Of a stretch of DNA of 64,000 nucleotides, positions 1 to 64,000 are shown one piece after another (within the stretch, counting starts at the first letter, position 1; every line of letters starts with the position of its first letter). Under the pieces are notes generated by a model. The model was given only the letters and a program-made list of their open reading frames with translations. It did not search any database and was not told the DNA's origin. A program made the position numbers and the translations under genes. Origin of the DNA: Batkoa obscura (lineage: Eukaryota). The stretch spans positions 1,922,001 through 1,986,000 of the forward strand of contig JASVEC010000002.1 in NCBI GenBank assembly GCA_030770535.1. Direction: 5' to 3'.

Positions 1-1956
1 AACATGTGTATTAGTAAATGGGCGGTTGATCTCAAAGAAGATTGGGGAACAATTGTATGCATTAAAATGAGTTCTCAATGCTGACTTGTACTCATCAAGC
101 TCCTTCTTGAAGCTTTTGTTATTTAGCTGTGCCTTTTGTAAGTTCGTTTCATGCTCAATGGGCAATAAAAGAAGGTTGCCGCCGCCTGGAATGATACAAT
201 CTTTTGAAAATGGATCAATCAAACTTCCTTTAGCTATTGAGCTATAAAACTCGGTACCAATAGAGACGATCAACTCTTTGCTTATATTTTCGTTAGCTAC
301 ACAGAACCAGCACTGGCTTGTATCCCTGCCTATTAATACAAAATTATTAAATTAAGTAACTCATTATTAATTGAATATTACTGCTAGCGTTCTTAGCACC
401 ATTGGTACAATTTTTGATATAGTGCCCAGGGATATTACAGATTTTACAAATGTAACCTTCTGGTGGAATATCATCTATAGTAAAATTTAATTTTATTTTA
501 TAAAACTTATTAAATTTTTGATTACCTTTTGTAGTATTTCCAGTGTTAGGACAATCTCTTACCAGATGACCTGGTTGTTTACATTTTTTGCAAATATAAT
601 TGGGCGGCAAATTGGCTTTTTTATTTGGTGGAACATTTTGACCAAAGAAGAATGAAGAAGGTTCTAACTAAATAAATAAATGGTTAACAACAATTATGAA
701 ACGATAATTATAGTCGACAAAATGGCTGTCAATAGTATTAAGTTTTTTTAATAACAATAAAAGTATCAGCAATAGCAATAAACTTATTGTTTGAATATTA
801 ATTACCATTTCTGAACTTCTTTTGCTCCCATTTTCTGAGCTAAACGGATTCTCTGTAGTTTTTGATGGTAACGTTTCATTCGTGTAAGTTACTTTTCCTG
901 CATGGAGGTTAAACGCATAGATATTCTATTAATTTGAAAAATAAATCAACTGTATAAAATATGAACAAAAAAAAAATACTTTTTTAGCTTTTGAATTATT
1001 AAAGTGATTCAATGAAATAATTCTAGTAGCTAAAAACTCGTTATCATTAATCTTAGTAAGATAAGGTTCTCTTTCAAAGTAAGTATCGCCATTTGAAATA
1101 AAATGATACTTAGGCTGATAGTACTGTACTAATTTAGTTACTGTTGTGCTATAATTAACCCTTGTATTCATTAGCTCTGGTCCCTTCTCTGAGTATTTTT
1201 CAAGCCCTAAAGGCCACTCATTCGTTAATAATACATCAATGTAATCTTTCTTGGCTTCAGAAGCTAACTCATTGATCTCTTTATCACAATATTCATGGTA
1301 ATTGCTTTCTATATTTTTAATAGCCTTTGTTCAAAATTATTAGCAACTATTGTCTCTATTTGAATTACATCTCTTACTATTTCTTCCTTATAGCTTCCAC
1401 TTAAAAATCCAATCTTAACTCCACTTATTGTATTCATAACTCCTTTTTTTCCTGAAATAAAAAATTAAATTTTGTTTATCTTCATAAATTAATCCTTACC
1501 CAAAAAAGTAAAGTTATTACAAACAGTATATTTATTATCAGAAAAGCACTCTTGAAATTTAGCCGGGAATGGCTGTTCAGTTCCAATGAAATAAGTTGGT
1601 ACTGGGACTAAAAGAGCAAATCAGCATTTAGTACACTATTTAATAACTTGTGACCTTTTGCAATCCTTCACATCTTTAGTTATATTTCAAGAAACTTAGA
1701 CTTACAATTAAACTCTCCAGCAGCCAACCTTTCAGCTATTATATCGCTTCCTTCTTTATCTTTATCATCGAAAAGTGCGCCAGTAATTAAAAATAAATCA
1801 AATGGCCCACTCTTACTGGATTCTAATGCTTTCATTTTTTCTGCCAGTTTTTCAAAGGCTCCATTGATGCTTCCAAAACAGATACTATTCTTAGTGTTAG
1901 TTGGCTCGTGTTGGGTTTGGTGTTAATATGATTTACATCTTTTTTTTCTCGGCCAT
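1..1956 (-). CDS. CWF19L1: CWF19-like protein 1 (Drn1-type); multi-exon, 3' end runs off the window
   Basis: Spliced reading MAEKKKI/LCFGSINGAF...GPFDLFLITG (metallophosphoesterase-like N-terminus), DVLLTNEWP, QPKYHF...YFEREPY, two CCHC knuckles (ORF 347-610), then CWFC...LIVSIGTEFY...AKGSL...PIEH of the CwfJ C-terminal domain. ATG at 1956-1954. Confidence 0.88.
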
Positions 1957-2351
1957 TTTGTAAAGAAAGGTAAAAAGATTTGATACATTTTTTTGATTTT
2001 GTTTTGAGCTTTTTTTGATTTGATAGAATTTTAAATGGAAATTTAATTGTGTATGAACCTTTAGCTATTTCTTCATTAACATTGTTTCTTCATTATAACT
2101 TTAACTTTAACTATAACATTTCCTCTATCAAATATTAATTGTAAATTAGTATATATAAATACTGAAAGTTATAAAATAAGCTAAAATTGTTGAACTATCT
2201 ACTGGTAGGTCTTTGCTTTAGTTTTGATTTTTTGAATTCAATTTTTTTTCTACAAAATAAATTTTTTCCTTAACTATCATTTAATTGGCTTCCCCGAGTT
2301 TTGAACTCTAGCCAATTAAGTATGTTTTGCAAGAGTAAAATTATTTAAGCA

Positions 2352-2396
2352 ATCCCACAACTAGAACCTTGACATAATCTCTCTCACCGTATAAAA
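2352..2396 (+). promoter_or_regulatory. Putative U2 promoter: ATCCCACA element plus TATA box
   Basis: TATAAAA at 2390-2396, about 35 nt upstream of U2. ATCCCACAAC at 2352, about 75 nt upstream. Confidence 0.35.
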
Positions 2397-2427
2397 GGGT
2401 AATCGCTCTCATTGATTGATCTTTACA

Positions 2428-2616
2428 ATCCTCTCAAGCCTTTTGGCTAAGATCAAGTGTAGTATCTGTTCTTTTCAGTTTAATAACTGAAATTAAGTCT
2501 ACGGACTTAAATGTTATTAACTCAATCTTTGGTTTTCGGAGAAAGCATTGGGCTTGCTCAATGCCTCTCCACAGGTTTCCCTTGTATTGCACTACCGCAG
2601 GGTGAAGCCGAACTCT
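2428..2616 (+). ncRNA. U2: U2 spliceosomal snRNA
   Basis: GCCTTTTGGCTAAGATCAAGTGTAGTATCTGTTCTT matches the conserved U2 5' region with the GUAGUA branch-point pairing sequence. Sm-like site AATCTTTGG at ~2524. 3' stem-loops include the ATTGCAC loop. Ends are approximate. Confidence 0.95.
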
Positions 2617-3521
2617 TATAATAATACAAAATTAAAATACTAAATAAATCTTTGTATATAGAATTCTTAATAAATAGAAATTACTAACTTAAAGCTCAAG
2701 GAACTATTGTATATCAAAAAAGCTTCAAACTTTATGGCTTATGCTAGAAAATATATTAAAACGGCATTTTTAACAGACTTAGTGTTCTTTGTTTTTAAAT
2801 TTACTTGTTTAGTAGCTTTCCATTTAAAGGAATAAGCGTAGGTTGCTTTAGTATGATCATGATCTCTTTGAAAAGAGTAATTTTACTATAATTAAAAGGC
2901 TTTAAAAAACTTTAAAAAAACCTTAACTCCATTTGTCTGAAATATAATTAACTTTTAATAAATAGGACCATTGAGACTGGAACAAATATTTTGTTCTCAA
3001 TTATAAATCAAATTAATATACTTAAAACTATTAGTAAAAAAAAGTCATTTATTATTTTAACAAGTACTTATAGAAGCTGAGAAGGGAGCAGCGAATCTTA
3101 ATGATAAGTCCTCTCATGTTATAATAGCTAATAAATCTGCATCCTTCAACCTCCTAACAACCCATCAACACCTTCATTCATGATGTCACCAAATATATAA
3201 AAAGAAGAGCAATCCTAAAGCTAAACTGGACTTAGTTTAAAGCCCAAAAACATTTACACTAAACACTAAGCGCCTTAAATGCAAGTTCAAAATGATATTC
3301 CAAACTCTCAGCTTTGAAACAACCACTAAGACAAAAAAAATTAGAAAAATCCAAAAATCATCCTTAAGTGATTCAATGATGAGTAAACCAACAATTTGGA
3401 AGCTTTAAAATTCTAAATAGAAATTAAGTATTTACTAGTTTTAAAAGTATAAAAAGAGACAATGATAACCTATATTTTAATAACTTTGCACTTTTAATAA
3501 CTTCATAATTTTTAAAGTAGA

Positions 3522-4259
3522 ATGGGAAAACAGAACAGTAAATTGACTCCAGATCAAGCAGCCGAGTTACAAAAAATAACTTATTGTAAACATTTACCAT
3601 CCATAATAAATAGAAACTTAATAATTTAACCCATTTATTTAATATAGTTGATAAAAAAGAGCTACAACAATGGTAACATTTAATAAAGTATAAACTCATA
3701 GCTTTAGGCCTTGACATACTTTTTAGGTACAAAGGATTTATCCAAGAGTGTCCCAGCGGGCAACTGGACCGGACCGAATTCTTGAAGATTTATAAACAGT
3801 TTTTTCCCTTTGGAGATGCAACTGAGTTTGCTACATACTCATTTGACGTATTTGATGTGAATAAAAATGGAGCGATTGACTTTAAAGAATTCATATGCGC
3901 GTTATCTATCACCACCCGTGGTAACCCAGATGAAAAGTTAGAGTGTAAGTGCTTAATTTTATACTTTTAAGATGAATATAATTTATTCTTTAGGGGCTTT
4001 TCAACTATATGACATTGATAAAGATGGGTACATAACCAGGGACGAGATGCTTCAAATAGTCAATGCAATCTATAAAATGGTGGGAAGTATGGTACATTTA
4101 CCAGAGGATGAAGCTACTCCAACAATGCGAGTGGATAAGATATTTTCAATGATGGATAAAAATCATGATGATAAGTTAAACTTTAATGAGTTTAAAGAAG
4201 GGGCTCAAAAAGATCAAGAAATACTTAAAGCTTTAAATATTTATGATGGTTTAATATAA
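3522..4259 (+). CDS. NCS1: Frequenin / neuronal calcium sensor-1 (EF-hand, N-myristoylated); 4 exons
   Basis: [12 protein letters not shown]...[13 protein letters not shown]...CPSGQL; EF-hands [43 protein letters not shown] introns. Confidence 0.95.
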
Positions 4260-4448
4260 CTCCCAATTTCTAACTTTAATTTTAATAAATTTTTAACAAA
4301 CTTTAGATATTTAAAGTTAAATAGTAGCTAATTTTAATAAATTTGAATTTGTGAACTAAGTATAATTAATAACATAGAAATAATATAAATTAACTTATGC
4401 TTTTTAATTTGATTTACGTTTGACAATGTTAAAATAATGAGCTAAATC

Positions 4449-7400
4449 TTATAGATAGATAGTCTTAACGTCATTAGCACCAAAAGACTCATTACAAGTT
4501 GGACACTTACGTTGTCTAGTTTCTAACCTAGAGTCAATACATTGTTTACAAAATACATGCATGCAACGTACAAGAACATGACTTTTAAATCTCATATCGC
4601 AAGTTGGACAAGTCATCAATGACTAAAAAATGTTTAGATTTAAAAAAGTTAGGTTATTATTGATTACCCTATATTGTTTTAAAGTTTCCTTTAAATCCTC
4701 GCTCTCATCTTTTGAAGTTCTAGAACTTAATGCTTTCAATTTCCCTTTCAACACTGTCACTTCGTCATTTAAGCGATTCTTTGAATTGATTTCTTCTTCC
4801 AATAGATGAGTTTTTTTATGAACAACAGATTCAAGCTAATACTATAATTAATCTCTTTCTATATTATTAGCAATATATCATACCTCTGAAATTTTTTCGA
4901 GCATATTCATTCTTTGATCTTTAAATTCATGATTAAGTCGTGAAAGAGACTTTAATCTTTCTTCCATATGATCTCTAGCTTCACTGTTAACGTTGATTTC
5001 CCGTTCCATTGTTTTCTAAATCTTATTAGATAAATTTAAAAATATCAAAATTTGCTAACCAATTGGAAAGTCAAAGCTTTAGATTGATCTTCTAATTTAC
5101 GTATGTATTCTTTTAATTTCTCCGTTTGATTTTTCAGTGTAGAGGTTAAATAGTTGAAGTTTTCATTATCCTTAGAAATTCTAGTAAATCGAACCTCAAG
5201 TTTGGCTTTCTGAAATTGATTTAGCCTTGCCTTTTTTTAATGATAAATTTAAAATACCTCTTCATTGGCAAATATTATCTGATCTTCTTTATTCCTTAAA
5301 AGAGTCATTTTACTAAGATGTGATGTATTGAGTTCATATATAGAATCCTTGAGAAGATCAACTTCTTTTTGCGCTTTAGCTTCACTCTAATCAGTTTTAG
5401 TACATAATTTCTAAATATATAGATTAGTTTACTTCTTCGAGAGCGGTTTGTAGCCTTATCAATTCTTCGACCTTCTCTTTAAGTTCTACAATCTCAGCAG
5501 CTAAAGCTTCTTTCTCTTTCCCTTCAACAAGACTAAGCTTTTCTACGAGCCTAGAATTTTCCTTATTTAAATTAAAGACTTTATCTACCAAACCTTTGTT
5601 TTGTTTAAAAAACTGTAATTAAATTAATTGTATGCCATTTTTATAAAAAAATTATGATTACTTCGTCTGTATCATGACTATCATTTAATGTTTTCATTAG
5701 AGCATTAAACTTTTCTTTTAGATCCTTGTTCTCATTTTGAAGCTCACTAAAATGTGTCAGTTGTTTTATATTAAATAGTATAAAACTATACGTGATTGTA
5801 GAATATGGATCAATAATGTTTAGCACTTCTGGATTCCTTTCTATGTATTCTATAGCCTCTTTATCTTTTTTATAATAGCCTAATACTTTCCTAAATCTCT
5901 GATTCTCTGATTTAAGCTGTTGTATAAGAAGCTAAAACATATTATTATAATCAAATTAATATATTTAAACAATATTACTCCATGTGATGTAACTAAAGTT
6001 CTTAACTCGGATTTTTCCTTAAGATCGATATTTTCGCGATTTTGAACTCGATTAAGCTCAGCTAATAAATGGTCCCTATGTGATTTAAATTTACTTACGT
6101 CTGCTACAACTTTCTTAAGTTCCTTTTCAATTGTTTCTTGACGAATTTTTTCTTCATGCTAATTAAATAAATTAGTAAGGATTTCTGATCAATTAGCTAT
6201 AGTTACCAAATATCGTTCCAAAGATTCGGACTTTTCTTGTAAAAGAAGATCGATTTCTGCTTTTAAAGCGTTGTTTCTTTTAAATTGGTTTTCAAGTTCA
6301 TGTTCAAAATGGTTTGCCTGTATAACTGCATCTTTGTACACATAGCTCGCACGAATAGCTTCTTCCGGCACATCATGTGACTATAATTGTTTAAAATAAG
6401 ATATAAAAATACTAGTTACTTACTTTAGTTCTGGCTACATCAAGCTGTGATGATAATTCTGCCTTCTCTTCTCTTAATTGTTTGATCTCTTTTCCATACT
6501 TTTCTTTTAAATCTTCGAGGACTTTATCATTAAGAAGATTGACAACTTCTGGTTTCTGGAAATAAATGATAAATAATTTACTTAATTTCTAAATATAGTA
6601 CTACTTCGGCTTCTTTCTCACTAGTTTCAACATCCTTTGGCTTCTTACTTAATTCCATTCGAAGTCGATCAACACTCTTTTCCAATGATTTTAATTTATC
6701 AGTCATTTCTTCAATTTTTTCATTTTTACTTAAAATTTCTTGCTCATCACTTTTTTTCTCTGATTGTAAAAACCGAACCTAACAAATCAATACAACAATA
6801 CTTTAGTTTATAAATAAACTAATACCTGTTCCTTGAGTTTATCAACTTCATTTAATTCTTTAGATGAATTCGATAAATCTCCAATATCATTTAGTAATTT
6901 AATTTGACTTTCCAGAAAAACCTTAATTGAAGCAGTTTTATCTTGATTATCTAATTTTTTTTAGAATGTATACTTTAGAAATTAACCAACTTACCTTTTG
7001 AGCTATTAATTTTATTATTTAAGTCTCGGCTATTTTTATGTAAATTGTTAAGTAAATTCTTGATATGACAAAATAGATTGACAGTTGAGTTTCGTTGCGA
7101 TCCGAGCTTCCTTTTAAAGTCATTAATTTCAATTTGGTTATCAAGGATTTGACCTAAAAGTTCAAGTGAATCTAGCAAAATTTATTAGTTTAATTTTGCA
7201 TCTATTTTTCAATTAATACCAAATCTATGTATTCCTTCAGAAACTCCGAGTTCTTCAAACAAGCTCTCAAGTTGGTCATAAATCTGTTTTTATTAGTTCT
7301 TTTATAAAAACAAATATTCAAATAATCCATACCAATTGAAGTTCTGATAAAACAACACCAACCTGCTCTTCCCTAGCTTCGCGACGCGCGAGATTATCTT

Positions 7401-7622
7401 TTCCTTGAGCTTCTAATCTGCTAACATCTCTTTTATATTCCAAAAGTTGACGATAAATAGCTTCTTTTTGAAACTCTTCGATTTTTACCTTTAAATTAGT
7501 AAGTAATGGCTATTAGCTAAGTATATTGAAAAAACCTCTAAACTGCTCGGATCGTAAAATTTCCGGGGCTCTTTACTTGAATGCCGCCTTATTTTCTTGA
7601 CTGGCGGTGGCGAGTTGCTCAT
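4449..7622 (-). CDS. BRE1: E3 ubiquitin ligase BRE1 (H2B ubiquitination); many exons
   Basis: N-terminal FQKEAIYRQLLEYKR motif, long coiled-coil exons, C-terminal RING CPTC...CMHVFCKQCIDSRLETRQRKCPTCNESFGANDV. Confidence 0.92.
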
Positions 7623-8020
7623 ACTTGGATTTTTTATGAACAAAAACAATTTATTTGACAAGTTAGATAGTAAACATGCATATTTTGCTTAAGTGTTGAT
7701 AGAAATCAATCTGATTGGACAGTTGATAGATTTAGAAAATCTTGCTAAAAAAAGGTTAGTTTTTGTTTGTTTTCCTAAATTAAAAAATAAAAAGGTCAGT
7801 ACCAAAGTCAAAGTAATGGGAACTTTTATAAATTTGCTAATATTTCTGATTTACATGTCTATATAATTTATTGCTAGTAAAAAGCCTTTGTAATAACTTG
7901 CAATTTGATTTTGTAAATTTGTTATTTTTTAAATTTATGTTTCATTGGCTAACAGCTTTAAAAACTAAAAAGCTTACTTTAGCAAGATAAAATAAACTTT
8001 TTTGATATCATAATTTTAAA

Positions 8021-9319
8021 ATGAAAATAAATTTATTACCATCCAATATATTAATAGAAATATTCAGGTGCTTTGATCCAATCCAAAGGATTCAGTATCA
8101 AATGGTTTGTAAACTGTGGAATCAACTACTAAAAGAAGTTTATTTTTATCAGGTTTTAACAATAGACGACAACAATTTGAACTATTGTCGAAAGTATAGC
8201 CATTTGGTACAACATGTGGTTTATTATGAAGAATATTTGAAAGATATTAAGGAATTTAGGAATTTAAATGGTTTAGTTATAATGCATGAGAAAATGATTG
8301 AGGGAAAGCAAGAGTTTATATCATTGGTTGGTCACTTTAAGTATTTGAAAATGTTAACTTTTTATAATTTCAAATTCAGCTTATTTAATAAAGGTGATAA
8401 AGAATTAACTGATGTCTTTAACAAGTTAAAATATATCACTGTTCATGGTAATAATGATAAAGAGTCAGTTAATAATATTGAAACGATGTTATCTCAAATG
8501 GATCATTTTAATTTAAAAGAATTGAATTTGATTCGAGTCAAAAATGAAGTGAATAGTAATATAATCGAAATGATAAGTAAAAAGTTTATCAATTTAAACA
8601 AATTGAACATTTATAATAATGAACGTGTGAATAATGACTTGTTTTTGACTAACATTACTAATGGTAGGTTTTTACAATTAAAAGCATTTAGTTTAAGTTT
8701 TAATTGGAATAACAATTTTAATCAATTTAAATTATCAAAGCACAATTTTAACAATTTAAATGGTTTAGCTATTATTATCTTTAACAATTATGATTATTTT
8801 CCACAGCACCTATTTAAATCAGACGAAATATGGTATAACTTGAGCGAACTGTCAATTGATTTATTGACTCAAGTAAATTACCAACAATTCCCAAACTTAG
8901 TCAAGTTGACTCTCCAAGTTGTCGACTTTACTCATTATCAAAACCAAGAGATCGAACCAAATTTATTAAATATTTTTACACATTTGAAAAGATTAAAGCA
9001 TTTCAAGTGTGTTCATTACTTTTCATTGAAACAATTTACATATCTATCCACTAGATTTAATATTAATCATATTGAAATTGGACTAGCTGATTCACCTTTT
9101 AATTTGGATTTTTTAAACTTTCTAAATATGCAATTTAATCTCACTCAGTTGATTATTCGTACTAATATGAGTAACATATACAATAATGAGATGATTGGTA
9201 ATACCTTTAATTTGGAGTTAACAGATTTCAAACTAAATAATTTACTAAAACTTGAGTGCCCAAGGATGCCTAATTTCTCAGCCTTTATCTCTCTATATGC
9301 TCCAAATTTATTAAGCTAA
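8021..9319 (+). CDS. F-box / leucine-rich-repeat protein, intronless
   Basis: N-terminal F-box LLPSNILIEIFRCF...QMVCKLW followed by degenerate LxxLxL repeats. Confidence 0.8.
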   Translation: MKINLLPSNILIEIFRCFDPIQRIQYQMVCKLWNQLLKEVYFYQVLTIDDNNLNYCRKYSHLVQHVVYYEEYLKDIKEFRNLNGLVIMHEKMIEGKQEFISLVGHFKYLKMLTFYNFKFSLFNKGDKELTDVFNKLKYITVHGNNDKESVNNIETMLSQMDHFNLKELNLIRVKNEVNSNIIEMISKKFINLNKLNIYNNERVNNDLFLTNITNGRFLQLKAFSLSFNWNNNFNQFKLSKHNFNNLNGLAIIIFNNYDYFPQHLFKSDEIWYNLSELSIDLLTQVNYQQFPNLVKLTLQVVDFTHYQNQEIEPNLLNIFTHLKRLKHFKCVHYFSLKQFTYLSTRFNINHIEIGLADSPFNLDFLNFLNMQFNLTQLIIRTNMSNIYNNEMIGNTFNLELTDFKLNNLLKLECPRMPNFSAFISLYAPNLLS

Positions 9320-10106
9320 AGCTGTTTATTAGTGTTATTTCATTAGCATTTTGCTTATGAAGTTTTTTATCAAATACTACAGTAGTTCATAGAACAGTAG
9401 TAAGATCTATTTGTGTATTTTCAAATTATGCTTATTATTTTAGTCCCAGATTATATTGAAAACTTAAAAATCATAGGTATTGGTTTGTTACCTATAAATA
9501 GTAGGAAAGTATTAAAACGACACTAAACAAAGAACTAAAATATACTCAATAAAACAGTATTAATTGATTATAAACTATTCAAGTAATAAAAATAAAATAA
9601 ACATAATCAAACTATTTATAAATAACGATTAAAGTATATTGGAAAGATAAATAACGGATACTTTAGTAAATCACAATTTTGTGGTCTACAATTCTTCTAT
9701 TGCATGTCAACCCTTCTTTCATCAATTCGACAGGTCCTTTGTCTCTTTACTTCAGTATATAGAATTGTTAACTAGAAATAGTATTAACTTTTTTGTAGTT
9801 TTATTTTGCTTGATTTAATGTAAATTGATTCTATAAAACTCAATTTGAAGCTTTCTTTTATCATTCGGAGATGTTTTTTTGACTTCATTACTTTTTCCAC
9901 CTTTGAGCGCTGTTTGAGTGGAGAAATTATTAGTAAAACCCTTAAATACAAAAACACATCCCCATTTAATCCTCTTCAAAACAGTAATTCCAAATTAGGC
10001 TTACTTTCTCTAGCTTAATACTACCTTTCTTTCTAGTATTTTTACAATATTTCCCACCAAAGATTTTGCTTACACTTTATATTTCGCTTTACAAATAATG
10101 TGTTTA
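8967..10106. repeat. Left copy of a ~1.14-kb near-identical inverted duplication (partner 33020-34158)
   Basis: Reverse complement matches 33020-34158. The only differences seen are 3 substitutions and one 1-nt indel, all at the embedded MITE. Confidence 0.95.
9867..9963 (-). mobile_element. MITE family A copy
   Basis: GGAGATG...CACATCCCC matches the family consensus. Flanks are ATTC and ATTT. Confidence 0.85.
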
Positions 10107-10635
10107 TGAAGTTCTCTATGATCTTACATTTCTACTTTGCTCCCTATTCCACTTGATAAATAAATTGTTTGTGATATAATCAGTCTTCAATTTCTTAAAA
10201 ATAGAGAAATTAGTAATAGCTTTTATTAATTGGAAACTGATTCATCAACATCAATCCAAGTTTTATTAAACTAGATAAGTTTAGTTGTAATCCTCCCTTT
10301 TTAAAATGTGCTCATACAATAACTTGATCTTTGTTTTTTTGTGTTGTCTCCTGCTAAGCTATTAGTAACTTTATTAATTAAGATTGACTGGTTGATAAAT
10401 ACATAAGGTTAGCTACACAACTTGAAATTTCAATATTTAAGAATTTTAATTTATGTGTAGTTTTAAAATATCCATAACCTGTGTCTTTTTTTAAAAAAGT
10501 ATATAAGGATATCCCAAATTGGTTTCAGAATTCACTTAATCAAATTTTAAGTTAAATTTGTAAGTCCTTAATGTATAATTAATTAAATCTAAAAAGCTTA
10601 AAATTGAATAAGAAAAGTTCAATTCAAAAGACTTT

Positions 10636-11569
10636 GTGAAATCTGGTACTCAGTGATTAGAGTCAAAAGCAGTTTTTCCATGACTGACTAGCCACAAGTC
10701 GAAAGGTCTTAGTTTATGTAACTAAGATAGACTTGAATTATGAAGAATACCATGTAATAGGCTATGGACTATGTAAGGCAAATAGAATAGACAATACTAG
10801 TGTAAAACCTACGTAAAATATTATCAGAGAAATTCAGCAGCTTTATTGAAGGCATAATGTCAAGGAATAATCCAGTTAAAAAGCCTCAGGTTATTATGTT
10901 GAAGAATCTCTTTTATACTTCAACAAGTATGGGTATCAAAATGGGAGATAACGCCTTTTGGGACTACATGACAGAAATTCCCATAGTAAGTCAAAATAAG
11001 AGCATGTGGTTGATTGTGGCTGAACTTGGGAATACAACGACTTGAGTGATTGCTATATTATAATCAACCATAGAGCTGTGAAATATCGCTTTGTCAGTCC
11101 CATGGTTAATTATAACATAACAATCGCCTAAGCTGTTGTGTTCTTGAGTTCAGAGAAAACCAATCCCATGTTCTTAGTTTAATTTGATATGAGAATTTCT
11201 ATCTTCGTCTCAAAGAATATTCTCCCCTCGTTTTGATATTTATACTTATCGGAGTATAAAGGAGATTCTAAAACACAATAGCTCGAGGCTTTTTAACTGA
11301 ATTATTCCCTGATATCTCGAACATTTAATAAAGCCACTAAGTTTTCTTAATAGTATTTTACGTAGATTTCACATTAGTATTGTTTATTCTATTTGTCTTA
11401 TATAGCTTGTAACCTATTACGTGCTATTCCTCATAATCCAAGTCTATCTTAGTCACATAAGCTAAGACCTTTCGACTTATAGTGTAGTCAACCCAGCAAT
11501 AGCTGTTCTTGACTCCAAACCCTGAGTACCAGATTTCACAGAGCTGACAAAGTGGTATTGCACATGCCT
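10636..11569. other. ~934-nt full-length imperfect inverted repeat (rod-like hairpin), non-coding, flanked by AAAAGRCTTT direct repeats
   Basis: Left arm 10632-11078 pairs with right arm 11095-11543 around a 16-nt loop (11079-11094). Mismatches are almost all transitions. Flanks are AAAAGACTTT (10626-10635) and AAAAGGCTTT (11570-11579). Confidence 0.93.
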
Positions 11570-13079
11570 AAAAGGCTTTTATTTAAAAAGTTTATAAAAA
11601 TTAATATATAGATAGATACAAGAAACTATTAAATCTCAAGAGTTTTTACATTACATGTTTAAAAAAATCTATAAAATAATAGTTTAGATATTGATCTTAG
11701 TTTTTTTTATCAAGTATTATAGAGAAAATATAATTAACAAACACTTTAAAAATCTTTTGTAATAGAAAAATAGCTTTAAAGCATTAAGTAAAATAGAAGA
11801 TATTAATTAATTGATTTTAAAATCCAAGATTTTTTATAAATATAATAGAATTAATGACTTAATAATAATAATAAAATAAATATAGTTTTTAAAAAGTATC
11901 TATATTTTATTGAACATAATAACAAACTATATTATTACCCAGTATATCCAAAATAAGAAAAGCAACAGAAAAATTAGAAGTTTCAATATTTATTAAACTA
12001 GTAAGCAGCTTGTTAAATAATAGAAATCAATTGTGAAATATTTCTATTATTTGAATTATTAATAGCTAAGTTAATAAATAGTCAGATAGCAAGGAGTTAT
12101 GATAAGTAAAAACTATTATTATATTGCTTGTATTACATACAAATAAGTAATTATAGCTTTGGAGTTAAACACTCTTTTTCATGCAGCTGTTTATTAACTT
12201 AACAATACAACAAACAATAATGCAATTATAGGACTAAAATAATTTATTTATTTGATAGCAAATCTGCAATGTTGGCTATAAAGTAATCAATAATAAATAT
12301 TTCTTAAGTTTTATAGGAGCATCTATTTATTTACAATATTATAGCTTTAATTAATATCAATATATAGGTTATATTAGTAAAAACCTTGCTAATTCAAGAG
12401 CTTCTATTAAATTTAGTATAAGTTTTGCTAAGTTATAACGTAAATTATAATAAAATAATTTAAAATTGTGTCGAGTATGAGTACTTGCTTTTTAATGGAA
12501 GAATTTATAGATTTTAAGCAAAGTTTTAAAATATAAATTTTTCGAAATGGATAAAAAAATGAAACCAATTTGGACATCCCCATATGGATTAGTAAGCCAA
12601 TTTTTAGTTTTAAGTTCATCTTAATTTATTATTGTTCGAAGTTTAGAATTAAATTAATTGCATCATATCACCTAGAGCTCTTATTCATTAGGTTATTATT
12701 TACTCTATTGAAAATAAAAGTTATAACTTTTCGATGGCTTATTTAGTAAATAATTATATTTAAGACTGATCAAATAGCTGTAACATTTACCTATTCACTG
12801 AAATTCAATATATATAATAAATTTAATTCCAAGGATGGGTCACAATTTAATGCAAATTTGATCAAACAAGGTAATTGTAAAAATATAATTAATTACATAA
12901 CAAGAAATTGCCAAGATACCAAAGCCATAGAAAAGTTACAAAGAGACGTATATATAAGAAAAAAGAAGCATTCAACTTATATAATATTATTTTAAAATAA
13001 AATTTATTACTCTGGAAGTAATACTATTGATTACCATTAATTAATTTTTTATAACATACATCAAACCCAACTAACTAAA

Positions 13080-13841
13080 ATGATGAAACCAACCTTATTT
13101 CTAATCGCATTTTCTGCATTGATGAGCAATATTACAGCTTTATCTGGTTCTGGCCCAATCAGTACCCATCCATACCAAGAACAAAGATCCATTCTTGAAA
13201 CATCCCAAGTAGCTTGTGGTATTCCAGCATCTCAAATGAACCTTGATAGAGTTACTGCAGTACAAGGTTTAGACAAATCTCAATGTGGTACCTGCTTAAA
13301 AGTAACCTCAAAACAAAATGGTCTTGTATTATATATTGTTGCTGTTGATATTGGTGGACAAGGTTTGGATATGAATACTGTAGCATTTTCACAACTATCA
13401 GATGGTGAAACTACTGGCCATGTTGATGTAACTTGGGAATCTACCGATGCTGGTAAATGCGCTGGTGTAATTACTAGTGGCGATGCTGAATTACCTGGTA
13501 TGCGTACTGAGCCTGGAGCTGAAACCTCCGAATCTAAGCCTAAGAAGCCAGTAAAATCAGAAGATGAAGATGGAAATGGTTTTGAAGAAGAAGAAGAAGA
13601 AGAAGAAAGCCCAAAGTCACAAAAATCACATAAACCAAGCCATACACCAAAAGATATACCAAAGGGTACCTCAAAAGATGCTTCATACGATAAACCAACT
13701 GATGAATGTGGAGCTGGTATTTACAAGAAGTGTATCTCTGATAAGCAATATGTTTCATGTGTTCATAAACAAAGATTTATTGAGTCTTGTAATCCAGCAT
13801 TAACATGTAAAAATGCAGGTGATGCAATTCAATGTGTTTAA
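13080..13841 (+). CDS. Secreted expansin/loosenin-like (DPBB/RlpA-like) protein with acidic linker and C-terminal Cys-rich (CBM19-like) domain
   Basis: Signal peptide; ACG...CGTCLKVT...VAVDIGGQGLDMNTVAFSQL DPBB motif; 6-Cys C-terminal module. Confidence 0.8.
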   Translation: MMKPTLFLIAFSALMSNITALSGSGPISTHPYQEQRSILETSQVACGIPASQMNLDRVTAVQGLDKSQCGTCLKVTSKQNGLVLYIVAVDIGGQGLDMNTVAFSQLSDGETTGHVDVTWESTDAGKCAGVITSGDAELPGMRTEPGAETSESKPKKPVKSEDEDGNGFEEEEEEEESPKSQKSHKPSHTPKDIPKGTSKDASYDKPTDECGAGIYKKCISDKQYVSCVHKQRFIESCNPALTCKNAGDAIQCV

Positions 13842-15425
13842 TATATACTAACCATAGTGCTCTACTTTGACAATTGATTTGTTATAATAAAGATATTTAA
13901 TGATACTAGTTATTATAGAATTTTTACGTAATTAATATATGTTAATTGTTAAAGCATTAATAAATTCAATTTCAATATTAATTTTAGAGTAATTAATGTG
14001 GAATACTTAATGTATTATAAATATTATGTTACTTATGTTAATATATAACAAATCAAGTTTACTAATCTTGTAAAGATTAACCGAAAATAAAAGAAAAGGT
14101 TTTAGCATTTTATTCCTATCTATAATGATATTGAAATTCGCAGCTTAGATTTAGAAAAGTATATTTACATTAAAATTATCAAATCTTTATATTCTAATTT
14201 TATACTTATACTAAGATTGTTTTTGTCTGTATACTAATCTATAAAATAATAAGCTTTTTACTAATTCAAAATAAAAACCATCTCAATTTTAAAACATTAT
14301 TTTACATTACAAAGATAGTTGTTACTTGAATAGCTTGACCTACTTCCTTACCTCTTCATGCATTCTTCTAAACTTACCTAGTAGCTGGCTATCTATAAAA
14401 TGATTAGTAAGCTATACTGAGTAACTCCTTTAATGGAGTATCTTGGTATCGGCTTAAACTCATAGTCACTTTATTTATATTCAAACAGTTTATTCTGATC
14501 AAACTTCTTATTAAAAAGATGTATCTAACACTACGATAAAATGTTATATAAACGAGTTAACATTTTTGTCATATTTTAAATTCGATCTATTAACTTTATT
14601 TTTGTTATAGTATATAGTATACAAATTTGTAAAATGTTTTATCATGTTTTAAATGAAATAAATTTATACTGGCTAAATAGTAATTTATCCATAATATAGC
14701 GAACTCTTTATTCATTTTACAGGAACTATCAATTATTAAAATTTCTACTTGGTTGAATATTTAAATTTTTTATGAAATTTAGGTTTGAGTTATAAGTAAA
14801 GTATTGATTTATATCTTATATGAAACCTTGTATAATAATTTATTAAAAATCTTCAGATTGTGCAAACAAGACACTAGAAGAACTGTCAAATGAGGATGCC
14901 TTTTTTTAGATGAATTAGGAGCTAGTCGAATAAAAGAAAGGACCTAAAAAATAACTTGGAAATCAATCAACTGGGTTTCGTCTGTTTTAGACTTGAGTAG
15001 GTTTAATTTCATAGAGTCAGACTCTAAATTATACAACCCAACCCAAGAGTGAAAAAGAGTGGAAACTATGAAGTCGTCACCAATTTGATTACTTGGTGAC
15101 AATGGAATGTCTTTTGTTTAAGAAATTCACTAACTTCTTCCTCCCTCAATAACACCTGAAAAAAGGAAAAAGTGATGAAACCAAAGAAAGCACCCTTGAA
15201 TATTAAAGTTTAATAAATTGTTTTATTAGTCTAAAAGCATAAGAGTTATGTGATTAATATACAAGCATTTTTAAGCTTTATAAATTATTATATCCCACTA
15301 AAAAGCACTACACAGTACTTTTATATTATTATTTAGAAAAGCTAGCAATAAGGTGTAGTTTCTAGTCTAAAGTTTTTTATTTTGAAAATACAATAATTTA
15401 TAAATTTGAACTATTTTAATTAATT

Positions 15426-15534
15426 GGGGATGTATTTTTGTATTTTTGTATTTAAGAATTTTACTAACAAATTTTCCAGCTCAAATAGCACTTAAAAAAT
15501 GGAAAAAATAACGAAGTCAAAAAAAACATTCTCA
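15426..15534 (+). mobile_element. MITE family A copy
   Basis: GGGGATGT...AACATTCTC with AATT on both sides (final A at 15534 belongs to the TSD). Confidence 0.85.
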
Positions 15535-17276
15535 ATTGTTTAAAAATTCCCTTTCAAAGCTTATAATTAATAATTTATACAATTTATCGATAGCAAATAA
15601 ATCAAATTAATTTTTATTCATTTTTCGTTGAATTAAAATAATCATAAATGCGATTAAACTAAAAGCTAATTATTATAATATTAAATACTAATTACCTAAA
15701 ACTAATATAGAATATTTAAACTAGTTATTGTTATATCAAGTAAGTTTAATTTGAATTTTTTATCAATAAGTGACTTAAATGAATTAAAGTATTCTATTAT
15801 TCATATTTTCTTGTCAATATTTACTCAATATTCAAAAAACGCAAAATAAGTGGTTTGATATAAATGCTTATTTGAGAACATTAGCTACCTTAAAACATTC
15901 TACTTATAAAAGGTCATAGGTATAATTACAAGATTTGAAACAAAAATAATAGTCTTATTAATATTAGACTATGAAGAATGTAACAGATATTATATCATAG
16001 CACATAAATTAGAGTACTTCTCTTATTATATAATTCAAGCAGAATGGCTCAAATTGCGATGTTCAAAATCATTAAACGGATATATTAATCTAAAAACCAG
16101 ACTATATTTTATATCCATTTATGCAATAAGAAGAGCTTTAAACCACAAATTAAAGCTTAAAAAGCTTATTAGCCGATGGAAATAAGGTAAGGATATAATT
16201 AAAGTCTGAAGCGGTATAGGGTAATAGCTTAATTTCCATATTTTACTAATATTCCCACTAACTTATATAATAAAGGCATTTTTTTGAATTTCGATTCAAA
16301 ATAAAAATAGTTAATTATTAATTTAAGGTTTATGTTATTTGATAAAAACAAATTATATGGATTTTCCACTTGATAATTGTTCATTTAGCCACTAGTGCTA
16401 AAACTAAAAGATTTATCCTAAGCTCCTTGCTTTTTAGAATTTAACCTTATTTACTGCTGTTTATCCATGACCTTTTAATATGATTTCTTTCCTAAATTTG
16501 TTATATAATATAATTGTCATGTTTATAACACTATTTTCTTACTTTTTTCTGCATCAAAGTTTTAAATGAAAATAAATCACTTAAATAAAAAAATTTAAAT
16601 TAACTTTATACGTAATAATAGGAAATCACATTAATATTAATAAAGTTGATTTATTTTATTTTTTATTACCAAATTTATCTAAAGATCAATAATCCTCACA
16701 AATCAAAGTAATGATACTGCTGATAATATTTGAATTAACATTTTGAGAATTATAGTAAGTATTATAAAGTTAGGAAGGAATATCGCTTTTACTACAATAT
16801 TCTAATAAAAAAATTGAAAACTTAGCTACAAATAAAGCATCCTTTGAACATATAAACTGAATTACCCGAAGTTTTGAAATTATGAAGCTTTTAATTATTC
16901 AAAATTTATCCCCATTTAAAATGATCATTTACTTTAATATTATTATTTGACTTTTTATCACTTTGATCATTTCTTTGTTAAAATCTCCTATTTTTCATAA
17001 TTGATATTAATAAATGTCATTAAGGCTAAATATCCTATATTCCTAAAAGATATACTTGTACTAATCCAGTTTAAAATCTGGAATGGCAGTAAAAGATCAA
17101 AAAAGTCCAGACATGTCATTTATATAGGATGTAAGGTGTCATACAGCCAAGAAATGAAAAAGTATATAAGTTACCACTTCACCCAAAAATTGCTATTAAA
17201 AAAACAACAAAGCATTACAATCCTCGTTATCTATTTATTTCAATCAATTTCTTACTGATCAATTTATACAATCGTT

Positions 17277-19241
17277 ATGAAGGGCTTTCTTTTTATTATC
17301 CCCTTTACTATTTTATTCTCAGGCTCAACTATCGCCACAGATACTGGAGGCGATGACTCCTATCTTTATAAAAAGAATGATTATAAAACCGCCGATAAAA
17401 CATATGACTACATTGTTGTAGGAGGAGGATCTGCTGGTGGTATGGCGGCTATGAGATTAGCCAAATATGGTTACAAAACTTTGTTGATTGAAGCTGGACC
17501 AGAGCCCGAACCAGGGCTAGCAAGTTATAATATAACTACCGCTGGTATCTCTTTCCGTGCAACTGAAGATCCAAAGATTTCCTTTGATTTCTCTGTTAAA
17601 CATTATCCAGAAATCACCGGTATCCGTCAAAATGTATTTTATCCAAGAGTAGGTGGATTAGGTGGATGTTCTTTACATCATGCTCAAATTGAAATGTACC
17701 CACAAAAACAAGATTTTGATCAACTTAAGAGCTTAACTGGAAATGCCGTATTTGAAGAAGCAACGTTTAGAAACAAATATTTTAAGCCATTAGAAAATAA
17801 TCAATATCCAACGGATCTTAGAAACGCTAATGACCATGGTTTCAATGGCTGGTTACCTCTTTCTTACAACCCAGTAGAACGTGTTGGTCCAATTGATCAA
17901 TCACTTATTGATTTTCTCTCCTTTTTAGGTCCAAATCCAAAGTATGATGTCAATGGTTATATTAATGGCAAACTTGGTACTAGCCAAGAATCTACATTTA
18001 CTATCCCAGGTGGTGTCCATCTCAATAACTTTACCAGAATGAATTTTCTTGGTCAAATGCAAATGGCTCGAGCTTTTACCCCATTAACTATTCTTACTGA
18101 TACTTTTGCTACTAAAATCTTATTTGATAAAAATAAGAAAGCTATCGGAGTAGATGTTCGCCATGGTAAATACCTTTATAAAGCATCACCAATGTACCAA
18201 CAATCTAATTGGGATTCAAGTGTACCAAATCAATTCTTTGCCACTAAAGAAATTATTATTTCTGGTGGTACTTTTATGACTCCACAACTACTTATGCTTT
18301 CAGGTATTGGAGATGCAACTCAACTAAACAAATTTAAAATCCCAGTTATTGCTAATCTTAGAGGGGTAGGTAAAAATCTTCAAGATCGTTATGAGATCCC
18401 ATACAGTACCGACTTAAAGCAAAATCTTGAAATATTTAAAGATTGCCCATGGATCACAGACCCAACTAAAGATCGATGCTTTAAAAATTATTTAGAAACT
18501 AAAACTGGTCCTTATTTACACGCTCCTGGCTTCAGTGGCCAAATTAAAAATTCAAAATCTGGTTTAAGTGAACCTGATACCTTCTTTATCAGTATTCCTA
18601 TCTTTTTCCATGGTTATTATCGAGGCTATACCCAGGATATTGTTGATAATTTACACTACTTCACACAATTAGTATTAAAAGCACGTTCCAAAAGCAAGGG
18701 CCATGTCAACTTAGTATCCTCTAATCCAAATGATATACCTGATATCAATTTATTAAAATTCAATCGTAATGGTTATGAAGATATGAATGCTTTGATTGAT
18801 GGTATACTGTTTTTACGTAACCGCACCAACACCAACGTAGGTACTAAATACCAAGAAGCATTACCAGGTAGTAATATCAAAACGAGAACCCAAATAGCAA
18901 AATGGATTATTGAAACAGTATGGGGTCATCATGTATGTTGTACTGCCAAATTGGGTGCTGATACTGATCCTTACGCTGTCCTTGATTCTAGATTCCGAGT
19001 TCGTGGTGTCAAGAGTTTAAGAGTTGTTGATATGTCCGCTTTTCCTGATATCCCTGGTTTCTTCCCTAATTTATTTGTCCATATGCTTGGTGATGTCGTT
19101 GCAGATTTCGTTCATGAGGATAATAGTTCTGCTTCCGATGTGTTGGCTAAGTTGCCTCCTGATACTACTCAAAGTAAAACTGATAATCAGTATACCGAGG
19201 ATTATGATGGTGTAGATGTAACTAATCCTAAGTTTGATTAG
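17277..19241 (+). CDS. Secreted GMC (glucose-methanol-choline) oxidoreductase, intronless
   Basis: Signal peptide; YDYIVVGGGSAG FAD motif, LLIEAG, TPQLLMLSGIG, GVGKNLQD, WGHH, LDSRFRVRGVKSLRVVDMS. Confidence 0.93.
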   Translation: MKGFLFIIPFTILFSGSTIATDTGGDDSYLYKKNDYKTADKTYDYIVVGGGSAGGMAAMRLAKYGYKTLLIEAGPEPEPGLASYNITTAGISFRATEDPKISFDFSVKHYPEITGIRQNVFYPRVGGLGGCSLHHAQIEMYPQKQDFDQLKSLTGNAVFEEATFRNKYFKPLENNQYPTDLRNANDHGFNGWLPLSYNPVERVGPIDQSLIDFLSFLGPNPKYDVNGYINGKLGTSQESTFTIPGGVHLNNFTRMNFLGQMQMARAFTPLTILTDTFATKILFDKNKKAIGVDVRHGKYLYKASPMYQQSNWDSSVPNQFFATKEIIISGGTFMTPQLLMLSGIGDATQLNKFKIPVIANLRGVGKNLQDRYEIPYSTDLKQNLEIFKDCPWITDPTKDRCFKNYLETKTGPYLHAPGFSGQIKNSKSGLSEPDTFFISIPIFFHGYYRGYTQDIVDNLHYFTQLVLKARSKSKGHVNLVSSNPNDIPDINLLKFNRNGYEDMNALIDGILFLRNRTNTNVGTKYQEALPGSNIKTRTQIAKWIIETVWGHHVCCTAKLGADTDPYAVLDSRFRVRGVKSLRVVDMSAFPDIPGFFPNLFVHMLGDVVADFVHEDNSSASDVLAKLPPDTTQSKTDNQYTEDYDGVDVTNPKFD

Positions 19242-20025
19242 TTTATTAGTTCAATAAATTTAGTTAATATAAATTATAACTTTTCTATTTTTGTTTTGTA
19301 TTTATCGTAATTTTAATTAAAACAAATTATACCATTCATTCTATAGCAAATAATAGATCTCAACTAATACTAAATCATATCTTAAATAGTTTAATAGTGA
19401 CCATAGTTGTAAAATAAATATAACAACCTTATAACTTAAAGTGTAATATTTATACATATCAAAATCCCCCACTAAGATTTTAATAGATTCCTTTATCCAG
19501 TAATAAAATCAACTACTTAAACTTATTTTTAAAGATAAAATTATTTATTGACATCAATTACAAAAGGATGGTATTTTTACAGTGTTAGAATATTTAAGAA
19601 AAACTCTTATATAATAGTTTAAACAGGCATAAATTATACTTCTATAGCAAAGCTATTACATTGTCTAACTGTAAACTAATTTAAAGTCGAATTAGGAATA
19701 AACTTACAGTATAGAAAAAACCAAATCCTTGTTGACCACTTTTAATCAAAAATTGATAAACTAAAGATGGTAATGAACATAATTTAAACAACTTTTCTCA
19801 AAGTGTCTTAGTTGATAACTCAATCTCCAAAAAATAAAATTAATGTATTCAAGTTGAAAAGCGCTTTAAAAGTTTCCCTTTTATTTATAAAAATTAATAA
19901 TTATTTCACGAGAGTCTAAAACGCACTCGTTAATAACTCTTTAACTTAGTTTTTTAAATTTAAAAGTTAATATTATCATAAATAAACTAAGAAAACTAAT
20001 ATCTCAACCTTTATTTATTAAGAAT

Positions 20026-20472
20026 CTAAATTTCCACCATTCCGCCCCAAGGACATTTATTTCCATTAACTTTATCATAACAATCATATTTATTCCCATT
20101 TTTTTGCCAACATTTAGGACAATTTTCTTTAGCTGGATAGCATAAAGTACCCATATTACCTCTGTTACAACTATCTGCAGGTGGCTTATTACCACCACCA
20201 CCTTGTTTTGAGCGATCAAACATACCATTCCAGTTATCACATTGAGTACCTGATTTGTAGTCGTAACAATCATATTTACCACCATTTTCGATCCAACAAG
20301 GGGGGTATTTTCCAGATGTATAAGCCCATCCATATTTTTGATTATTAGCAATTAAACATTTGCTATTATCAGGAGCACGTGTAAATACATGTTTAAGTTT
20401 ATTAATCAAACTGAAACTTTCAATGCTTCCAGTGGCTAATAAGGTGAATCCAACAATGCTAGTCAATTTCAT
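20026..20472 (-). CDS. Small secreted cysteine-rich protein with an internally duplicated module
   Basis: Signal peptide; two copies of CWxxNGxKYDCYDxxxGxxC separated by a Gly/Pro linker. Confidence 0.8.
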   Translation of the reverse strand: MKLTSIVGFTLLATGSIESFSLINKLKHVFTRAPDNSKCLIANNQKYGWAYTSGKYPPCWIENGGKYDCYDYKSGTQCDNWNGMFDRSKQGGGGNKPPADSCNRGNMGTLCYPAKENCPKCWQKNGNKYDCYDKVNGNKCPWGGMVEI

Positions 20473-21142
20473 TTGATTCTTTAATTTACAAAAGGTACTA
20501 CTGTTTACAAATAGTTAATAAATATTTTTTTAATAATTTATATAAGAAATTTGTTTCTTTATATACTTTTAATTTTTACTAACTACCTGAATTCTTCCCT
20601 CCCTTCCCCTTCAAAATTTATCCCGCTTCCGTCCACTTTTCATTACTCTTGATAGAATTTGAAAATTCCGAAAATTGAAATTTTAAAGGTCTTTTGTATA
20701 GAAATTCTTCCGCCATTTATTACTCTAATAAATCTAGGTTTGAATAGGAAGCTAATATTGGACATTTTCTAAACTAATCTGATTTTTTGGGCAGATCTGC
20801 TTCGATAAATGTATAAAATTGTCATGATTTAAAATATTTAATAGAAATATTAATTTACATTTAGATATTAAAAATATTAAGTATCATAACTATATTATGT
20901 TTATTTATTGAAGACTATTTTAGTATTTAATATAGAATAAATAAAAAATAAAGAATGTAGTTAGATCATAAACTCAAAATAAAGATATCAAGAATTTATT
21001 AAAATTAAATTGAAAATTTTTCAACTAAAATTAAGATCATAACATCAAGTTCCATTTTCCTTTATTTGGTCCATTTTTTATATGTTAAAGAATAGAAAAT
21101 TTCTAAATATTTCAAAAAAAACATAATTAGATTAAACTAAAT

Positions 21143-21240
21143 AGGGATGTTTTTTTATGTTCAAGAATTTTACTAACAATTTTTCTACTCAAATAGCGCT
21201 TAAAAAATGGAAAAATAATGCAATCAAAAAAAACATTCCC
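21143..21240 (+). mobile_element. MITE family A copy
   Basis: AGGGATG...CATTCCC with AAAT on both sides. Confidence 0.85.
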
Positions 21241-21412
21241 AAATGTTACTTTTTTAATTTTAATTCATTTTCAAACTCGAAAAAAACGGAAGCTCATCAG
21301 AACACCAATAAAATACAAAACTCAATTTTGTATAAAAAAATAGAACTCCCATTTCAATTTTATTTGATTAAATAATCAATTTCACAGAAAATAGAAAGAA
21401 AAACTTCAAAAA

Positions 21413-23013
21413 ATGTTACATAAACTCTTAGTTTCCCCTAGAAAATCACAATTGATCATTGTCCAAATTAGTTTATTATATATATTAAATGAAAAGTAAG
21501 TTAAATCAATTTCATCCCCCATCCATCTCTTTCAAATACTAATTCTTCCCTCTTTAGTTCCATTGATCCCATTATTATTGATTTATCTTTAGACAAAGAA
21601 ATTCATAACAATAATATTGAATCAATACAATCAAAAGAGTATTCACCTAGTATTGAACATTTAGTACGTGATATTAAATATAGCAAAGATGGTAGCAAAG
21701 TTGGGGTTATTTTAGATAACAAACAAATTAAAGTTTATAACACAGAAAATTGGAAGATAGAATATCAAAGGTAAAGGATTGAGAATTACTGTTATTATAT
21801 TTTAAAAATTAATTGTTTTATTTTTTTCTATATAACTAAAATAGAATGGTAATAAAAAGACCTACTGCTATAGATTTTGATATTTTTGGTAATCAAGTAG
21901 TTATTGCGGATAAGTTTGGAGATGCTTATAGGTAATATTAAATAATTTATTATAATAAATAAGAGCTACTAATTTTTATATATAATATAAATATTAGTTT
22001 TAATATGAATGAAGAAGTTACTGAAGATAAAGAAATTGAACCTATTGTTGGTCATGTTTCGGTATTAATGGATATTGTAAGTTTTTGAAATTTATATCAA
22101 TATTAATTTATTTATTATTATTAACAATTATAGTTAATATCTAAAGATAATAAATATGTATTAACTGCAGATAGAGATGAAAAAATAAGAGTAAGTAAAT
22201 ACCCTAATGGATATAATATTCATGGCTATTTACTTGGTCATAAATCATATGTAAGTAAAATGATTTTTAGTCAAATTCAAGATAAAAATTGGTTATTTTC
22301 TGTTGGGGGTGATGGCAATATCATTTTATTCGATTTTAATAAATTAATTAAAATCAATCAATTGGAATTAAAACAATATTTTAATAAAGAAGAAGAAAAG
22401 GATGGGGATATCAATTTAAATAATATAAAATTAAATCATTTTAATGAAGTTGAGGAAAAAGAGAGATTTACATTAATTGGTACGGGATGTGAAAAGTAAA
22501 TTATAAAATATTTTATTTATTTATTTATTTATTATATTATATTATATTATTATAGTTTAAATAAAATTGTAATATTAAAATTAAATAATAATATTGAACT
22601 TGAATATTTTGATACAATTGAATTTGAAGATAATGTAATATCATTTACATTTGATCATCAAAATCAATTAATTGTATCAACTAACAATAATAATAATCAA
22701 ATTCAATGTTTTAAATTAAATGAAGATAAAGTAAGCTGTTCATAATAATAACAATATTGATATTAATATTTTATACTTTTTATTTTAGACTCAATACAAT
22801 AAACAAGATACTAAACAATATGAAAATTTGGAATTTAATAAATTTGATGGTAAGTTTATAAGTTATAAGTATATCTCCATACTAATATTATTATTAGCTC
22901 CAAAAGATTTTAGATTACCGTGTATATCTGAACATCGTAAATTTATTAATTTAACATTAATGCCTGAAGAAGAAGAAAATGGTATAAAAAAGAAAAAGAC
23001 AACTGATCATTAA
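21413..23013 (+). CDS. TRM82: tRNA m7G46 methyltransferase non-catalytic WD40 subunit; multi-exon, start uncertain
   Basis: Spliced motifs KRPTAI, IADKFGDAY, GHVSVLMDI, LTADRDEKIRVSKYPNGYNIHGYLLGHKSYVS. Confidence 0.88.
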
Positions 23014-23061
23014 AATAGATAGAATAAATAAAATATAAAAATCATATGTTTTATTATATTT

Positions 23062-24822
23062 TTATTTAAATAATAATTTCTTTTCTTTTAAATTATTATA
23101 AAAATTTACAAACTCAAACTTTCTATAAGCTAATAAAATATCCGATACTAAAAAACATTGAGCAATTGAATAAGCAATAGTAACTCCATAATAGAAATTA
23201 GCATTAGCAGTATGAGATTCAATCCATCCTAACCATAATATAGGCGAAAACAACAGACTTATTATTATTGTTAAGCTTATAACCTTGATTTGAGTTAAAT
23301 CTATAATAAATAATAATATAAATAAGATTAGTAATTATATTTTATATTTTATATTTTGTATTGTTATTACTAATTAAATAAATATTAACTTACATTTTAA
23401 TAAATCTTTAAATAATATTAAAAATGGTAAATAAAAACATAAATCAGCAATAGAAGGATACGATTTGAATATCGAATTAATAATTAATTGTAATAATAAA
23501 ACAAACATGGGCTGATTACTAAAAAATATGAAATAAAAAATAATTAATTAGTAAACAAGTTAATATAAAATAAATAAACTTACTAAAATTTAAAAGTAAT
23601 TGGCAATATAAACCCAAAATTAAAAAATTGAAATGCAATTGTAAAATACATTCGAAATTGTTCAAACATTTCAATGAAGAAATACCAATATAAGCCAAGA
23701 TTTGGGGTTAAATCTTTAACAAAGAAACTAAAAGTTAAGAATAATTATTAATAAAGTAAAGTCAACAAAAATATTATTATATTATATTGTTACATTTTAT
23801 GTATATATATAACTTACATTGTCCCAATCGAATTTTTTAAATAATCCCAATTATTAAAATTATAATAGATAATAAAATTAATTACTACCAACCATTGTAT
23901 TACAAAATAAATTGTTTTAATTATGTACAACTAAAATAAAAATAGAATAAAATAATTAAATATAATTAAATATAATTAAATATAATATATTCAAACTTAC
24001 CCATTTCTTTCTATTTTCCTTACCACTTGTCAATAAATGAATTGGTATAATTAATATAATAGGATAAAAAGAAATCATCGATGATAACGAAAGAAACAAT
24101 GTTGATAGTAAAATATTGTCTAATAAAAAAATAAACTAAACTTAGTACAATCCTCCTTCAACTAAATAATTAAAACTTACAATTAACAGCAAACGTAATA
24201 GCTAACAATAAGAAGAAATGATTAAAAATAGCTGTTGACAATGACATACAAGATAATACAGTTAACGGATTTAAGTAATAAACTAATCCTAATAATTCTG
24301 GTTCAATTTTCCAAACTTGGGTTTTTACTTCTCCCTTTTCATTTCGAAGTTCATAACTTTCTTTTCGTTTCTTATATAATTGGCCTATTTTGTAGTATAA
24401 TAGACATAAGATAGTATCAATAGAGATATAATAAAGTTGAATAATAATGGGATGAAGATTAATCACTGGTTGTAATAATAACAAGATGATAGGGTTCTAT
24501 TTGAGAGAAAATATAATTAAAATTAATTAAAATTATTATCAAATATTAATTACTTGTCTTAATAATCCGCCTTTATAAGGAGGTATCGAATATTTTAATA
24601 AAAATAAACCCTCTTTAACTAAAGAATAATAGTAATAATAAAATAATAAATATTAATAAGTTAAATAAATTAATAATCAAAAATCTCACTTGATTCAAAA
24701 TCCGTAATTGGGGTTATTAATTCAATTCTATTTTTTAATAAAATACAAAAGTCAGGAAATAATACAATTAAACTCAATCGTATTATTAAACCTAGAATAA
24801 TTATTTGTGTTATAGATGGCAT
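23062..24822 (-). CDS. GAB1: GPI transamidase subunit PIG-U / Gab1; multi-exon
   Basis: RIELITPITDF...EGLFL...PYKGG, YYLNPLTVLSC, DLTPNLGLYWYFFIEMFEQFR, FKSYPSIAD, ANANFYYG. Confidence 0.92.
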
Positions 24823-25249
24823 CTTTTTTACTATTTATTGAAAATAATAATAATAATAATAAAGTTGTTTTAATCTTTTTACATGTTGCTTTTACTACTT
24901 TTTTGATTACTCATTAACTTTCTCAGAACCAATAATATTCAGTTATTAAAAAGTGATGATTAGCTGTAATGTCATTTAATTAAAGTGAATATAGTTTATA
25001 TACATTTATAATCAATTTAATATTAACTCAAAATAAACTTATTTTTATTAACGTTTTGTCCTTTTATAACTTTAGATGCATTTCTTTTGAAAATTATCAA
25101 AAGCTAATCTTCAATTCATACTAAAAACATGATATGGAATCTCATTCAATATTTTAAAGGAATTAAGATTTTTATTCATCTCTTTTTAATTTTCTAATTT
25201 TTTAATTGTAAAAAAACAATATAACATATAATAACGAATTTTATGAGGA

Positions 25250-26812
25250 ATGGATACTTCAATCACAATCGACAATCCAGATATAGCATTAGAATTAACA
25301 GGTCAATCTAAACAAGCTAATGGAGCAATCAAAGAAACAGAGATAACAGAGGAAATCAATAAATCCAACGATATAACAGAGGTCCCCCCAACAATTAATA
25401 TAATTCAAGAAATAACCTTAGTAAATGGGAATGAGAAAAGTAATGAAACAACAAAAGTGCCTTCAAAAATTACAATAACCAACACAACCGAAGAAACAGA
25501 AATATCGGATCAACCTGAGCAAACTGCTGATATAGTTGAAACAACTTCAACAAATATAATAAAAAATAGATTCCAAGAAAAAGAGATATCAAATCAATCT
25601 TATCAACTCAATTCTACAACAGAAATACTTCGAAAAATCATGACTAATAACTCAATTGCAGAAACAGAAACAATAAATCAAGTTGACCCACCTAATAATA
25701 ATTCAGAATTTCCCAACTCAACCCAAACACTCAATATCGATCAATTGATAACTCTAAAATCCCCTACTAAACGTAAACGTCGTGGTAATCGAAATCGAGA
25801 AGAAAATATATTAAACATCTTTCCATCTCTAAATCTTGGAAAGTCGCTTACTATCTTAAATTCAATATTAATCCGAATTCATACTTTTCATTCCCAAACG
25901 ATATTTAAAAGTAATATTCTCTCGTTAGTTGCGGGTTTATTTTCTAGAACTCAACTAGTTGACTTAGGGTTTGAATTTTCCAATTATCAATATACCGAAG
26001 CTAAAAAAATTGCTTTAGATAAAAAATATATAGAATATCAATCTCATCAAAGTAATAAAATCAAAAAAAAGAAAGATACATTGAAAAATGTGGCGGAAAT
26101 TATTGATCGATTAGATATTGAAAAAATAATCAAATTAATTGAAGGTGTAGTGGACCGAGTTTATCAATTTCATTGTCAATGTAAGATGATATTTAAAGCT
26201 AGTTTTTTGGCTTTGTTAGCGGATAGTTTTAAAAGAAATCAACTAAATCAATTAGGTTTTGAGTTTTCTAATGCTCAATATACACAAGCAAAGAAAATTC
26301 AGGCTGAAAAGGAATTTGTTTTTGAGATTGAAATTAAGCAGAATAAAGAAAAAAAATTGTTATTAAATAAAAGAGAAAATAGTTCAATGAACAAGGAAGC
26401 AAGTTTTGGGTTGGATGTAGATAGTGATGATACATTAAATAAGAAGCAAAAAATTGAGAATTGTTTATTTAAAAAATTAGTACTATTAAAATATTCCAAT
26501 TCAGTAAGAGAATATAATAGTGTTGTTAATGATAATAATTATAATGTTATTACTCCTATGATTTTAACTAGTAATAATGATAATAGAAATAATATTAATT
26601 CAACTAATACTAGTACTACCATTATCAATAATGAAAATAACAATAAGAATCAATCTAATTCTATAGTTTCAAGTAATAACGATATTATCACTACTGATGT
26701 TATTACTAATAATAATAATAACAGTAATAATAATAATAATAATAATAATGAAATTATTTCTACTATTAATAATATAAATATTATTAACACTTCATTACAC
26801 CAACAAAGATGA
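25250..26812 (+). CDS. Uncharacterised protein with two copies of an ILxLVAGxFxRxQLxxLGFEFSNxQYTxAKK domain and an Asn-rich tail
   Basis: 520-codon ORF; internal repeat of a ~60-aa domain shared with the next gene; basic NLS-like KRKRR. Confidence 0.75.
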   Translation: MDTSITIDNPDIALELTGQSKQANGAIKETEITEEINKSNDITEVPPTINIIQEITLVNGNEKSNETTKVPSKITITNTTEETEISDQPEQTADIVETTSTNIIKNRFQEKEISNQSYQLNSTTEILRKIMTNNSIAETETINQVDPPNNNSEFPNSTQTLNIDQLITLKSPTKRKRRGNRNREENILNIFPSLNLGKSLTILNSILIRIHTFHSQTIFKSNILSLVAGLFSRTQLVDLGFEFSNYQYTEAKKIALDKKYIEYQSHQSNKIKKKKDTLKNVAEIIDRLDIEKIIKLIEGVVDRVYQFHCQCKMIFKASFLALLADSFKRNQLNQLGFEFSNAQYTQAKKIQAEKEFVFEIEIKQNKEKKLLLNKRENSSMNKEASFGLDVDSDDTLNKKQKIENCLFKKLVLLKYSNSVREYNSVVNDNNYNVITPMILTSNNDNRNNINSTNTSTTIINNENNNKNQSNSIVSSNNDIITTDVITNNNNNSNNNNNNNNEIISTINNINIINTSLHQQR

Positions 26813-26959
26813 CAAATTCAGATGAAGCAACCAATTAAATTTCATAATTTGCAAAGAGGGTGTCCAATTTTAAGCATAGTTTTTTAAACAACTCTATTTT
26901 TATTTATTTTGAGCACAGTTCAATTTTATTCTTTCAGTTTCAACAATTTAATTTCAATA

Positions 26960-28102
26960 ATGGAAAATACAATTATAGCTCAACCTAACAATAATCCCAA
27001 GGCTATAGCACCAACACTTTCCAAACCTATTAAGAAAGTGAAGCCAAGAATTGAAAACATAATGACAATATTACCCAAATTAAATTTTGAAAAATCAGTA
27101 TTGATGTTAAATGAATTAGTTAATAGGGTATATGAATTACATAGTCAAAATCAAAGCAAATATAAAAGTAATATCCTAGCCTTAGTAGCTGGCTTATTTT
27201 CACGAAATCAATTAAACACTTTGGGATTTGAGTTTTCTAATGGACAATATACTTCGGCTATTAAAATTCAAAAAGAAAAAAGATATTCTACTTCAATAAG
27301 TAGCACAAATGTAATCAAAAAGAAAAAAAAAGGTGTTAAAATATTGGATAAAAAAGTATTAGAATATATGATTAAACAATCAGAATTAAATTTAAAAAAA
27401 AAATGTTCTTGGAATGGTGAAAAAGTTCCATGTTATTTTTTATTAAAGCCAAAAAGTCGAATTTATCTTGAGTTAAAACAGAAGGGTCTAATTGATATTT
27501 CAAGGGCTTATTTTTATCACCTTATTCCTAAATATTTTAAAACGAGTACGGAATTACTTATGAAAAAAAGCAGAGTGATGAGTAAGAATTTTACCCAAAG
27601 TCATAGTCAAAGTACTGTTATTAATAATGATAATAATAACAATGATTTTAATAACAACACCAATATAAACAAAAGTATGACTACTTTTTTACCTAATCTA
27701 TCACAACTTCCACTTTCACTTCCACCACAATCAATTTCAAATAAGCCAATGTATTATCCAGAATCAACTACTATTAGTGCTTATAAACAATATACTACAT
27801 TTGGTTTTAATTCATCAAGTAACCGGTTACCACCATCTAATACTATCTCATCTTCATCATCAGCAAATAATAAATATTTTAATGCGGTGGGCTTTAATTC
27901 ACTTTCATTACCGAGTTTGAATTCGATTCCATTACCCATCTCTAATGCTAATTCATATTTTTTAAGTGGAGATAATTCGAATAATCAATATCATCAGTTT
28001 TCAATAGAAGAAGCTGGAAATAGTAATGAATTACAATTACCCCCACCGTTAGCTATAAATCAAGGGTTGAATTTTAACATGAATTTAAATCTAAGACAGT
28101 GA
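26960..28102 (+). CDS. Paralogous protein with one copy of the same domain, a YFLLKPKSRIY...ISRAYFYHLIPKYFK segment and an N/S/P-rich tail
   Basis: ORF 26909-28102, first ATG at 26960; shares the LGFEFSNxQYT domain with the upstream gene. Confidence 0.75.
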   Translation: MENTIIAQPNNNPKAIAPTLSKPIKKVKPRIENIMTILPKLNFEKSVLMLNELVNRVYELHSQNQSKYKSNILALVAGLFSRNQLNTLGFEFSNGQYTSAIKIQKEKRYSTSISSTNVIKKKKKGVKILDKKVLEYMIKQSELNLKKKCSWNGEKVPCYFLLKPKSRIYLELKQKGLIDISRAYFYHLIPKYFKTSTELLMKKSRVMSKNFTQSHSQSTVINNDNNNNDFNNNTNINKSMTTFLPNLSQLPLSLPPQSISNKPMYYPESTTISAYKQYTTFGFNSSSNRLPPSNTISSSSSANNKYFNAVGFNSLSLPSLNSIPLPISNANSYFLSGDNSNNQYHQFSIEEAGNSNELQLPPPLAINQGLNFNMNLNLRQ

Positions 28103-28423
28103 AAATGGGGAGAATTGGGAACTAGATTGGGATGGAAATTTTAAACTTGTATTTTTTATTATTTATAAAATTAACTTTGTATATTTTTAGTAAATAAAAT
28201 ATTTTTGTTTGATGTTATTTTCAATCATTTTAATAATAAACTATACTTCTAAAAAAGCATTTTTTTATTTTAAAGTTTCAAAACGAATCTGATAAAAAAA
28301 AAGATCTAAAAATTTGATAAGCTTCAAAAAAAAAATTTAGATAAAAGATGACTTTAATATAAGCTTTGAAAAAGAAGCAAGATAAAGAAATAAAAAGATT
28401 AAAATTCCATCGTAATGAACAAC

Positions 28424-29225
28424 TCAAAGGGCATAACTAATCAAAAGATACTCTTTAGATTGATTATAGACGCTAGGATGAACAGATTGAAAACCAACAT
28501 AAAAAAGGGCCTTAATAAGATCAGCTAAAAAATATTAAATTATTAAAATTAAAATGCTATAAATAAAAACTTACCAATATCAGGCGAGTCTTTATGCACA
28601 CAAACCACAATCTTTTCACAATTCAATTGGTTTTCTGCTAATTCTAAAATGGCGGTGATACTAAAAATCCTAATTAGTCCATTAATACTTCACCTATAAA
28701 TAATTTACCAAGTACGAAAGTCTTCATCCGCCCAAGTATCAAAGCAAGGTGGTTGAAAGAAGAGGGTAGAATTGGTAGTAAAACCAGACCAAAGGTTGGG
28801 GCGTAATTGGTCATTGGATCGAGAGATAATGGTTAAATAAGCGTCAGGTGAAATCTTTGGGAGTATCATTTTGGCCAAGGATTTACCTAACTTAGCAATC
28901 GATGGCTTAGCTAACTCTTGAGTTTCATCCGGTGGAATTTGGTCAATAGTAGTCACGTCAAACCCACCACGGTACTGCGTCCGCGACTATTAATAAATAT
29001 TAGATACATTGATATCTTGAACTAACCAAATGATTTATTTTTCTACTTACGTGAGTAACAATAACGATGGTGACTAGATTCGTTAGCACGTTTTAAATAA
29101 CAGATGGCTAATGTTTCATTTAAGTTTTCATTGTAAAACTTCATTGAAGACATAGAAGCCATCTTATTTAACGGTGGTATTATACTCTCATCACTACTAC
29201 TACTATTATTATTAGCTATCATCAT
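28424..29225 (-). CDS. OAZ1: Ornithine decarboxylase antizyme, +1 programmed ribosomal frameshift; 4 exons
   Basis: After splicing intron 28987-29050, ORF1 (67 codons) ends CCG TGG TGG GTT TGA. The +1 frame continues DVTTIDQ... to ITAILELAENQLNCEKIVVCVHK...DLIKALFYVGFQSVHP, the antizyme C-terminal signature. Confidence 0.92.
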
Positions 29226-30255
29226 ATTGATTGAAATTGATACGGGTTTAAAATTGATTTATAAGTTTGTTTGAGTTTATTGATATAAGTTGTTATTAAA
29301 AATAGAGTATTGAGCTTAACTTTGATTTTAAATTATCTTTACTTTGTATTGAAGAAGAAGAAAATAATAAAAGTATTAAAAATTTAGCCAGATTGAACAA
29401 TTGAAAGCTTTAAAAAATTATTTAACTTAAAGTTTAAAACACAAAAATGTTATATTCAGTTATGAAAAGTTATCAGTTTTTTTTTATAAAATATATAAAA
29501 AGAAAGAATCAATTTTTTTATGCATTTTGGTTTCTACTGTTGAAAATCATGAATTGTTACATTTGGTATATTTATTCACTTTGATTGGCTAGCATAAGTT
29601 TTTTAAGCAATAAGCAATGGCTTAGTTAAGACAAATGTAGCCAATGAACTGTTTAATTCCCCCGTTATTCTTTAACCCTAATTTATTTTGGACTTTATTG
29701 TTACAAGTTTGTATGTTTGTAGTAAATTTTCCTAGTTTATCCAGATGTATTCCTTTAATCAATTAAAACTATTATCAAGATTCGATATTATCAAATAAGT
29801 TCAATAAAATTGTAAGTTTAAAATTTCAAATATTGAACTATTTGTTAATTGCATATATTATTATTTATTACTATTTTACTATTTTTAAAACTAAACAAAA
29901 ATAATGACTTGGAACTGTTAGAAAAATGGCTCTTAACTGAAGCGTAGAATAATAGAAATTCTAGATTTGGACAAATGGAACTAAAATATGCTAAGCCAAA
30001 AAGTTACACACTTTGGCTTTTTTTCTCGTTTTTTCAACTTAAGAATGACTAAATTTCAAGTTATCTTATCATACAAAATGTTTACTATTTATTTTTTAAG
30101 CAATATTAAGCTATCTACCTGCATTATTTTAGGCTATTGTTGAACCATATGAAACTATCTATTAAATTATATTATAAATATATTTAAATAAAAATTTAAA
30201 TTAATTGAGCTCATTTTCAAGTTTTACAAATTATGTTAAATATAAAAAAGGATAT

Positions 30256-30353
30256 GGGAGTGTTTTTTTAACTTCATTATTTTTTCCACCTTTTAAGCCC
30301 TATTTGAGCGGAAAAATTGTTAGTAAAATTCTTAAACAGAAAAACACATCCCC
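30256..30353 (-). mobile_element. MITE family A copy
   Basis: GGGAGTG...CACATCCCC with ATAT on both sides. Confidence 0.88.
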
Positions 30354-30556
30354 ATATTAGTATATTAGTATACTGGAATCAAGTGTTATTTTTCGTTTTA
30401 TTTATTTGTTCATTATTTTTATATATAGAGATCGAGTTTTTTAGGGAAGTATTCAGATTTTAATACTGTTTAGATATATATATTTGAAATTAATGTTTAA
30501 TTTTTAATAATATAATAAGTTCTATTTATCATTTGTTGTTATTTACATTGCTTTAA

Positions 30557-30648
30557 TTTTTTTACATTTAAGAATTTTACTAACAATTTTTCCGCCCAAA
30601 TAGGGCTTAAAAAGTGGAAAAAGTAATAAAGCCAAAAAAAACACTCCC
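30557..30648 (+). mobile_element. MITE family A copy, 5' end eroded
   Basis: TTAAGAATTTTACTAACAATTTTTCC...AACACTCCC followed by ATAT. Confidence 0.85.
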
Positions 30649-31122
30649 ATATGATATTCGACAATTTTTACTTTCAAATACAATTTATAAGTCAAATATG
30701 ATAAGCTTGTTATATATAAAAATGCCTATTAAATCGTTTTAATAGTGTTTTATTTTGATACAAAAAATATATTAAGTGGGAATTGATTATATCAATTTAA
30801 TTACACTTTAAATAAAATAAATATTTAAAATAGTATCAAGAAAAACGCCATTAAGGATAAGTAATCAATGTAATTAATTTATTACTCTATTAGATAACTC
30901 AATATTATATAGATTTAAAAGGAATATTTGAGGAGATGAAAAGATAGCTAAAAACTATTTGGGTAATGTTTACTCTTATGATAAAATATATACTTTAAAG
31001 GTTAATATAGCAATTATTTAAATTTATATCAGAAATTACTTTTAGTAGAGTAGTATAGAAATAAAAATAAACCTAGTAAAAACATAAGATTATAATTCAA
31101 GTTTTGATATTAAAAAATGAAC

Positions 31123-31216
31123 AGGGATTATCTTTTTTTGTTTGAAATTTACTAGCATTTTTTACACTTAATGTCATTTAAAATGGAAAAAACGGTGAAA
31201 TCAAAAAGACATCCTC
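31123..31216 (+). mobile_element. MITE family A, degenerate copy
   Basis: AGGGAT...TTTACTAGCATTTTTTACAC...AATGGAAAAA...GACATCCTC then AAAT. Confidence 0.6.
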
Positions 31217-31519
31217 AAATATTTCTTTTAAACTTAGTCGTAAAGTTACACATCTTTCTATTTAAAAAACTGAATGTATCAACAGCGCTTATTTTAATTA
31301 ACTTATATTAGGAGTATAAATATGATACCTATAGTATATTAATTGTTTATTTTTTAAGTCATCTTAAAGTCACTGTTCAGAGTTTTATTAATATTTCAAA
31401 TAACACAATTAATATTGGTTATATTGAAATTACTCAATAGCTAACATTAATTTTTTTATTGCAAATCAATTGCCAAAATAGAATACTATAGATGATATAG
31501 ATGATATAGATGGTATAGA

Positions 31520-32251
31520 TTAAACACACTGAATTGCATTGCCTGCATTTTGACATGTTAATGCTGGATTGCAAGACTCAATAAATCTTTGTTTGTAAAC
31601 ACATGTAACATATCGCTTATCAGAAATACATTTTCTATAGATACCATCTCCACATTCATCTGTTGGTTCTGTATTTGAACTTGGAACTGCAGTAACCAGT
31701 TCGTTATATTTTGTGGTTTGTTTTAACTTTACTTGATCTTTGACACTATCATTACTTCCATCTTCAGATTTAACCGAGTAGCCTATGTGACTTGGATTAC
31801 TAGGGTTACTACTGCTTTCAGGTTGGGTACGCATACCAGGTAACGAACTATCACCACTAAAAATTACACCAGCACATTTACCAGCATCGGTAGATTCCCA
31901 AGTTACGTCAACGTGGCCAGTAGTTTCACCATCTGATAGTTGTGAAAATGCTACAGTATTCATATCCAAACCTTGTCCACCAATATCAACAGCAACAATA
32001 TATAATACAAGACCATTTTGTTTTGAGGTTACTTTTAAGCAGGTACCACATTGAGATTTGTCTAAACCTTGTACTGCAGTAACTCTATCAAGGTTCATTT
32101 GAGATGCTGGAATACCACAAGCTACTTGGGATGTTTCAAGAATGGATCTTTGTGCTTGAAAGGCATGAGTAGTAATTGCACCAGAACCGGATAAAGCTGT
32201 AATGGTGCTTGTCAAAGTAGAGAATACAACTAAAAATAAAGTTGAGTTCAT
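31520..32251 (-). CDS. Second secreted expansin-like (DPBB + CBM19-like) paralog
   Basis: DPBB region identical in protein to 13080-13841; different signal peptide and linker. Confidence 0.8.
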   Translation of the reverse strand: MNSTLFLVVFSTLTSTITALSGSGAITTHAFQAQRSILETSQVACGIPASQMNLDRVTAVQGLDKSQCGTCLKVTSKQNGLVLYIVAVDIGGQGLDMNTVAFSQLSDGETTGHVDVTWESTDAGKCAGVIFSGDSSLPGMRTQPESSSNPSNPSHIGYSVKSEDGSNDSVKDQVKLKQTTKYNELVTAVPSSNTEPTDECGDGIYRKCISDKRYVTCVYKQRFIESCNPALTCQNAGNAIQCV

Positions 32252-33019
32252 TATTAATTACTTGGGGTATTTATATATTATATAGATTAATTATCGACAA
32301 ATTAATGGTGTTACTTCCAGAGTAATAATTTTAATTTCAAATAGCAATAATTAGATTGAGTGATTTCTTTTTTACTTATATATACTTCACAAGATAACTT
32401 TTTTTATGGTTTTAGTATTTTAATGGCTTCCAATTCTTTAATTAATTAGATCCATATTATTAACATATTTGTTTAACTTTTTATTAAGCCATACCCCTTT
32501 TCAGAGCCAAGTTTGTGATATATAATTTCAATTACCAACGACTGTTCTAGCAGTTTAATTAATATTGAATAGAAATAAATAAAAATACTTACTAAATTAG
32601 TTATTTAGAAATTTGTTTTTTATCTTTCAACAGAACAATTAATAGTTTAAAGAACAAGAGTTTCAGGTAGCATGCTCTCTTTCTAAACCAACCCTAAATT
32701 ATTTAAACATCCATCAATTAAAGTGCCTTTGAAATATCAGGTAATAAGTACTACTTTATATCTAACAACTAGTCAAATTTGATTAATGTGGTTGTTAATA
32801 ATTTGCTAGAAAGAGATACAAAAAAAAGGTCAAGAAGCAAGAAGAGTAACTAATGTATAGTCAATCATAAAAATGTAGTCGCACTGAAGTTAAAATTCAT
32901 ATTTGCTACAAAACATTTAATATAAATCGCATTGAGTCAGTCATAGTTTCTAGTCAAAAAATAAAAAGCTGTCAGTTTTTCGATCTCATAATTTTTTTTT
33001 CGAAGAACTAACCTTCTCC

Positions 33020-34158
33020 TAAACACATTATTTGTAAAGCGAAATATAAAGTGTAAGCAAAATCTTTGGTGGGAAATATTGTAAAAATACTAGAAAGAAA
33101 GGTAGTATTAAGCTAGAGAAAGTAAGCCTAATTTGGAATTACTGTTTTGAAGAGGATTAAATGGGGATGTGTTTTTGTATTTAAGGATTTTACTAACAAT
33201 TTCTCCACTCAAACAGCGCTCAAAGGTGGAAAAAGTAATGAAGTCAAAAAACATCTCCAAATGATAAAAGAAAGCTTCAAATTGAGTTTTATAGAATCAA
33301 TTTACATTAAATCAAGCAAAATAAAACTACAAAAAAGTTAATACTATTTCTAGTTAACAATTCTATATACTGAAGTAAAGAGACAAAGGACCTGTCGAAT
33401 TGATGAAAGAAGGGTTGACATGCAATAGAAGAATTGTAGACCACAAAATTGTGATTTACTAAAGTATCCGTTATTTATCTTTCCAATATACTTTAATCGT
33501 TATTTATAAATAGTTTGATTATGTTTATTTTATTTTTATTACTTGAATAGTTTATAATCAATTAATACTGTTTTATTGAGTATATTTTAGTTCTTTGTTT
33601 AGTGTCGTTTTAATACTTTCCTACTATTTATAGGTAACAAACCAATACCTATGATTTTTAAGTTTTCAATATAATCTGGGACTAAAATAATAAGCATAAT
33701 TTGAAAATACACAAATAGATCTTACTACTGTTCTATGAACTACTGTAGTATTTGATAAAAAACTTCATAAGCAAAATGCTAATGAAATAACACTAATAAA
33801 CAGCTTTAGCTTAATAAATTTGGAGCATATAGAGAGATAAAGGCTGAGAAATTAGGCATCCTTGGGCACTCAAGTTTTAGTAAATTATTTAGTTTGAAAT
33901 CTGTTAACTCCAAATTAAAGGTATTACCAATCATCTCATTATTGTATATGTTACTCATATTAGTACGAATAATCAACTGAGTGAGATTAAATTGCATATT
34001 TAGAAAGTTTAAAAAATCCAAATTAAAAGGTGAATCAGCTAGTCCAATTTCAATATGATTAATATTAAATCTAGTGGATAGATATGTAAATTGTTTCAAT
34101 GAAAAGTAATGAACACACTTGAAATGCTTTAATCTTTTCAAATGTGTAAAAATATTTA
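33020..34158. repeat. Right copy of the 1.14-kb inverted duplication; contains MITE A at 33163-33258 (AAAT TSD)
   Basis: Reverse complement of 8967-10106. Confidence 0.95.
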
Positions 34159-34234
34159 TAAAATATATATATCTAACCTTAAAGCAACCCAAAACCAACC
34201 TTAATGTTAAGACTAATACTATATTTAATTTCAT
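33806..34234 (-). pseudogene. Truncated or chimeric F-box/LRR copy: new hydrophobic N-terminus fused to the 3' part of the 8021-9319 gene
   Basis: From NIFTHLKR to the stop it is identical to the F-box gene C-terminus. The F-box itself is absent. Confidence 0.7.
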
Positions 34235-34679
34235 CTTAAATTTTTACTTTAAATACATAATGGTATCATAGCCATTTTTTTATTTTAATTGACATTTTTC
34301 AATTAAAACAGTTTTTTCAAAAGACTATAATTAAACCTTCGAAATTCAACTACATACTTTGATGGTCCTAATTAAACAAACAATTTTAATCAAATTGAAT
34401 ATTATGAAATTTACTTGGTGCTAAAAGGTTAAAAGTGACATTTGAGATTAATGTGGTATTCACTTAAAAAGACATGACTATAATATTTAGTAGTACCAGT
34501 TAGGTTTATAATAATATAAATATAACTTTTCTTTATTATGAGTTATTGTTGATAACGAATAAAATCATCTAAAAAAAATTAAAATTAAAATATACAAAAT
34601 TATCATATAAAATGGTAAAATAACAGTTTATTGAGTACATGAAAACGTTCCATATGATAAACTTAGAACATACCTCTTA

Positions 34680-35280
34680 ACAAACCTAAAACGCTGTATT
34701 TTATTAGTGAAATGTTTAATTGATATTGTAAATTTACTTTACTTAACAACAAAGCCTTAATAGGTTCCTTGAGATAAAAATAGCTCCATACTATTGACAG
34801 TTTCTCTCTTATCTTCGTATTCCCTAATAAAATCAATTGCTTTACCAACATCAATAGCCTTAGGGCTATGTTGGATAAAATAGCGTTTAACTTCATTGGA
34901 GGGTAACTTTTTTATTAAAATCAATTCTTTTCTAAAATCTTTTTTGGTTTGTTTGACTCTTACTTTCATTTGTTCCAATTCAAGCTTAAATTGTTTATAT
35001 AACTCTCAAGCGGAATATGGTTCTCCTTCACAAATAAAAGTGGAGCAGGTTAATGTAGCAGGAGGGAGTTCATCTAAAATGAACATGGAACTCTTGTCAT
35101 ATTGGTAGTTATCATCTAATTGATTAAAAGACACTATCTTTTTTGATTTTTCATCACAATCTTTTCCTTAGCCAAATCATTGCTAGTTTCAAGAGCAAAA
35201 ATAATAGGGCTATGGCCAGTTAAGTTGTTACTACTTATAGGAAGCACGTCACTATTGTTTCTTTAAGGTTTGCTAGCATT
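34680..35280 (-). pseudogene. Degenerate gene copy of unknown family (paralog of 39268-39880)
   Basis: LTCSTFICEGEPYSA*ELYKQFKLE..QMKVRVK shared with the 39-kb copy; internal stop and frameshift. Confidence 0.6.
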
Positions 35281-35660
35281 AAGCTAATTAACTTTTCTGC
35301 TATCCATTAGCTAAAAGATCTAGGTTTGAATGTTTTGGATCTCAGAATGTTTTTTTCCAAGGTTTTCTAAAGCATTGAATTCTGGAACTGAGTATTTAGT
35401 ATAGCATTAGTAGTTGTTGAGCTTCGTTATTGTATTTTAATTTTGATATTAAATTGACAAAGTTGAAACTTTGAATTTATAAAAAAGAATTCTTAAGATT
35501 AACTTCTATGCTTAAATAGTTTGAAAACAACTTAAATTTCCGCCTAAACCCAAAGTTATCAATTGATTACGCAGTTTAAAAATTTAAAAAATTAAAATTA
35601 AATTTGGAATTAAAGAAACAAAAACTCAAATTCAAAATCTTTTTTTATTTCAAAAAACCA

Positions 35661-38630
35661 ATGACTGCTAAAAAGGTCCCCCTTTCTGTAGAAGATTTGC
35701 TAAAGAAGCAAAAAGAAGAGGAAAACGCATTAAAGGTAATTCTATTACTTCCAAAATTCACTATCACCAACTCTATTATATAGCCCAAATTTCTCACAAA
35801 AGAAGAGCGAGCAGCTATCGCTATAAAAAAGAGAGAAGAACAAGTAGAAGCCATACGTAAAAAACGAGAAGAAGATTTAAAAGCTACAAAATTGGCTTAT
35901 GATAAAAACGGGGATTGTAAAAGCATTTTGTCATCTTTACGATTATTATATTAACTCTTATATCATGTTTATAGCTATCAATGATAAATATCAAGATAAA
36001 AACGATAGAAGAGAACGAGATAGAGGAAGAGACAGAGATAGAGACAGAGATAGGGATAGGGATAGAGACAGAGATAGAAATCGTGATAAGAGAAATGATA
36101 GATATAGGGAAAGAGATGGCGATAGGGATAGAAGAAGGGGCGGTGAAAGATATAGGGACAGAAGCCCTAGAAGAGAGGATAGAGGATATGAAAGGGAGAG
36201 ATCAAGAAGAGATAAGGATTCTATTAAAAGACCAGATTTAGATACTCCAGCCGAAGAAAAACCAAGTGAAGTAGAATTAGAGGCTATTAGAGTAAGTAAA
36301 TAATATACCAAAATAGAACAATTAAACATTTGTTTAGCAAAGATATATGGGAGGAGGATTAAACTCGAATCGAAAAGTACGTAAAATTAACGAAAGAAAA
36401 TTTGTATTTGACTGGGATGCTAACGAGGATACATCCAAGGATCATAATCCATTATATAGTCAACGGCATTTACCACAATTATTTGGTAGGGGTAAGTTTG
36501 CTGGTTATGATGATAATGATAAAGTTAATGAACCGGGTAAATTTTATGATCATCTTTTACACCAAAGACGTAATGAAGATGAAAAATCAAGAGCTAGGTA
36601 AGAAAGATTTTTATAAAAGTTGTTTAAAGTTTATAAAATTTATTTTATTTAGAGCATTTAATGGTATTAATAAACAAAAGGAAGAAAAGGTAATGTGGAA
36701 AGAAAGACACTGGAGTGAAAAATCTTTGGATGAGATGAAAGAAAGAGATTGGCGTATTTTTAGAGAAGATTTTAGTATTTCTACTAAAGGTAATTTAATA
36801 TTATTAATTGATTTATAATATATTTTATTATAAGATGTATATTAATTTGTAATATAATCTAGGTGGTAATATACCGAAACCAATACGTAGTTGGGAAGAA
36901 TCTAATTTGCCTACTGAATTTAAAGAAGTAATTAAAAAAGTAGGATATAAAGAGCCAACACCAATTCAAAGGCAAGCTATTCCAATTGGTTTACAAAATA
37001 GAGATATTATTGGTATTGCAGAAACTGGTAATTTACTATGTTATCATTAGATTGTTAATTTTATTATAAAAATTATCATAGGTTCTGGTAAAACTGCATC
37101 TTTTGTTATTCCCATGTTGGCTTTTATTTCCAAATTACCTTCTCTTAAAAATAATATTGAATTACAAGAAAAGGGTCCTTATGCTGTTATCTTAGCTCCT
37201 ACTCGTGAATTGGCTCAACAAATTGAACAAGAAACTAAAAAGTTTGCCGAACCAATTGGTTGCAAATGTATTTCTATTATTGGTGGAGTAAGTATTTTAG
37301 TTATTTAATATTTAGATTTTTAATTTATTTTTTAAAATAGCATAGTATTAGAGATCAAGCATATAATCTTAGAGAAGGAGCTGAAATAGTAATAGCAACA
37401 CCTGGTCGATTAAGAGATTGTTTAGAACAAAAAATCATTGTATTCACACAGTGTACTTATTTAGTTATGGATGAAGTAATTTTTCATATCTGGTATTTTT
37501 AGTAATATTTATTAGTATTAACATTCATTTTTAAGGCAGATCGTATGGTTGATATGGGATTCGAGACGGATGTTAATTATATCCTTGAAGCTTTTCCAGT
37601 AAGTAATTTAAGACCTGAAACAGCTCCATTTGCTCAAATTGATGATAATGGTAACGAAACTGAAGATAAAGAAGAACTTAAAATTTATCGTCAAACCATT
37701 ATGTTCAGTGCTACTATGCCGCCACCTGTGGAAAGAATTGCAAGAAAGTAAATGATACTTTTTATATTTAATTTTTATAATGTGTGTTAAAATTAAAATT
37801 AGATTTATGCGATTACCCGTTACTGTCACTATTGGTAATGCTGGTCAAGCTGTAGAATCAGTTAAACAAATTGTGGAGATGGTCAATGATGATAATCAAA
37901 AACGGTAATCTATTATTTTTTTATTATATAATTAATTGTAATTATTAATATATAACATTATAGTAACAAAATTGCTACTATATTACAAGAAGGATATGAA
38001 CCACCCATTATTATCTTTGCAAATCAAATCAAAACGTGTGATAAGATTTCCACCGATATTTCTAAACTGGGGGTAATACTTATATTATATTATATTGTTA
38101 TCTAGTAATTTTTAATATTTAATTTTTATTTTAGTATCGTTCTGTTATCTTACATGGTAGAAAAACACAAGATCAACGGTAAATTTGTTTTTAAAACTTT
38201 ATTCAAACTTATATATTAAATATTTTAATTGTTAGTGAAAATGCTTTAGATCAATTAAAATCTGGTAAAGCGGATGTATTAGTGGCTACCGATGTAGCTG
38301 CTCGTGGTATTGATGTTAAAGATGTATCCTTAGTGGTCAACTATGATATGGCAAATAAAATTGAAAGTAAGATTAAATTAATATAATATATTAGTAATGC
38401 TACAAAGAAATTAATATTAACACCAATTTCATCAAGGTTATACTCATCGTATTGGACGTACAGGACGTGCAGGTAAAACAGGAACAGCAATTACTTTCTT
38501 AACTAGAGATGATAGTGAAGTTTTCTTTGACTTGCGTCAAATGTTATTAAAAGCTAAAGCTTTTATTCCACCCGAACTTAATAATCATGAAGCAGCTAAA
38601 ATTAAACCTGGAGGCGGGTTTAATCATTAA
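35661..38630 (+). CDS. PRP28: Pre-mRNA splicing DEAD-box helicase Prp28 / DDX23; multi-exon
   Basis: [21 protein letters not shown] repeats, [59 protein letters not shown] (split by an intron), [13 protein letters not shown]. Confidence 0.96.
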
Positions 38631-39267
38631 ATTGAGGTCTAAGGAGCATCAATAGGAAGTTTAACTCTATATTGTGGCCTAGAGATGATTAGCTTATGTA
38701 ATCAATAAAAAAATTGTTTTTCTAATTGATTATTATGTTTCATCACCGACTATATATTATTTTTGAGTTTTATAAGTTTTATTGTTTTTCTACTTTCAAT
38801 TTAAGCTTGAAATTGAAATAAATTGGACAAGGTAGTTCTCGATCTGAGGTTTGAAGTCTAGTTTGATCCAAAATAACCTACAGGCCACTGATAGATTAGG
38901 CTATAAGTATTAAGATAACTTTTATAAGACACTGTAAAAAAACTAGAAAATTAAATTAAAATAGTATATTTCAATTAAAGATATATAATATAAATATATT
39001 AAGCCAATAGATAATACCATCTTTAAACATTAGAAATAATGACTAAATTTCTTTTTTCACTTTTCTTTATAAGCTTAAGCTAAAATTTTAACTTTATTAA
39101 TTCAATAAACTCAAAATATAATATCAACACCAATTTTCAACAAACTACCCTTAATAATACAAATAATCAAATTATTGAGCTTTAATCATTTAGAAAACCT
39201 TCCAAGCGAACCTTCTGAAATCCATAGCAGTTGAAATTCGATAATATCAACCCTGTCTCTTTTAGAA

Positions 39268-39880
39268 TTGGTAAATGGTACAAAAGTTGATGCGTTTAAA
39301 GCTAGAAAATCTCCAAGAAACTACAGTAATGTGTTTCATGTGAGTAGTACCGATTTAAATAGTTATAACTTTACTATCTTTGTTCTTGAAGCCAGTAATG
39401 ATTTGATTGAGAAAAAACTTAGTTTGAATAATCAATTATATAACAATTGCCGCTTTGATGAGAATTACATATCCATGATTGACGAGACCCCTTCTCTTAC
39501 TTTAACCTGCTCCACTTTTATTTGTGAAGGAGAACCATATTCCGCTTGAGAGTTATATAAACAATTTAAGCTTGAATCAGAACAAATGAAGGTAAGAGTC
39601 AAACACACCAAAAAAGGTTTTGAATAAGAGCTTTCAGTAATGAAAAAGATGGGCTCCAGTGAAACTAAGTACTATTTTATCCAGAATAACTCTAGATTTA
39701 AAGTTATCGATATTCATAAAGTAATTGAACTTATTAGGAAATATAAAGATGGGTGAGAAATTGTTAGTACCATATAATCATTTTTATCATTTGATTCTTT
39801 TTAATATTTTGATATTGAAGATAATAATTTTATCAATAGAATTACTTCATTAATATGATTTCATTTAGGTTTGTTAACTA
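39268..39880 (+). pseudogene. Degenerate gene copy of unknown family (inverted paralog of 34680-35280)
   Basis: Same peptide; several stops downstream of the shared TGA. Confidence 0.6.
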
Positions 39881-40200
39881 GTAGTGTATTTTAGGCTTAT
39901 CTCATGTGGTGCTTTTATATATTAAATAACCCACTATATTAGTATTTCAAATTATAACTTCATATGTTTTTAATTATTATTATTTTGTTATTAATAATAA
40001 TGCCATTATAATTAGTATTAAATATAAGTCCTACTTTTCATACTCTGATAGGCCTATTGCTATTAAATATTCTACTTTGCATTTTGAAATGAATATCAAA
40101 TCAACATTAAATAACCTTAATTAAATTATAAGATGTTATAAGTTTTAGTATCAATTAATTCTAAACCTTGCTTTGCCTATTTAATCTAAATATAGTATAT

Positions 40201-40294
40201 TGGGATGCTTTTTAGTTCATCATTTTTGCCATTTTTAAGCGCTATTTAAATGGAAAGGCTGCTAGCAAAATTCCTAAACAAAAAATACACTTCT
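40201..40294 (-). mobile_element. MITE family A, degenerate copy
   Basis: TGGGATG...TTTTAAGCGCTATTT...AAAATACACTTCT with ATAT on both sides. Confidence 0.7.
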
Positions 40295-40363
40295 ATATAA
40301 AGATTACTTTTTCATATTCTAATTAACTAAGATTCGTTTATTCCTTATTTATTTTCCAAGAAA

Positions 40364-42355
40364 TCAATTTTTTTGAAAAAAATCATCAGCAATTTGTTTC
40401 CATTGCTCATATGGGAAAAATATAATTCTTGGTCCTGGATAAGGTTTGTGGTAGCTAGCTCTAATCCAAGTAAATTCTAAAGGTCTATTACCATGTTTTT
40501 CACTATTTAATTTTGAAAAATTTCTTGTAGAATAAGCTTCACGAATTGTTAATGAAAGTAAAGCTTCAACTGGGAATTGCTTTGGTGCATCTGGATGATC
40601 TCTTAACCCAAGTTCATCTAAATCTTTTAATAAATGCTCAAAATCATAAACAGTTCCTCCTTGATTAGATGCAGCAGTAGCTTCCTGCCCTTGTATCCCT
40701 CCCATAGCATACGTAGTGACTCCATGCATCTCTTGAAGTCCATTGACTAATAAAGAACAAGTTGAATAGCATATAGAATTAGTAACCACAGCTAGTTTGT
40801 TTAATGGAAATGGAGGTAAAAGGCTATCTGATTTATTATTATATTCCTTATTCATCATCAAATGTAATGGATTTGGTCCACATTGATCGTCAAATAAAGA
40901 AGTATAATGTGCTGAAGCACCTCCTCTAAAATATCGATTGTTACCAACAAAATCTTCACTATTACTAAATGGACGTCCATTTGGTTTAAGCCAATAGTTA
41001 AAGTTGAAAACACTTCCATCTCTATTGTCTCTATCTGCCATCATTAACATTAATTTAGATGCACGCATATCTGTATCAAAATATCTTTTATCAGAGTGTG
41101 GAAATAAATAGTTCAATATATAGTATCCCCAACAGATTACTCCTCCTCCATTATTACTAACATCTAAGATCAATTTTTCAGCTCCTTTGCGTTTGAGTGC
41201 ACGGAAACCATTAGCTGCTTCTTTCAAAAAAGCTTGTTCACTACTCGCTACAAAACTAGCAATTGTCATTACACCTGTGCTATTATTCACCATCCAAGTT
41301 TGTATTACTTCACCTGAAGTTAATGGATTTTTTAATGGATCTTCATCCAAAGTTTTAATAGCAGAAGTCAACGGATGATCTAATTTTTCATAAACTACTT
41401 TAGGTACTTGCATTACTTTAGATTGAGGTAATTTAGGATCAAATCCAGGTTGAGGGGATTTAATTCGAAATTCTTTATAAGCACAATATTTTTTATAGAA
41501 CTCTTTACTATCTTTAAAATCCATCGGACTAGAAGCTAAATAGGGTATTGTAACTGTTTCACTACCTCCTTTTTTAAGTTTAATGGTGTAAGTTATTGCT
41601 GATTTATTAGGTATAGAAACAGTTGCAGTAAATCCACCATTAGCAATACCCCATTTACCACCCCTCTGCATTACTCTAGCCAAAGCTAAATTAATTCTTG
41701 AATTGATATCTTTAGATACACCAATCATAGTATTAGCATAGCGAATAAAATAATCTAATGGAGGAATGCCATCGATTAATATAATCTCACTACCAGCATA
41801 CCTTTTAATATCAAACCCCATTTTATTCCAAGTTTCTTCTAAGCCATCACCTAATGTAAATTTAGGTAATATTAAAAACTTTTGACCACCAAAATCCTCA
41901 CTTACAGTAACAATTGGAAAGGGTTGACAAAATATAAATGAGGAAAAACAACCAGAAGAATAACCTGTGTGCCCATCATTCAATTGATGGAATAAATTAA
42001 CTAAATCATTTTGAAAGTTCATTTCATACTGGTAGCTTTTATACCCAATTTTACGAATTTCTTCAATCAAATCTAATTTCAAAGGTATTTTAGGTTCTGG
42101 CGAGGATTTAGCTATATCTAAAAATGCATAGAATGGAAGAGCTTTCTTTAAGGTATCTAAAGTATTCTCACGTACTGTTTCATTAAAAGGGAACTCTTTA
42201 TAACATCTAATAGCTTCATCATAAGTCACTATCTGTTTACCAGCAATTAAATAACAACCATCATGGGGATCTGTAGACGAAAGAAAATGCTGACGAGAAC
42301 CATTTACATTTAAAAACAAATAAAATAAAATTCCTAAACCTAAAATTAGCTGCAT
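40364..42355 (-). CDS. Secreted S41-family (CPAF/tail-specific-like) serine peptidase, intronless
   Basis: Signal peptide from MQLILGLG; LNDGHT, KLILDVSNNGGG and CYSTCS motifs. The longer ORF start at 42559 lies outside the region shared with the paralog. Confidence 0.87.
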   Translation of the reverse strand: MQLILGLGILFYLFLNVNGSRQHFLSSTDPHDGCYLIAGKQIVTYDEAIRCYKEFPFNETVRENTLDTLKKALPFYAFLDIAKSSPEPKIPLKLDLIEEIRKIGYKSYQYEMNFQNDLVNLFHQLNDGHTGYSSGCFSSFIFCQPFPIVTVSEDFGGQKFLILPKFTLGDGLEETWNKMGFDIKRYAGSEIILIDGIPPLDYFIRYANTMIGVSKDINSRINLALARVMQRGGKWGIANGGFTATVSIPNKSAITYTIKLKKGGSETVTIPYLASSPMDFKDSKEFYKKYCAYKEFRIKSPQPGFDPKLPQSKVMQVPKVVYEKLDHPLTSAIKTLDEDPLKNPLTSGEVIQTWMVNNSTGVMTIASFVASSEQAFLKEAANGFRALKRKGAEKLILDVSNNGGGVICWGYYILNYLFPHSDKRYFDTDMRASKLMLMMADRDNRDGSVFNFNYWLKPNGRPFSNSEDFVGNNRYFRGGASAHYTSLFDDQCGPNPLHLMMNKEYNNKSDSLLPPFPLNKLAVVTNSICYSTCSLLVNGLQEMHGVTTYAMGGIQGQEATAASNQGGTVYDFEHLLKDLDELGLRDHPDAPKQFPVEALLSLTIREAYSTRNFSKLNSEKHGNRPLEFTWIRASYHKPYPGPRIIFFPYEQWKQIADDFFQKN

Positions 42356-43534
42356 TTTGTATTTTAAAAAATAAAATAGTGTTGTACATTTTTTTACTTT
42401 TATCATGTCATTAAATTCATGTGTTAAGTTCTTGACGTTCTTAGTTTTAATTAAGAGAGTGTTGCTATTAATCTTTGTTCTTATGGATATTTTTAATACT
42501 AATTTAGGAATCCTTATAAATCTTTTATCACCTGGATTAAAAATTAATCTAACTGCCAAATTATATTAAGCGTAGAGCTTGGGATTCCAATTTTGTATTT
42601 GGCGAACACAAAGATAGAAAAAGTAGACCCAAATAAATTCAGCAAATACGAAATTGAAAATTACCAATTCTATGTTTAATAAAATTTATAGTAATTTACG
42701 GTTCATGATATTCTGCAAACCTGTAGGGGGGAAGTATTTCATAGTTTGGTTATTTGTCTGCTTATTAAATGCTATTAAATGAAAAAAGTGTACTAGAATT
42801 CTTACATAGAAAAGATATACTTACTATGTATAATTTTCGGGCTCAAACAAACTGATTCTAACGCCGTTCTTTGGCTTTCTCATTTAATTTTGTTAATAAA
42901 TGACTCAATCTTAAAATGATATTATACTTTACTCTAGATGACAGTTTTAATTATAAAGTTTATCCATAACAAAGTTAACTGTTTAACTTGCCTTTCTATT
43001 CAGTCTTATCCTGTAATCTATATATCTAAACAGATCAAAATTTAAAACAATTTTCTACCTCCAACAATGATACAATTGGAAGGTTTACTTATTCAAATTA
43101 TTTAAAAAATTATTTATTTATCAATAACCCTTTAACTTGTTTACGCTAATCGAACTCCTTATATTAGTAATAATTATACTGTTACCATAATATAAAGTAT
43201 AATAAATAGCTAATAATAGTAACGCTCATTATAATAACTCTTATTATTATATTGGAGAACAAAAACGCATTTATAGTAATAGATTAAGTTAGAATAGCAA
43301 GTAGTGATTTACAAACTACAATCCCTATTTTCACTGGATTTAATAACAGAAAAAAACGAATTTATAAACGTTGATTTATATTAAGGTCCTGATAATATGA
43401 CATTTATTAATCCTGAGCTCTTGTAAATATAAATATAAGGTTAATAATATGTATAAAAGTGTTAAAATACGGGTTTAATAAAAAAATAGTTTAATAAAAA
43501 ATTTATGAAAACTAACAAATGCTTGATACCATTT

Positions 43535-43632
43535 GGGAGTGTTTTTTCTGGCTTTATTACTTTTCCATCTTTTAAGCGCTATTTGCGTGGAAAGATTATT
43601 AGTAAAATTCTTAAACACAAAAATACATCCCC
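43535..43632 (-). mobile_element. MITE family A copy
   Basis: GGGAGTG...ACATCCCC with ATTT on both sides. Confidence 0.88.
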
Positions 43633-43756
43633 ATTTGTTTATTAATTGTTATGTTTAAAATGACAGTGTTCTTAATTATTGTCATTATAAATGCTTCTAC
43701 AAATCAAATGTAGCAAACATTTCTAAAATAATGTCAGAAATTTAAGCCTACTATTT

Positions 43757-43850
43757 GGGGGTCTACTTTGTTGTTTAGAATTTTACTAGCAATTTTTTCA
43801 CTCAAATAGTACTTAAGAAACAGAAAAAATGAAGCCAAAAAAATACTCCC
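43757..43850 (+). mobile_element. MITE family A copy
   Basis: GGGGG...ATACTCCC with ATTT on both sides. Confidence 0.82.
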
Positions 43851-44058
43851 ATTTCTATATAGTGTCTATAAAACAAAAGATTTGACTTTATTTAATAGAT
43901 TAGATTATGTAACCTTGTTTAATAAACTTAATAAAATACTTTAATATAATCCGTCACTTATTTATCTATAAAATTCCTTTGATTTAAAATACTATTGATT
44001 AAGTTAAATCGATATTAAATTAAAAAATCTAATTGAATATTGGTAGATTATACTATAT

Positions 44059-44155
44059 GGAGGGGGTGTTTTTTTGTTCAAGAATTTTACTAACGATCTT
44101 TCCACTCAAATAGTCTTAAAAAGTAGAAAAGTAGTGAAACCAAAAAAACATCCCC
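44059..44155 (+). mobile_element. MITE family A copy
   Basis: GGAGGGGGTG...ACATCCCC with ATAT on both sides. Confidence 0.88.
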
Positions 44156-44779
44156 ATATGTTAAAATTGATAAAATGCCTTATGAAATTCAAATCTATAA
44201 AATATTAATGTTAATAAAATAATAGGCAGTGTTATCACTGACTTAAATTAATAAGAATAATACATTGATAATTCAATTATCATTTAATTCTAAACATTTT
44301 AAGATAAAAAATAGTACTATCATTTTTCCAAACTTCTTGGCAAACAATGATATTAGATCAGAGATAATATTTTAAATTCTAATATTGAACTAAATAGCTA
44401 TAAGTTATACATAAATTATATAGCTTTATATTAAACTATGTATATGCTTTATATCTAAATAAAATAAATTAATCTCTATACGTTGATATCTTGAATAATT
44501 TTTAATATTACTATTATCACTAATTTTAAAAACTTTCAAAAAAATTTGACGTTTGCCAATTTTTGCCAATCTAAAATGAGCAAAGCCATAATATTAAAGT
44601 GGCACTTAAACCAAACCTTAAATTTTTTTTTGCTAAATTTCAATTTTTCTTAGCAAACCAAATCATCCTAGCTTACGAAAAATAGACCAAACCTTTTAAA
44701 ATTACATCACTATTTGGTATAAATTAAAATTAAAGATTAGAAAGTTCTTTATTTATAAATATTCAAAAAAAAATTCAAC

Positions 44780-45986
44780 ATGAGTAATAACGAATGGCCC
44801 GATTTTAAAGTAAGAGTAGTTTTATATATATTTAAAACAATAAGTATTAATAATTATATATAAGTTACCAGAAGCACCAACTGCTAAGTTAATCCTTGTA
44901 AGTAATATCTCCCCTGTTACTGATGAAAAAGTTGGTAAGTTTTATTAATTTATAAATCATTTTAATTCAATATTTATATTTCTTATAGTCAAAGACTTTT
45001 TCTTGTTCTGTGGTAAAATTGAACAATTTTTAATTATACCGTAAGTTTCTTTTTTAATCCTTTAATGTTAAATATTAATCTCTTTTAGTGCTGAAGATAA
45101 CGAAAGTAATAAAGCTTTAATTTTATTTGAAAAAGGTAAGCTATTAGAAGAGTATGTTGAATTAGAATTTGGCTGAATTAATTGTTATAGAATCTGCTGC
45201 AAAAACTGCCCTTATGCTCACCAATGCTTCGATTGGAGAACGTAATATACTTGTTGAACCTTATTATAAGGAAGATTTTCCAACACCAAAAGTGAGTGAA
45301 ATTCAAAGAGCTCAAAATGCTAATTCAACCACCGCTTCCTCAGAACAAACTGCTCAAGGGGTAATTAATTCTATTTAGTTATTTAATAATGTATTTACAT
45401 TGTTTAGGGAAATTCTTTTTTTAATAGTATTATAAATACTGGTATTCAACTTTCGCAAAAAGTAATTCAAACTGGTAAAGAAATTGATACTCAATATGGG
45501 GTTTCAACTCAAGTTAAAAGCTATATTGAACGTGCAAAGGAGGAAACTAAAAAACTTGATGAAAAATACCATGTAAGTGAAAGAGCTACTGAATTAGATA
45601 AAAAATTAGGCGTTACTTCTACTATAAATACAGCTGCTGCTACAGTCTCTTCTTTAAGTCATCAAGCACTTGAAACTGAACAAGGTAAAAAAGTAAGTGG
45701 ATTTGTACAAACTGCTGTACGTTCCGTTGAAGGTGTAAGAGATGAAGCTTTAAAAGCATTGAATATTCCAGTCAATCATAATACTCAACCAAGCACATCT
45801 ACTACTTCTGAATCAAATACTTATCATGCTAATATATTACCCAACAATGATTATACTCCAATTCCAGAAGATCTAAAAGAAAAAGATATTAAAATGGATG
45901 TTAAAGAGGAGGTCAAGGATGTTAAGGAGAAACCAAAAGAGGATGAGATTAAGGATAATACGCAGTCTTCATCAAAACCTGAATAA
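44780..45986 (+). CDS. Vip1-like RRM-domain protein; multi-exon
   Basis: VSNISPVTDEKVVKDFFLFCGKI...FEKESAAKTALMLTNA RRM, followed by repeated DxKYxVS helical segments typical of fungal Vip1. Confidence 0.8.
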
Positions 45987-46197
45987 GAAGGAATTTTGTA
46001 GTCTTAATTTTTAACAATAAATGAAATCTATATCATATATTTTTATTATTTTTATTATTTTTATTATTTGGTTAAAATTTAATATTGATTCTACATTGAA
46101 ATTTTAATATAGAAAAAGATTAGAAAATACTCATCATATTGAATTGACCTTTAAAGATTGAAATGTAATAAACAATTCAATCCATTTTTATTGTGTT

Positions 46198-47695
<1,498 letters not shown>

Positions 47696-48669
47696 TTTGA
47701 AATAGAGATGTTTTTGAATTTCTCGAAATTCATTTTGACGTAGTGAATTTGATTTGATTTGATTTGATTTGTGTGAGTTAAAATTCAATTATTTTTTAGT
47801 GAGCTAAAAATAGATTATAATACGGCTCAATTAAAATATAGTCAAAGTTAATAGAACAAGACTATTTAAAATAGTGAGTGTATGAGTAAAAATAATGTAT
47901 TATTTAAACCTCAAGCTACTTTAAAGTTTATAATTATTTTTACAAGACTTTATTGTTCATATATCACTGATGTTGCATTGTTACATCTAACTTGTTAACA
48001 TGTTAATAAATATAAAAACACAATACGCACCATAAAAGTATATCTATTTATTAAAAATAAAACCGATTTCATATTTGTATTTCAACAGACATTTAACAAA
48101 GATGTAAAAACGAAATTCAAATGTAGTAGGTTTAAAACAATAGCAAAAAAGAAAAATAACACAAATATCCTCCACTTATGTTAAGCATCAATCAATTGAG
48201 TCATACTTTCATTATCTAAACTTAACAACCCTTTTTTTTCAATGTTATCTGAGTGCTCAACAATATGTTTACTTAAAGTCGGTTCTGTGGTCATTTTACC
48301 AATATAACAAATTGATTCCCAAACTAACAAAAGTTTATTTCGTAATTTAAGTTTCAAGGGTAACCTAACCATAGAGCTTTTGTTTTTAACTTGAATCAAC
48401 ATTTGTAAAGAATTTAAAAACTTTATCGAGATATAGAATAGGAATCAATAGTATTTATAAATTATACATGTTGATCTTAGTCATGCAATAATTGAATTTT
48501 ACTACCAAATTAACTATTGTGACGATCTGTTTTGTTTTATAAGATTTTAATCATTTTTAAAAAAATTAATGAGATCATCAAGAATCTGATGAATCTAATT
48601 GTTTTTAGTCATTTTTATCTAATTTAAAGTGATAATTCAATATTGAATTTTAGTGTATCTTATATTTGA

Positions 48670-48903
48670 GACACTTTAAAAGTTTGATTCTTTTTGTCTA
48701 ACTTAGATCTTTAGTAAATGTTATGAATTAAACACTAAGTGCTATGAAAGTATGCCTTTTGCTTAATTTTAAAATAATATGTTTGAGCGTTTTTTTATTC
48801 AATATTTATTTGATTTTTCAACTTACGCTACATAGTAAATGGACAAAAAAAGTGAAATAGAAAACTTTGCTCTCGATCTTAACTGAGCTTTTAGACTTAT
48901 TCA
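48670..48903 (+). mobile_element. Repeat family B copy (degenerate)
   Basis: Aligns with 57628-57862 (TAGTAAATGRACAAAAAAAGTGAAATAG core). Confidence 0.65.
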
Positions 48904-49533
48904 TTTGTAAAAATTTAATTATCGCTAGTTATGCAAGTCTATTATCAAAAATTAATCAATGATCTTTGATTGCATAAAATGTTATATTTATTTCAAATAA
49001 TATATAAATAATATTGTTAATTGAAGTTACATCGAACAAGAATATAGTTTATAATCAATTCTTATATAATACATAAATAACTGATAACTCCTAATTGTAA
49101 CAAACCTTTAACAATCCTAGAAACATATGACATTTAGTATGTTAAATAAGCTTTAAATGATTTATTAATCAATAGTTGCTATATAAACATAATGTTTAGT
49201 CCTTTGTTAATTTTTTTAAAAGGTGAATACGTTTAAACTATAAAAGTATTTGTAAAGTAACTGCGTTATCTAATAACCATGTAATTTTAAACATAATGGC
49301 CTATAACTTAATAAATGATAGCTTATTATTATACTATTTATACATTGATATTCAAATCAGAACTATTTTTTTATCTTCTACCTTTTTTAGCGTCTATATT
49401 TACTAAACTATAAATCTTATATTTATGTTTAAAAAGTACCCGTTATCAACGAATAGCGTGTTATTAGAGCCTTAAGGTGAATCAAAATTTATAATTTCAT
49501 GTTTAATATAGTTGTTAGATTCAATAATAATAT

Positions 49534-49630
49534 GGCGATGTATTTTGTATTTGATAATTTTACTACCAATTTTTTCACTCAAATAGGACTTGAAAAATGG
49601 GAAAAGTAATCAAATCAAAAAAACACCCCC
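49534..49630 (+). mobile_element. MITE family A copy
   Basis: GGCGATGT...AACACCCCC with ATAT on both sides. Confidence 0.85.
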
Positions 49631-50294
49631 ATATATTAAATTTTATGTTATAGTATATACATGACATAAAAATGGTATCAAAATACGATTTTATTTATGG
49701 AAATATCGCTATGAACTAAACATCAACTTGTTGCTTGATTTAAACTTCAAAAGTCAATCCAAATCGACTGAGTAAATTTCTTTTGCATTAACGAGACATA
49801 TGAGGTATTGTTGCAAAGATAAGGATAACAATTACACCAAACATCAATTTCTACACGTATTTCGGGTATTCATAAGTATAATACAAAAAACTAGGACCAA
49901 ATAGATCATTATTTGACCTAGCTCTAATTGAAAATGTTTTTTTTGGAGGTAAAAAAATTTAAAATTTAATATGTTTAAATCGGTAGATTAGATGATGAGA
50001 AAAGGTAGAAGGGGGGCTAAACAATTAACTTTATTCTAGATAAGTTTTACATGATTACAACATTCTCTCCGAATTGAATCTTTTATCAAGAATATGAAGT
50101 GAGAAGACTAAAGAATGCCAATTAAAACCATTCAATTTGAACCAGAACTTTGCCCATTAAGTTATTGTTTCAGCAGTCACTTTTCATTGTTTAAAACGGG
50201 ATAACTACTATTGGCTAACCTCAAATCACATGAATTTAGTGACGTGATAAAAGTAAAAAAATGTACAACACTATTTTATTTTTTAAAATACAAA

Positions 50295-52292
50295 ATGCAG
50301 CTAATTTTAGGTTTAGGAATTTTATTTTATTTGTTTTTAACTATAAATGGTTCTCGTCAACATTTTCTTTCGTCTACAGATCCCCATGATGGTTGTTATT
50401 TAATTGCTGATAAACAGATAGTGACTTATGATGAAGCTATTAGATGTTATAAAGAGTTCCCTTTTAATGAAACAGTACGTGAGAATACTTTAGATACCTT
50501 AAAGAAAGCTCTTCCATTCTATGCATTTTTAGATATAGCTAAATCCTCGCCAGAACCTAAAATACCTTTGAAATTAGATTTGATTGAAGAAATTCGTAAA
50601 ATTGGGTATAAAAGCTACCAGTATGAAATGAACTTTCAAAATGATTTAGTTAATTTATTCCATCAATTGAATGATGGGCACACAGGTTATTCTTCTGGTT
50701 GTTTTTCTTCATTTATATTTCGTCAACCCTTTCCAATTGTTACTGTAAGTGAGGATTTTGGTGGTCAAAAGTTTTTAATATTACCTGAATTTACATTAGG
50801 TTATGGCTTAGAAGAAACTTGGAATAAAATGGGGTTTGATATTAAAAGGTATGCTGGTAGTGAGATTATATTAATCGATGGCATTCCTCCATTAGATTAT
50901 TTTATTCGCTATGCTAATACTATGATTGGCGCATCTAAAGATATCAATTCAAGAATTAATTTAGCTTTGGCTAGAGTAATGCAAAGGGGTGGTAAATGGG
51001 GTATTGCTAATGGTGGATTTACTGCAACTGTTTCTATACCTAATAAATCAGCAATAACTTACACCATTAAACTTAAAAAAGGAGGTAGTGAAACAGTTAC
51101 AATACCCTATTTAGCTTCTAGTCCGATGGATTTTAAAGATAGTAAAGAGTTCTATAAAAAATATTGTGCTTATAAAGAATTTCGAATTAAATCCCCTCAA
51201 CCTGGATTTGATCCTAAATTACCTCAATTTAGAGTAATGCAAGTACCTAAAGTAGTTTATGAAAAATTAGATCATCCGTTGACTTCTACTATTAAAACTT
51301 TGGATGAAGATCCATTAAAAAATCCATTAACTTCAGGTGAAGTAATACAAACTTGGATGGTGAATAATAGCACAGGTGTAATGACAATTGCTAGTTTTGT
51401 AGCGAGTAGTGAACAAGCTTTTTTGAAAGAAGCAGCTAATGGTTTCCGTGCACTCAAACGCAAAGGAGCTGAAAAATTGATCTTAGATGTTAGTAATAAT
51501 GGAGGAGGAGTAATCTGTTGGGGATACTATATATTGGACTATTTATTTCCACACTCTGATAAAAGATATTTTGATACAGATATGCGTGCATCTAAATTAA
51601 TGTTAATGATGGCAGATAGAGACAATAGAGATGGAGGTTTTTTCAACTTTAACTATTGGCTTAAACCAGATGGACGTCCATTTAGTAATAGTGAAGATTT
51701 TGTTGGTAACAATCGATATTTTAGAGGAGGTGCTTCAGCACATTATACTTCTTTATTTGACGATCAATGTGGACCAAATCCATTACATTTGATGATGAAT
51801 AAGGAATATAATAATAAATCAGATAGCCTTTTACCTCCATTTCCATTAAACAAACTAGCTGTGGTTACTAATTCTATATGCTATTCAACTTGTTCTTTAT
51901 TAGTCAATGGACTTCAAGAGATGCATGGAGTCACTACGTATGCTATGGGAGGAGTTCGAGGACAAGTAGCTACCACTTGCTCTATTCAAGGAGGAACTGT
52001 TTATAACTTTGAATATCTATTGGATGATTTAGCTGAACTTGGATTAAGAAATCATCCAGATGCACCAAAGCAATTCCCAGTTGAAGCTTCACTTTCATTA
52101 ACAATTCGTGAAGCTTATTCTACAAGAAATTTTTCAAGACAAGATGGTGAGAAATATGGTAATAGACCTTTAGAATTTACTTGGACTAGAGCTAGCTACC
52201 ACAAACCTTATCCAGGGCCTGCAACTATACTTTCGCCTTTTGAGCAATGGAGACAAATTGCCGATGATTTTTTTCACCATCAAAAAAACTGA
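50295..52292 (+). CDS. Second S41-family secreted peptidase, inverted paralog of 40364-42355
   Basis: Near-identical protein with the same motifs; divergence concentrated in the C-terminal ~110 aa. Confidence 0.87.
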   Translation: MQLILGLGILFYLFLTINGSRQHFLSSTDPHDGCYLIADKQIVTYDEAIRCYKEFPFNETVRENTLDTLKKALPFYAFLDIAKSSPEPKIPLKLDLIEEIRKIGYKSYQYEMNFQNDLVNLFHQLNDGHTGYSSGCFSSFIFRQPFPIVTVSEDFGGQKFLILPEFTLGYGLEETWNKMGFDIKRYAGSEIILIDGIPPLDYFIRYANTMIGASKDINSRINLALARVMQRGGKWGIANGGFTATVSIPNKSAITYTIKLKKGGSETVTIPYLASSPMDFKDSKEFYKKYCAYKEFRIKSPQPGFDPKLPQFRVMQVPKVVYEKLDHPLTSTIKTLDEDPLKNPLTSGEVIQTWMVNNSTGVMTIASFVASSEQAFLKEAANGFRALKRKGAEKLILDVSNNGGGVICWGYYILDYLFPHSDKRYFDTDMRASKLMLMMADRDNRDGGFFNFNYWLKPDGRPFSNSEDFVGNNRYFRGGASAHYTSLFDDQCGPNPLHLMMNKEYNNKSDSLLPPFPLNKLAVVTNSICYSTCSLLVNGLQEMHGVTTYAMGGVRGQVATTCSIQGGTVYNFEYLLDDLAELGLRNHPDAPKQFPVEASLSLTIREAYSTRNFSRQDGEKYGNRPLEFTWTRASYHKPYPGPATILSPFEQWRQIADDFFHHQKN

Positions 52293-52474
52293 TTTCTTAA
52301 TAAATAAGGATTAAAAGCCATTATTAAACTTTTGTGATGTGAGAAAAAAATGTTTTATATTATTAAATAATTTGAGTTATTAGATTTTAGACAAGTAACT
52401 AAATCAATCTTGTAATATTTAGTATTTAATTTAACTAAAACAAAATATTAAATACAAGAATATAAAAAAACATT

Positions 52475-55142
52475 TTATTGGGATATTGAATTTAAAACCT
52501 TAACGATAGCATTGGCAGTTTCTTTGACTTGAGATGGATTATTATTACTATTCAATGCATTTAAACCACTAATAGTAAGTTTATTAAATACTTCGAATAA
52601 ATTGATCCCTTTAAATGCTTCTCTATTATTATTAAAATTAATTAATATATTTTTAAGTATCTCTAACCCACGAATTTGTTTATCAATTCCAGTATTAGTA
52701 GCAATAAGTAATGGTATAACCCTTAACGTAACTGGTAATTTTAAAATATTAATACAAACTTGAGTGGAATTCGATAGTATTGCTAATGCACCACTAGCTG
52801 CTATAATTGTACTATCATCATCTGTATCTGACAACGCTAATAATGTATGAATTTTATTTTTTGCTCCAGCTGTTGAATAAAGTTCATAAACCTCTTGGTT
52901 AGTTACCATATTACATAGTAATTCAGTAGCCGCTCTTTGAACCATTGAATTATCGGATAATATCAACATTTCAATAGCTGATAATCCTTTTAAACTAACA
53001 ATTCTTTGACGAACTTCTGGATATTCACAAGAAAGATTAGTAAGAGAAAGTAAACATTCAAATTGTTGTAAAAGAGAAGCAGAACTATAAACTTCACTTC
53101 CACCTTGACAAACATTTAAAAATGGTCGAACAGCCTCTACTTTTAATTCCCCTGGGAAGGCAATTTTGGGGTCGGTATGAATGGCAAGTTTAGCAAGTGC
53201 TTGAGTGGCTAATAAAGCAACTTCTATTGATTCTGAAATAGCAATTGGCAATAAAGCTTTAACCGTTCCATATTTAAATAATTCTCCATGATTTAATTTA
53301 TCTGTAGCTAAACTAAGATAAATATTGGCTAAACAGGCATATATATTCTGCTTCTTAGTTTTACTAAGCTTAACTAATAAAGATAATAGATTAGGAGCTC
53401 TTATAATTAATGAATTTCTCTTTTTTACTATATCATCAGTCATATTTGGATCTTGCATTTCATCAATAGTTTGATTAGATTCTTTAGCTAATTTTTTTAA
53501 TTTCTTAATTTGTTCTTGCTCCTTAGTTAATACTTTACGATAAGCTAATACATTGGATAGAATGGCACTAATACCATAAAGTGTTGCTGGATGTATATCC
53601 TCTAATAAACCCAACTTCGTAAGTCCAGCCCAAAACAAAAAATTATTACCAAGGATAGCTCGTACTTTAGGATGAATACTATAAAAGGTAAGACTTTCTA
53701 TAGCTGTCATTTTAGCAGCTGAACTAAGTATGGATTCTTTATCAATTATAATATCAATTAGTGGCATTACCAAGTCATCGATAGTTGATTGATCAATTTC
53801 TATTTTATTTTCGATTGATAATTTTGATTTAACTAAAATGGCTTGTGCTCTTAATACACTCATTTTTTGACCTTTATTTTTAGATAATTGGTCTAAATAA
53901 ACTAAGGAAGTTTCCATTATTAATTTTCTACCCTCTGTTGTATTACACGCTAAGCCCAAAACTTCCACCATTTCAATTTGAGATTCTTCTTTTTCAAAGG
54001 AGATTAAATCTAATGTTTCTAATAGCCATGATTCTTGAGTTATTAATTCTAAACCTAAAGGCTCAATACATTGAAATACGGATTTAAGGAATACAAAACA
54101 TTGTAATTGAGAAGTATTTGATTGTAAATCATCAAATTTTTTAGTAAGAGACTTGGATATAGAATCAAAAGCTTCTTTATTTTCTTTTGCCTTCATTAGT
54201 ATAATAATTGTTAAACCTCGAATTTCTTCATCTTTTGAATATAAATTATCAATCATCATATTTTTAAAAAGAATATGATTTGAAAATTGAAATGGAAAAT
54301 CATACAAAGAAAAGGTTTGAATTATTGGTAAAATGGAATTTTTGAAAACGTTCTTTGAATAACCTTTACCTATAGCAAATAAAACATTTAAATACAATAA
54401 ATACAACTTATCTTTAACTATATTTTTGACATCTTGATTCTTCAAACTACTAATCTCAATAAACATATTTCTAAATAATCCTGAGAATAAAGTAACAGTT
54501 TCATCTTGTAATTTTGGCAATGATAAATCTCCAATCAAAGCCAACTTTTTTATTATGGATTCTAAGCAGGCTTGATTTTGTGTTAAGTTCGTTATGTTTT
54601 TTAATAGATATTGAATGAATTCCTCTTTATAATTCTGACTATTTTTTAAAACATTTAATAATGTTTCTAAAACTAATACTGGTCCATTAAGTTCATTAAA
54701 TTGATTAACGAATACTGAGTTTGATTGAGAGCTTAATTTTTCTAACTTCTGTACTGCTTCTAACTTTTCGTGTATTTCAACATTTTCATTACATATTTTT
54801 AAAAGTAACTCTTTTGGTAATGATTCATCTAAACTTGGATCTTTGATAGAAATGAGTTTCTTAGTTAACGCTATAATCTTTGGGTTTTGACTATCAATTG
54901 ATAATGCTTCTTTTAAAATTGAATGAGCTTCGGAATATTTTTCTTTTTTTATTGAAGCTTCACATTGATTAATTAATTCATTAAGCTTTTCGTCAACATC
55001 GATGATTACTGAATTTATAATTAAATAGTTTATTTTGAATTATATTATTTACTTACTAGTCTCTACTTTCTTGCTAAGATCTAGTTGAATTTAGTTAACT
55101 AATTGTTAAATTAATTGACTTGAATTATAAATTACCTTCCAT
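52475..55142 (-). CDS. SHE4: UCS-domain myosin chaperone (UNC-45 / She4 / CRO1)
   Basis: QALAKLAIHTDPKIAF, LLQQFECLLSLTNL, DNSMVQRAATELLCNM, AASGALAIL. The frame stays open upstream of 54544 (exon apparently to ~55009), with two micro-exons and ATG at 55142. Confidence 0.88.
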
Positions 55143-55439
55143 TTATTAAGAAATAATTCTTATTATTAAACATTTTTATTTATAATGACATCAAAAACTA
55201 CAATTATAAAATGCAAATTTTGTGGCAAAAAATAAAAAGTAACCATACTAACAATTAACATCATATAATAACCCATTTAAATAATAGAAAATACATAATC
55301 ATAATATCATAAAATAAACGCTTCAATTAATTTATTAAATCATACGATTATATTAATTCATATAAATTTATGTCTAATTAAAAGCCAAATACTAAATATA
55401 GATCCTATATGACCCAGTTAAACTAAAATTTAGTGAAAC

Positions 55440-57016
55440 TCAAAGATGAGAAGTAGAGTTATTGGCCCAAGCGACGATGATATTATAAGCGATCGAATGT
55501 TTAGTAGGTAAAACCAATTCAATATCTGCAACTTCGCTATCTGCTTTTGGAGGATCAGACCAAAAAGAAAAAGTGTTGACTTCGTTACCTATTGCCTTTA
55601 ACACTTGTTGTCTTGTAAACCATTTGGCATCTAAATTGTGGTTCAATTACTTGTTTATGAGTAAATCATTTTATTTACCTTCTAATTCCTATTGAAGATG
55701 ATATAAATAAAGTTATTAAATAATCAAGTTAAGAGTACCTCATCGTCTTTATTTATTTCTTCGGTAACTGCATAGGCATGACATCCAATCATCAAATTAC
55801 TAGGAAATGGCTATAAAAATGTTTTATTTAATATTTTCAAATTACGTAATGTGAGAATTACCCATGGCTGTGATGAAATATACTTAACATTATCAACAAC
55901 TACCCCAGTCTCTTCAAGTACTTCTCTTTGTATAGCTTCCTAATTAAATAATCAATTTGAGAAAAGTCTTGAATCAACTAAATTACTTCAAGTGATTCTC
56001 CAGGCTCAAAAAAACCAGCTACACAAGAATACACTTTTTTTGGAAATACTGATTTTCTACCTAATAATATTTTTTCTCCATCTTTTGAGATGACACATAC
56101 AATACCAACAGCATCTTATTATTTTTATTAGCATTATTAATAAAACTAGATGTAAAATCACTACCCGTTCTAGGATAGCTAAAATTTTGAATCGAATTAT
56201 TAGCTGTACATGGGATCTCTTGATCTATTGATAATCCTAAACATATTCTTTTATAACCAGACTCTCCGTAAGCTGAATAAAAATTAGATCAATTTTAACC
56301 AAATAAACTAATAACCACCTGTTATAGAACCACAACTTGGACAATATTTGCTTTTACTGTGCCAGTCAAGCTGAATGTTAAACTGTTTAGTAAAATAAAA
56401 TGGATTAAAATAATATTTTACTATTGCTCTAGCTTGAGATACAATAGCTGCAACTTCAGGTTTTAAACCAAAAGCGGCAGGCCTTAATCTTAAAAATTCA
56501 TTTCCACTTTTAGTTAATTCTGTTATTTATTTCATGATTATAAATAATATCATAATATATAAATAGTTTACCATTTATAAAATCTTCATTTTTTGGTAAA
56601 AGTTTATTGGTGCCATTTAACTGAAGAGCAAAGTAGTCGCTATTTTCTGATTGATGAAATCCCAGATAGATCAAAATTAAACCATAATCATATTGCAATT
56701 TCTTATAGATTTCTCTTTGTCCTTCTTTTTCAATATTTTCATTATATAATTCAATACCATGAAATAGTCCACTTATGTTTTGATAGTTTGAAATATATAA
56801 ACTTTTTGCTCCAGATTGAAACAAAGCTTTATCTTTGTTGAATAATAATACTTTACTGTTATCTGAAATCAGCTTTTTTCTCATAATTGAAAGGCGTTCG
56901 CGAGAAGGTCCATTTCTAATTTATATTGTTATTTTTTCTTATAGCTAATGTTATAATAGTTAGTTGTTAATAAGGTACCTGTTTAATGGATTACCACCAA
57001 AAAAATTGATATTCAT
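55440..57016 (-). CDS. NPY1: NADH pyrophosphatase (NudC / NUDT12-13 family); multi-exon
   Basis: [24 protein letters not shown]; Nudix box [30 protein letters not shown]. Confidence 0.93.
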
Positions 57017-57627
57017 TTTAGTATAACTTTTATTGTTAAAATTGAGTTTTGACTGGATTAAATGATTAATTGGATTTTTTATAATCATTGTTGACGTATT
57101 AGTAATTCAAATGGCTTACTAACAATGTTAGCAGTTGAGATTTTATTTACTACTTTTTTTTGCACAAATATTGATTAACTATTTGAAACATTATAAAAGT
57201 TCAATAAACTTACTTTATTTCTTCATACAATGTCAGATGTCTATTAAATAATAATTTATTGTACATAAAAATAAACTAATAAACTAACATATAAAAAATT
57301 AAAGTGACTGTATTGATATAAAAAAAACCTATATTTAAATAAAACAATAGAATATTAATAAGAATAGTTGGTTTTAAAATTCCTTTTTATTTAGTAATAA
57401 ATAAATAATAGTATTTTCACATCCTGTTAAACATATTATTTAGTACGTTTAGTTTATTTATTACTTTTATTTAATAAATAATTAAATATATAATTATGTT
57501 TTAAAAATTAGAAACTTAATAGAAGTTAAGTTGAATAATAAAAAAGCCAGAATATTTGACTGCATATTGAATCGATTTTTCACTTAAAGTATTTAATTGT
57601 TAAATATTATAATATAATTATTAATAT

Positions 57628-57862
57628 AGGTTAATTTAAAGCTTGGTTCACTTTTGTCCAATTTAGATTTTTAATAAAATTGCAAATTAATTACCAAGCA
57701 CTACAAAAGTATACTTTGCTTAATTTAAAATAACTTTATTTAAGCGTTTTTTATATAGTATTTATTTAATATTTTTTGAAAATTAGCACTATATAGTAAA
57801 TGAACAAAAAAAGTGAAATAGGAACTTTTATTCTTGATTTAACCGAGTTTTTAAACTTACCC
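57628..57862 (+). mobile_element. Repeat family B copy with imperfect terminal inverted repeats
   Basis: Left end AGGTTAATTTAAAGCTTGGTT; reverse complement of right end GGGTAAGTTTAAAAACTCGGTT; second copy at 48670-48903. Confidence 0.6.
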
Positions 57863-58879
57863 GTAACATATATGGCACACACAAATTTATTATAAAAAAT
57901 TGTGAAGTATAGACAGAAGATATGAGATATTAAATGTGATAAACAAATAATCTATTATAAAAACAAAAACAAAAACAAAAACAAAAACTCATTAGATTAT
58001 CAATTGCTACTTTTAATGATGTGCTTTTAACTATATTAATAAGAAAGCATGTTATTACTATACTTTATCAGTTATTTCAAACAAAGTTTAATTAAAAATT
58101 GTTAAAAATAAGTGTGAAATTTTAAAGTCCAAAATTTAGGATAACTTTTATAAGTACATTTAATTATAAAATAAAATATTTTTCAATATAGAATATTATA
58201 AAATGATAATATAATGAACCCCAAATTAATAAATGACATTATAAAAATTGACTAAGTTTAAATATAATATTTTGTTCGATTTTAAATAGACTAAAATTGA
58301 GAATAGAGCTAACAATTCATCAATATTTATTTTTAGATACTTTTCAAACGACTTCAAAATCCGCTTTACCAATAATATTCAAATAGAATGGAAAACTGAT
58401 GCGAAAATAGAAGTTTGCATAAATAAAAGCTTTGGGGTGTATCCTAAAAGATGTGATATACTATTGTACTGTTATTAAGTGACAACAGAGTTTTCTAGTA
58501 TCATCTATTAAAATAGTTGTAAAAATTAAGGTATATATTATTATAAATAGTTTACTGTATTATTTTATTTGATAAACGTTAAATTAAGTACAAGTTGTCA
58601 ACTACAGATGATCGTGAAAGGAAGTTGATTAGACCAATTAAAGTTAAATATAGTAACGAAATTTGAATTATAATTCAATAGCTAAAAAGAAAGGAACAGA
58701 GACAATTATTGGATTAATTGACAAGGGTATGATTTAAAATAAGGAGAGAGTTAAAATTTCTTAAGTATAAAATCACCCATAAAATCACTTCTTTTTCAAA
58801 CTTTTGACTTTTATTTTAACAATTATTTCTTGATTCTAAAATCATTTCAATATTTAATTGAAATAGTTATATAACCAAA

Positions 58880-60039
58880 ATGCAATTAGAAGCCATACCA
58901 GTTGGGCTGAAAACCAATTTTTTTATTTTGGTCAAGAGGATATTGTTTGATAGTAAAGCGTTGAAAAATATATCAATATTTTTTCTTATCCGTCCTAAGC
59001 AATCCTCCTTTTATAAGATTATTAATTTTGTATTTAATTGTATGGTCTATGCTACGAACTTGGCATACCCTATATTTAGTTGTCTTAGTATTGATTATGT
59101 TTATCGTAAGTATATAAAACATGGGGATTCAACAAAACTAAACAACAAGCCCAAGTCAATAAAATCAAATAACGAAACCAAATCAATTAAAAAGAAAGTA
59201 GATGATATCAATATTAGAATTCAATCTACTAACAAAGATATTGACAATAAAAAGAGTCATGATGAGTGCGGAGTTGATTCAAGATTTGTTCATTGGGTTA
59301 GAGCAAAGCCAGTTAAACCAGAATACCGTCCAAAAGGCAAATGGAGAAAATCTGATTTTAAAAGTAAATTTAATGATAAATTACGATGTACTATTTTGGA
59401 TAAAGGAGATTTATGTAAATATATCTTATTGTTATTATTCAATAATTAATGTATTTTTTTAGTATTAGAAAAGTATTTAAAAAAGTTAGACATACCTGTG
59501 TTACTTCCTATGTATAAAATAACTTATTGTAATACCACATCAAAAAAAGATAGTAATTGATTCTATATTTTTTCAATTAATATACTAAATATTTTAGTTC
59601 CTAAAGATCTCAATGACACACTAAATAAAATCATCGATAAAATAGTAGGCGAAGGAGGTAGAAGGAGAAGTCCAACTAATAAAAAATTAGTTGACCAACT
59701 TATAGATAATGCAGTAGGTATATCGCATATTGAACCCGAGCTATTATTAAAAGGTAGAATACCGCCTACCTCTCCTATTTCATTTAAAAAATCAACACTT
59801 CGTTTAATCCCTCATCTTAAAAAATATGGCTTGTATTATTAAATTATTAATTTCCTCCTAATATCATTTTCTCTTCAAAAACAAGAGACAGTTGTAAGGT
59901 TGGTGCTAAAGTGGCATCTTTTTCCTTAAAATCCCTAATAAATTATTACTTATATTTAATTGCCTTGTTTGTTATTGATACTTTTATAAAATTTAGGGAT
60001 GTAAAGCATACAGGTGTTTCATTTCTAGAAGAAGTTTAA
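58880..60039 (+). CDS. Hypothetical protein, probably spliced after the first 189-codon ORF; 3' exons uncertain
   Basis: Long first ORF ending near a GTAAAT donor; further coding-like segments at ~59460-59530, 59600-59930 and 59997-60039. No family recognised. Confidence 0.45.
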
Positions 60040-61428
60040 GGCTAAGAGGTTTAACCAAAACGTCATTAATTTTTTAATCTTTAGATCCTTTTTAACTATA
60101 CAATTATGGTTATTTATCTTTAATTTTACTTAATAAGATTCAGAAGCTCCTTTATATATTGATCAGTTGATATTGCGGGAAAATTATGCTACATTGTTTT
60201 AAATAGATACCTGAAATACTATTGAAGTTAAATATGTAATTTTTTGATATTTTCGGCAACTATTTGTTTGCTCCACTTTTTTAAAGCTTGATCTAATAAG
60301 CTTCAGAGAAAATTATGTCATTTTCTTTTAAATGAACAATTAGCTGTTACCACTTATTTGAGCTTAAATCACTGTGAAAAAAACATATTTGGGAAATATT
60401 TTTTCAAAAATCTTAATCAGTTTTAAGTTGCTTAAAAGTTGAAAAATTATAGTTAAATTCTCAAACAAAAGACTGCTTAATTGAAAATTTCTTTATAATT
60501 ATAGTTAAAAGTTAAAATCTATAATATTCTAATATTCTATTACATTTTTTCTACTAAAAATAGAAATATACTTATCCAGTATATAAGATAACAGTTACAC
60601 CACTTCATTACTAACTGCTCCTTGAGATGGATAAATATTTTGGTTTTTACCATTATAAATATCAAGTAATAAACGAGTTCAAAAATACGGTTTATAGTTA
60701 TATACGAGAATTTATAAAATGAATAGACTTACCTGCATTTACTAAATATATTTTATATAATCCATTACCTAATTCATTAATGCTTTAAGTTCTAGCACTT
60801 ATTAAATAGTAATTGATAAGAAGCTATATTGATACCAGGTAAAAAAGGTATATTAGCTTTATTAACTCTTGTATAAGTAAAACATTAAAGTGAATATAAC
60901 AATTTATTTAGCATTGAGGGTAAACAAAGATTTCAATTAAACAAATGATACTTAACATGATCTAAAAGGTGGGAAGAAAAAAATCACTTCTGAAATCAAG
61001 GGGGAAGAAAGGGCATTTAATGCTCAAAATTTTTATAATTAAAGGATGATTTGTTATAAATAGCAATAGTTGGTACAGTAGTGTTGTTTAATAAATATCC
61101 TAAGTTCTCACTATCCTTGATTTTTCAATATCTCAACCCTTTTTTATATTATAACCACTTTTGTTACTTTTATTGAGAGGTCACCAATAAAAAATGTAGT
61201 TAATCAACACTTTTAGTTACAACAAATTTAATTGGTTAAGTTCCTTGGAAACTTCCTATCAAGTCTAATCTTAAAAGCGTTAAAATAAAGGAAGGCTTGT
61301 TATTATTGTCATTGTGATAATAGAAGAATAAACTTGAAATTAGCTACCAAACTTTTGCTTAAAAAGCTGAGATTGCATTTATAAATAGACTAAAAGTTAA
61401 TTTTGTTTTTATTTTTTATTTAAAAAAT

Positions 61429-62289
61429 ATGGCAATAGAATTGAAATCAAATTCCCAGACTATAAAGCCCTCAGCTAAGCCTGAGAATAATGGCAACTTC
61501 CTATTGATGACTTTGATCAGTGCCATCGTCTTCTTCCCAGCTTTAGCAATTGGTGTTTGCCAGATTATCAAACAAATATTATTTCCAATAGCCAAACCAA
61601 AAGTTGAAGAGAAAACCGAAAAAGTTAAAGAAAAGCCTAGAGATTGCGATATTGAAAAGTTACTTAGGCTTAAAAAGATCCATGATCATAAATTGAAAAT
61701 GAGGAAGTTAAGAGATAAAGAAAACAATAAAGTATTGAAAAAGTTTAATCCGTTAAGACCTAATTCCTTTATCAAAAGCAATAATGGGTTTGAAATACCC
61801 ATATTCCCTGTTTATGAAAAGAGACCAATCTGTCATCAAGTTGCAAGCCTCCAACACTTGATCCATGCTCCACATCCATTGGACCATTTTCTTCAAACTT
61901 ATGATTTTGAAGCTAGCAACATCCATGATAAGAAATGTAAAGAATTTATACTTACTTATACTGAGGCTTTGTATGCCTTATTAAAAGGTTTATCCAACTA
62001 TGAGTTATTCCAAGAGTATAAAATTGCTTTATGTAGAAATTATCCAAAGGTACCAGCTTGTCTTTTGACTGCTGGTTTAGATCACATATCTTCAAGAAAT
62101 GAAATGCTTCCCAGTCATCGTAACACTGTGATCTTTCAAATGTTAGTTGAAGCAAATGCAATTGCTCAATGTGACCCCTGTTCAATTGTAACTTGTTTAG
62201 AATCCCCCTTTGGTATGCAAGCAAACTTTTACAACCGTTGCATGCATCTCAAAAGTGTGTATAGAGAATTGAAACATTATTATGTTTAA
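61429..62289 (+). CDS. Hypothetical protein with an N-terminal transmembrane segment
   Basis: 286-codon ORF with coding-like composition; hydrophobic FLLMTLISAIVFFPALAIGV; TATAAA upstream at ~61380. Confidence 0.65.
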   Translation: MAIELKSNSQTIKPSAKPENNGNFLLMTLISAIVFFPALAIGVCQIIKQILFPIAKPKVEEKTEKVKEKPRDCDIEKLLRLKKIHDHKLKMRKLRDKENNKVLKKFNPLRPNSFIKSNNGFEIPIFPVYEKRPICHQVASLQHLIHAPHPLDHFLQTYDFEASNIHDKKCKEFILTYTEALYALLKGLSNYELFQEYKIALCRNYPKVPACLLTAGLDHISSRNEMLPSHRNTVIFQMLVEANAIAQCDPCSIVTCLESPFGMQANFYNRCMHLKSVYRELKHYYV

Positions 62290-62998
62290 ATTAAGTGGCG
62301 CTTATATATAGTCGTTACATTGTATTTTATATTTTTATAGCTTGAAGCTAGCTTTTACATATCCAGTTTGGTAATAACTAATTTTAGCTCAATAAATTTT
62401 TTTGATCTTAATTTCTCCGTTTTTTGTAATTTGAAGGTTGTATTATCCCATAGAAATTAGCTTTGGCATTTGATTGGCTGCTATAAAGCGTGACTTGATT
62501 ACCAAATAATAAGTATAGATTATCTCTGTTTTAGAAATGATGAGCAAATTGTGATTTTAAAAACACCTTGTTTGAATAAATTGTAATGTTAAAAATTATT
62601 TTATAATTATGATACACAATGATTTTTAATAATGTTAATGGAATAATGATTTATTGTAAATGAATTAAAATATTAGTCATTACGATTTTTAAATTATACA
62701 TTAGTGAAATTGAAATTATTAATTCTCATATTTTACTTTTAAAAAGAGTGATTTAATTATTTTCTAGGAATATTTAGTATCTATGTTGCTATTTAGGCTA
62801 TATTATCATTGTTTATATTAGAACTTTAAATTAGTTTAGTTTATTTACTTTGCTTTCAAATTAATTGTTTAATACCTTATTTTATAAAATCGTTTTTAAT
62901 ATTACTGGAAAAATATTCATTTAAAATAATCGACTCCTAAAAAACAAGAAAATAGATATTTAATATTAAAATACTTTTATAATATCAATAGACAAAAA

Positions 62999-64000
62999 TT
63001 AAGCAGATAAGGGATTGGGATGGAACTTCTCAAAAGCAAGTTTGCTTTTAGCAGATTCATCAACTTTAGCTAAAATCAAAGCAGTACGAGTAGGGAGGTA
63101 AGCTTGGAGATAATGATCTCTACCATGCCATGGTTCAGGGGTGGTAAAGAAGACAGAAGTATCATGTTGAATACGACCAAACCCACCAAAGTCTTTAGAA
63201 TCAGAATCCAAAAGGATTTGATATTTACCTGGATTATGGACTCCAACTCGATAATCAGTAAAGGATTTACTGTCATGGAAATTAAATATAAATAATAGAT
63301 TTGCTCTTTCAAATACAATCACACGATCGTCTTGATGCTTTAAGGATACATAGCCTTGAGGGGAAGATAGCCAACCATACTCTTTTTCAGTATTATTCAT
63401 AGCTGAATCAAAGGCATAGAGATATTTATAACGAAGTAATTGATCATCTGCCAAGTTAAACTGACGACGTGCATAATGGAAAGTTGAACCATTACCTTCT
63501 CTTGGGAAATCTAACCATTCTGGATGTCCAAACTCATTACCTTCAAAATTTAAATAACCTTCACCGCCTAATCCATGAGTAAGTAAACGAATCATTTTAT
63601 GGAGCGCTAAACCACGCTCAATAGTAGGAGTTAAAGCAGTAAGATCTGACATATTGGTATACATCTCTGCATCCATTAACCAAAAGGCAATAGTTTTATC
63701 TCCGACCAAGGCTTGATCATGAGACTCACAATAAGCAATTGTTTTTTCCAAATGACGACGATTTGTCAAAGTATGTACAATGTGACCAAAATCCCATTGA
63801 TCATCTTTAAGCTCTTTGAGGTATTTGATCCACATATCTGGAACAGCCATTCCAAGTCTGTAATCAAAGCCAACACCACCTTCAGAAGTTGGACGACAAA
63901 GACCTGGCATACCACTTACATCTTCAGCAATGGTAATGCAAGTTGGATATAGCTCATGTAAAATCTTGTTGGCCAACATAAGGTAAGTAACAGCCTCTTC
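62999..64000 (-). CDS. GLC3: 1,4-alpha-glucan branching enzyme (GH13_8); 5' part lies outside the window
   Basis: [53 protein letters not shown]. Confidence 0.97.

What the first reader, a model, noticed from the sequence alone, without database searches (positions are those of the whole stretch)
25250..28102. Tandem genes that look like domesticated transposase DNA-binding domains, possibly cognate to the MITE
Seen: three copies of a ~60-aa domain (ILSLVAGLFSRxQLxxLGFEFSNxQYTxAKK) across two adjacent intronless ORFs, basic NLS-like patches and low-complexity N/S/P tails like activation domains. The second gene continues with PCYFLLKPKSRIYLELKQKGLIDISRAYFYHLIPKYFK. From memory of motif shape, this resembles the pre-catalytic region of Sola2-like transposases (YL...LY..F......IS.S.F..L.P), but the Cys cluster and DDD core that normally follow are replaced by the tail, and no TIRs flank the genes. 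Inference: transposase-derived transcription factors or repressors. If they bind the family A TIRs, the MITEs would form a dispersed regulatory network near secreted-protein genes.
Basis: inference. Interest (0 to 1): 0.7.

Follow-up and report, generated by a model that had tools for sequence, protein, structure and literature searches.

The report
Fungal genes from Sola2 transposase heads
Two neighbouring genes of an AT-rich fungus keep only the front part of a Sola2-type jumping-gene enzyme, joined to new low-complexity tails, and likely now serve the host as DNA-binding regulators; whether they would bind the small Sola-type elements scattered nearby is untested.

Summary
ORF A (520 aa) has two copies and ORF B (380 aa) one copy of an ~80-aa unit; B adds a second subdomain. 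Relatives continue into TDxCxxC and a D(82)D(40)D core with an integrase/Mos1-type fold. Their motifs match the published Sola2 transposases DFa-2 and PPa-1. No core lies in any frame of the window, and no inverted repeats flank the genes. B's model gives a helical HTH-like domain plus a winged-helix-like domain (Z only 4-6). B is transcribed without introns in three RNA runs. Diverged alleles show 18 synonymous and 15 non-synonymous changes among 33 listed (pN/pS 0.2-0.4), and synonymous sites between the units are near saturation. Against this, two single contigs each carry a one-base loss, and no orthologue outside close kin was found. Other Zoopagomycota carry the same head-plus-tail design, with a conserved pair in Dipsacomyces and Martensiomyces. 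The ~100-bp MITE has AWWT 4-bp target duplications, so it is Sola-type, but nothing ties it to these proteins. Verdict: Sola2 origin shown, domestication likely (~0.65), MITE network speculative (~0.2).

The parts
25250..26812 (+). ORF A, 520 aa: acidic S/T-rich leader, basic patch, two Sola2-derived helical (HTH-like) units, N-rich tail; no winged-helix part, no catalytic core
   Evidence: the same 520-aa protein is in NCBI nr
25769..25783 (+). KRKRR basic patch (NLS-like, inferred)
   Evidence: sequence
25796..26029 (+). unit A1 (aa 183-260)
   Evidence: profile of the transposase-only alignment A4, E 1.2e-13
26078..26317 (+). unit A2 (aa 277-356)
   Evidence: same profile, E 4.3e-10
26318..26809 (+). 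A tail, 27% Asn, with an AAT repeat
26813..26959 (.). 147-bp spacer; crossed unspliced by one RNA contig
   Evidence: run X4 record 14
26960..28102 (+). ORF B, 380 aa: whole pre-catalytic Sola2 head (aa 30-197) plus a 183-aa N/S/P tail
   Evidence: profile E 5e-30, match ends at PKYFKTST; transcribed in runs X4, X6, X12
27047..27286 (+). unit B1, five-helix domain, HTH-like (best matches Spo0J Z 5.6, KorB Z 4.2)
27287..27328 (+). flexible basic linker leading into KKKKKGVK
   Evidence: pLDDT under 50 at model residues 85-94
27329..27550 (+). second subdomain, winged-helix-like (FurB Z 5.8, AhrC/ArgR 4.7, P-element transposase part 4.3)
27551..28099 (+). B tail, in place of TDxCxxC and the DDD core; alleles show 15 synonymous and 14 non-synonymous changes and in-frame 6- and 12-nt deletions
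21142..21243 (+). nearest upstream copy of the ~100-bp MITE (AAAT/AAAT flanks), 4.0 kb from A
30253..30355 (-). nearest downstream MITE copy (ATAT/ATAT flanks), 2.15 kb from B. Other copies: 9866, 15108, 15425, 30557, 31124, 33161, 40200, 42735, 43532, 43756, 44060, 49532

Best explanation
Both ORFs carry the pre-catalytic head of a Sola2 transposase of the DFa-2/PPa-1 type, lack its Cys cluster and DDD core and end in low-complexity tails, and they are likely host-kept genes whose predicted HTH-type domains would bind DNA as nuclear regulators. Shown: the origin, the loss of the core, the lack of terminal repeats, and transcription of B. Inferred history: a Sola2 gene lost everything behind the winged helix and read on into new sequence, which gave B. 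An old duplication and internal repeat of its first subdomain gave A. Inferred mechanism: B would grip a site descended from Sola2 ends using HTH, basic linker and winged helix, as Tc1/mariner heads do (recalled). A would bind a repeated half-site with its two units. The disordered tails would recruit transcription or chromatin factors. The proteins cannot cut or join DNA, so binding would either regulate nearby genes or block Sola2 ends from an active transposase.
For: Of 21 non-self phmmer hits, 11 go on to the TD(M)/TDxCxxC motif and 4 of these reach DFK(E/Q)N. Three (P0009, P0010, P0020) turn into a tail at the same point as B, and 7 end or diverge earlier. P0029 (Smittium culicis) and loci L001 and L002 have the full D(82)D(40)D core; L002 also has a TIR of at least 62 bp. 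The L002 model matches retroviral integrases, Mos1 and Metnase at Z 10.6-11.6, rmsd about 3 A over 142-168 residues for the catalytic-domain matches. Motif order matches DFa-2 and PPa-1 in supplement S10 of PMC3627910 (compared by eye). A profile built with no window sequence hits B at E 5e-30 and A at 7e-21; the next hit is E 0.56. The B model has pLDDT 86.6 and HTH/wHTH-type neighbours. Three runs splice the neighbour's three introns, cover B with no joint in it, and X4 has zero depth in the spacer behind B. Among 33 listed allele differences, 18 are synonymous and 15 non-synonymous: pN/pS 0.22-0.41, p 2e-5 to 0.008. Between units pS is 0.55-0.73 and pN 0.27-0.38. Dipsacomyces P0009 and Martensiomyces P0010 share the head and a C-terminal motif (45% over 325 aa).
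Against: Two allele contigs each lack one base in a homopolymer: X12 at 27394 (depth 9.5) and X6 at 27535 (depth 33). These would stop B after aa 161 and aa 200; they may be errors or real loss-of-function alleles. Only 40 of 134 difference rows were shown, and only 4 of the 33 used lie in the head domain. pN/pS of 0.2-0.4 is moderate. Both proteins are single-member clusters, and no orthologue from another genus turned up. B's branch is long (2.18). Fold Z-scores are under 6, which the tool calls common, and Foldseek found nothing at E 0.001. Low dN/dS between units could partly date from transposase ancestors. No binding, localisation or protein evidence exists.
Confidence: 0.65

Rival explanations
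1. The ORFs are decaying or weakly constrained remnants of a Sola2 transposon, transcribed but dispensable.
For: Two independent one-base losses in allele contigs; no orthologue found in another genus; long branch; moderate pN/pS.
Against: Open frames of 520 and 380 codons in DNA of 23-28% GC. No trace of the core or TIRs. The tail, which has no transposase homology, still shows a synonymous excess (15 vs 14, p 0.0002-0.02) and in-frame 6- and 12-nt deletions. Units are near saturation at synonymous sites yet keep the motif.
Confidence: 0.2
2. The proteins act mainly as dominant-negative blockers of Sola2 transposition, binding element ends (including the MITE) without cutting, and have no role in host gene regulation.
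For: The whole predicted end-binding head is kept in B and the core is lost. The window holds 14 copies of a Sola-type MITE, so Sola-type elements were once mobile here.
Against: MITE copies are diverged (about 77-89% in blastn pairs), so they look old. The tails are constrained, which a pure blocker need not have. No autonomous partner could be searched, as no genome is held.
Confidence: 0.1
3. A and B are exons of one gene, or cargo of a larger non-autonomous element.
For: The spacer is only 147 bp and the ORFs are co-oriented; one RNA contig runs across A's end, the spacer and B.
Against: That contig is unspliced and no joint was listed at the spacer in three RNA runs. No flanking inverted repeat over 11 bp. 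The neighbours are ordinary spliced genes (PIG-U upstream).
Confidence: 0.05

Closest known systems
Sola2 transposases DFa-2 (Dictyostelium fasciculatum) and PPa-1 (Polysphondylium pallidum), PMC3627910
   Same: Relatives of ORF B show the same motif order: FY..vP, TDxCP.C, H, DFKEN..G.gp.E....Y, WSD...HF.S, YHGKS..D.HF (by eye). These elements have 4-bp AWWT duplications, as the window's MITE does.
   Different: The window's ORFs stop before TDxC, have no core and no TIRs, carry new tails, and in A repeat only the first subdomain.
Domesticated transposase DNA-binding genes (CENP-B/Abp1, THAP, ZBED6, FHY3/FAR1, SETMAR); recalled, except search listings of ZBED6 PMC2780926, SETMAR PMC6326780 and FHY3/FAR1 PMC13306707
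   Same: Transposase DNA-binding head kept in a TIR-less, transcribed gene with signs of purifying selection.
   Different: The donor here is Sola2. The catalytic domain is wholly gone. Conservation across species and DNA binding are not shown.
Uncharacterised Kickxellomycotina proteins KAJ1957300.1 (Dipsacomyces), KAI8320045.1 (Martensiomyces), PVU98393.1 (Furculomyces/Smittium)
   Same: Same Sola2 head, same cut point after P-K-N/Y-F/Y-K/R, low-complexity flanks.
   Different: Unrelated tails. The best tree puts B with transposase P0008 (84/82, long-branch warning), and 0% of 200 bootstrap trees group the four; the AU test does not reject one clade (p 0.37).

Membership tests
Sola2 transposase (as an active enzyme) | DDD catalytic triad in an RNase H fold | tested here: not met
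   Absent from both ORFs and from all six frames of the window; present in relatives P0029, L001, L002.
Sola2 transposase (as an active enzyme) | Gene flanked by TIRs and 4-bp TSD | tested here: not met
   No inverted repeat over 11 bp around A, B or A+B; nearest MITE copies are 4.0 and 2.15 kb away.
Sola2-derived protein | Significant homology to the N-terminal part of DDD transposases | tested here: met
   E 5e-30 (B) and 7e-21 (A) with a transposase-only profile; P0008 34% over 160 aa, E 3e-15 pairwise.
Sola2-derived protein | The donor transposases belong to Sola2 rather than another superfamily | tested here: met
   Motif-by-motif match, by eye, to DFa-2 and PPa-1 in the Sola2 alignment of PMC3627910 S10. 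No scored comparison was possible; Pfam has no hit for P0029.
Domesticated transposase gene | Intact frame and transcription | tested here: met
   B covered by contigs of three spliced (RNA) runs. For A: run X4 holds 0.91 of the words of 25200-28200, which needs most of A (inferred).
Domesticated transposase gene | Purifying selection after loss of mobility | tested here: inconclusive
   pN/pS 0.22-0.41 on 33 listed sites, mostly in the tail, but two one-base losses in allele contigs.
Domesticated transposase gene | Syntenic orthologues in other species; single copy | not testable with these tools
   No genome is held and there is no eukaryote genome collection. Alleles 6-10% apart exist in two runs, but their synteny was not seen.
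Domesticated transposase gene | Sequence-specific DNA binding | not testable with these tools
   Only a predicted HTH/wHTH-like fold, Z 4.2-5.8.
Sola-type MITE | 4-bp AWWT target-site duplication | tested here: met
   8 of 14 copies have the same AWWT 4-mer on both sides (7 flagged, one read). Four are non-palindromic (AAAT x3, ATTT x1) and direct, so they are not part of the TIR. AWWT is reported for Sola1 (PMC3845634) and for Sola2 DFa/PPa (PMC3627910).
Sola-type MITE | Short TIRs with G...C ends; 5'-GRG for Sola2 (recalled from Bao 2009, not read) | tested here: inconclusive
   Ends read GGGGATGT.../...ACAYYCCC. The GRG rule was not found in the library, so Sola1 and Sola2 cannot be told apart.
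Cognate MITE-protein pair | MITE ends match the ends of the donor transposon | tested here: inconclusive
   The MITE model has no hit under E 1 in the four transposase loci L001-L004, but these come from other organisms; the window's own donor element is unknown.

The most novel reading that the evidence does not exclude
Zoopagomycete fungi have repeatedly, or once long ago, turned the head of a Sola2 transposase into a family of transcription regulators. In this species ORF B (with A) still recognises the ends of the ~100-bp Sola-type MITE, which makes hundreds of MITE copies a dispersed cis-regulatory network over secreted-protein genes.
Probability: 0.2. Interest if true: 0.8.

Novelty: new variant of a known kind. 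Interest (0 to 1): 0.52.

Why it matters
Domestication of transposase DNA-binding heads is well known, but three literature searches (listings only) showed no Sola-derived host gene. A survey of fungal genomes found Sola2 only once, in Aspergillus flavus (PMC5751038, passages). Here a DFa/PPa-type Sola2 lineage appears in Harpellales, with head-plus-tail derivatives in at least three zoopagomycete lineages. That points to an overlooked transposon clade and an unnamed regulator family in early-diverging fungi. A candidate protein and a candidate site family sit in one genome, so the idea that transposons supply both a regulator and its sites can be tested with one binding assay.

Tried and rejected
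Pfam gave no significant family for A, B, the 21 hits or P0029. PDB sequence searches gave nothing relevant. The word-indexed protein search found only B itself; nothing among proteins of 864-2465 aa (weak evidence); and 5 hits with alignment A2, where candidates were capped. ESM Atlas: B scored 0.84 (lead only) with TM up to 0.50; P0009 scored 0.92-0.93 to unnamed eukaryote clusters. No relatives were found in prokaryote genomes or viral contigs. Foldseek on the B model had no match at E 0.001. Rfam found nothing in 9000-50000. A frameshifted catalytic core behind B was rejected. An A-B splice was not seen. A single origin of all tail-bearing forms was neither shown nor rejected. The tree left out A1, A2, P0005, P0014, P0018, P0025, P0027-P0029 and P0031-P0033 (short, redundant or internally deleted). 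MITE nearness to secreted-type ORFs gave p 0.011 with an incomplete gene mask and p 0.02-0.09 with a fuller one; it is not counted as support. Run X11 gave mostly low-complexity matches. Exact look-up of 8 other window ORFs found none, so the host lineage is inferred only. The founding Sola paper (Bao 2009) was not held. PMC11105155 had no occurrence of four terms.

Full report
Setting. The window is AT-rich (GC 0.17-0.38 per kb) and eukaryotic. It has short GT-AG introns (48-64 nt in the gene behind B) and fungal-type genes: cerato-platanins, a GMC oxidoreductase, S41 peptidases, PIG-U and UNC45. No whole genome is held. All named relatives of the finding's proteins are Zoopagomycota; that the host is one too is my inference.

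Observation. ORF A (25250-26812, 520 aa) and ORF B (26960-28102, 380 aa) are as described. An ~80-aa unit occurs twice in A and once in B, at 42-59% identity (tblastn E about 1e-20). B continues with a basic linker and a second subdomain ending in FYHLIPKYFK, then a 183-aa N/S/P tail. A has no second subdomain (third profile domain score -2.3).

Origin. phmmer of B aa 30-217 against 1.84 billion representatives gave 23 hits, 2 of them the window's own. Of the other 21, 11 continue into TD(M)/TDxCxxC and 4 of those reach DFK(E/Q)N. Three switch to a low-complexity tail where B does, and 7 end or diverge earlier. The L002 model (pLDDT 67) places these aspartates on two strands and a helix. It matches retroviral integrases, Mos1 and Metnase at Z 10.6-11.6. 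The motif order is that of the Sola2 transposases DFa-2 and PPa-1 in supplement S10 of PMC3627910, compared by eye. A profile made only of these transposase fragments hits B at E 5e-30, ending at PKYFKTST, and A at 7e-21; nothing else in six frames scores under E 0.5. So the ORFs are heads of a DFa/PPa-type Sola2 transposase, and the core is gone, not frameshifted.

Fold. The model of B aa 30-197 has pLDDT 86.6 and pTM 0.46: two well-folded parts joined by a flexible linker. Against 48,161 chains, the second part matches winged-helix domains (FurB Z 5.8, rmsd 2.2 over 56 residues; Zur, ArgR, Spo11, a P-element transposase segment at 4.2-4.7). The first part matches Spo0J (Z 5.6, rmsd 3.4 over 60) and KorB (4.2), among unrelated helical proteins of similar Z. 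These scores are middling, and Foldseek found nothing significant. The HTH reading rests on them together with the position in the transposase.

Host gene or remnant. No inverted repeat over 11 bp flanks the genes. Thirteen runs from 9 studies hold part of the stretch, 7 of them half or more; one may be the window's source. Of 4 runs laid on 26770-29150, three (X4, X6, X12) skip all three introns of the neighbouring gene and so are RNA. They cover B with no joint; X4 has zero depth at 28130-28289 and crosses A's end, the spacer and B unspliced. X6 and X12 carry alleles 6-10% apart from the window. The tool showed 40 of 134 difference rows. I used the 33 in B and dropped 1 in the spacer and 6 in the neighbour. 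They are 18 synonymous and 15 non-synonymous, pN/pS 0.22-0.41 by transition weight, p 2e-5 to 0.008; in the tail alone 15 and 14, p 0.0002-0.02. Tail deletions of 6 and 12 nt are in frame. Between units, pS is 0.72-0.73 (A vs B) and 0.55 (A1 vs A2), with pN 0.27-0.38, so the copies are old and constrained. Against this, 2 of the 12 indel rows shown (of 14) are one-base losses in B's frame in RNA runs: X12 at 27394 in an A10 run (depth 9.5) and X6 at 27535 in a T4 run (depth 33). They would stop B after aa 161 and aa 200. Each is one contig and they differ between runs, so error is possible, but real broken alleles are not excluded. No orthologue from another genus was found, and both proteins are single-member clusters.

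Other fungi. P0009 (Dipsacomyces), P0010 (Martensiomyces) and P0020 (Furculomyces/Smittium) have the same head, the same cut point and other tails. P0009 and P0010 form a 100/100 pair and share a C-terminal motif. In a 26-row, 170-column tree, B joins the transposase fragment P0008 (84/82, flagged as a meeting of long branches). The four tail-bearing proteins form one group in 0% of 200 bootstrap trees, yet the AU test does not reject one clade (p 0.37). Independent captures are favoured but not shown. An earlier AI note (e1-7497380, unchecked here) describes the same design in arthropods.

The MITE. A profile from 8 copies finds 14 (E up to 3e-4); one weak hit and four reverse-strand self-hits were dropped. 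Eight of 14 have the same AWWT 4-mer on both sides, and four of these are non-palindromic, so they are target duplications. One copy is a recent duplicate with one mismatch, and five are degenerate or ambiguous. AWWT duplications mark Sola1 (PMC3845634, passages) and the Sola2 DFa/PPa elements (PMC3627910, passages and S11), so the MITE is Sola-type. The nearest copies are 4.0 and 2.15 kb from the genes, and the MITE ends do not match loci L001-L004. Thirteen of 14 copies lie within 2 kb of six ORFs that I judged secreted-type by eye, against 59% of non-genic positions; by clusters p is 0.02-0.09. The cognate link is open.

Mechanism. Most likely B binds DNA in the nucleus through HTH, basic linker and winged helix, at sites descended from Sola2 ends, and its tail recruits cofactors; A binds through two tandem HTH units. 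Origin, loss of catalysis and transcription of B are shown. DNA binding, the target site and the regulatory role are inferred. Odds: host regulator 0.65, remnant 0.2, pure transposition blocker 0.1, one gene or cargo 0.05. Binding to this MITE with a regulatory effect: about 0.2.

Known work. Papers seen: PMC3627910 (passages; supplements S5, S10, S11), PMC3845634, PMC5751038, PMC4455052 and PMC5753468 (passages), PMC11105155 (term search, no hits). Bao et al. 2009 is recalled, not read. Searches (listings of 20 of 31, 20 of 166 and 15 of 54 papers) showed no Sola-derived host gene; subscription journals, Repbase and bioRxiv supplements were not searched. PMC5751038 reports a single fungal Sola2 case with its profile. 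Verdict: a new variant of a known kind, with a new donor superfamily and host lineage.

Noticed in passing
P0009 (KAJ1957300.1) and P0010 (KAI8320045.1): A likely orthologous, unnamed Sola2-head gene in two Kickxellales genera: 57% identity in the head, no core, and a shared C-terminal PFP-PMPM-W-WL-D motif. It is a cleaner domestication candidate than the window's genes.
   Followed up: partly
L002:1-2904: Near-complete Sola2 element from a metagenome: one long open frame (573 codons stop to stop, probably with a short 5' intron) and TIRs of at least 62 bp holding a palindrome; the contig ends inside the TIRs.
   Followed up: partly
P0029, P0015, P0017, P0024: Sola2-type transposases in Smittium culicis, S. 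megazygosporum, S. angustum and Furculomyces boomerangus, annotated as hypothetical.
   Followed up: partly
window 10632-11543: A 912-bp imperfect palindrome (75% between arms), with no long ORF.
   Followed up: no
window 8961-10109 and 33017-34164: A 1.15-kb inverted duplication at 99.4% identity carrying the 3' part of an F-box gene and one MITE copy.
   Followed up: no
window 40337-42423 and 50227-52315; 12847-13856 and 31505-32487: Inverted gene pairs: two S41 peptidases (96%) and two cerato-platanin-like genes (78% overall, 91% in the domain).
   Followed up: no
window 34572-35472 and 39082-39986; 48676-48899 and 57635-57859: Two further decayed repeat pairs (68% over about 900 bp, inverted; 76% over about 225 bp, direct), unclassified.
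   Followed up: no
window 20026-20472 (-): A 148-aa secreted-type, Cys-rich ORF with two similar halves and no Pfam hit.
   Followed up: no
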